From Catajapyx aquilonaris (lineage: Eukaryota), in assembly GCA_000934665.2 (NCBI GenBank), contig KZ538727.1:1-51140 (forward strand): a stretch of 51,140 nt of DNA, in the 5' to 3' direction. A program made the translations under genes and the position numbers. A model generated the notes under the pieces. It was not told where the DNA came from and did no database searches. It was given only the letters and a program-made list of their open reading frames with translations. Shown piece after piece: positions 1 to 51,140 of the stretch (positions within the stretch are counted from its first letter, which is position 1; every line of letters starts with the position of its first letter).

Positions 1-442
1 GTATATGCTGAGGATTTTTGTATTATCGCCTTGGATCTTTTCTCTCCCAAAGCACACAGCTTAATGAAGCGATTCACCCCCTGCTTAATGTTTGATGAGT
101 ATGGCGATTAAAATATCCTTGCGAGAAGAGGGGGGCGGTTTTAATTCCAGAAAAAGTGAGAAGCCAGGTGAAAATAACCAGCTGCGAACCAAACATAGGA
201 AGAAAAAAAAAGTGTTGTATGTCGAGAGGAGGATGAGGAGGAAGAAGAGGGCATATAGGGGAGGAGGAAAAACCACATTTCTGTGTGCCCCCCAAATCCA
301 GGCGGGATCAGGCCTCCCTTGTACATAATTCAGGAAGAGCTTGTAGACACACATGCATATGTAATGCAAACACTTTGGCCTGGGGGTTAAGTCCCAGCCG
401 TTAAGCCCCTTCTGGGATGAAAATAGTAGGGGGGGGGGGGGG

Positions 443-525
443 NNNNNNNNNNNNNNNNNNNNNNNNNNNNNNNNNNNNNNNNNNNNNNNNNNNNNNNNNN
501 NNNNNNNNNNNNNNNNNNNNNNNNN
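443..525. other. Assembly gap between poly-G and poly-C (other gaps at 23669-23680, 29016-29020, 38977-39006, 46357-46381)
   Basis: N runs. Confidence 0.99.
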
Positions 526-1913
526 CCCCCCCCCCCCCCCCAACCTTTTGCGTTTTTTTCGGTGTTTCAGTTTTGCAATTATTGTACCTCCGGTTTCCAG
601 CCAATTATATATAACGACGCGACAATTACCAATAAACACCCCAAAGGCATCAAACTGTCCCAATTAATGTAGACCAAAAAAAAAAGACTGCCAAATAAAC
701 ATTATACTAAAAATAAGTTTAGTTCATATTTTAAACATTTTTCCCAAGCTCATTGTTAATTGGCGACCTAGTTTTAAAATTCGGGGGGTGTGCTAAGGAG
801 AGGTGTTTAGTAGTCCGGGGGGCGCCAACTAATTAATTAGAAGCGTGTCGTTGCGTGACGTTTACAGGGGTCTAACTGCTTGAGATATACTTTACTTCTG
901 ACCAGTAATGGGGGAGGGGGAGGGCATTACCTGACTTATTTATAACCGTTTTCGTGGTGTGGAAATTAAGGGGGGGGGGGTCGAGCGGATGTTATATTAG
1001 GCCCGGCCACAATAATGGAAGTAGTGCCAACAATGAAGCCGACTGTGCTATCACTTAGACAGATTTGTGTACAAGTCTGACATTTTTTTGGGTGCTGTGA
1101 CATTTTTGTGAACGTAGCGTAATCCCCTCTGAGTACACCTTTTTTTTCCCCTCTCTCTGTACTGATCCTCTGAGCTCATTGCCAACGAAACTAAGCCAGT
1201 TTGTTGTATTATAACCTAACCTAACGTTTCCCTTGATAACCAGGTACTCGTTTTATTTGTAATTATTTACATTATTTAATTACTGTGTGTGTGTACTTGT
1301 AACAGATGTACAGAGCTGGTGCGCAGGATTTGTGCAAGGTAATTATCGAATGTCTGGTCCGTGGCAGATTGGGCCTAAGCAACCAATAATCAGCTCCACT
1401 GGGAGTGGGAAAGGGGGGGGGGGGTGGATATTGACACGGGGGACGTTAAATGCCGGCAATTTAGTGCAAATTGCGCTGCAGGGAGACAGTGTTGCAGCTC
1501 CGGGGGTCATAAATGGTGACGGGGCTAAGATGGATTCTTGTGGACTTTTGGCTGCGCCGCGCGAGTTTTGTTGGACACATCACGTCAAACCGGGGCCTCA
1601 TTATTGCCGTTCATTTTATACCGCAGTGCATTTAATTAAAATGCAGGAACCCCGATGCGTGTTTACTTGGGCTCTGGTTGACCCGTAAATCTTTTAATGA
1701 ATTCGCTCCCCCCTCCCACCCTTTCCATCCCCTCCATCCGCCGATGATATTGCCTTTTTGGCGAGTGAATTCGCGCGGAAATCAGTCTCGCTGTAATATT
1801 GCATCCAAATTAATATCCGGAAAGGGAGCCCAGCGGTATGTGTGACATGCAGTGACATGGTGGGGGAAAGAGAGAGGAATTTCAGTGCGCACCCACACTC
1901 GCGCAGGTCCATT

Positions 1914-2138
1914 CTGCCGTCAGATATGAGAAGACCGTAACTCAATGTCCACTTCCCCTTGCGGCGAGAAAAAAAAGTAGTGGTACCGAAAGCATCCAAG
2001 AGGTGGAGTTGGGGTGCCGTTCCTTTTTGCCACCTTCCCCCAACGCCACCTCTTGGATGCTTTCGGTAACACTTGCTTTCTTTTCTCGCCGCAAGGGAAG
2101 TTAATATTGAGTTACGGTCTTCTCATATCTGACGGCAG
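1914..2138. mobile_element. Foldback MITE with ~100-bp inverted arms and CATT target-site duplication
   Basis: CTGCCGTCAGATATGAGAAGACCGTAACTCAAT ... ATTGAGTTACGGTCTTCTCATATCTGACGGCAG, flanked by CATT at 1910-1913 and 2139-2142. Confidence 0.85.
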
Positions 2139-2239
2139 CATTGTTGTCACAACTACCCGTAGCCTTGGAAACGGCGCTAACGTCGGCCGCATTGTTCCCC
2201 CTGCCAACCGTAGCGTTGGAAATAGCTGGAGCTCTTACA

Positions 2240-2452
2240 CAGGGTGTTTCAACTTTTTTGTCCGAACAGTTGTCGGAAATATTGCACTATAAGCTGCTAC
2301 TTTGTAAGCAGTGACTTGCAACCGGTTTGTCGGAGGAATGGGGAATATTCCCTGCGAATCTGAGGTTGAAGTGGCATACACTGCTTACAAAGTAGCAGCT
2401 TAGTGCAATATTTTTCCGATAACTGTTCGGACAAAAAAGTTGAAACACCCTG
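2240..2452. mobile_element. Tc1/mariner-type foldback MITE (CAGGGTG...CACCCTG)
   Basis: Long inverted arms CAGGGTGTTTCAACTTTTTTGTCCGAACAGTT ... AACTGTTCGGACAAAAAAGTTGAAACACCCTG. Confidence 0.85.
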
Positions 2453-3706
2453 AATACCAGTTCTTCCACTATCATTGGTAATGCCAACCGTGCACTATGC
2501 GTGAACTGTGATGCGCACTCGGTTACGCTCATCAGCATTGGGCCACAAAATTCTGCCCGATATCTCCACCATTTTAACGGCCAGTTAAGTCACTTTCCGG
2601 CAGAAAAATTTGTGGAAAACAATGTGCTTCGACGTTTTTAATTTAGGTAATGCAGTGGACATATACAATCCAGATGAAATTTTTACATGTTGCCTGTAGT
2701 GTACAGGGTGGTTCACTGCCTCTTTTAAGCACTTGTTTAGTGGAATGTAAATAGCCGTGGACTTGTGGTATGCACCACCCGGTATTGCTGGAGGCTCATG
2801 CACTTCAATTAAAATTAGCCCCCGACCGCGGTACGTACATCCGGCGCAATGTGCGCATTCCCCTGTTGTTGTTGGCCAGCCAAGGATTTATTTTTGCCCC
2901 GGATATCACCCATCATATCAGCGACTCTCATTTTCGCACACACACCCACACACCCACAAAAAATTGAGCAAAAAAAGCTCCCCAGCATCATTTTCCAAAC
3001 AAGAATTAACGCCCCGATTGATTGTCGATGTCCACATTAAATCGAGAGTTAGGGCGTCGCATGGGGGGGCGTCCATGGCACCTATCTGTCTATTGATTGG
3101 GTCCAAAACAGCCAGGCAGTTTTGCCACCCGGGCGTGATTTTTGGAACGCCCGCTCGCCCACACCAAACACCCGAAAATTTTGTGGGCAAGATTACGCGG
3201 TGTGAAACTCAATCAAAAATGGCGGAAACGCACTTGCGGCCATAGGGGGTGATCAGCGGTTTGAGAGTAACTGCCAGTTGCTACGAATAACGACGTGATG
3301 ATGGTCGCCATCGCCAGTGTTGTCCTTTCAAAAAAAATATGGACCCGGAGAACCAATCGGAAGTATTGACGAGGCTCAATTAACCAATCGCCCTCTAATT
3401 GGGCTGATCAATTCGTCGGTGGGGGAATTTAATTTACTTTAGTGTGAAACGGGCGTGTTTACTCTCAATCTGATCTGACCGATGTGGGCACAGTATTAGT
3501 CACGGAGCGATTGAACAGCTAGTTCTCCCCATCCAACTAGGTGCCTGCTGAGTGTGCAAAAATAAATATAACTGAACTTCCAATTAAAGCGTCACAGAAA
3601 TAATTCCAAAATCGTACTAACACTAAGGAACGCAATTAAACTGCTGCTATCCGTTAAAGACATGCTATGAAGCAATTAAATGATGAAATTGTCGTCATTA
3701 AGGCCA

Positions 3707-4375
3707 GTTAGGTAGGACAAATAACACAGATAACTGTTAACAAACTACTTACTAACTAATAACCAACAGTTAACTGTTAACAAACTACTTACTAACTAAT
3801 AACCAACAGTTAACTGTTTGCCAACTAATAATTGACTCTTAACTAATACCAAACTGTTTACCACCTAAGAACCAAGTTATCTAACTGTTAACTAACCTTG
3901 AGTTAACTAATATACCAATTTGGTAAACTTAACTAACCAATAACCAACAGTTAACTAATAGTTAACTAGCTAATAACCAACACATTTAACTGTTAACTAA
4001 CTATTTACTAACTAATAACTAACATTTCACTGTTTGCTACTATAATAACTAACTCTTAACTAATAACAAACAGTTTACTAACTAAAAACCAAGTTGTCTA
4101 ACTGTTAATTAACTAATATCTAACTAATTATTAACTGTTAACTAACGTTTAACTAACCAATAGCCAACAGTTAGCTAACAACTAACAGTTAAGCAACAAA
4201 TAACCAACAATTAACTAATACGTTAGCTAACAAGTAACAGTGAAATAACAATCAGCAATTTAACTTATAGATAACGAACAAATAACAGTAAAATAACAAA
4301 TAACCAACAGTTAACTGAAAGTTAACTACAACGAACAGTAAAATAGTCAACAGTTTACTAATAGAGTTAGGTATG
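3707..4375. repeat. Degenerate AT-rich minisatellite (TAACTAATAACCAACAGT / GTTAAC core)
   Basis: Includes a perfect 40-bp tandem duplication, 3731-3770 and 3771-3810. Confidence 0.9.
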
Positions 4376-6407
4376 AAAATAACTGGCCCCTGAAGTAGCC
4401 CTGAACAATATGATCCGAATAATTTGAACTAATTTTTGCTCCCAGTTGACTCAAAATGACTGCGGCTATAACAGAAGAAATGGCAACGTGACTCTTTCGC
4501 AATAAGTGATATTTGCAGCGTTATAGTCTTCTTTCCTTTTTGTTCTAAAAGCATCCCCCAATTTTTCTGTGGGGGATTCTTCTTCTTCTTCTGTCTTTGC
4601 TGGGAGAGAATTTCTAGGGTGGAGCCCAGCAGGAGAGTCTAGGGGGAAGCGGACGATTTTGGTGGAATCAAGGCGTTCGTCAACACAATCAAGTGCCTGA
4701 CCGGAAAGGAGGCTTTTTCCTCCGGTCCTTCCTCTTTGAAGATGGGCAAAGAAACTGAAGGGAGAGGAGGAGGAGGGGGGGGGGGTTGCTCCTCTTAGCT
4801 GGCTCTCTCTTGGGAAGAGATTCAGCTGCAATAACAGTCGGCTGCAGGAAAGAGCTTAGTGGAGCCCACTGTCAGGCGCATCGCCACTTCTTTCCAGCAC
4901 GGGCCAACACCATTTCTACCCTACTCTTCTTCTTTCCCCCCTCCAAAAAACTGACTCTAGACCTCCCAAGATTTTCCGCCCCCACTGACTCTGCCAACAC
5001 TTTCCCCCCCGGGTACTCTAAGGCCTTCTAATTGCCTGAAAAAAAACCTGCCAGAGATTGAAATCGATGGTGAAGACTGACCGTCAAGGCATAACAATTA
5101 AGAGATATCGAAATTCCGCATAGTATCAGGCGTGTAATTAGATGTTGCCTAAATTCATGGGGTGTCTATATCAGCTTGATCTCACCCCCCACTTTTTTAT
5201 AGCATCATCTCCCCCCCCCCCCTTCCTCGTGGGAAAATGTAGCCAGTGGCATCCANGGGGGGGGGGGGTGAGTTTCCATACCGGATAAACAAGGCATGAA
5301 AACAAACCGTTTTTCGGGTGGGGTCCTGAAATTCTACAGTTCTCTCTCTCCTGGTGGCACAACCAATTTTCCCAACCAGTGACAAATCAATCAGAGTCAT
5401 CAAACTGTTCATAAACGACGCCTATTGTACTCTCTCAGTCCCTGGTCAGCCAATCACACGCGCCCACTGACAACAATGGTTCAAACCAGGCCAACCCTAA
5501 TTTCTGTGGCAAAAATTTGGCAACCTAGCGGGGTCTAAATGAGTCAAATGTCAAGACCCCCCCCCCACCCCACCCTGGAAGTCTTAAATAAAAAAGTTTT
5601 AAACAACACACTTGGAGCAAGACCACGCGATCATTAATCACTCCTAAAGAGCATTGCCCAACAAAAGAGGCCTCCAAATTTTTCCCTCTCTCTTTTCTTC
5701 ACTTTCCCCCCCTTTCTTCTGGCGGAGTTGCCAGTGACAGAACGTCCTTTAAGAGAAAAGAGAGGCCTATACGACGTCAAAGTGCAAGCAGAGTAAATAG
5801 CACAGGGTGGTGCAAGTTTCCAATAGAAATATGACTTATTTTCAATAGTTACTGCAACTGTTGAGCAATTACACTTCAATGAGAGTTGGTTGTTCCTTTT
5901 CTTTAAATCGGTTCTTGGTCAGTGCCCATGCTGCAAATCACTGCGGATTTTCAGAAAGGTCCATCCGAATGCCCGCAGTACTCCATCTTGCAAGACAGCG
6001 TTGATCTGCCGTCATTACAACTAACCTACCCAAGTATTGAGCGCTCCTTTCCGATTCATTTGACCACAACAATGCTATCCGCAAACACATTTTTTTTCCA
6101 TCGGAAGGAAGGGTCGTTAAGGTTGATGAGGACATTGGATGAACAATTGCTCCTTACAAATTACCCTTCAGAAATTTATGGGGAGAAAAAGAAAGTGAAA
6201 AATTTGTCCTGCCTTTGTTACTCGCTGGAGAGATTTTAAAAAAAGAGGATGATTGTCAACAGAGATGGTTATACAACAGGAGTTGTTTTAGTGATATATA
6301 TGAGGACACTCTTATTCCTAAACACGCAGGTTTTAGACAGGTTATTGCCCGTGTTATAAGAGCCGCGATTTCGTCGTTCGGAAGTACAATAGCGATTTGC
6401 TACTCAA

Positions 6408-6858
6408 ATAAGAGCTGCTATTTTAGTAGCAAATCGCTGCTACTTTCGAATGACTAAATCGCTGCTAGTTTTGCCTGTTATAAGAGCTGCTATTTTAGTA
6501 GCAAATAGCTGCTACTTTCGAATGATGAGATCGCTGCTAGTTTTGCCTGTTATAAGAACTGCTATTGTAGTATCAAATAGCTGCTACTTTCGAATGACGA
6601 AATCGCTGCTAGTTTTGCTTGTTATAAGAGCTGTTATTTTAGTAGCAAATAGCTGCTACTTTCGAATGACGAAATCGCTGCTAGTTTTGCCTGTTATAAG
6701 AGCTGCTATTTTAATAGCAAATCGCTCCTACTTTCGAATGACGAAATCGCTGCTAGTTTTGCCTGTTATAAGAGCTGCTATTTTAGTAGCAAATCGCTGC
6801 TACTTTCGAATGACGAAATAGCTGCTAGTTTTGCCTGTTATAAGTGCTGCTAGTTTTG
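6408..6858. repeat. 72-bp tandem repeat, ~6 copies, made of three GCTGCTA-containing subunits
   Basis: Visible periodicity; produces the 24-aa repeating ORF at 6450-6821. Confidence 0.95.
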
Positions 6859-7983
6859 AATAGCAGAATCCTTGTGTTGTGAATCCATGGATGGTGGTCA
6901 GTTTCTGAAGGCTAGATCAGGCCTGGTTATTCAGAGGATGGGGAGGACCATCCCAGGAGCATTAGCAGGATTGGGCTGCTGGCACTAATGACCCCCCCAT
7001 CTCCCACCCCCAACCCCCCAACCCCCTCCTAGAATTAATGGGGTGCAGCGCCCAAGAAATGAAGGCCGCCCGGCGATAAGAGTCCTGATAATTTGATTAG
7101 AGAACCTGGGCTGGCGTAATGAGCAGCGGATGGATCCAGAGGCTGAGACTTCCCTTTATACACCTGCATGACCTCTCTCTCCCCCCCTTCGTTTATCTCC
7201 ATTTATACCCTCGCTTTCTTAATTTTACGCGAGCTTCTTAATAAGGCCTTCCCCTCCTCCCCTTCCCTCCCCCTCCTGAGAAAGGCCACGGCTTTCCAGC
7301 ATCCATAAAGGAAACAATTTGGCCCTTCTCTTTAGATTGGATTAACTGGTCCATTATTTTCATTCTCCGCGCTAATGCTCGGTATCGCTCGCCTCTCTTC
7401 TTGCTTCCGAAAAAAATGGAGGTTCAGAAAGAATGGGGGAAAATAATATTTTGGCTTACGACAGACTCTTGTCTGGTATATGAACACAGTCTGATACAGC
7501 CTACGATACTTCCATCTCCTCGTCCACTCCCGTGTGAACGTCCCCATAAATAAACCATTACACGTGCCACATTACAGTGCCGGATTGTGTTACAGTGTCC
7601 TGTAAGAGAGCCCTGTAGTGCCATAAAATTATGGAGGAATTGATTGCATGCAAGTTTGTATCACTACCTGGGGAACGAAACGAAGAGGCCGGAAGGAGCG
7701 CAACAGGTGTGTGGCTGGGCTTGGCCTAGGCCTACTGCACAGCACTCAATGTGGTATGTCTCTTTCGTTTTGTGGGACACTTGCAGTGCGGTCTGCTGGG
7801 TTGGAATATTCGCAAAAAGGAAGGATTAAAATGGGGGGGGAAAAGAGGGAAGCTCATTATCTCCACGATTGCGAGATCCTTCAGGATTATAGGGAATTTG
7901 TCGGGATTTATTCTGAAGGAAGAGGATAATGTGTAGGGCTGAGCAATCAAAACAACATTCATTATACTGCAGATGATTTTTTT

Positions 7984-8169
7984 TACGAGGAAGTGCGCAC
8001 CCACGCTCGCGCAGTTCCACTGTTCTGGCAACAACGTTGCCACATTCTAGGTTCGTTCCAGAGCATTGACAACGTCACCTAAATTGTTTCCCCCAAGTGT
8101 AGCGTCTAGAGAGTTTACCAGCAACCGTGAATGCTGCGCGAACTGTGGTGCGCACTCGGTTGAGCTCGT
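7984..8169. mobile_element. MITE, AGTGCGCACC-TIR family
   Basis: TACGAG..AGTGCGCACCCACGCTCGCGCA ... TGCGCGAACTGTGGTGCGCACTCGGTTGAGCTCGT. Confidence 0.7.
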
Positions 8170-10924
8170 CTTGTTTATGTACTGGGTAGAAATTATAGAG
8201 CCATAAAAAAGGGGGGGCTGTCCGCACATTGCATTTTCTAGAGCGTAGATTTTACGAAGGGACTTGGCGGGGGGCTGGGGGGAATAGAGAAATCATACAA
8301 TTCCATAAACCAGGGATGGAAATGTGTCTCCCAGTGGGGGAGGCCCAAACCGGCGGCGTGCCTTGCCAAGTGGGCATCCCCTGAGCGAGAATTTATGTTC
8401 GCTGCATCGGGAAGCGAAGAGATTGAGTGACAAGAGAGTAAGGGATAGAGGGACAGTGTCCCTTGGGAGGTCACCACTGCTGCTGGGCCCCCGTCACTGA
8501 CCCCGTCCGAACTAAGTCCATTCCTCATCACCCCTTGTGGGACACTCCTCGTTTTTGAACGAAAAAAAAATTGTCCCTCTGGAAATTCTGAATGAAAAAT
8601 TAGCAATTGAGCTCAATATTGAATCCACCAGTTGGAACCATTTTAAGCGATTTTTTGGGGATGAAATTGTTGTTGAGCGATTTGGACTAGAATGTCGAGT
8701 TTCTGACCACCCTGTGCCGGGTTTAACCTGATTCTCCAATAGTGTCCGGTGCATTTGGTCTAGTCCAACCCCGGCAATTGGGCAGCGCAAACCAAACCAT
8801 CTGAAGGACATGGGGGCCTGGGTGTTCTAAGAGGATTTGTAAACTTGGGTATAGCGATGGTCCCCTGGGGTCATCCTGGGAGTGGGGATCATGTAAGTGT
8901 GGTGTTGGAGGTATAGGGAGAGGAGAGGAAGGGAGGAGGAGGGCTTTAACCCACTTAGGAAAGTGCGATTCAATTTGCTCCATGGCAAGCTCTAACGTGT
9001 TTATTCCACGGGTCTAGAGGGGTAGGTATCAGGCCCTCCCTTATCAATTGCTAATAAGTGCAGCCAACCGCCGGCTGGCTATGCAACTTGCATTGTTTTC
9101 CACGCTAATCCTGTCGCTCAGCCTTCTGTCCTTTAGCTGCACATGTACAGGGTGACTCTGGAGGCACCTCACTTAAGTTAAATTTTATTTTGAACAAAAA
9201 AAATGCAATTGTTCTTTTATGTAAGAATGATCTGTGCATATTTCTCCACAGGGCTCCACAAAATGGATATGAAAATATATGAATAAAGATCCGCATATTT
9301 CGTGCAGTATATTTCGCAATTTTTTTTGAATGTGCCAATATCAGATTTTGTAGACGCCAACTTATGAATGTTGTCGAATACAGGTATTATTGCCAATTTA
9401 TTGGGCTTAGCTCTCTTTGATAAGATTTCAACTTGTTTATGACGTGTACTTTTGAATGCGGCGTCTGAAATCAGGGCACGTATATTTGCAAAAGATGATT
9501 GAAAAGAATTTAATAAGCACAAAATATTGTGAGCATTTCAAAAAAATTGCAAATATTGACTTCCAATGCAAAATGGACACAATAATACGTGAATAATATG
9601 CTTTTTAATAGTGTTCATCGATTATACAAGGTGACATTATTCGCTATTTGCGTGCTGTACATTCCTTGCGTTAATGCTGAATTGTTCGTTACAATTATTT
9701 GTGCAAACTGTACTAATTACTAATCAGCTGGCAACCCATCTTTTGGGGAAAAGACGTGAAGGATGACGATTTTTGATAAAATATGCCATCAAAGTAAAAA
9801 AAAATCTAACTGAAAAGAGCACTTCTTACTTGAGAACTTTAAGAACCTTCTTTTATAGTACCAAGTAGACATTAGACGTATTGTGAGGCCCCGTGTTTGT
9901 TTGTTCGGTGTGTGTGGAGGTGCTTAAGAGGAGCTTCGGATAAAGGGCAGGGCGGTTTGGCAGTGGGACAGAAATGGAAGTAAAACTAATGAAGTAGTAA
10001 TTAAGACGGCGCCAAGGGTGCGAATGGCCTTCGTCTCAATTAGCAGGATGAGAGCGAGAGAGAATCCCCCCCAGTTTGCGCATCACTAATTAATATTCTC
10101 CAAAGCTAAGTAAAATGCATGCAACCCCCCCTCGAATTATTGTGTGAAGTGAGGCCCACTTTACCTCAAAAAGCTCTTTTGAAACACAACATTGGGAGGA
10201 AGAATCTGCTTTAAACATCGCGATTTTGCGAAATTTTTCGCATTTATAGTGACATAGTTTCCAGCGGTTTCCAGCCACTGAACAATTTGAGAGAGTTTTA
10301 TCCTGACTCTTCCACGCAACCAATGCTGCTCTTTTGTGTTGTTGGCTGCCTGACTGTCAGGATATACTCTGCGATGAGCTGCCAGGCATTTAAATCACTT
10401 GTTCAATAGCCATTGAATATTTAGCAGTTAACTCCTTAGAGACAACATATAACAGCACTTAACTGGAAACACCATCTTTTTTTTCTAATGTTTCTTTTGC
10501 ATTGTAATTTTTTAAAAACATATTACGTCTCTTCTTTAATGGAATTAATCATTAAATGTAGTTGATTAAAGATGCAAAATCGGTGTCGATCCTGGCTCAG
10601 AACCGCACCGTGTCGTCGCCCATTATTGGTCCATCCAATGCTGGGGAAGTTAAAAGATTAAAGAGAGAGGTCGTCAGAGAAAGAGCAAAGGGTAGAGACA
10701 GTTGGGGTTAGTTGAGGATCGTGCCAAGAGAAAAGGAGACTGAAGGAAAGGGGGGTTGGAGTAGTGGAGGAGAGGTGTCCAAATGGGGGGAGGACGTCCC
10801 TGGGGCCAAATCCCGAGGGATTAGCGCTGCAAAGCGTTGGCATCCCGGATGCGGAACAACAGGACACGCCTCTCCTTCAGGAATTAGCGGACGGGAACAT
10901 CCCCCCAGCTTAAAGCTCTCTCTA

Positions 10925-10959
10925 TACAGGGTGTCCCCCCATTCTGAGCACACCCTGTA
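10925..10959. mobile_element. Minimal Tc1/mariner-type TIR pair
   Basis: TACAGGGTGT, short spacer, ACACCCTGTA. Confidence 0.55.
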
Positions 10960-12080
10960 CTTTGCATCTCCAGGATCGATCCTATGGAGGCTTCCATCAG
11001 TCCTGGAGACTTGAGAGAAGGAGCCGCGCGATAAACGTCTGCAGGGATATTAATATTGTAGGCATAAACTCCACATAAGTTATCTGCTAATGAATAAGTC
11101 AGGGGAGGAGGAGGAGGAGAAACCGTTTTCTCCGCGGGCTATGTGTCTAGTTATCGCATATTTAGGAGGCTTGGTGGTGAGGAAGGCTGGGGGGGTGAGC
11201 CTAATTAGACGCCGTCATCACGTACTCTCATCCGGATGGGATGAAGGTACGGAGTTTGGCATTGTTGGAAGGTGTAGCAAGAATGTGCGATATTGGGTTG
11301 GTAAACTTTTGCAAAATTGGCTCTCGATATATTACGACTATCTAGTTATTAAAATTCTGTAACAAATCGGCCACAAAGTTACCTGATAATAATTAGTTGC
11401 CTTTGAATCAACTTTTTGAACCTACATTATGTGCACAGTATGTCTCAGGCTACATCCAGCTTGAATTCCGTCTCCACAATGTTCGCGTTTTGTTCTCTGT
11501 ACTACAGTAGAAACAAAAAAAGAGAGAATTTCTGAACAAAAGTTGTGCCTTTTCAACATATCCTCGTCACAAAGTGGATATATCTGTAACCTGGAAGCCA
11601 TGAGAAAGAAGCCTGCATTGCGTCTAGGTATGGCCCGAGGATATGCAGAAGGTTCTATCGGATATCCCATCCATAGTCCGGGGTGGTGTCTGGCCCAGGA
11701 CCAAAACCCAGGGGCAGTCCTGGACCACTTCCTCTCCCCCCCCCCTCCCCTCCCACATTTTCTGAAAGCATAGGATGGGCATAAAAAGGAATGGGTGTTT
11801 GGGAGGGGAGGGGTTGGATGTGCTGTGCAAGCCACTCACCCCTTTCTAAACTACGCTCCGTTTCCTTTTGGCTCGGGTTCAATCGGCCGCAAAACTGGGG
11901 CCTGGGAAAGGATCACTCACTGTTGGCACCCTTGCACATGTGAATCACACCCAAGTCGCGATAACTGTAGCTCTGATCTTTTTTTTAAAAAAAAAAATCT
12001 TCGCAAGGTTAGGACTATTGTTAGCCTGATTCGAGTATACCAGAAAGCATAAAATCATATTTAAGAATATATACAATGTA

Positions 12081-12572
12081 TCTATATTATAAATAGCAAA
12101 GTTTGTTTGTCCATAGCAACAGGATTACCATGGCAACGGATTACCATGGCATCAAAAAAAAACAATGATTATTGTTGATTACTTGACCATGGATACCGGC
12201 CGTGAAAAGAACCCGTTGCTAGTTTCTACATATATGTAAAAGGCACTCTTTGGGACATAAGTTATCTCAAATACCTACGCATCTTTAATATAAAAGGCAA
12301 AGTTTGTTGGCTTGTTTGCCGAATAAGTGCCCAATTTATTCATACCCATTTTGTGATTGATTGCTGTTGATTACATGGCCATGGAAACAGGACATGCGAC
12401 GAACGGGCTCCGCTGCTAGTATATCTACATATGTAAAAGGGAAAGTTTGTTTGCATGTTTTGCTCATTTTGTACCCAACTTATACCCATTTCGTACCCAA
12501 TTTATGATTGATTGATTGTTGATTACCTTGCCATGGAAACAGGCCGTCTGAGGTACTGTTTCCCTCTGGTAG
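12081..12572 (+). mobile_element. Three clustered head-to-tail non-autonomous Helitrons (12081-12222, 12282-12419, 12424-12572)
   Basis: Each starts A|TC...TAAA(A)..AAAGTTTGTT and ends CTAG|T (third GTAG|T); shared internal TGATTG..GTTGATTAC..CCATGGA. Termini resemble insect Lep1-like Helitrons. Confidence 0.75.
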
Positions 12573-15500
12573 TGCCGGTTTAAAACGGGGTTTTGGCGTC
12601 ATCGGCGGCCATTTTGGATTTGAAAACCAGGCCTTTTTATACTGTTGAACTCAAGTTTTCCTCTCTCGGTGTATATATAAAATGGTAAAGAGAGAGTCTA
12701 GTAGAGACGACAAAATTGGGGGAAGTGTCCGGATGGCATCGGGCTGGGATTGCGGGTTGGTTGTCTTGCTGACGCCGGCCAGACTGCTGGAAACTTGCCA
12801 AAATCCAGCTCCCTTCCCTACCACCCCTCGATATCTCTCCCCCCCATCCCCACCCCTCCTTTTGCCGGATGCAGCTCTCCCCGAATTCCTACAACAAACG
12901 TCGCAAATTACTATCCCGGGCTTCCATTTCCACCAAAACAATATATACTGCAAGGAAGAGGGCGAAGTCCATGCTCAACCTTACTCTGGAAAGAAGAAAA
13001 AAAACTTTCATTTTTTTATTATTTGGAAAAGGGAAGCATCAGACAATGATTGTTGCTCCAGCGAAAATTTCATCATCTTCTGGAGTAAAGTTTAGCTCCG
13101 CGTAAATTTTATTAAGGCATGTGTTTGTAGGACCTTTTGAAGGAGAAGGGATCGGATTGAGGCGTAAATCATCACAAAAAGGAGGATTGCTTCTGTTTTG
13201 TAATCATGTAGAAAGTGGAAACTACTTTTGAACAACTCAGCAGGAGTTCATGTCCCGACTTTGAGACGAAACATTTTGCCTTATTTCGAACAGTGAAAAT
13301 AAATTTATAAACATTTTAAAGCAAAAATGGGGTTGAAAATGGTTCCGTTTACAATATTTCAAATGGGTACGCAGTGATTGGTATCCCGACTCTAAGACGT
13401 GACATTATGTTCCGACTTCAAGACGGAACAGCCTGTGTGCTGACAGCCTTTTTCTATTATGTTGTAGTTATTCCCTCCCGCCCCCCAACTTTTGTACAAT
13501 CCGGTGACGTTCGCCTCCCAATATCGGAATGTAGTTGTCGCAGTCCCCCAACTGGTGACCTGATCCGCTCCAAATGAAACACTCTCTTCTCTGCAGCCTT
13601 GTTGCCAGAAGTTTTCCTCGGAGTCAGCCACTAAATTAATGCTTACAGCGAGCCAGCTACTAAAACTGAGTGCTCCGGAGCCAAAAGTGAATTTTGATCC
13701 TCACAGTGCTTAAGATAAGGCTCGCTTTAGGGAGTAGTTGGATCAAAGTGTTCCTTTCCCCATATACCCCTTCAAAGGAAGGTCATTTTACTGTAGGTCA
13801 GATTCAAAAATTACACACATAGAATTGGCTCGAGTGTGCACCTCTGTTTGTCCAGGTTGAGGATGCGACATCAATGTACGAGTGATATCGTACTGCGTGG
13901 ACACTTGGTGGCAACTTGCTGAACTCTTTCCTTTAAAAGCTATGCAGCAAGGGTTTGGTTGGTTGTGCAGTATTTTCTGGCAGAGTTATCTGAATGGCTT
14001 CTTCTGTCTCATGCTTGCACTTCCTTTGGGGATCGATGCTGTCCTTCTTCTGCTCGGTTTGGCGCCACGGAGTTTCGCAATGGGAAGACTGGATTCAAAG
14101 TGGCTTAGCTGCCATTCTTTTTTTTCTTCTCTGGAACCGAGAGTAGGCCTAGGGGCAAAGGTTCGATCCTTGAAATGCCCCCAGCTCAACATGCTCCTCC
14201 TGAGTTGTAATTGCTGCGAGAAGTGGCCCATTTGTATTTTACACTGAGCTTACCCCCCCAAGGGAGGATCAATCCGACACGACTCTGTAATATGTCCTTT
14301 CTTTGGACAGGGAAAAGAAGCCACTGATTGAGCTCGTTGCGGCCTGCGCCATCTTGTTCCGCTCGGGGTACGCCTTTCAAAGCAAGATGTCCGGTTAACG
14401 GAGGGTAAAACGACAAAGAAACGTCACCCAAGTGCTCCCTCGCTCTATACGTATAAAAGGGAAATTCCACAACCACAGCCAATCACGGCCCACGACGCGA
14501 CGTCACCCATGAATATCGATATTATCTCAGTACGTAGTGGAAGGGAATATCGATACACATCAAATAGGGCCGTTTGAAATGTGAGTCTAATGTGTTTGCC
14601 GCGTTAGAACTGGATAGGTTAATTAATATAGATTATAATTACGCGTATATACAGAAACTCTACATGAATAATTGATCCTCAGGAGTTCACCTTGAAAGTT
14701 TTGCTAAACGTACTTAAGCAGGATGTGTACAGTATCATCGGTTTAGCCAGTATGTGGTCAGCCTGCTGAATAATTCTGTGGAACAATGCTGGCTGGCGAT
14801 AAATATGCGAATAAAGAATGAAGTACAGGAATGAAGCGGTGTGGTTTTGAAGGAGGGTGTAATTCTGCCATGTTTTGAACCGAAAAGGAGGCCGAAGTAA
14901 TTGGCGGAAATGTTTGTGGCTCGGCCCACTGGTCTCTCTTGGGTTACAAGTTTACCATAACAATGTTTACAGCTCTCTTCTTCATTCTTGTATATTTGAG
15001 TCTCTAGCTGTGGTGAGTGGTGGAGGACCAGACGCGCTCGATGGCGTTTCGAGCGCGTCTGCATTTCCCCCGTAATATGACTTGTGACTTTTTAATCGCC
15101 GCGCTTTCACTCTTTGCACGTAACACAATAGAAGTAATTCATTAATCCTGTGGCTGGAGCTTTGGCGAGGTATTTTTGGGAGGGGCTTGAGGCAATTAAC
15201 ACCATATTTAGCAGGGGGGTAGTTATTAAAAATAGTGTCATCGCTGTATGTTTACACGTCCCTAATGAGAAGGGTCCGCGGCTATTTCAACATGGAAATT
15301 GCATTTATTTTTCACCTGGCCTGGTAATTAGCTGCGTATTTACACTGCGGGGGGTATCATTCCCCGCCCCTCAATTCAATTTGCGCTCCTTCATACCCGC
15401 AGCAACTACTACGTTGCCTTACACTACATTCGCAACAGATTCATAATTTCACAATTCGTAATAATCTTTCAGACGAAATGACGCAGTTGCCTTTATTTTC

Positions 15501-16107
15501 CCGCTCCTGAGAACCGTACTTTCTACTTTAAAGTAAATAAATTAGGCGCGAAATATTCATATCAATCTAAAATTCGAAAACCTGACACGGAGGAACTGTG
15601 GATTTTTTTTTTCGAGAAAAAATGTACTTTTTTATGATCTCTCTCCCCAACGGGTTTCCCTTGCTCGGTAATGATGAATGACAAGCGAGGTGAAAGGTAA
15701 TTGACATTTTTGCAGAAGTCAGAAAGAGAGTGAGTACCAAGTGTGTTGAAGCTGCCATTAGTGGTTGGGCTCCTCCTCATGCCCTCAGGGAGGGGGGGTC
15801 TGTGGGTGGGTTGAAAGAGAAATTGAATCTGGATCGATTATCGGAAGTGGGTGGTGGGGAATATAGAAAAAAAAGGACAAGAGAGAGAAAGGCCGGCCGG
15901 TTTGGGCCATTTCTATGCAGGAAAAAAGCGATCATGTTTCAGCCGTCTTAAGGGCCAGATCCGATTCTTTCTCTCTCTAGACACAATACTAAAGAAACTG
16001 GCTGGTTGCTAGGGAGAGTATTTCCAACCCTGAAACACAATCTAACTAATTAACCTCATTTTAATCATGTTACGAAATAATTGTCAACTAGTGCACCCCT
16101 TAGCAAA

Positions 16108-16235
16108 ACATGGCAACACTGCCCACTTTTGGTTCCGTTCTGAGCTCATAGATGGCGCATCCTCCCTCTCTGCACACTACTGCCACTCTCAGTGTCATGA
16201 TGAGGAAAGTGGTACTACCTACTCTCGTGCAACCC
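16108..16235 (+). repeat. Dispersed repeat family A (TAGATGGCGCATCCTCCCTCTCTGCACACTACTGCCACTCTCAG core)
   Basis: Core near-identical to copies at 38631-38785 and 47903-48070. Confidence 0.8.
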
Positions 16236-16363
16236 CCAGAAGACTATGTCCCTCGAGGCTTTAGCAGGCTCTTTGTCCGGTCGGATAATGTTTGTAACCG
16301 GACACTAATGTCCCGAAAGTGTGTTTGGGCCTTACCCCTGATGGGTTTTGTCTCTCGTTGCAG

Positions 16364-16411
16364 GATCGCTGTCCAGCTGGGCCGACTGGTGGACATACGA
16401 TGGCATCTCTG
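16364..16411 (+). CDS. CA10: Internal 48-nt coding exon (phase 1-1) of a carbonic anhydrase-related protein (CA10/CA11-like, invertebrate CARP); flanking exons not found in window
   Basis: Acceptor ttttgtctctcgttgcag|G with branch-like CTGAT at 16338-16342 and donor CTG|gtgagt at 16412. Translation (G)SLSSWADWWTYDGIS(G) matches my recall of the invertebrate CARP motif SW(E/D)(E/D)WWTYDGISGPxFWG. Confidence 0.85.
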
Positions 16412-17817
16412 GTGAGTATACACTGCATGTCTCCAAGGCATGGGAACTAACGGCTCGTACTACATTATATACATCGAAAAGTACTTGACATTTTGCGGCC
16501 AGATGCTGCCAGCGGATAATTGCTAAGCATTGATTCCATGGGAAAGTGTCAAGCGTTTTGAGCTGATATTGAATTCAAGTGAGGAATTTCGCTGAGCTAG
16601 AGTTGGAAACTTTCTCTCGCGGGGCATTTTGTTTACGAAAAGTCTCAAGTGTCGCTCCCGGATGCATTTCTCTTGCTCTCGATCCCTTATTCATGGGGCC
16701 TCACTTAATTCGGTCTCTTAGCTGTGGCCAACCACAACCCAAAAGAAGTAAGGCAGAGAACGCGTAATGATTCAGTTAAAGAGTGCAAATGCGTGTAAAG
16801 GACTGGATTCCTTTTTGCAAAAACTTGGCCTACTTCTTCTTTTTTTTTTTTGGAGAAGTGGTTTTTGGGGCTGGGGCCGAGCAGAAGGCAATTCCAAAGT
16901 GGGGTGTGGTATAGGGAAAGGGGAGATGACAAATTGCTTTGCGTATGACGTTTCGTATTCACGCTCACGAGGTGCTCCATCCCGTGGACTCCAAAAGTCA
17001 TTTCGGAAATGGCCCGCCGTTTCCTTGCACTCGTTATGTACCATGTATCTAGGAGGGTTGGATGGGGGAAATCGATGTGTGGATAAAGAGAAACCGCAGA
17101 AGGGGTTCCGGTTAACCCAAAAGTTGTAGCCATAATACCCCCCAAAAAATATTATGGAAAAAATGCTTGAAAAGTGAATAACAAACCATGCTGTGTGGGG
17201 GTCAAACATTGTGAACAACACATGTGGCGTGTCTCTCCCAATCAATTGACCCGCATGCTCATGGATCCGTTATGTAACATCTGCACCTTGCATATGACAT
17301 CTGTTCAACCTGTTATTGGCCTGTAATAATAATTTCCCCTCTCGATCAGTATTAGTATTGTTGTGCGGAGGAATAAAAAGCCCGGAATTAGGGGGGAATC
17401 CTTATCCTGGGACAAGTAAATCAATCGGAGTCATTAAAAGTTTTGAGAGCGAGTTGTCAGCATAATCTGCGGAGAGAAGCAAAGGCTGCTTTTGCTGCAG
17501 GGATAATCAATCAGCCTCGAATTCTGGGGGTGTACAAGAGGAGGAGAGAGGGCCTAGCAGCAGGGGGGAGAGAGAGGGTGGGGGGAGACATTAATCAATG
17601 GGCCTGGCCCGTAAATAATCAGATTTAAAGCCGGCGTTTTATTGCCAGGACTCGGTTTTACCAGGGGGACCCCCCACCTAGAAGGACGGGGGATAATCAC
17701 TTCGGGAATTCCAGTGGTGGAAATGTGACGTCACAAGTGCAACTTTACTTTAAAAAATTAAACATCATAAAAGTTTCATAAAAATTATCTATAAAAACAT
17801 GGTGGGATGGTTGGTTT

Positions 17818-17834
17818 ACCTAACCTAACCTAAC
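17818..17834 (-). repeat. Short interstitial (TTAGG)n run; others at 1212-1225, 35854-35867, 36228-36241
   Basis: ACCTAACCTAACCTAAC; TTAGG is the arthropod telomere unit and also occurs inside arthropod TEs. Confidence 0.6.
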
Positions 17835-18729
17835 AACCCACCTGCAGGTATGACACAACAGCCTTTAATTGTAAAGGACAACACTGCAGCGTTTTTTTTA
17901 AAAAGAAGAGATTCGTTTAAATGTAATGGGCTATGTTTGTACCTACTTATTAATTAATACTGAGGGAGGCGAAAAATCGCTAGAAGATTATTATACGCTT
18001 GATTTGGCCTTTTAAAACTTTCGGACCTGACGTATAGCACAGTGTTTCTCGGTCAGGTTAACACCATGCATAGTTCATAGTCCAAGCCGAAAAGTCAGGG
18101 ACGTTTTGCTCACAAAAATAGTTTTTGCTGTCTGGTATTTTCACAGCCCGAAAAAAAAAAATCAGAGTGCAAAAACCTTCCGACTATTTAAGCGTTCTAT
18201 GCATTAATTAGTAATCTTAACCATTGCGAGAAAAAAAGAGGTCGACCCGTAGGTCAGTGATGTTTGTCCTTAATCAACTTGTTTTAATTATTCTCGGAGT
18301 GGGTGACATGCACTAAATTGGATAGCTGTTGAGCACACGTGTTGGTCAAGAGGACCTCTTAATCAGTCTTGTGTTTTAATCGGATTCTAAACCCGCTTTT
18401 GTAGAACAGTACTTGTCCAGTTGTTGTCTGATGACCCTTCATCGGTGGGGTCCTTTGTGCGGTTGACTCCGGTTTGTCTTCACCCGAATTAGTTCGAGTG
18501 GGTAGAGAAGAAAGGAAGGGGTTTGGAGCACGAAAAAGAAGAAGAAGAAGAAGAAAAAAACCTGTCTAGGATTTTCTGGCGTGAAAATGACCAAAGCTTT
18601 GGCTGAAAAGAAGACGTATCTCCACAGAGAAGCATTAGTGTCAGAAACAGGCGCCTCTCAGACCCACTTCGCTTTCTTCAGGGTGCATCGTGCCATTATT
18701 CCGATCCACCAAACATGTTTTGAGGCGAT

Positions 18730-18843
18730 CCCTTCACAAGACTGGCTGCAAAATGCCTTACAAGATAAGGCTGCATGGCGAGACTGTCAAGATGTGCGAC
18801 TTTCTTTATAAATAATATACTGGGGACTAGTACAAGTACAAGA
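18730..18843 (+). mobile_element. Possible 3' tip of a truncated RTE-like LINE
   Basis: Peptide LQNALQDKAAWR* resembles the RTE C-terminal (A/M)QDRxxWR motif and is followed by TACAAGTACAAG. Confidence 0.3.
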
Positions 18844-20569
18844 CTTACATCCTTACATCCGAAGATAGAAGGAAAATGTGTACTAATTAAAAATTTTAAA
18901 AACAGTTAAGGGTCGTTCACACTTTTATTATGCACAAAATGTACAGTGTGCAGAGCATATGGATGTTCATTAAAAGTTTATACAGAACTTGACCCTTACA
19001 TATTGGTTGAATGGCATTACTGAGCCTTGAACTAGTTCCCTGCATTTCAATTAATTAACTTATTAATAAATTGCGTTATTAATATTTACTATTGTTATTG
19101 CAAAAGTAGGTCACCTAATCAACAAATAATTATGATATGCCGTATAGGCCTATTTGAAAATTATTATTGGTAATGAATGGAATATGTACGTATGTCAACG
19201 TTATTGATGTTAGGTTAGAATAATTACTTATACGCGTACATTGATATTTAAATAAAATAATAATAAGATCATCAACTCTCAGGTATAGAATATTAATATA
19301 TAAAAGTGCATGTATGTTTTACGATTTATGAATTATGTCATTAAATGTTACATCATTATTTGTATATTTTAATGTCTACATTGATTAGATCGCAGACTAC
19401 CTCTTTTGTATAGAGAAATTTTGTGATGTGTTTATAATTCGAATATTATTATAATATCACACTTATTTAGCCTTATTTACTGATTTATCGGTTGTGCTAT
19501 CTTGAACTATAGGTCAACTGGCCTCACACCTTGCATTGTTAAAAGGCATTCTCTCAGTTTTCAATCCGCCTTTATTTCCAACCCCTTCCGTGACGTCACT
19601 GCCGGCCCAAATCTGTCCCTGGGCCGCTTGTATTTTTCACTCGGCGGCGAATCTAATTCGGCGTGATTCCATTTGGGTGTTTATCTTGCAGGTCTTGTGG
19701 CCTGGGCCTCAAGGAAAGAGAGAGAGAGAGAGAAAAAAAAGAGCGATCGATTTGCGATCACGCCCCCTGATAGTTGGGCCAAAAGTCTTGTATACGTGTG
19801 TGTGTGTGTGTGGGCGAAAAGTACAAGGTGTATGATTCGCATATCATGCTATGTACATTTTGTTTTAGAAGCGCCATTTTCTCAGTTCGTCCAGGAAGGC
19901 GGATACAGCCTATGACACTTCCATCGTGCCAGGGCGTTTCATACCCATTCGATGCCAATTTTCTGACTAACGATGTGTAGGAGACGAACCTAGTGATTCT
20001 CTGGTTTCAGCGGATTCTTCCTGGATCGTTATGAGACACCCTGTGTGCCTGTCCAACCTGGCAATGTTTTTGCAGTGTTGACATTTGAGAACTGGTCCCC
20101 TCTGAGTGAAATTGAACTGCCTCCGGGCATTGTGGACTCTGCTGGTTTTGAGAGGATGGGTTGTGGATGGGGGGGCCGCATATTGCGTCGTTGTCCCCTC
20201 TTCACTTATTGGCCGGTTAATAACAGCTCCCTAGTTCTCTTTTTCGCACACAACTATGTATACACCTGTTACGGCATGCAGGCCATTTGATGTCAAATTA
20301 CCAACAGGTGTGGTTGCTCATGCATGAGAGGCGATTCCTGTGTGTGTCATACGAGACTTTTTGTGGGCCATATCCGATTACAAGGCCTGGAGCTGAGCCC
20401 ACTCTTGTATAGTTTGGTTTAGCAACATTCCGGGTTTGTATTTAGTAAGGCTACAAGCACCCGAAATGTTATAGTCAAAAGGGATGAAAGTGTCGTAAAC
20501 TCAATCGGCCCGGGCTGTTCACCCCTCACATACGTAGATACTACCTTATATGTAATTTGCTGGGCGAGA

Positions 20570-20710
20570 CTTTGTCCACGGTGACTTATCACCAACGTGC
20601 ATGTAGTACTACTTTCTCCGTTAGAGCGGCGCGGGGGTAGCGTGCTGCAGAGAGGATGCGCTCCATCTGTGAGTGGCACTTCATATTATGCCCACGTGAG
20701 GTTGCCAACA
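20570..20710 (-). repeat. Dispersed repeat family A copy (diverged)
   Basis: TTTGTCC..GTGCATGTAGTACTAC..GCAGAGAGGATGCGCTCCATCTG. Confidence 0.6.
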
Positions 20711-20740
20711 GATTCACTCTCGTTACTATAGAAGAATGTT

Positions 20741-20970
20741 TACGAGCGCAACCGAATGCGCACCCACACTCGCGCAACCCCATTGTTCTGAACAACAGCG
20801 TTGCCAGAGTTCGTTCCAGCTCTTTGGAAACGTCGCAAACGTAGGCCATTTTGTTTCCCCAATCGTAGCGTTGGAAATAAGTGCAGCGCAACACCCACTA
20901 TACTGTGAGCTTACTGACAATAATAGATAATGCCAACCGTGCACGCTGCGCGAACTGTGGTGCGCACTGG
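20741..20970. mobile_element. MITE, AGTGCGCACC-TIR family
   Basis: TACGAGCGCAACCGAATGCGCACCCACACTCGCGCA ... TGCGCGAACTGTGGTGCGCACT. Confidence 0.7.
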
Positions 20971-21496
20971 GCAATAGTTTTTTGAAGAACTTTTGTAAAC
21001 TGGTTAAGTGTGGATTAAGGTCGTGAGATGCGACCACTTGGGAGAGCCCTGTAGAGTCGAGTGGGTCCAATTGGAATATGCGGCCCGGGGCCAAAGCGAG
21101 TTCCCCTTATTTAGGGAGCGATTCTTGTTTCCGAGCCGGGGAATCCCCGGCGCTTTTCACTTTCTGCATCCGGGAATTTAAGGCCCTGCAGGGGGCCACT
21201 CCTGTTTTTGGGTTGGGAGGGGTGTAAAATCTACCTCTACTCCCTTGGTTCACCTAATGCTTGGGATGAATACTAAACACAGAGCAAAACTAGGCCTTGA
21301 TTTATATATTAATTTTGCAACTCTAAGTCTGAGCATGTGTCCCTCGAGGCCTCTTTTCCACCCACGCTCCTCACCCCATTTCGTAGTTCGGACTATATCA
21401 TGTCCTGACCTCAAGTAAGGTCACCCATGCCACTCACACCTTTCGCCATTTTCTTTTTAAAAGGTTGCAATTTTTTTGCAAAGTTTTAAATAATGT

Positions 21497-21630
21497 ATAG
21501 AATTGGCTTGAGGCTGTGCCTCTGTTTGTCCTGGATGTGCTAAGTTCATGTAGTACCACCACCCTCCACGACTCTGAGTGGCAGGAGTGTGCAGTGAGGA
21601 TGCGCCATCTATGGGCGAAGTAAGGTACTA
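21497..21630 (-). repeat. Dispersed repeat family A copy
   Basis: GAGTGGCAGGAGTGTGCAG..GAGGATGCGCCATCTATG, reverse complement of core. Confidence 0.75.
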
Positions 21631-24600
21631 TTGGCGGAGATTGAGCCTACGACACTTCCACAGCCTTATGATCTTATAACACATTATGAACCACTCTTTA
21701 TGCTAGAAATTTTCATGCTTTTAATGATTTCAACTGGTGGAAATAAACATGCCATGTCCATTTGTGCAAGAACGAGCAACTCGATTGAACGAGCAGTACA
21801 CGTACTTTACGTCGGTTTAACTGCAAGAGTTGTCATACCTCGCTACTAATTTGCTTTATGAGTTCTGACGAGTGGGGGAGTAATAGAAAGGCGGGCCAGG
21901 ACATGCGGAAAAAACGCGTGTCCCATTGATGTCGGCATAATGAATGTTCCAACTGTTCCAGTTGTCGCGGTGATTTCATAGTTTGTCATGATTTTTTTTT
22001 GTTGGAAAAAAATGCACATTCCTACCCACCACACTTCCTTTTTTTAAAAAAAAACTAACTATGTGAACCTCCCTCACTGCTGTTCAAACTAATCAGGTTT
22101 CATTATACGGCATTGATTTGCATAAATGTAAACACAATAACTCGAGTTATGCAGTCGTGATTGGGAGATTAAAATTGCATTAATTTGACCAATATGACCA
22201 AAATTAATGGCTCGTTTAATTTTATTGGGCTAGTCGGCGTGGAAACATTTTGGAGGGTAAAATTGAGGCCGCCTCGGTTTTCTGCCCAAACTGTGCAGTT
22301 TGTGGAGGTTTTGTCTGTTGCGGATACAACTACTGGACTATAAGCCAAGCAAGTGGCTTTTCAGGTGTCTCCTCAGGTTAATATGTAAATGGATGGCAGC
22401 ATTGACCCAGTTGGAAAGAGGCAGGTGGAAATGGCCACCTCCAGCTGCCACGGGAAGCACTAAGGGAAACAGATGGATCCGCAGAGAAACCCTCGCAAAG
22501 ACCTCACTATTTGATAACTGTCCAGCCAACCACTATGTAGTCCGATAGAGGCGCTACTGTTGACGGAACTGACGTGGCCGGAAGGTTGTGATACCTTACT
22601 CTTCGGATAATCATTTTAAAAGAAGAAGTAATGGACACCAGCTCTTGAATAGTGTAGGGTAGTGCATTAATGAAAGAGGTAATGGCTCTTGCATGTGTTC
22701 CTGGCCAGTCGTCAATATCGTCCCGGGTGAGAAATTGAAGCTGGAGTTAGTGAAATCCGGAGTCACGTTCCAACCATCTTGGCTGGAGTCACGTAAAGCA
22801 AACTGTGGGGGACACAGGCGTGGCAGAGAGGGCAAGAAGAGAGAGAAAAAAAACCCTCCTTTTTTTCTCTCCTTTAAAAAAAAATCCGCTTGTACTACAC
22901 GCTTTCGATATATTCCCTGGGCCTTGCCTCCCTTCTTTAGTCACTTTTTATGAGACGCGACGTGCCTAACGAGCCCCAGGCATTATCACCAGGCTCGAAA
23001 GTGCTTCAGACAACAAATGGTCTTCTTGTGTATCCCAACCCAAAAGTGGTCGCCATATTTTTCCGGAGGACTCTCCTTTTCTTTTCACTCTGGAGAGTGA
23101 CAAATGCACTCGATATTTTTTGGGGAGGGGATGAATGCACTACTGGATGTAGCTAGTGATCAACTGCAGACAGCCAAGCATATTAGGACCTCCCCCCAAA
23201 AAATGGGATCTCAAGTATTAAATCGAGCAATATAAGCGAAAATTACGAAGGGTGTCTCAAATTGTCTATTAATATAAGTGTAATGATATTCATTTACATA
23301 AAGTACATCGTCAACTTGAACGATTGGTGCCCATAGATGCCACGAACATAAAGTAAATAGCCCCAGAAATTATTTTTAACAATGCGTATTTCGGTGTCAG
23401 TATAACAGGGCGTAACCAGCGTAACTTGTAGTCATACCCAGTTCTATCCGCAATGATTGGAAAAAACGCCCCATTTTGCCGGGCAGTCCGTTTAATGGGC
23501 CAAGATTGGAGGCAATGAGGGCGGAAATGTTGCGCTAGTAATCGCTCCGATTATTTTAATGGACGGGGGCCAACGCTGTTGATTAGTTTCATATTTGCAA
23601 TGACATAATAAAGGCGTCAAATGAGCGTCATGCGGCTATTTGACGACAGCCGGGATTAGTGTCCACCCNNNNNNNNNNNNCCCCCCCCCCTCCCAAAACC
23701 CAACAACAAAACGGACGCGTTTAAATTGGGAGGCCGGGGCCGAAAGTGACACACTCGAATGTAAATGGGGGGGCTTCGAACAGGTTAGTAGGCGGCGAAA
23801 AAAAAAATCGGCAAAATTTCAGCACTAGTTTTGGAGCAATCAAATTTTTTTACGCAAATATCTCTCGTAAAAATGAACGTGACAAAACTTTTAAAATTGT
23901 GACTTGCATTTGCTGTTGGTTTATTTATTATTTGATTTTTTTATTATTACAAGTAAGCCATTAGTGTGCCAAGTTTCACTATCAGTAGTCTGAAAGTGAG
24001 TTAGGTAGGTGTGACAACATATATTGATGTACTGTGTACAGTATATGTAAGATTCATTTACTTATTATGGTAGTTCACGAACAAATATGCTGGAAGGCAC
24101 TTTTAGTGACACATTTTATAATATTTGTTGCAGGGGATCAGCAATACAGAGGGCAATTAATATGCTGCAGTGGTGAATAAAATATTATTTTTCAGTTCGT
24201 CTATGCTGGTCACAATTTATCTGCAGAATCATAATTATTGGAAGGATGCATCGTCGCTCCTGCAGGATATTCATGATTCCTGGAATTGGATTCTCCTCAC
24301 ACTTTGGTCCATTGTGGTCCCCCCCGAATTGACGCCTTTGACTGGCCCGTCTGTAGATGTGCAATAAAGCGTTGTAAAACGTGAGCGACGCGACTTTTTT
24401 GAACCGTCGCGACAACAAAAAGATCTGGGGGTCCAATTTGACCCCAGTCGTGGATAGAAGTGTTGCTTGTGCCAAAAGCTGGGGGGGGGGAGATTCCCTG
24501 GATATTAAGCCGCGTCTGGTGCCACCGTAGTCTCCTTTTTAAAAAAAGAAACCCCCTTAGTCGACGCTTTATTAGGCCGGGCTCTTTTCTATCCCCCGAC

Positions 24601-26062
24601 AATTCAGATGTAAATTCGCGTTCGTCCTTCCCCCTCCTCCTCCTCCTCGCTTTTTTTTGTCGCGATTTGTTTGAGTTTTGAGCGAGGGATTGCGAAACTT
24701 TTTCCATTACAGCCGGGACGGAGGGGTATTAACAAGACAATGAGGGTCGCACTTAATCAGATCCTTGGAGGGGTGGAAAACCATGGCTAGAAACGAGGGA
24801 GTAACCCCCCTCTAGAAAATGTCTGGAGCCTCTTCCAAAATGAAGAATTCCAGATTTGTCTTCAGTGCCACAATATTATATGTACCGTTTTCATGCTTTG
24901 TCGGCTCCCCTTTTCATGCCAGACGTGACCTGACACAAAAAAAAGTGAAGAAGGATCTCATTATATTTCTTGCATCTGAAAATAAAGCTCCGATTCACTC
25001 CTTCGCCGCCAACGGCTCATGGCGCTAGTCGTTCTCCCGTGACCCCGAAGAGCTGTGGCATAGCTCTTCGGGGTCAGGAGAACAGCACTGTACATACTAC
25101 ATGGAGCTGAGCAGATATGACTGTAGTGTAAAGACCACATGTATAGATGAGCAGATTCTCTTTAAAAATGGAGGCCGATAAACTGAACACGTGGTAGTTG
25201 GCCTGAGGGAAATCAGTTGGATCTAAAAAGCGAGTGCCTCCAGTTTCCGTTAAACCTTCCTCGTAATGGTCTACCGATCGCGATTCTCGCTTTTTGCCAC
25301 AAAAGAAAAAAGTGTAATTCATTGCGAGATGCTGAGGTCTAAGCTCGCTCGTTTGTTTTATTCAAAGCCCCCTTTTCCTCTCTCTATATAATATACATAT
25401 GTGTATAGGGTTCTATAAACCAGGGGAGAAAAGAGGGCAGCATTTGGCGTGCACTTGCGCTGCATTCCAACGGGCTTATTACTTATAAGAGGATTAGTAA
25501 TTGAACCCAGGAGTCGCCCCCAAAACCGTTTATTTCGTTTCAGGCGAACGTATACTAAAGCGATCGCTACAGCAACAATTCGGATGAGTTATGACTAAAT
25601 TACTGGGCAAAGGTCGCCGAAATATTTAAGGCAATGTTACATGTTCTTCCTATTTGTATGATAAAATTTTGCTAATTTTTATTAGTCTGAAACGATGATG
25701 TTAGCTCAGGTTGATTACCGTAATTACAGGCGCGGAATTTTTGCGCAATTTTTTTTTCCTCCCCAGGTCCCTTCCTCTGAGTCGGTTGGATCAGACCTTT
25801 TTTTGTGTGTGCATATACGCGGATAAAAAACAGTGTAATTTGCATTCCCAGTGACATTTATTGCCAAAAAATGGGGCGTAGGCCCGCCGGATTTTGTGAT
25901 CCTACAGCACGGAAAGTAGCTGCCAACGTCATTTCTGCCACCCCAAACTCCTACGTGCAACATTTGTATGCAAAATTCAGGGGCCCACTCGAAACAAAAA
26001 TAAATAAATAAACTTAGAAATTTTTGGCTTAATTTTTTAGGCTTCTCGTCTACAAGAGAGTC

Positions 26063-26157
26063 TTATAGAGCGTCTCTGTCCGTGTATAGCTATACAAACG
26101 GTTTTCGGATTCGGATTCAGAGTGACGAAAATATGTTTCAAGGTCAAATTCACCGGG
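26063..26157 (-). repeat. Dispersed repeat B (possibly DINE-1/Helentron-like), inverted relative to 28264-28380
   Basis: Reverse complement TCACTCTGAATCCGAATCCGAAAACCGTTTG matches TCACGCTGAATCCGAACCCGAAACCGTTTG at 28282. Confidence 0.55.
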
Positions 26158-26371
26158 GACACTATTCGCCAAGAACAAGTCTATAGGGTCCTTGGGTTTC
26201 GTGGAAACCAGAAATGAAGCTGACAACATTAGTGTAGGCCTATATGTCATTGTTGTCCAGTTGAAATTTCCCTTGGGCATACAAAAACGTATACTGGAAT
26301 CACGCTCGCATGATTTGCCATTCGTCTTTTAAAATTTATTTTGTGTGTCATATAATTGGATTTGTGCATGT

Positions 26372-26460
26372 GTTTGTCCGCGGTGAGTCATCAGCTAGGT
26401 GCACGACCCTTACAGTGGCAGTGGTGTTAAGAGGCGCCATCTATGTGAGGAGTATGGTAC
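26372..26460 (-). repeat. Dispersed repeat family A copy (internally deleted)
   Basis: GTTTGTCCGCGGTGAGTCATCAGCTAGGTGCA..AGTGGCAGT..GGCGCCATCTATG. Confidence 0.65.
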
Positions 26461-27131
26461 TCGCTAAGAAAGAAGCAGGTTCCCGCCTCTAACCGGTTAC
26501 TCAAACGCGATTTCAAAGTCGATTTAAGTAATGGCGCAATCTGGAATCGAATAGGGGGGGAAAGGCGGAGGTAATTGGCAGAGCAGGTGTAGGAGGGAGG
26601 GAGGGGAGAGGAGGAGGAGGAGGGAAGAAAATGGAGGTAATAAATAGGTTGTGTGTGTGTGGGTTTGAAGGAGGTGGGTGGAATCCGACGAGATTGAGAG
26701 GGATACTTGGAAGGCAATAAGAGTAGCGGGGGGGCTATGGAAATGCCCCGGATAAAGGAAGGAGTGATGGCAGGGCGTGATGGAGGTGGGGAATAGGCAG
26801 ATGGGCCTTTCCTCACTTCCAGAGGACTTTACCTCCCTCCTTTCCCTCCTCTCCTCTCATCCTAGGGAACACCAAAGCCTCCCCTACCAATCCACGCCGC
26901 CAATATCCCAGATGCCTTGCCTTTAGCTTTAAACCCCACCTTCTCTCTCTCTCTCTCTCTTTCTCTTTCTCTCTATTTCTTACACCAAACTCATGCCACG
27001 CCCGCCCAACACAAGGAGGCCCCTCTGAGGAAAATTGTCTCAACCGCACAGCCACTCAAAAGCTCGTTTCAGACACAAACACCCTGTGTTTCATATTTTA
27101 TCTCGAGTCTGTGCCTCTGTTCGTCCAGGGT

Positions 27132-27312
27132 GAGCTTGGCAACGTCGCAACCGTCGGCCATTTTGTTGTCCTCCCCAGCATAGCGTTGGAAATACGTGCA
27201 GCAAAGTACACATCCACTTTACCGTTCTGTAAACTATAGTAAAGTGGGTGTACTTTGCTGCACGTATTTCCAACGCTATGCTGGAGAAGGCGTTTGCGAC
27301 GTTGCCAAGCTC
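27132..27312. mobile_element. Foldback element / MITE
   Basis: Arms GAGCTTGGCAACGTCGCAA..CCAGCATAGCGTTGGAAATACGTGCAGCAAAGTACAC and their reverse complement. Confidence 0.8.
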
Positions 27313-28263
27313 TCTAGAGCTTACCAAGATATCTTACGCATAATGCAGAAAGTTTGTTGGTATTTATGTATGTCAGAGCTACCTAACCGACTTCCAGAGT
27401 GCTGAGAATGCTGAAACTAGGCACACTAACGTCTTACGGGCTGCTGATTCAGGGAAAAGTACGAAAACTGCAATATTTTGAGTCTTAAGTACCCAAAATT
27501 TAGGATTTAGAAAAACGACGTTTGGTGTCTCATTTGCGAAAATTGTAGCATGTATTTCTTTTATTTATCAATCGCCGTGCGAAGAACGGCTCCCCTGATA
27601 GTCATTGATAATTCAAACCCTGAAAGCTGCGCGAACTGTGGTGCGCTATAGTAAAGCAAATTCATCAGGAAAGTGTGCGCGTCATCTAGGTGAGGGACAT
27701 GGCACTCTCTCGTGTGACTTGTACCACTTGCTGAATGTAGGTTAATAACGAAAGGCTTCACGTCCTTAATGATAATTAAGCCTCGGTGCAACTCGAGGTT
27801 GTGTATTTCCTGGCGCCCCCTGATTAATTACGGGGCAAGGATATTAATGTAACCTGTCGTGGCTTACAGTAATCTCTTCCAGGAAAGAGGGTCTCGCGCT
27901 TTAATCTTATCCTTGTCACATTGGCAAAGTTATGCAAAATGTAAGAGCTATCGGAAACACTCTCGGGGCAAAGTTGCATCGATATGATTATTTATTTATT
28001 TGTCGCACTTTCCAACCCTAATCGGTGATTTTTAAAGCACATTTTGAAACAAGATTCGAGCGTGATTCGAGTACACTTTTTTGATTGGGAAGTGGGAAAT
28101 GAGGCTGATCAACCCGATACGATACGACATGGTGCGATTCTAATGGTGAAACAATGACAGTGATTGTTGTCAGTCTCATTTCCCGTTGCCAAGAACCCCC
28201 ATTTAATCGGTAATCTGCCTGTAAATAATTGACATTGGCGGATAACCGAAAGTGGCGGGTCAC

Positions 28264-28380
28264 ACCGGAAGTTGACCATGATCACGCTGAATCCGAACCC
28301 GAAACCGTTTGTCGCTATCTCTTGCGGTTTAGGCCCTGATACCTGTCCACAGACAGACGGACAGAGTGGTTCTATAATAC
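28264..28380 (+). repeat. Dispersed repeat B (possibly DINE-1/Helentron-like)
   Basis: Matches 26063-26157; contains a CAGACAGACGGACAGA micro-repeat as seen in HINE/DINE-1-like elements. Confidence 0.55.
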
Positions 28381-30070
28381 GGTACTTTTTTGATGAGAAA
28401 ACGTCTGAAAGGATTTTTTTGTGCAATTTTATGGCAAAAATGAGCATCTGACATTATTAGAAATTTCCTACTGAATGTTCACGGTTAATAACGATCCTTC
28501 GCTAACTGAAACGGACACTTGTATTGGAACAACACTGCAGATGGTTTAACTGACGGTGAATGGTCCAACTGATAATACTGTCAGTTTAGATTACGGCTAG
28601 ATCAGAGATGCAAACACCAATTTTTAGCTACACAACGAACGACACACGTTTACACAAAAATCGTCGGGGTCATGTTGAAACATCATGTTTGCCATATTGG
28701 ACCAAGCTCATCCATAATCTCTCCTGACATGGAGCACAAGAAGTGGAGATCGTTGTACAAGCAAAAAAATAGAGTGTAGAGCGATATTTCATATGAGTTC
28801 CAGCAGGCCATGTTTGCTCATTGCAGTAATAAATTAGGAGGGGGGAGGTCCGAGGCACACATGTCACATGGTTTGGTTATTAAGTGCAATGAAAGCAAGA
28901 CCAGTAGTTGTTTTCCCAACTGTTGGAGCTGTCCTCTCCAAAAACGCGGATATGAAAAACTACAATGGCACAAATCAATGTACCGGCCGGTTAATTGATA
29001 GGCATACCAACTCTCNNNNNCCCCCCCCCCCCAAATAGGTCGCAGTCATATCCTATCTAGCTGGAAAAAAAAGAGAGAATTCGTTTAATTAAACTACTCG
29101 TTATGGTTGCTATGAATCAATCCTCGGGTATTGAGTTCCGGTGTTTCTTTCAATTAACCAAATTGATTTTATCGGACTTGAATATCGAAATAATGGGATA
29201 CCATGTCGTTTTTTTTTTGTTGCCAGAACGGAAGTTGGATGAAATAATTAGAATCGTCAGTTTGTTAACTTTGTCTTTTCGATGCCACAAGGTGTGTCAA
29301 AAAGTGTGGACAAAATGCAGGTTGTTTCATTGTTCGGACAAACGTCTCTCTATACGTTAAGTAATTTCAGATTAAGGGCCACAGCTGTAAATAAATAAAT
29401 AAACCAATTCATTAATTAATGAAGAAGCTGTTACGTCCAAATTATGTAAGTATCCTGATTAAAGTGACCCACAGTACCACTGAGGCCATAGTTTCTCTTC
29501 ATCATTCGTGATCAGTAAGTACAGGGAGCATCTTTTGTCATTATTAGGAGTAAAGTAAGAATCCGGATTCCTAATTACTGCTCAGGTCCCATTGTGGAAC
29601 ATTTTTTTACCGAAGAAATATTTCACTTATCCTACCTTTCCTCTCTTCTTCTTCTTTCTTTTTTTTTCTTTTTAAACATTCCCGCGATGCATCATGTTTT
29701 GCGTATTTTTCTGCCTGATTTATGAGGCATCGCCTTGCTTGTCGCAGAACAGCAATAACTTATGATTACAGACTTTTTTTTCGCTCTTTCTCCCAAGTTC
29801 CTTTCTTCGGTTCGAAAAGTAAGTAAAAACTTTTAGCTAATAAGTTGTAGGGGCTTCCAAACCTTAAGGGGGCCGTCACTTCAGCAGCCTTCAGATTTTG
29901 CCATATGTACGAATGAATAACGACTATTACGAATGTCATTTAGACTTTTAGAGCGATCCTACCGCAACTCTTCATATTTGCCCGCGATCTACGCATGCGC
30001 AGTGAGTGGAGGCAGCGCCTCTGGTGGGTGGAAGGGGGAGCTATCCATTCGCCTTCGCCCTAGAATTCTA

Positions 30071-30289
30071 GGGCCGAATTCAGAGAGGTTGCTTAACGTA
30101 AACGCGCCCGATTAAATCCTTTAGTCAGCCTCGATTAGCAAATTTAATCAACCTGCTAATACAAAGACCGTGATTAGCGCTAAGCGCCCCCTAATCGCAC
30201 TTGCTAGCACTTTTAAATTTGCTAATCGAGGATGACTAAAGGATTTAATCGGGCGCGATTACGTTAAGCAACCTCTCTGAATTCGGCCC
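30071..30289. mobile_element. MITE with ~75-bp TIRs (GGGCCGAATTCAGAGAGG; PIF/Harbinger-like terminus, TSD not resolved)
   Basis: Near-perfect inverted repeat; the ORF track shows the same peptide LGPNSERLLNV on both strands. Confidence 0.85.
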
Positions 30290-30340
30290 CAAGTTATTAT
30301 TCAAAAGGGACAATGGGATAAATCCTATAGCCTTCAGTAT

Positions 30341-30500
30341 CAGAGTTTGTGTCCGGGCCTCTCTTTGTCCGGAGTGAGTCATCATCTCAGCTAGGTGCAT
30401 GTAGTACTGAACCACTACCATTCGCACGACCCTGAGAGTGGCAGTAGTGTGCCATTGGTGTGAGGGATGTGGTACTAGGGCAGTGTTGCCAAGTTTTGCT
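30341..30500 (-). repeat. Dispersed repeat family A copy
   Basis: CAGCTAGGTGCATGTAGTACT..CTGAGAGTGGCAGTAGTGTGC..CAGTGTTGCCAAG. Confidence 0.75.
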
Positions 30501-31244
30501 CCAAACTGCAAATGGCACGTATTTCCAACCGTAGCTGCGTCGTCTGGATGCGCAGTAGACTGAATTCCCTTATGGCGATGACATTACTATTCCGACCTGC
30601 AGGTATAGGAGAAAAGGTAGCTTTTCCCCCCCTCGGGTGTGATGGATCCTACGGGGCGAAATAATAGGGTGGGTTAAAGAGGGGGTGGCGGGGGTATGCA
30701 AAGGGGGAGGGGTGATCATGAGTGGGGTGGTTGGTGGTCCCCGGAGCCTGGTCTGCGCCCAATTCCCCCACCACCACCACCAGCCAGGCCCCCCCTGCCA
30801 TTCAATCAGGGAGGTCGGCCGCAAAGTTGGTCGCCATTTGCATCCAAACGCCCCCCTCGCGCAACGCTTCCAACCCAATCCTTTGATGGGCTATGGGGAA
30901 AAAGGTGCGCCATCTTATCATATAATGGATTACTCAGCCTCCTCCTCCTCAGCCTCTCCTTTCCTCTTATGCCTTTTTATGCTCGCCCGACTTATGCGAT
31001 GGGGGCTCAACCCTCAAATTGGGACGAGCTGATCAGCTCCCGATTTTGAGAGGAAAATTCTCCATTTTGCAGGTTGGCGACGCATTTGCCCGCCATTTTG
31101 CGGGATGACGCATTAGCAGCAGCCATTTTGGTGTCATGCTCGCCCCTTTTTTATTACGAACATATCAACAGAATGCAAGGAGATACTGTATATTTAAGAC
31201 TGGAGTAATATTGGAAGAGAAATAAGCATATGAACGTAGTGGCC

Positions 31245-31620
31245 CACGATATTCGACATATCGAACTTTCGATCAGCATGTCGATATATCGAACTTCGTT
31301 CAAACAGTCGATATATCGAACATGCTACCTGCGTATCGATATATTGGACGCGGCATAAACATCGCTACCGGTACATCGAACATCCTGTCTATTTCGATAT
31401 ATCGAATATGACTGTCGATGTGTCAATATTTGACGGATGATTTGATTTGTCAACGATTCTGTCGATATTTTGCATAATAAGATCGACATTTTAAAATATT
31501 GTATTGTTGATATGTTTTAATGTTTGTCAGGATATTTATTGATTTTTTTCGATATTAGGTTGAAATATATCGAACACAATTCGATATTTATGCAATTGAT
31601 GTGTAATCACATTGATATCG
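31245..31620. repeat. Degenerate TCGATATATCGAAC minisatellite
   Basis: Repeated TCGATAT/ATATCGAAC units related to the 32385-32880 array. Confidence 0.8.
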
Positions 31621-32384
31621 CTCTCAATGATGCGTCAATTCCGATCCTATGCGCAATACAAAATCGTTCATAATGCTTTTATGTCTGTCCCAACGTGTGA
31701 ACGGGCTTGTCCTGCCCGGATCATTCCGGCACGTTCTGGTCCATTCTGGTCTTCCTCAGGTGTTTCAGGCGCATAACTCCCATTCCTTTTATTCCCCTCA
31801 GCCTATCCGATTGGTAAAATAGGGAAAGAAGTGAAGCGAGATTGTAAGAAAGGGTGGAGGACTATAGAGAGTCCTGTGAGCAAAATCCAATGCTGGGAAT
31901 GTGACTTGTGTGAGAGCAGGCCGAGTAGGTGAGGTCTGGATGAGTGGAAATGAGTTAGGCAAATGGAAGAGCTGATTGTGAAATGCGACTTTGGGACTAG
32001 GGGGGGATGGGAAGGGAAAGAGGGGAGGGGGAGAGAGAACAGAGTAAATAGTGGCCGGGCTCGGAATCCACTCAGAAATCACAACGCCGACTTGGACTAA
32101 CTTTGAAGTCGGGGGGGATCGGGGCCTGAATCCTTAAGAAGGGAGAGAGGAGGAGGAGGACGACCGGATCTGCTGCTGGGCCACCCCCCACTGGCGCCGG
32201 CGACGTCGATCCACGCCGGAGACGACGACGACACGCTTGGCTTCGGCCAGGAACCAGGGCTGTTCTTGCAGAATTCCGAATTCCCAGGTATATTTTCAGA
32301 CCTCACCTGAAGGGAAGGACTTTCCTAGTTCCTATCCTCTACCAACACTGAAACGTGACAACGTCGCAGGTCTCAGAGGTGTTT

Positions 32385-32880
32385 TCGATATATCGAACAT
32401 GCTATCGGTATTTTGAGTATCGAATTCTATAACTAAACATTGATATATCGCATATGATATCGATATTTTATGACCATCTACTTTCATAATTGCCCACCAA
32501 TATATCAAACATGTTATCGATATATTGAACGTCGAAGTTCACACATGCATATCGATATATTGAACATCGAAGTTCACACATGCATATCGATATATTGAAC
32601 ATCGAAGTTCACACATGCATATCGATATATTGAACATCGAAGTTCACACATGCATATCGATATATTGAACATCGAAGTTCACACATGCATATCGATATAT
32701 TGAACATCGAAGTTCACACATGCATATCGATATATTGAATATCGAAGTCCTTACATGCATATCGATATATCGAACCTGGTATCGATATTTTGAATATCGA
32801 ATTTCACGAGTACACATCGATGCATCGAATATAATATCGATACTCAGTTCTCGAAGTCGATTTGAGATATATCGATAGCA
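32385..32880. repeat. 35-bp tandem repeat (ATCGATATATTGAACATCGAAGTTCACACATGCAT), 7 full units 32516-32760 with degenerate flanks
   Basis: Units start at 32516, 32551, 32586, 32621, 32656, 32691, 32726. Confidence 0.95.
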
Positions 32881-35800
32881 GTGTGTTGCCAGATGATTGA
32901 GCCACTGTCGTCATTATTTTGCAGGAGATGACATACAGTGTTGCCAGACTGATCATCAGGGATGGTTGAGCTAGTGGCGTCATTTGTGGCAATCGGTTTG
33001 CAGTGTTGCCAGATTTGGATGAAGATGGCGATGTTGCCGTGACTTGAGCGACGTTATAAGGAAATAATTCTGGTGATGTGGAAGAGCAAATTTGGAGCTA
33101 GCCAGAGTGGGTGGTGGTTTGGTTGAGGGTTGTGGAGGGGGGTTGGGATGGGGAGGTGATGGGAGAGTGGGGGGAGGTCCCAGTGCGCCCCCTTTGGACC
33201 CAAACCGAATTAAAATGAAAATGCGTTCGGATTGGCCTCGCCTTGTGAATGCATTAAACTCGGGATGCGCTCCTCGCCGCCTTCAATTACCTGCATAATT
33301 CGGTTAGTTTTGCTCCATGGACTTTTCCTCTCCTGATTTTTGGCTCCGCGGTTTACCCACCTCCATTTCCCCCGGCCCACCTACAATCTTGCCAATGATG
33401 ACACTCCGGAAACGACCTAAGGGACGGGGCAGGAGGAAACCTTTCATATTTCTACCGATCACCCCCTCGGTTACACCAACCTCTTTAACTCGCGGTTAAG
33501 AGCTAACTCTCTTATAAACAGACAAAAATCGGGCTTTGTAGTACATTGATTATTATTCCTACTTATACAGAAGGAACTTTGGTTTCGAGAGGATAGATTT
33601 CGTTTATTAGTCACTCTTATTGGAAAAGTTTTTCTTTTTGTATCGATAATCAATATGCAGGATGGAATACACAGGGTGACATCTTCCTCCATGATGCTAA
33701 AAGTTTGCACACCAATTTCTTCTCTGGAACCGTATATTGTGCGAGTGCCATTAAAGTTACCCCCTGGCTTTGAAACAGTCTTATTGACATACCGAAGGAT
33801 AATCCTTCCTTCCTTATTGAGCATAATCCTATTCGAAACTTGTAATTGGCGACTACAGGGTGAGTCAGAAATGTGCATGTGTGCTAACACATACTGGTTG
33901 TTGTGCTTAAATGGCAAAAATAACGGGCTTCATAAGTAGGCGCCATTTAAACAGGCTAACCTGGCCCAAATTTGAGAGAGGAATGGGACACCCTGTGAAT
34001 TGGCCAGACCCGAAAATACTTCCTTTTCCTGAGGCCAACTTTGACCATAAAACGTAGGGGACACGAGGATGCTTTCAGAACTAAACAGGCCCAGTTGTAT
34101 AGCTTCCCTCCCACTTACTTTTTCCCCCCCTCACCCTATCCTTTTCCATTCCCCTTTCCATCTTGATTTGAGGACTATATCACACCCCCGCAAGCACTGT
34201 CTCTTTTTTTTTTGGTCCTCCAGTCCACTTCAGGCCAGACATGGAATGTACATTTCCGTTTCCAGCACCCTCGTAATCATTACTGATAGTCCATTGATTT
34301 GGATAAGTACATCTTGTAATTAAGGCCAGTTCATCTTAATTTTTTTCTCATTAAAAACCTGCAGCGACCAATGTGTCATCTTCAGCTAATTTTGATGGCT
34401 CCAACTATTTATTATGAAATGGTTAAAGCGTTACTATGAAGCAGTTCGGCGCTTCTAAATGAAAAGAAAGGGTTGAATAGGAACACACCTGATTGTTTGG
34501 AATCCTCTTGGGGAATAAAATTCCAGGCAGCGAATCGTCCTGTTGCGACTTTTAGCAATCAAGCTAAATCGGGAGTGAAAAGTGGAACAATGGGCAGTGG
34601 AGCACACCCTCCCCTAGCAGCATCCTCATTAGAGCTGGCCAACACTGCAGCTCCCAATCATTGGTCGCCATATTTTCATCATAAAAGGTGGGGGAGCAAC
34701 TTGTGCGGTTCTGCTCTCTTAATGGGGACGACTGCGAATTCAAGTGGGCTTGCCAACAAAAAAAAAAAGGGGGGGGGGGGTTAGCCTGGACTCTGAATAA
34801 CAGTCGCCGGTTCCGGACACAAAAACGTGGCTCTTGTCTCGCCCCATGCGGACCCTTACAAATCACAAGTTGCACTGCACGCAGCTTGCTTTCAACGCCC
34901 GGTATACAGGCTGTTTCGTAATTATTCGCACAAACTTCTTCTATGAGCCTGTGTGGACCAGCGGATCACTTTATCTAGAGGTGTCAAATGTTTTTTTAAA
35001 AAGAGTCTAAATGCCCAAAATTTAGGGGGTTACTCGGTCTTCTATATGTATAAAAGGCCGAGAATAGCGGCGATCACAGTTATCCGCTATTTGGCGAGAA
35101 GGCGGCTTGAGCATTAGAGAATCACGTCACGATCGGCAGCCCCGTCACCTCTGGAGACAGCAGGTCTTCCCAGGCCGACAACCAACCCTGGTGGCCAAAA
35201 AACCTCTCCACCGCCNCCGCACGTCAAGACTTCCACCCCCCCCCTCCCCTTTCCCTGGCCCCTGTCGCCGATTTGCAGAATTTATCAAGTTATCAATTTA
35301 CCCGGAATGGGCGGAATGAACGGTGGAGCTGAATAATTCATGGGCTGGGAGGCCGCCGCGTCCTTATGCATGCTTGATGAGGGGAGAAGACACGCTGCTG
35401 CCTGCCGCCCAAGAGAGGAACACACACACACAGAAGAGTCAGTCAGTCAGTCAGTCAAGTTGCTGCGGTTGCTGGGGGTGGGAAAGTGCAGCAACTTGAC
35501 GGGATCAAAACTACATGGCCACGTATTGGAGCTAGCTGCTTTAGCAACACCACCACCACCACCACCACCACCACCAACCGCTTGGTCTGCATTAATTCAG
35601 GCCCAGACACCCGAGGAAGCATCGCATGTCGCTCAAACTTTGCGGACGACGCGACCCGCTGCGGGTTTACGTCACTCACTCGGCGGAATTTGAGGTGGTA
35701 TACCAAGTTGGAAGTGCGGAGAAAATTATGGGAGAAGGGGGGAGACACCTTTTTAGTGGATCTAACAGTCTGTTAAGTTGACAGTGGGGAATTCACTTAG

Positions 35801-36043
35801 GGGGCGTACAGCCAAAAGATAGAGAGCCTACGACACTTCCATCGCTTCGGGGTGGTTAGGTTAGGTTGTAACATCATCATATACGTAATATAGATTTCAC
35901 AATACTTGACTCTACCCTGTAAACAAGTTGACTCGTCACCTATAGCTAGCTAATTAGTGTGGGTAAGTATGGAAAGTATGGGTAGTAGTTATCATAGCTT
36001 TCACTTTCCCCGTTCAACAATTAGAGGGAGGAGTAGTGGTGGA

Positions 36044-36225
36044 CTTCGTCCGCGCTGTGACTCATCACCAACGTGCAGGTAGTACTACTACGCTCTGGGA
36101 GTGGCAGGAGTGTGCAGAGGGAGAGCCTATGCGTCAACTGCTATAGTGCCTTATCGTACTATGTCCAAAAGTGGAGGGTGGGTCAAGCAGTGTTGCCAAA
36201 AAATTTGGCAATGGGTGCGCTACTA
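36044..36225 (-). repeat. Dispersed repeat family A copy
   Basis: GTGCAGGTAGTACTAC..GAGTGGCAGGAGTGTGCAGAGGGAG..CAGTGTTGCCA. Confidence 0.7.
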
Positions 36226-36689
36226 TAGTTAGGTTAGGTTATTATTGGTTATAGGTGCCTGATGTATCGAATGGAATGCGAGCGTTTATAGCCCGGTCTT
36301 ATCGAGGCCCTAGCTCGATACCTTTTCGGCGTTAATTTCCTGGACACAAGTATAGTGAGGCTCGGCTTTTGAATCCGGTGTTAGGCGATGACACGCGTCA
36401 CCCACCCGTGGCGATAAAGTCCGAATTTATAACGAGATAAAGAAGGGGCCAAGAACGGACAGACTCCGAGTCGCATCACACGCGACTCCCTCTCCTAGGC
36501 CTAACTCTAATTGGCCGAAAAAGGGCCATTCACTTATTATCTCGCTACACAAATAGCTCCGATGGGGGGAGGAGGGCTCTATCTGAAGAAATCAAAATAA
36601 TTGATCCGCCTGATGAGACTCGTTTTGTCAGTTACTTTTAGTCTCGTTCTATCCTTACTCTGTACAGGGTGTACCCAAAAGTCTTATAC

Positions 36690-37130
36690 AAATCGCTGCT
36701 AGTACTTCAGTAACCGCTATACAAAGTAGCCGTGACAAATCGCACATAAGTTTTTTTAAACTGTCACTTAAAAGAACAGTAAGTCACTGTTAGATATCCC
36801 CCACAAGTTATTTTAACTGCTACGTTAACATGCCTGTTAGATATAGCCCAGCAATTCCACCTTATGTAAAATAACAGTTACTCTGAGATATCATATGTGG
36901 CTATTTAACTGCTACCTAAAAATAGATGCTGTTAGACATCACAACAACAATTTTAACTGTTACTTACGTAACAATAATTGCTTTCAAATGTTTGCCAGAA
37001 GATATTGTAACTGTTATTGAAATAATAGCTTCTGCTAGACATCACCAGTAACTATTTTAACTTAAAATAACAGGTACTCTTAGATGTCGCCAGGCAGTTA
37101 TTGTAACTCATACTTAAAATAACGGCGATT
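36690..37130. repeat. Degenerate minisatellite (TTTTAACTG.TAC / TGTTAGA.ATC) downstream of a TACAGGGTG terminus at 36662
   Basis: Recurring motifs with loose periodicity. Confidence 0.65.
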
Positions 37131-37699
37131 TTCACACATCCCGGCATTTTCATTTTTTTTTGCGCCAAGGTTTATCCAGTGAGTGACTCTGAACGGACTA
37201 GTTATATGGGAATAGCCTGTGTTTAAAGCAGGCGTCAGTTTTATGGCAGGGGTATTTACACTGTTTGCTTTGCAAATGTTTTAACTGAGCTGAAAAGGCC
37301 GTCGCGGGGAATAATTCCCTGGCGATGATGCCCTTTCATCACTCTATTCATTAGCAGCTCGTGGGGGGCGACTATCCTTAATTGATTACTTGCCTCCCGA
37401 CACAACTAAATAGCATTATTTTGGGACCCAAGCATCGTACTAGTCTCTCTTTACTGCCGTTGAGGGGGAGGCCGTTAAAAAAAAAGGCCAGTTTGATGGT
37501 CGAGAACGAAGAGTGCTAATTGGCTTGTATAGAAAAATTACGTCTGCTTGATGGCTGCAATTAGAGTCTTTTACTGGGGGCTAAAAATCAAATTGTTATG
37601 ACGCTACTGCTCATACTTGTTCTTTCCCGATAACATTTTCGGGACGTTCATCGCTTATTTATCCCCCTGTGTTATTGCACGTTATTGTCATTTTAGTCG

Positions 37700-38110
37700 C
37701 GATCAAAAATAGCTCTTTACAATAATATTATGGCTTTAGCGATCAACGTAGCTGCTAAAAATGTCAGTGTTATTTTAGGCGTGATCATAAATAACGCTGT
37801 ACAATTGTCATCATTTTTGTCACTAACACAGCTGCTACCTTATTTCTATTTTACCTGCAATCATAAATGGCGCTTTTCAATTGTGAAATATTTTTGCAAT
37901 CAACGTAGCTGCTCAAAGATTTTAAATGTTATTTTTAAGGCCTGATCATAAATAGCGCTGTGTGATTATTTTTATCAATAACATAGCTGCTATTCAAATT
38001 ACGTTATTTCTATTTTTAGCTGCGATCATAAATCGCGCTTAATACTGTTGCGACCATTTTTGTCACCAACATAACTGCTAGTATTAGTTGGAAAATCGCT
38101 AACTGCTCTT
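37700..38110. repeat. Degenerate tandem repeat (GATCATAAAT / TAGCTGCTA)
   Basis: Recurring motifs with loose periodicity. Confidence 0.65.
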
Positions 38111-38630
38111 CTGGACTTCCCGGATGTAATTTGACCCCCGTCTTCAGCGCTATTCTTAGCGTGATCCGGATATATTTCCCAGTGTGGATGCAGTGGTTGT
38201 GACCAAGTAGTGCAATGGGTGTGTAGTAGTCTCCTCTGGCTCCTGGATGGAGCTAGGGGGGGCGAAGCGGGCAAAACTAATTAAAGCGGAGGCAAGGCAA
38301 GCGTAACGCGCCTTTCCAAATTCGCAATCTCTCATCTGCTATTTCGATAACGATGATTGGCACCCCAGAAGCCCCCCTTTCCATTATTCTAGGGAGTTGT
38401 TGGGCTCATGTCAGCCTCTCTGCTGCAAGCTTGCCTCTGCCACTACCACTCCCTGCCCCAACACCCAAGCCCCCCACAGCCTGACAACCTTTATCAAATC
38501 CATTTAGGCTCGCCTTCCTCATTGGCCGATGCCATCTCTGCTGCTCATATTATCTTACACCGGAAAACATCACCCCATAGATTAGATCGTCCCCTATCCT
38601 CCCCCCCAAAAATATCCATTGTTTAACCCA

Positions 38631-38785
38631 CACTTGGCAACACTAGCTTACTTCGCTCATAGATGGCGCATCCTCCATCTCTGCACACTATACTGCCACT
38701 CTCAGGGTCTGGCGAGGAAAATCAGTACTACATGCACCTAGCTGAGCCTGGACAGAGTCACAGACTGTGTCAATTATACATACGA
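38631..38785 (+). repeat. Dispersed repeat family A copy
   Basis: TTGGCAACACT..CATAGATGGCGCATCCTCC..CTGCCACTCTCAG..TACTACATGCACCTAGCTGA. Confidence 0.8.
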
Positions 38786-39135
38786 TTGCCAACATGATGG
38801 TATGAGCTATGTTATTTTCTTGTGTATATCCCACATCAGAGGCTATCGATTTGGATGCTACCTACCAGCTTGCTAGTGGTTCTTGGGCTTCATTCGCGGT
38901 GTTTAACGAGCGGCATCAAAATTGCACCCCTGCCCGAATAAAATTGGCTGCAAGCTCCCCCCCCCCCCCCCCCCCCNNNNNNNNNNNNNNNNNNNNNNNN
39001 NNNNNNNCTCGAATGCACTGGACGCTTTATAACGGTTCATGCATGTCCGGTATGAACTCGTGGGCACTAGAGGTTCATTTTATATAGAAGTATCGTTTGG
39101 CCTCAGACTTGATTTTTTTCCCTTCAACAAACTGT

Positions 39136-39450
39136 ACATAATAGCAGTCCCTAATTTTTTTCCCCCCATCGTGAGCGGCGCCGGTGTTGATGGTGTTGTC
39201 ACCTGGCAACCGCGCCGCCTGCGGCAGGAAGAGGGCGAATTCAAACATCAACCCGTGATGGGCGCTTACAGCAACCTTGCCATTGTTGCCACTGTTTACA
39301 GCGGTAAGCGCCAATCACGGGCTGATGTATGAATTCGCCCTCTTCCTCCCGCCGCGCCGCGCCGGCGGCGCGGTTGCCAGGTGACAGCACCATCAACACC
39401 GGCGCCGCCCACGACGGAAGTATTAATGACTGCTATTATGTCCAACACTG
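39136..39450. mobile_element. GC-rich foldback MITE; right terminus ...GTCCAACACTG (CAGTGTT, hAT-like)
   Basis: Inverted arms over ~130 bp (ACATAATAGCAGTC..CGGCGCCGGTGTTGATGGTG..GAAGAGGGCGAATTCA and reverse complement). Confidence 0.8.
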
Positions 39451-39518
39451 TATTGTACTAAACCATTCAACCCTTACCTTACCTTACTTACCAACCAATC
39501 TTATGAAATAGACTATCA

Positions 39519-39581
39519 TACCGGGTGGTGCACTGTCCAAATCTTTCAATTCTTGAAACTGACGACTTGGAACACCCTGTA
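39519..39581. mobile_element. Short Tc1/mariner-type MITE remnant
   Basis: TACCGGGTG ... CACCCTGTA. Confidence 0.5.
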
Positions 39582-40183
39582 GACGGAAGAAGAGGGCAGC
39601 AAATCGAGATTGTTAGTCTGACCCCCCCCTCTAGCTTTTCACCGCTTTGCCCATTTGACATTCTCTTGCCAGGAAGAAGAGGGGGGGGNNNNGGGGGGAA
39701 AGAAAGAAAGTCTGTATTGTGGTCGGCGGAGCTTCAAATTGAATTCCAGCTGGACCCATCAAGACCGGTCAAGTAATCCGGAGACGAAGGACTCTTTTCT
39801 CTCTCTGTGTGTGTGTGTGTGTGTATATATCCCAGAGAGAGAAAGAGTCAACAAACATTCCCAGCAACACACTCTTGGACCCGCCACATCTTAACATTTC
39901 ATCTCGTTGCCAGGACACTCTTTTAGTACCGGAGACTGAAAGAGACGGAAAGAAAATAAAGAGAAAAGTGTGTGTGTGCACAGTACACTGAAGGGAAGCC
40001 AAAAATACGATTGTTGCGAATAACCATGGTTGCGACATTTACACAAACTGCATTTGATTATTGTGCCAGCAGTCGGAACATGCAAGCCAATTTCGACTAG
40101 CAGCTGCGAACCTTTTTTAAAAATCGTTGTACCCTGGCTGGAGGTGTTTACATTGTTGTAAGGCATACTGGTGACGGGCGAAG

Positions 40184-41167
40184 ATGTCGGGCGAAGATTT
40201 CATGTTCAATTCGAGCATGAAGAAAAAGAAGAAGAAGGTCCGCCCGTCTGTTCTGCTGGAGGAACCGGCCGAGGTCAAACCGGACCCGAAAGATGAGATC
40301 AAACCCGAACCTGTCACTCAGGACGAGGTAAAAGTGGATGACCCCGAAGAAAGTCATGATCACACAGAGGTCAATCCGCCGACTGAAAAAGTGGAGGAGA
40401 AGGAACCGTCCGTTGACGAACCATTCGACTTTGAAAGCTTCGGAAAGAAAAAGAAATCCAGAAAGGTGACTTGTTTTGTGTGTTGTCCGAAACATTATTT
40501 TTGACGTTTAACTCCCCCAATGAAGGTCAGGGTGAGCACCCATCAGGTAGCTCCGGCAGCTCCTGAGGCTCGTCCTGAGGCTCTTCCTGAGGTGTCTAAG
40601 GATACGAAGAAGGCAGATGGCGAAGAGGCGATTAGCAGCAGCGACGATGAAGACGACGAGCGTCACTCGTGGTCTTCATCTGACCGCGACTACACTTATG
40701 AGGAACTGTTGAGTCGCGCCGTGTCTGTCATGCGAAAGAACCCAGGGTTCGAAGCGGGTCGCAAGAAGCTGGTTATGCGACCTCCCCAGGTAGTGCGGGT
40801 AGGCACCAAGAAGACGGCTCTGACCAACTTCACCGACCTTTGCCGCGCCCTGCACCGTCAACCTCGACATCTGATGACCTTCTTTCTGGCCGAGCTGGGC
40901 ACCTGCGGGTCAATCGACGGCAATATGCATCTGGTGATCAAAGGAAGGTTCCAGCAGAAGCAGATCGAGAACGTGCTGCGTCGGTATGTCAAGGAGTACG
41001 TGACATGCCATACCTGCAGGTCATGCAACACCATCCTGCAGAAGGACACTCGACTCTTTTTCCTACAGTGCGAGGCATGCGGGTCAAGGTGCTCTGTCAC
41101 CACAATCAAGTCGGGCTTCCAGGCGCTGACTGGAAAGCGGGCCGCCATCAGGGCCAAAGCCACTTGA
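40184..41167 (+). CDS. EIF2S2: Eukaryotic translation initiation factor 2 subunit beta (divergent copy); join(40184..40465,40526..41167), ~307 aa
   Basis: MSGEDFMF start, lysine boxes KKKKKK and FGKKKKSRK, then [50 protein letters not shown]2-C2 zinc ribbon CHTC...CEAC and [17 protein letters not shown], all diagnostic of eIF2-beta. The two track ORFs are in the same frame and are joined by a GT-AG intron. Confidence 0.95.
40466..40525 (+). other. 60-nt phase-0 intron of the eIF2-beta gene (alternative in-frame acceptor at 40546 would give 81 nt)
   Basis: AAG|gtgact donor, T-rich body, branch-like ttgac/tttaac at 40501-40512, aag|GTC acceptor. Removal deletes the in-frame TGA at 40502-40504. 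Confidence 0.75.
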
Positions 41168-41244
41168 CTGTTCTTGTGTATGACCAAGATGTTGACAAAT
41201 TAAAACATGTTAAAGAAATATGTATGCCCGGGCATGTGTTATAT

Positions 41245-41250
41245 AATAAA
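41245..41250 (+). promoter_or_regulatory. Probable polyadenylation signal of eIF2-beta (AATAAA; variant ATTAAA at 41199-41204)
   Basis: AATAAA about 80 nt after the stop codon. Confidence 0.55.
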
Positions 41251-41981
41251 ATAGGTGGCCGGGCATGGGTGTCGACAAGAGAAATTCAAGCGCGACTTCT
41301 CCCTCTCTCTGATCTGGCTCTTCCCGTTTGGTTAGCATCCAAAGGCCTGGTAAGTTAAGGTGACATATGCTAATATCCAATCCGCCTTTGGTTATGCATG
41401 GGACGCTTTGGAGACATTACAAGCCCATCGGCATTGGAAGGAAGAGGAGTAGGAGGGGGTGAAAAAAACCCAGTTTTTTTTGCGCCCTCTTGGAGTTCTG
41501 TTCCAGGAGACTTCTTGTAAGATGTTGCCTCCTTTTCTCCCTTGGCCAACACGGAGCCTGGCGCGTGCTTAGATTAACCGAGGAACTAAAGGAAAGAAAG
41601 TTTGCGATATGTCCATCCATTTGTATCGGAGGGAGGTCCATTTATGGCTTTCTGGAAAACACACACACACATACACTCGCCCCCCCCCCCCCACTACTTT
41701 CTATTTGGGGGATATCGATTGGGGCAAGTTGAGGGGGGGACTAACTGACCTCCTATGTGCCTGGCCTGCGAATGACGCTTTATCCTCCACAATTGGCTCT
41801 GCTCAGGACTTGCAAGTCGATCCTTGCACTTTTTTTTCCAGAGGGGTTTTTTGGCTGTGGTTTAGGTGCCGTGAGTTGGAGAAGGGATGGCATTGCTGAA
41901 TTTTTATCATCCGTATAGAAAAAGTGCGTTTCAGTTCACATCCAGTCCAAAGAGGAGGATCGGAAAAGAGGCTTTATATTA

Positions 41982-42086
41982 TCTCCTATTATAAAAGGAA
42001 AAGTTTGTTTGCTCAGGTTTGGATTCCATGGCAATCTGTTACCATTAATATCAGTTTTGCTCAATTTTAGCGAAGGGTTTCACTAG
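41982..42086 (+). mobile_element. Non-autonomous Helitron, same family as 12081-12572
   Basis: A|TCTCCTATTATAAAAGGAAAAGTTTGTTTG...CCATGGCAA...CACTAG|T. Confidence 0.7.
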
Positions 42087-43176
42087 TATTTCACACACTA
42101 AAAGGCTTTCGTCATGTCGTGCCACTATAGAATTTTCTGAAGGATAAGATTGCGCTATCTACTGAATCCTTCCTAACTTCTATCGGACGTGACGTAGCAG
42201 TGAGTAACGAGCAAGTGAAGGATAGGCCCATAATAAATAACCTGGATAAACAAACAAACTTCGCCTAATATAATACTGCAGTAGAGATTTTGCTGCATTT
42301 GATTTGATATAAAAATTGTGATATCTTGCGGGAGAAGACGAGAGAATCGGGGCTATCTTTGCTTTGGCAGCGTAAGTTTTGTAAGCCGGCGAGTAAATCC
42401 GGTTCAACGGACCTTTTTTTTCTTTGAAGGTTTACGGGCTCGTTGAATGTAATTTTTGCGGGCGGTTTATAAAACGACGGATCTGGCGGGGGATCATCTC
42501 CCGCAGGATATGAATTTTATTTTTTCGACCCCCCGAGAAAAAAATGGTGGAGAGTTGAAGAGCCGTAAAAATGGTCGCAGATTCGAGTTGAAAAGTAGCA
42601 ATTCGGGTTCACGAAATGACGTGATAGCACAGGACTATCCCCACCAGCATGAAAATCCGTCACGTGATATTATTTTGATGGCCAGCGGCGCCAACTGGCC
42701 AAAGTTGGCATGCGAATACGCCTCAAATCAGGACCATTTCGGACCCCTTGGCCCTCCAAAAAAAAAAAAACTCCGGAGGAAAAAAAAGGCGGATTCGGTA
42801 ACCAAAGAGGCGGCCAGGGCGTGATTCTTCAGTGCTGGAAAGACTTGCTTAGTTGGCTCAATTGACTTAGGTGCCAGGCGATTTTAAGGGAAAAGGGGAG
42901 AGGGGGGGAGGGGGTCTAATGGCTGGCCATTTCCAAGGGGTTTGGTCTGTGAAGGGTAGGCCACCAGCACCCCGTTTACGAGCCTCTAATGGGCGCATTG
43001 GCCGGAAGAATAAAAGGAAAAAGAGAGGAAAGCCACGTCCTTTTATGGCCCTGCACGCATTGTACTATCGCCCACAAAAAGTGTGTAACATATTTAACCC
43101 TTGCAGTAGTGTCGGCATCACAGCGATGATTGTCAACAATATCGACAATATGTATATACTTGACGAAACGTCTACT

Positions 43177-44245
43177 TGTTACGTATACTGCTACGTTAAA
43201 AATGTTACGTATACTGCTACGTTAAAATGTTACGTATACTGCTACGTTAAAATGTTACGTATACTGCTACGTTAAAATGTTACGTATACTGCTACGTTAA
43301 AAATGTTACGTATACTGCTACGTTAAAAATGTTACGTTAAAAATGTTACGTATACTGCTACGTTAAAAATGTTACGTATACTGCTACGTTAAAAATGCTA
43401 CGTATATTTTATTTATGTTTTTTATTTTTTATTTCATACCTCGTGCTAGAGCCTTTGGCTCCCTTAGGGGGGTGGATTACCACCGTTGGATGGGACCAGG
43501 GAAAGGGAAGAAAGGAAGCGGCTGTGGCCTATTTTTACGGAAACGACCCCGGAATTGTCCTGGGGGGACCATGGAAAACCACAGAAAACCATGGTCAGGG
43601 TCGCTGGCCCCGGGATTCGAACCCAGGACCTCCCGATTAGCAGGCGGGCTCCTTATCCCCTACACCAACCTGCTTCGGTAAATGTTACGTATACTGCTAC
43701 GTTAAAAACGTTACGTATACTGTTACATATACTGTTACGTATACTGCTACGTTAACCATGTTACGTATACTGCTACGTTAACCATGTTACGTATACTGTT
43801 ACATATACTGTTACGTATACTGCTACGTTAACAAGGTTACGTATACTAATACGTTAACAATGTTACGTATACTGTTACGTATACTGTTACATAATGTACT
43901 GTTACGTATACTGTTACATAATGTACTGTTACGTATACTGCTACATTAACAATGTTACGGATACGGATAGGTTAACAATGTTACGTATACGGATAAGTAA
44001 ACAATGTTACGCATACTGTTACGTTACCATAGTTACGTATACTAACAATATTACGTATTGTATATTGCTACGTTAGTACGTTGACAATCTTACGTTTACT
44101 GTTACCACGTCTGCTGCTTGTGACGTCAAAATGATACATCTATTATATTACGTTAACAATGTTACGTCTACTTGTTACGTAAGCCATGTTACGTCTGAAG
44201 GTATTTGCACTTGTGACGTTAACAATGTTACGTCTAGTTAGACGT
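43177..44245. repeat. 25-26-bp tandem repeat TGTTACGTATACTGCTACGTTAAAA(A), interrupted by the SINE, degenerating rightwards
   Basis: Direct inspection. Confidence 0.95.
43407..43678 (-). mobile_element. tRNA-derived SINE inserted in a minisatellite
   Basis: Minus strand has A-box-like TGGTGTAGGGG, anticodon-loop-like CTGCTAA, B box GGTTCGAATCCC, a body with GGTTTTCTGTGGTTTTCC...GGCCACAGCCGCTTCC, and an A-rich tail. Confidence 0.85.
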
Positions 44246-45274
44246 AACGAATTGAAGGGTGCGGTGCAAAGTGATGTGGTTTGCGGAAATGGCTCGTTCT
44301 CCCCTCGTGCGAATCTTGGCCTCTCTATACACTTCTCTTCCTTTCTTTCTCTCCTTCCCCGCCATCCTCCTCTACCCCCCTTTGCCATTGGGCAGAGAAA
44401 AAAAAGTCTCGCGACTTTGCCACATCCAAATATTGCAATTTTAAGGACTCTCCGGCGGCAATGGCGGTGCTTTACGAGTGCTTGACTGCTAAAGTGCAGA
44501 CGTGGAGAGGGTTTTAAACAAACTCCCCAAATCTCTTTTCCTGCCTCCCTATATATAGTACCCCCTTCCTTCCCTCCCTCCCTCCCTCCCTCCATGCCAT
44601 TCATTCTCCGCTGTTTTTCAAGGGGGAGGGAAGGAAGGACCCACTCTTCTTGTATATAACCGTATTGCACACATTTCCGAAACCCGGTTTGTGCTACACG
44701 TGACAAAAAGAAAAGGGTTGCCTCTCAACTCATTTCTACAGAGAAAGAAAGACTTCCAGTCGAAAAATTCGGGCGGATTATATTTGGCTAAATTGGTGCC
44801 AATTGATGCTTCTTATCCACGAAATGTCAATTTCATTTGATTTTATTGGTCTTTGTTCTAATCCTCTGCTGGTTTTATTTATTTCGTTTAATTATTTCAT
44901 TTCGTTAGTTATTTAAGATTATTGATTTCGTTTAATTTTTATTTATTTATTTTTATTATTTCGTGTCATACAATGCCATATAATGACATGGCATATGAAT
45001 AATATTATAATAATATAATGACAGCACAAAGTTTGAAGTCCCCTCTATTACCCTTCATCCTGACTGTTGAGAGCTACCCTTCAGTCTCCCCTGTGCTGCG
45101 GGTCGCCTACAAGTCAGGATAATAACCGGAGGCCGTTCTGTCCTTCATGATTTACGTTATTATTTTATGTAGGTAATTATTTTATTTTTATTATTATTTA
45201 GGGATTTATTTTATTTAGCATTTTCTTCCATTAATTTCTATCATTTTATTTTCCTTGTACTACATTAATTTTAT

Positions 45275-45276
<2 letters not shown>

Positions 45277-45348
<72 letters not shown>
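45277..45348. repeat. Compound microsatellite (GCT)n(ACT)n
   Basis: Direct inspection. Confidence 0.98.
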
Positions 45349-45350
<2 letters not shown>

Positions 45351-45819
45351 CGTTTCCAACAATAAATAACCAGGATTAACCATCGGAAAACGTCTACGTG
45401 CAGTATTGGTACGGCCGACTTTTCAGCATTTTGTTGACAAAATAAAACCTTCCCGCTTGGTCAACTGGTAAACCCCCCAGACGCTGCTGGAACCATTTTT
45501 ATTTTCGAAGGGGGGTGATGGTGGTGGGGAGAGAATGGGGGAGGGGGGAGAAGGGGGAGGGAGAGAGGAAATTTAATTTAACGCGCCAGTTAACGGCCCG
45601 CGTTTAAAATTCGAATTGGACGCCGAGTATAGATGAAGCTGTCACTTCCAATCAACATTTATGTCCAGGTTAATGAATCAAGAAACCAAATCATGCTCCA
45701 TCACATTATTTCTGTCATAAACGCGCAGAGGGACCCAGTGGAGTAGCCAGTTTACAGGCACAGTTTTTTTTTCTTTTTTTAACTCATAGTCTCGCTTTAA
45801 CACTCCACAGGATCATCGG

Positions 45820-46225
45820 TTCTTAAAATAGCGCTCAGAACTATGTAGCAGTTTTCAAAAAATAGCTTAGAACTGAGTAACAGTTAGTTATAAGCTATAA
45901 TGACTAACAGTTATGTAAAATGGGTCTAGAACTAACAGTTATAAAGGGCCTGTAACTATTCTTGAGAGTTAGCTCTAATACTTGTAGTTCTTAGCAGTCC
46001 TTATAACTTAGTAAAAAAGCGTCTAGAACTAACAGTTCTGAAAAGTTATAAAACAGTTATAAAAACAGTTCTTCAAAGCTTTTAGCACTCAGTAATAGTT
46101 CTTAAAAGCCCTTAGAACTTAGTAATACGGTAGTTATAAAAGGCGTCTAGAAAGTATAGCAGTTCTTAAAAGCGCTTATAGCAGCATAAGTAGCAGTGCT
46201 TGTTGTTAACTGCACGAAATAACAG
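45820..46225. repeat. Degenerate minisatellite (TAGAACT..AACAGTT.T.AAA)
   Basis: Recurring motifs. Confidence 0.7.
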
Positions 46226-46849
46226 CTATGCGACGATTTTCTCGCGGTCATGCGACGTTGCCACATTTCAGCGTGAGTGTAAATTGGCCCCAGAGTTAAC
46301 CTGAATTCAAATTGGGAACAGGGCTTAATTATGTTCCTCGTTTGGTGCCGAACGTTNNNNNNNNNNNNNNNNNNNNNNNNNTCAATTGATCAACTTCCAG
46401 GAGAAGATTTCTGGGTCGGTGCCAAGCAATCCGGGGTCAGTTAACCCGAAGGTTTTTGAATGGAAGGCAAAGTCGTCGGTACCGCTGCTGCAGGTACTCT
46501 CGTCACCAGCAGCTCGTCAGTTTAGTTAGATGAGGCCCTGCCACCCAAAAACTTGTCAAAAGCTTTTAAATGCCGAGAGGGCTGCAGGAAGGACGTGGAG
46601 GAAAACGAGAGAGGGGCGCGAACGATGCTGCGCTTGGCCTAGCTGGATGAGCGTCGTTAAAACCTAATCAACATATTGCAGTATTGAAGAGGTGGGAAGT
46701 AGTCGCGACGACGGTGGCGCCTCCTACGACGGAATCCGGAAGTGTTCCTCATTGGCCAAAGCATAACATTGGCTCAAACTGAATTAATTACATCATTTTG
46801 CAAATTAATGCCCCATGTATACCTGCCAGGAAACCTAATACTGGCAAAT

Positions 46850-47420
46850 ATTTAAATAATACCGGTAGCTAATATCAATATCCGTTAAAAATAGCTGCTC
46901 GATAACAAACAGATCAGGGTCGAAAATCACCAGCTATTAAATCACAGATATTCAAATAACTAATAGCGGCGATTAATACTTATAGCAGTTAAAGTAACTG
47001 TTGAATAAGACAGCTTGGGGGCGAAAATCACTATTCAAATAACCCATGCTGATAACTAATATTCATACTGCCGTTAAAATAACAACTTAGGGGCAAAAAT
47101 AACTAGCTGTTTGCATAAGTAATAGTCGGCGACTATTACTTATTCAAACAGCTAGTCTACTATTAGTCGCAGCTAATATTTTAGCCGTTAAAATAACTGA
47201 TTAATACCAAACAGCTCGGGGTCGAAAATCACTGTGGCTATTTAAATTACAACTCTTCATACAACCAAGTGGGCAACTAATATTTATATTCGTTAAAATA
47301 GCTGCTAAATATACAGGTTAGGGTCAAAATCGCCATTTCAATAACCAATGCTGGTGTAGCTAATATTATTTTCGTAGCCATTATATTATTAACTGTTTAT
47401 GGTTTGCTTACGGTTAAAAA
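46850..47420. repeat. Degenerate tandem repeat (CGTTAAAATA.CTG / GGGTCGAAAATCAC)
   Basis: Recurring motifs. Confidence 0.7.
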
Positions 47421-47902
47421 TGACTGGTTTAGCCAACAGCGTGTGTATCTTTTCGGAAAAAGGAAAGGGTCGTTTCTTGTTCCGCCATTATTGAGTATCC
47501 GCTTCTGCTTGGGCGATTTTCGCTGGGTGGAAATGGCGATAATCAATCAGGGAGCCGAAAATCGCTAGAGGGGAAAGAGGAAGACCCCCCCCCCCCCCCC
47601 CCCCCCNGTTCAACAATGGCCCCTGAGGCCCACCACCCACCCACCAGATCCATTATGTATCAAACACATGCAGGCGGAAATGAACTGCAATGTAGGTAAT
47701 GCAAAAACGACACGTGTTTCACAAACAAAACCGGCTGTATATTGCACCGAATAGTAATAAGTCAACTGTAAATAGCATTTTTTTGTTGTTGTTTGCTGGT
47801 TGTTGTTGTTGGGTTGTAAACAAGCCGCTAGCATAACCGGAGGGTTTTTATTGCGGGCAGATTTTCCCCCCGCTTATCAGTTTGTGCGGAAGATGTTGTT
47901 TT

Positions 47903-48070
47903 GAAACTTGGCAACACTGCCACGGACACCGACGGTCCACTTAGTCCCCTTACGTCGCTCTTAGATGGCGCATCCTCCCTCTCTGCACACTACTGCCACT
48001 CTCAGTTCGTGCGAGGGGCAGTGGGACTACATGCAGCTTAGCTGATGACTCGCCCCGGACAAACAGACAG
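47903..48070 (+). repeat. Dispersed repeat family A copy
   Basis: TTGGCAACACTG..TAGATGGCGCATCCTCCCTCTCTGCACACTACTGCCACTCTCAG..GGACAAACAG. Confidence 0.8.
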
Positions 48071-48843
48071 TTACTAAATGGATCAGGTTCATGTGACTAT
48101 CGGAGAATCGCAGATGTGTGGGGACTCACCTTTCTCGAGGAAAGATGCTTGGGTCCTTCCAGCTGCTGCAGACTCACGGCAGTCGTCTTCCTTCTTGCTG
48201 ATCCCCTCCGTTCCTCTGATCCGGTGAAGCATCAAATCGGAACCAGATTCCGACTCCTTTCAGCTGCATCCTCTTTGTTCCTCTTCATTGCGCGCCAACT
48301 GCCTGCTTGCTATACTTGGAAGAAACTTTTCCAAGGAGATGCCATCCTTGCCATTCCGATCACCCGGCAACACACCTCCGGTCTAATGGCCCTGCAGGCC
48401 AAGAAATGTTTCGGACGCCAGTCATCATCACTCCAACAAGGTCAAGCTGGCCGGCCGGCTGGCTGAATTCATTTTATTAATTTTTCGGTCGCTCCACAAC
48501 CGGGTGTGTTTGAAGAAAATCCAGCGTTGCCATCAACGTGTGGTGTCAACTACTGCTTGGCAAGAAATTATAGTGTGTCGCGGTTTGCGCTGGGTTATTG
48601 GTGGCGAGTATACGGAGAACAGAACCGTGGTAGAGTGGCGTTTGGAAGCAAGTGGGGCGTGGACAAAGCGCTTTGAACAAGTCTCCTGGAATTGCACCCA
48701 CCCACCCGCTCCTCCTACCCCGAAACCATAACGATAACAGTATAAATCCGTGGGTGGAGAGGCCAGCCAGCCAGCCAGCCAAACCAAGCCAACTGGCATT
48801 AGGAAACACTGACGATCCGGAACTCGCCAGATCCCTATATACA

Positions 48844-49919
48844 CAGGGTGCTCCAGTAAGGAAGCCCCGACAGCGACAGAGACATTTCTACTCATTTCCA
48901 ATAATATTACCTTAAAATAATTATCTGCTATTAATAAAATCAATTTATTAATAACAATGAAAATAGCTTCTATTAATAACAGTAGGCTACTTGAGTGGCA
49001 TGGCTATTGATAACTGTTTAAAAGTTACTGACATTAATAACTACCTGAAAGTTACTGACATTAAAAACTACTTGAAAGTTACTGACATCTTGAAAGTTAC
49101 TGACATTAATAACAGCATTTGAAAGTTACTGATATAAATAACCAATATTGAAATTAAACTGATATTAATAACCGATATTGAAATTAAACTGATATTAATA
49201 ACCGATATTGAAATTAAACTGATATTAATAACCGATATTGAAATTAAACAACTGATATTAATCGATATTTGAAATTAAACAACTGATATTAATCGATATT
49301 TGAAATTAAACTGACATTAATAACGGTGTTTGGAAGTATTAACTGATATAATTAACTGTTAAGTAACTGACATTAGTAACTGCTTAAAAGTTTAGCTGAA
49401 ATTAATAACTACTTGAAAGTCACTGACTATTACCACCCTTTTTTCAAAGTAACTGATAGCCTATTAATAACGCGTTTGCAAATAACTCCTATTCATAAAT
49501 TCAGTACTTAAAGGTCACTTGCTAGGCTATTAATAATCGTGTTTGAAAGTAACTAATATTAATAATCTGTTAATGTACTGATGTTAATTACTGCTTAAAA
49601 GTTACTGATATTAATGACGCTGTTTGAACATAACATTACTGAGCCTATTAAATAACAGCCTTTAAAAAGTCATTGCTACTAATCGTGTCTGAAAGTAACT
49701 GATATTAAAACAACGGTGTTTGAAAGCAACTGTTTAAAAACGAGGCTGAATAGTAACTGTTATTTCTAACAATATTTGAACCTAACTGCTATTTCTAACA
49801 ATATTTGAAACTAACTGCTATTTCTAACAATATTTGAAACTATAACTGCTATTTGTCGAATTTTGTCGCGAATGTTCTCGGGGAAGTCTTTCTTGTTCCA
49901 TTTATTGGGGCCCACCCTG
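48844..49919. mobile_element. Tc1/mariner-type MITE termini enclosing a ~940-bp AT-rich minisatellite
   Basis: CAGGGTGCTCCAGTAAGGAA at left and TTCCATTTATTGGGGCCCACCCTG|TA at right. Confidence 0.55.
48915..49855. repeat. AT-rich minisatellite (GAAAGTTACTGA(C/T)ATTAATAAC) with near-perfect ~30-bp sub-arrays
   Basis: Near-perfect units at 49131-49250 and about 49755-49850. Confidence 0.9.
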
Positions 49920-50703
49920 TACGTAGATATACAGTAGTGTTCGGGTCCATAGCCAGCTACTCGGTGCATTGATTTCTAACTGCGACCTGCTTGTGGGCTG
50001 CGGAATCCGAACGGATGGATGCATACCCAGGCAGCATGGGCTTGCTTGTATCAGCCTCTCTTTGGAGCAGCAGCAGCAGCAGATTTCTAATTTGCATCAG
50101 CGCACGTGTTACTTCTCCGTACAAGCCCCAGCGCCAAATCCTTTAAGAGGAGAGAGAGAGAAGAAGCCTTGCGACATTTGGTTGGACCCGTCGGTCCGGA
50201 AATGTCTGTCTAAGCAGCAGGCTAGCTAGCGGCAAAAGGGGCCACACAGTGTCTCTCAAAGGGCGGCATTTCCCTTTGGCCAGTCTGACGTGCCGCTGCC
50301 CAAATCCCATGTGAAAAGAGAGGACTAGGGCTATTTAGAGAGAGAAGGGAACGAAGAGGGGAGAGGGGGAGGATGATATCGTTTCCAATCATGCGGCCTC
50401 CATTCAAACAAGTGCAATCCTAAATAGTCTTCTGAGCTGCTCAAAGACTCTCTATCTCTCTAGTAGGGTATGGCTCCAGGGAGGAAGTGGACTGGCATAA
50501 TGGGGGCCGCAGGAATCGCCAGACCCATCCAACTCCTGAAACTCGCATTGGAATGTGGCAGCAGGAACTAGTTGGCCCGACGAATATATCAGCTGCTTTA
50601 TCACTGTTGAAGAAGCCTGCAATTGCCAATAATCGTAAATTCAGAACGTCACTCGGTATTCAATTTTGCATATTATAACATATTATATTGCATATTATAT
50701 TCC

Positions 50704-51140
50704 ATGGTTACGCCTGGAACCTGCTGCGAGTGCCTGACCTTCGCTCCAGTTATTTTCCTTTTTGGTCGAGAAGAGATGATCGGGAGAACCGCAAGTCATA
50801 CTAATTTAAGTTCAGTTTCTCTCCTAGATTCTGGGAATGTTCGAAGTTTGGGGGTAGGTGGGGTGGGTAGTAAGAAAAGACTAAAAAACTCGGAGGTTCG
50901 ACTTTCCATTGTTAATGTAAGAGGGATTCATAATAAGTGTGATATTGTTAGGAAAGCATTTGTTGATGCTCGTTTAGATATAATGTGTTTGTCTGAGACC
51001 AAGATGAAGGGGTGTTCAGTGGGTGATTTCAATGGGCTAACATGTTTCTGGTCCGGTGTAGATGAAAGGGAGAGGGCTTGTGCAGGTGTTGGTATACTTA
51101 TAAGTCCTAAGCTGGTGCACTGTGTGAAAGGATATAGTCA
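50704..51140 (+). mobile_element. 5' part of a non-LTR retrotransposon (RTE-like LINE), APE endonuclease N-terminus; ORF runs off window
   Basis: Open frame (ATG at 50704 or 50776) reads ...RLSIVNVRGIHNK...LDIMCLSETKMKG...FWSGVDERERACAGVGILISPKL..., with APE motifs NVRG, DIxCLSETK and SGV...GVG. Confidence 0.88.

Follow-up and report, generated by a model that had tools for sequence, protein, structure and literature searches.

According to PMC4539348, insect genomes hold two CA10-like genes, all predicted to encode secreted proteins. Vertebrate CA10 is reported to bind the neurexin stalk through a Leu-Val element and a Cys loop, to form a bond with neurexin via its tail residue Cys310, and to block the addition of heparan sulfate (PMC8024894). 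Long 5′ introns are described as typical of neuronal genes, both vertebrate and invertebrate (PMC7222433), and nearly 10% of the Drosophila genes are reported to be nested, about 29% of those on the same strand (PMC5174743). A publication describing the gene structure reported here in arthropods was not found among titles and abstract openings; supplements could hold exon tables. The DNA analyzed in this study, referred to as the window, is a 51,140-nt stretch of Catajapyx aquilonaris that represents the entire contig G000:C1372 of a 285.6-Mb assembly with 20,583 contigs. We are nearly certain that a 48-nt segment of this window is a genuine exon of an ordinary and well-known nervous-system gene, coding for a carbonic anhydrase predicted to be enzymatically dead, and we estimate at about 0.93 the probability that it is the constitutive exon 2 of a single arthropod CARP-A gene (CG1402-type, CA10-like).

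The coordinates of this exon and of the associated features are listed in Table 1. The acceptor, ...tctctcgttgcag, terminates at position 16363 and is preceded by a branch-like CTGAT at 16338, and the translation of the exon, SLSSWADWWTYDGIS, is flanked by two split Gly codons. The original prediction had postulated at this position a consensus-spliced phase 1-1 exon of the CA10/CARP family and had found neither a GPxFWG exon downstream nor a signal-peptide exon upstream. These claims were confirmed: AG and GT bracket positions 16364-16411, co-oriented CARP exons were found on other contigs on both sides, and a motif scan detected no second CARP exon in the window. When 217 retrieved proteins were compared with the window by tblastn, 127 matched the exon, and the sole other place was hit by one match with an E value of 0.048. 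A search with a downstream exon retrieved P0003, a 318-aa protein encoded by a 2,023-nt Logan contig from a separate, related source, which probably corresponds to a spliced mRNA from a close relative. Residues 21-34 of P0003 are identical to the exon peptide at 14 of 14 positions. By its homologues, the source organism belongs to the arthropods.

Table 1. Positions of the CARP-A exons, introns and related features (positions without a contig name refer to the window)
Feature	Position	Strand	Remarks
CARP-A exon 1	G000:C5801:11002-11053	+	17 hydrophobic codons plus one base, GTAAGA donor
End overlap with C5801:11543-11980	1-432	+	438 nt, 431/438 identical; ties exon 1 to the window
Intron 1, window part	1-16363	+	~16,852 nt in total; N gaps at 443-525 and 5256
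Intron 1 3′ splice site	16338-16363	+	branch-like CTGAT, pyrimidine tract, CAG; consensus match only
CARP-A coding exon 2	16364-16411	+	48 nt, phase 1-1; codes for the N terminus of the mature protein
Intron 2 5′ splice site	16412-16417	+	GTGAGT
Intron 2, window part	16412-51140	+	predicted length at least 40,703 nt; exon 3 at G000:C2700:5975-6111, +
eIF2-beta paralog, intron-poor	40184-41167	+	same strand, within predicted CARP-A intron 2
CARP-A exons 3-5	C2700:5975-6111, 15623-15814, 19976-20071	exon 3 +	from mapping of P0003
CARP-A exons 6-10	C749:741-807, 22508-22662, 30670-30801, 31359-31401, 33542-33573		from mapping of P0003
CARP-B exon 2	G000:C1947:20499-20549	-	51 nt, phase 1-1
CARP-B downstream exons	G000:C744:14030-29457	+	paralog with the same exon layout
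Neurexin-1-like 3′ exons	G000:C687:69281-69430 and ~70470-71440	+	stalk near C687:69320-69380

As the window is a whole contig, the remaining exons of the gene must sit on other contigs. In agreement with the original prediction, which had found no signal-peptide exon upstream, none was detected in positions 1-16300, where the best of 64 ATG-to-phase-1-donor candidates scored 10, no better than the reverse-strand control (11.5). Searches of the genome with the whole protein and with 30 residues did not find exon 1 either. In a pattern search, all 65 hits of which were screened, a segment on contig C5801 ranked first with a score of 53, followed by 32 for the next hit, and its length and phase were as predicted from P0003. 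Candidates on C4157, C25, C15458, C2250, and C8636 were rejected as chance pattern matches. The overlap of C5801 with the start of the window is unique, as no third matching place exists in the genome, and provides independent support for exon 1 because it was discovered after the exon had been chosen. Exon 1 is therefore physically linked to the window exon. The length of intron 1, which takes this overlap into account, agrees with the earlier estimate of probably more than 16 kb.

The complete model comprises 10 exons on four contigs, with exon 1 on C5801, exon 2 in the window, exons 3-5 on C2700, and exons 6-10 on C749. C2700 was found to overlap neither with the end of the window nor with C749, and the joins from exon 2 to exon 3 and from C2700 to C749 are suggested by homology to P0003. 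All nine introns are of the GT-AG type and in phase, and there are no internal stop codons. The model without exon 1 has 299 residues, 281 of which (94%) are identical to P0003; for the full model of 317 aa the number is 292 of 317. Intron 5 has a length of at least 10,104 nt and intron 6 of 21,700 nt, and the coding span amounts to approximately 114.7 kb or more. The earlier statement that no GPxFWG exon follows downstream and that intron 2 must exceed 34 kb was correct, whereas the term "giant" for the introns was an overstatement: with 16.9 kb and at least 40.7 kb, they can be called long, and the intron 2 of the paralog described below also reaches at least 34.5 kb.

A chance coincidence of splice-like signals with a Trp-rich peptide might be considered, as the segment is short and gave an E value of only 2.9e-5 in a genome-wide protein search. 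However, the exon peptide had a BLOSUM score of 87, compared to 26 for the runner-up place within the window and to a best score of 41 (mean, 28) in 100 shuffled windows, and only ~5e-11 exact codings of the peptide are expected in the genome. Because of these statistics and the perfect identity to P0003 the exon is not a chance match, and its boundaries are homologous to those of the 51-nt phase 1-1 exon of the paralog. Together with the overlap of the contigs, the identity statistics refute a chance origin. The segment could alternatively be an orphan or pseudo-exon, such as a duplicated relic or a haplotype fragment, with the working exon 2 located elsewhere, which would be conceivable in view of the fragmentation of the assembly into thousands of contigs. 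We regard this as very unlikely, since the genome contains just two WWTYDGI-coding exons (window and C1947), one per paralog, the protein identity is perfect with intact splice sites, and the exon is co-linear with exon 1 through the unique overlap.

It is equally improbable that the exon belongs to the second paralog, CARP-B. The genome contains two GPAFWG exons, one on C2700 and one on C744; both have phase-1 acceptors that would take the window exon in frame, and no contig link connects the latter with either of them. P0003, however, carries exactly this N terminus, and its body is 94% identical to the C2700/C749 model but only 63% to the C744 model. Moreover, the exon on C1947 contains a Val before SW that is absent from the window exon and diagnostic of CARP-B: this residue was present in 61 of 63 EW-type (CARP-B) and in 0 of 65 QW-type (CARP-A) proteins, with 128 of the 217 proteins matching the pattern. 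As the C1947 exon has this Val, the pairing of the exons is fixed and the window exon is assigned to CARP-A. The same palindromic repeat at the ends of C1947 and C744 fits their adjacency, but was rejected as proof of it, this repeat being present at high copy number (174 candidates genome-wide).

In a maximum likelihood tree of 29 sequences, hand-picked from the 217 proteins and rooted at the midpoint with no outgroup, CARP-A and CARP-B were separated with a support of 100/100; the window gene was placed on the CARP-A side and the C1947/C744 gene on the CARP-B side. The window model and P0003 formed a group (100/100) inside the clade holding a named CARP-A protein (100/100). The EW type is that of Drosophila CG32698/CARP-B, and proteins named CARP-A are of the QW type; the label CARP-A is taken from the Osmia names and from the clade that does not contain CG32698, with D. 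melanogaster CG1402 itself lying outside the 217 proteins. The assignment to a CA10/CARP gene in the original prediction thus holds for the family and is refined by the tree and the type names to the CARP-A paralog, not CARP-B. The two paralogs of this species are 63% identical, and their exons 3-9 have equal sizes and phases (137, 192, 96, 67, 155, 132/135, and 43 nt). Exon 1 and the last exon of CARP-B were not located in the genome. As intron 2 is long in both paralogs, a long intron 2 is common to both genes.

The α-carbonic anhydrase domain PF00194 was found on P0003 (E value, 8e-67) and also on the gene's own exons, and the AlphaFold model of P0003 matched CA II in Foldseek with a TM score of 0.88. 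In the alignment to CA II, whose zinc-binding histidines are H94, H96, and H119, the zinc positions of CARP-A are Tyr120, His122, and Gln145, so that of the three zinc histidines of an active α-carbonic anhydrase one is kept and two are gone. Nearly all full-length QW-type proteins (57 of 58) had the Tyr/His/Gln triad, and nearly all EW-type proteins (60 of 61) a His/His/Gln triad (120 proteins matched). Judging from this triad, CARP-A is expected to lack CO2-hydration activity. In a comparison of positions with the published numbers for human CARP X, not a sequence alignment, Cys48, Cys230, and Cys297 match C60, C244, and C310 with offsets of 12-14, and the sequons at 104 and 156 match N116 and N168, both with an offset of 12 (PMC4539348). 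The predicted signal peptide of exon 1 was judged by its hydropathy (2.69) and position, and the P0003 model shows a helix at residues 2-19. Taken together, the CARP-A protein is very probably catalytically dead and secreted. The 60 best PDB hits by sequence and the 50 best by fold that were listed did not include a CA10/CARP X chain.

By analogy to vertebrate CA10, we consider it slightly favored that CARP-A serves as a neurexin ligand. Exon 1 would supply a signal peptide that ends close to the exon boundary, and in the secreted, N-glycosylated protein the dead carbonic anhydrase domain would serve as a scaffold for binding. Cys48 and Cys230 would form an internal disulfide, leaving the tail residue Cys297 free. 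CARP-A might then bind neurexin-1 in cis, at its membrane-proximal stalk, within the secretory pathway and become linked to the neurexin Cys loop, possibly tuning the glycosylation or the surface delivery of neurexin. The tail Cys297 is kept in CARP-A, and the genome encodes a neurexin with a Cys loop in the stalk. In this neurexin, which is located on C687, an acidic loop with two Cys residues comes after a hydrophobic-Ser-Gly stretch, an arrangement resembling the CA10 site described in PMC8024894. The protein also has another short motif of the Cys-acidic-Cys type and ends in KEWYV. The spacing differs from that of the vertebrate site, which has L-V at -3/-2 and Cys at +3 (PMC8024894), whereas in the C687 protein the Cys is at +6 or +2 from two candidate Ser residues.

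This different spacing is also in line with the assumption that the gene model is right but that the main partner is not neurexin. CARP-A would then act as a secreted or dimerizing scaffold through tail-Cys homodimers or as a helper of membrane transporters. Dimerization via the third Cys has been proposed (PMC4539348), and CARPs were reported to enhance lactate transport by MCT1 (PMC6609565). On the other hand, the tail Cys that bonds neurexin in CA10 is retained, and a Cys-loop neurexin is encoded in the genome. We regard a partner other than neurexin as a serious option, though one somewhat short of an even chance; it bears on the mechanism alone and does not conflict with the identification of the exon. 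Whether arthropod CARP-A binds neurexin is a real question, but for testing it this locus has no advantage over the gene of the fly.

The eIF2-beta gene in the window is an old, selected, retro-type duplicate. The multi-exon parental gene is split over contigs C4970 and C6140, while C460 carries a third copy. The window copy lacks two parental introns in the C-terminal domain, in which 131 of 162 residues are identical to the parent (pS, 0.80; pN, 0.12). It contains one putative intron at 40466-40525 (or -40546) with a weak GTGACT donor, at a position where the parent seems to have none, and its reading frame is followed by AATAAA at 41245-41250. The gene appears to be nested in intron 2 of CARP-A, subject to the homology-based join to C2700 and to four small N gaps between exon and gene. 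An in-frame fusion of CARP and eIF2-beta is not expected, because the eIF2-beta acceptors are in phase 0 and the CARP donor is in phase 1. It is quite unlikely, when all parts are taken jointly, that eIF2-beta, which has a separate poly(A) signal at 41245, forms a tissue-specific roadblock that would truncate or silence the CARP-A transcript and that exon 4 is removed by recursive splicing, yielding a regulated isoform of a neurexin ligand. No ratchet-point motif was found on either strand of the introns in the window.

Exon 4 of both paralogs (G000:C2700:15623 and G000:C744:19107) starts as a perfect 5′ splice site, AG/GTGAGT and AG/GTAAGT. This in-frame exon of 192 nt (phase 0-0) might be a recursive-splicing exon, or the motif might merely represent Val-Ser codons. 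The exon carries part of the dead zinc site.

Several repeats and other features were observed. Self-complementary MITE-like elements of 110-330 nt with 76-86% arm identity are located at 1911-2141, 2240-2452, 6361-6466, 27172-27287, 30071-30289, and 39133-39444 of the window, and C5801 carries a 96% copy of the element at 30071. Minisatellites were found at 6408-6870, 32515-32775, 43177-44043, and 49099-49854 (72-nt × 6.4, 35-nt × 7.5, 25-26-nt arrays, and 27-30-nt arrays). Dispersed repeats of 75-130 nt occur at 16144-16218, 21511-21633, 30360-30452, 38638-38766, and 47932-48067, with copies on C2700, C749, and C5801; one copy stops ~145 nt upstream of CARP-A exon 2. The palindromic repeat mentioned above (G000:C744:1-95, C1947:3-97) is situated directly at position 1 or close to it in many contigs and is apparently a common cause of assembly breaks. 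An open frame at 50611-51138 (+) runs past the contig end and is LINE-like, presumably resembling the N terminus of a LINE endonuclease. Pfam gave no match for three other frames of the window, including this terminal one, and Rfam gave no match in the window. Elsewhere in the genome, a syndecan-like open frame (L079; G000:C976:12591-15743, -) of at least 173 aa combines a signal, GAG sites, and a TM helix in one piece with no visible cytoplasmic tail, and may have arisen as a processed copy of the C779 syndecan.

The window thus consists mostly of long introns of the CARP-A gene, and the nearby eIF2-beta gene is settled as a duplicate, very probably within a host intron. The main value of these results lies in annotation, as a 10-exon gene was rebuilt from four contigs and two contigs were joined. 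The small exon is readily missed: 68 of the 116 retrieved relatives with the motif of the next exon lack an upstream WWTYDGISG, and many relatives without this motif are single-exon gene calls.

As expected, the gene is an orthologue belonging to a known family, and its 5′ introns are long. It falls into the same clade (100/100) as insect CARP-A (CG1402 type; Osmia "carbonic anhydrase-related protein A", P0206), with which it shares a QW-type exon 3 and the Tyr/His/Gln triad, and it is 65-73% identical to the insect members tested. It differs from them in its N terminus, SSWADWW instead of the ASWEEWW of most insects, and in a long branch (0.58) that is common to the window gene and P0003. CARP-B, represented by Drosophila CG32698 (P0150) and by the species' own gene on C1947 and C744, has the same sizes and phases of exons 3-9 and also a long intron 2, but differs in its His/His/Gln triad and its 51-nt exon 2. 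The downstream introns of the own CARP-B gene (62-4,940 nt) are much shorter than those of CARP-A (557-21,700 nt). In comparison with vertebrate CA10/CA11 (CARP X/XI) as described in PMC4539348, a predicted signal peptide whose end lies close to that of exon 1, three conserved Cys residues, two sequons, and a degenerate zinc site are shared, whereas the fourth Cys of vertebrate CARP X is absent here, as in invertebrates generally. With human CA II, CARP-A has the PF00194 domain and, according to the P0003 model, the fold in common, but the identity is only ~30%, two of the three zinc histidines are replaced, and CARP-A possesses in addition a predicted signal peptide and a Cys-bearing tail.

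Follow-up and report, generated by a model that had tools for sequence, protein, structure and literature searches.

The eIF2-beta proteins of animals, represented here by human EIF2S2 and by those of Apis, Sipha and Harmonia, share a common architecture that combines a K-box tail at the N-terminus with a central helix for gamma binding, a core of the alpha/beta type and a C2-C2 zinc ribbon. The human gene is divided into 9 exons. Outside the animals, a homologous core domain and zinc ribbon are present in yeast SUI3 and in archaeal aIF2-beta, the latter without the K-box tail, and the N-terminal domain of eIF5 belongs to the same Pfam family (PF01873), a zinc-ribbon fold family. Among the animals, the tardigrade Hypsibius exemplaris carries a fast-evolving single-copy eIF2-beta in which the third K-box is weakened.

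Here, we describe an eIF2-beta gene of the eukaryote Catajapyx aquilonaris, located on contig KZ538727.1 of assembly GCA_000934665.2 within a stretch of 51,140 nucleotides, which is called the window below. Over the conserved 80% of the Catajapyx protein, insect eIF2-beta is 72-76% identical to it. Compared with animal eIF2-beta in general, the Catajapyx protein has a degenerate third K-box and two single-residue deletions, and its gene has one intron of 60 nt. The similarity to yeast SUI3 was much lower (E=3.8e-46), and archaeal chains (129-148 residues; E about 2e-20 to 2e-26) matched the Catajapyx query only from about residue 46-58. The likeness to the eIF5 N-terminal domain was far weaker still (E about 1e-9), and the Catajapyx protein, in contrast to eIF5, has the N-terminal and C-terminal tails specific to eIF2-beta. 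The protein clearly belongs to the metazoan type in a tree (see below). The reading that we favour, with a probability of roughly 0.55, is that the gene is an ordinary eIF2-beta orthologue, although one that evolves fast, in a poorly sampled and probably arthropod-like protostome lineage.

Gene structure and family identity

Reading of the frames revealed a complete two-exon gene on the + strand, with 307 joined codons and no internal stop (Table 1). The start ATG at 40184 is the first in-frame ATG past the stop at 40172-40174 and has an A at -3, and the N-terminus encoded by exon 1 can be aligned with the N-termini of insect eIF2-beta. The 60-nt intron is needed for the open frame because the unspliced exon-1 frame meets a stop at 40502-40504; its splicing is predicted from the frame and from the GT-AG borders. 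Use of an alternative in-frame acceptor at 40546/40547 would be predicted to yield a product 7 aa shorter. An intact eIF2-beta of about 307 aa with one 60-nt intron and its own AATAAA had been reported in the first-pass annotation, and all of these points were borne out (307 codons, intron at 40466-40525, AATAAA at 41245-41250). Upstream, no ATG occurs between the pyrimidine run and the start codon at 40184, and we take this run, by analogy with translation-factor promoters, to be a possible TCT/TOP-like initiator. The GC content is 0.55 in the coding sequence, with a GC3 of 0.66, compared with 0.38 in the intron and 0.44 in the whole window; the composition of the CDS is that of selected coding sequence.

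Table 1. Features of the Catajapyx eIF2-beta gene and of the candidate upstream exon, in positions of the window
Feature	Position	Strand	Description
Candidate internal exon	16364-16411	+	48 nt; splice borders ttgcag/G...G/gtgagt; pyrimidine tract
Pyrimidine run CCTTTTTT	40111..40118	+	66-73 nt 5' of the ATG
Exon 1, coding part	40184..40465	+	94 codons; N-terminal tail with K-box 1 and K-box 2
K-box 1	40220-40237	+	residues 13-18
K-box 2	40445-40465	+	residues 88-94
Single intron	40466..40525	+	60 nt, GT-AG, phase 0; immediately 3' of K-box 2
Exon 2, coding part	40526..41167	+	213 codons and TGA (41165-41167)
12-nt tandem repeat	40561..40592	+	2.7 copies; within the CDS, in the spacer preceding the place of K-box 3
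Degenerate K-box 3	40595..40624	+	by alignment; 3 lysines only
eIF-5_eIF-2B domain (PF01873)	40760..41089	+	exon-2 ORF residues 79-188
C2-C2 zinc-binding cysteines	41006-41080	+	within the PF01873 domain
Poly(A) signals	41199..41250	+	ATTAAA 41199-41204; AATAAA 41245-41250

Exon 2 matched the Pfam profile PF01873 with 132.4 bits (cut-off 27; E=9e-39) over profile positions 8-117 of 117, and the PDB chains of human EIF2S2 (e.g., 6k71/6ybv) matched the protein at E=4.7e-83. A collection of 5.8 billion proteins yielded 5229 candidates, of which 4668 proved to be homologous; the top 120 of these 4668 had 68-76% identity, and all the named ones among these 120 were insect eIF2 subunit beta. The joined 307-aa protein is colinear with insect eIF2-beta over its full length, beginning with the first Met and including the C-terminal tail, and the residues of this tail and of the zinc ribbon are nearest to arthropod sequences. 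In a 10-sequence alignment, C161, C164, C182 and C185 (exon-2 ORF numbering) occupy invariant columns, as do Y56, Y58 and L61 of the Y-x-Y-x-E-L-L segment, whose E60 and L62 are nearly invariant. This segment is presumably the central helix that binds eIF2-gamma, a role that we carry over from work in yeast. Because the PF01873 score, the EIF2S2 match, the set of homologues, the alignment and the invariant motifs all agree, the identification as eIF2-beta can be regarded as secure and beyond chance.

Divergence, tree position and K-boxes

Core identity, measured over 161 residues from the D-R-D-Y-T-Y segment to the end, was 75-77% between the Catajapyx protein and seven insects together with one unnamed insect-like row, and fell to 74% for a tick, 72% for an annelid, 68% for the tardigrade and 60% for Monosiga. 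The insects themselves had 85-89% identity to the tick, 82-85% to the annelid, 76-79% to the tardigrade and 65-67% to Monosiga. From these values, the Catajapyx protein has diverged by about 10 points more than those bilaterian orthologues that evolve slowly, and about as far as the tardigrade gene. The eIF2-beta of Hypsibius exemplaris, with its 76-79% identity to insects (75-77% for the Catajapyx protein), its weakened third K-box and its similar branch length, is thus a comparable case and no close relative, since the core identity of the two proteins is 68%. Conserved stretches of the Catajapyx protein contain two one-residue deletions, and about 20 substitutions occur where insects and human agree. 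The description of the protein as divergent in the first-pass annotation is therefore right in part, with regard to core identity (about 10 points low), the degenerate K3 and the two deletions. The zinc finger has been retained, as have two K-boxes and the Y-x-Y-x-E-L-L segment.

No protein with more than 77% core identity to the Catajapyx protein was found in the 5.8-billion collection. The best full-length match in a library of 1.84 billion representatives reached 73%, and the best of 307 metagenome and metatranscriptome relatives 74%; the metagenome scan for close relatives yielded 80 loci, 68 of which were single-ORF, cDNA-like contigs, and these loci provided no sister sequence and no usable intron positions. 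Because the best matches lie at 73-77%, no sister-species orthologue is available among them to confirm the standard copy of the lineage.

A quick maximum-likelihood tree of 43 rows, from which representatives outside 250-420 aa or numbered beyond P0170 and most of the 120 insect hits were omitted, placed the Catajapyx protein within the metazoan clade (SH-aLRT 99) and gave it no resolved sister. Its end branch had a length of 0.97, compared with a median of 0.64, 0.92 for the tardigrade, 1.23 for a spider and 0.06-0.24 for the insects, and is within the range of the other animal rows.

K-boxes were scored as at least 6 K/R in 8 residues, and were counted in sequences of 280-420 aa with an M start and a P-P-Q-V/I motif at or past position 120. 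By this measure, the Catajapyx protein has two K-boxes rather than the canonical three. The K3 position holds only 3 lysines in the Catajapyx protein, while a K/R-rich stretch is present there in 18/18 aligned homologues, the choanoflagellate included. Among the close hits in the 5.8-billion collection, three K-boxes were counted in 113/115 and two in 2/115. Of 37 diverse representatives, 19 had three K-boxes, 14 had two, 3 had one and 1 had four, and 68 metatranscriptome ORFs had three in 53 cases, four in 8, two in 6 and one in 1. According to these counts, the loss of a K-box is unusual among arthropod-like sequences, yet it has precedent. The 12-nt tandem repeat sits just 5' of the degenerate K3 place. 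In structural work of 2025 (PMC12439599), each K-box is shown to dock eIF5, eIF2B-epsilon and 5MP1 independently, and K3 is reported there as the least conserved box in kinetoplastids.

Origin of the gene and its surroundings

The strongest competitor of the favoured reading, possible although clearly less probable, is a lineage-specific paralogue: an older duplicate that evolves faster, has lost K-box 3 and serves a specialised eIF2 complex (e.g., in the germline or under stress), which would offer fewer docking sites for eIF5, eIF2B and 5MP. Retroposition could have produced such a copy, and so could recombination with a partial cDNA or a DNA duplication after which introns were lost. A rate above that of slow-evolving orthologues, the degenerate K3 and the two small deletions are consistent with this origin, as is the absence of any near-identical or close protein from very large collections that include transcriptome-derived proteins. 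However, ordinary single-copy genes reach a comparable branch length in lineages that evolve fast, for example in the tardigrade, and the raised divergence and the lost K3 would fit a paralogue and a fast-evolving orthologue equally. Strong codon bias and complete signals also argue against the paralogue, and to our knowledge most animals have a single eIF2-beta. None of the papers listed in a literature search on eIF2-beta paralogs and retrogenes dealt with eIF2-beta duplicates, a result that carries no claim of absence.

A retrocopy is expected to have no introns in the copied part, and the Catajapyx gene has a 60-nt GT-AG intron that its open frame requires. No run of at least 8 A occurs in 41161-42200, i.e., the poly(A) signals are not followed by an A-tail. 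The direct repeats flanking the gene included no convincing target-site duplication; they comprised a 16-nt low-complexity match 340 nt past the AATAAA and another of 20 nt and 80% likeness, whose start lies within the 3' UTR. The absence of both the A-tail and the target-site duplication speaks against the paralogue, although an old retroposition could have lost them. The stretch is represented in four DNA runs of one sample, which may be the source of the assembly, and the contigs of three of these runs were searched at a threshold of 80% likeness. A further run of unspecified kind yielded nothing on 39100-43100, which counts neither for nor against a second copy. One contig per run spans 39693-43100 with at most 2 differing letters in 3/3 DNA runs, and at this threshold every bin over the gene has the depth of that single contig. 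A second copy, whether parent or sister, with a DNA likeness of 80% or more is absent from these contigs, as is a joined form that lacks the intron. The single-contig depth and the lack of an intron-removing joint indicate that the contigs hold no close or processed copy, within the reach of a test that a parent gene of less than 80% DNA identity would escape. Taken together, these indirect tests gave no positive sign of retroposition and lent no positive support to the idea of a duplicate.

The position of the intron bears on both readings. cDNA-mediated intron loss is 3'-biased and leaves a lone intron in the 5' third of the CDS, where the single intron of the Catajapyx gene lies. This is the pattern expected of a duplicate after such removal, but 3'-biased loss can also take place in the original gene. 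The 60-nt length suggests a genome with ordinarily short introns, and a housekeeping gene with one intron would be unremarkable there because the ordinary introns of the genome would be short. Under the favoured reading of an ordinary orthologue, the lineage would be fairly fast-evolving, with short (about 60 nt) introns and compact housekeeping genes, and the other introns would have been lost in place. The gene is most likely the organism's own orthologous, and possibly its only, eIF2-beta.

The window around the gene is poor in genes by our Pfam ORF scan. Apart from eIF2-beta, no scanned ORF on either strand reached the Pfam cut-off, and only weak sub-threshold chance hits were obtained; an Rfam search of the window found 0 families. 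CpG observed/expected is about 0.8 over the window (0.5-1.2 per 2 kb), which represents little depletion. On the 5' side, an open frame of a repeated unit of about 23 residues, seen by eye at 6393-6818 (+) and with no meaningful Pfam match, probably reflects translation across a minisatellite. About five copies of a repeat unit of about 80 nt occupy 37690-38085, and a short dispersed repeat lies at 39130-39300, where up to 8 contigs per DNA run aligned at 80-95% likeness; the mean depth per 134-nt bin was 95-145, about 5x that of the unique flank, and the local depth reached 170-247. The region 0.5-1.2 kb 5' of the gene is not fully assembled because assembly N runs are present at 38977-39007 and 39689-39692. 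On the 3' side, 43177-44196 contains about 1 kb of satellite-like tandem repeats in two blocks, with a unit of about 26 nt and further scores at periods of 12, 25-27, 40, 66, 76 and 118. Between these blocks, ARAGORN called a 72-nt tRNA-Ser(GCT) on the - strand (43602-43673). Nuclear tRNA-Ser are usually longer than 72 nt, so that the call may be false or may mark a pseudo-tRNA or part of a SINE. A 176-aa open frame that runs off the window end (50611-51138, +) reads by eye as the start of a LINE ORF2 endonuclease, and it had no Pfam match at E≤10 and none among the longer proteins of the 5.8-billion collection.

A further reading, which we consider doubtful and which applies whatever the orthology of the gene, places it in an intron of at least 34.7 kb of a carbonic-anhydrase-related (CARP-like) gene of the same orientation, in which case its poly(A) signals could compete with host splicing. 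The first-pass annotation had placed a CARP exon about 24 kb upstream. Only one candidate was found near that distance, the small exon at 16364-16411, which lies 23.8 kb 5' of the eIF2-beta gene and is probably the exon that was meant. Its pyrimidine tract, cag/G acceptor and G/gtgagt donor are in favour of an exon, and a W-W-x-Y-x4-G pattern is contained in its 15 full codons. We take this peptide to resemble the start of alpha-carbonic-anhydrase domains, and the candidate presumably ends where alpha-carbonic-anhydrase genes have their first coding intron. The pattern occurs once on the + strand of the window, which adds to the case, but by our own estimate about 0.4 occurrences are expected by chance in the three + frames. 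The candidate ORF also had no Pfam match and no PDB match at E≤10, and 0/11 word-sharing candidates reached E≤10 in the 5.8-billion collection.

Evidence of a host gene elsewhere in the window was likewise sought. The carbonic anhydrase family PF00194 was matched by 0/257 + strand ORFs of at least 48 aa in the window, by 0/191 ORFs of 30-47 aa on the + strand between 16.4 kb and the window end, and by 0/142 - strand ORFs of at least 62 aa in the window; short exons can escape a scan of this scope. Searches of the window with motif patterns of carbonic-anhydrase, ankyrin, RING and SAP domains were unproductive. The first-pass annotation had also pointed to the next CARP exon beyond 41250 as a check, and no host exon was detected 3' of the eIF2-beta gene up to the window end (41.2-51.1 kb). 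A nested gene has host exons on either side, and what was found is one unsupported candidate on the 5' side and none on the 3' side; no test lent support to nesting in a CARP intron. The absence of a carbonic-anhydrase-like exon between the candidate and the window end can also be read in favour of nesting, given that a host intron would then span eIF2-beta: if 16364-16411 were a real CARP exon, which is doubtful, its downstream intron would have to pass the window end and would contain the gene.

The combination of both alternatives is improbable: a two-K-box paralogue that arose through recombination with a partial cDNA or through an old retroposition and that lies, on the same strand, in an intron of more than 35 kb of a CARP-like neuronal gene. 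The least credible explanation, a non-functional or decaying copy that is still open by chance, could draw on the lost K-box 3 and on the 12-nt repeat expanded inside the CDS, but it is very hard to reconcile with 307 codons free of stops and frameshifts despite more than 23% core divergence from every known sequence, with the retention of all invariant zinc- and gamma-binding residues, with a GC3 of 0.66 and with intact splice and poly(A) signals.

Implications for eIF2-beta in Catajapyx

From its sequence, we infer the expression, function and orthology of the gene, and its product is predicted to form the eIF2 heterotrimer and to support initiation. The Catajapyx protein would join eIF2-gamma through the conserved central helix, the C-terminal zinc-binding domain would contact gamma and Met-tRNAi, and recruitment of eIF5, eIF2B-epsilon and 5MP would fall to the lysine boxes, of which it has two where three are canonical. 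At present, the finding amounts to routine annotation: the gene encodes a translation factor with a housekeeping role, and the genome is that of an invertebrate without annotation. It is mildly interesting that K-box 3 has been lost naturally, given that K-boxes are shown to be independent docking sites in the structural work (PMC12439599). If the improbable combination of a two-K-box paralogue nested in a CARP-like gene were true, fewer docking sites for eIF5, eIF2B-epsilon and 5MP would imply altered start-codon stringency or altered sensitivity to the integrated stress response, while the housekeeping role would rest with a canonical copy that has three K-boxes. Should a second, canonical eIF2-beta exist in the same genome, the gene described here would be a rare specialised eIF2-beta paralogue in an animal.
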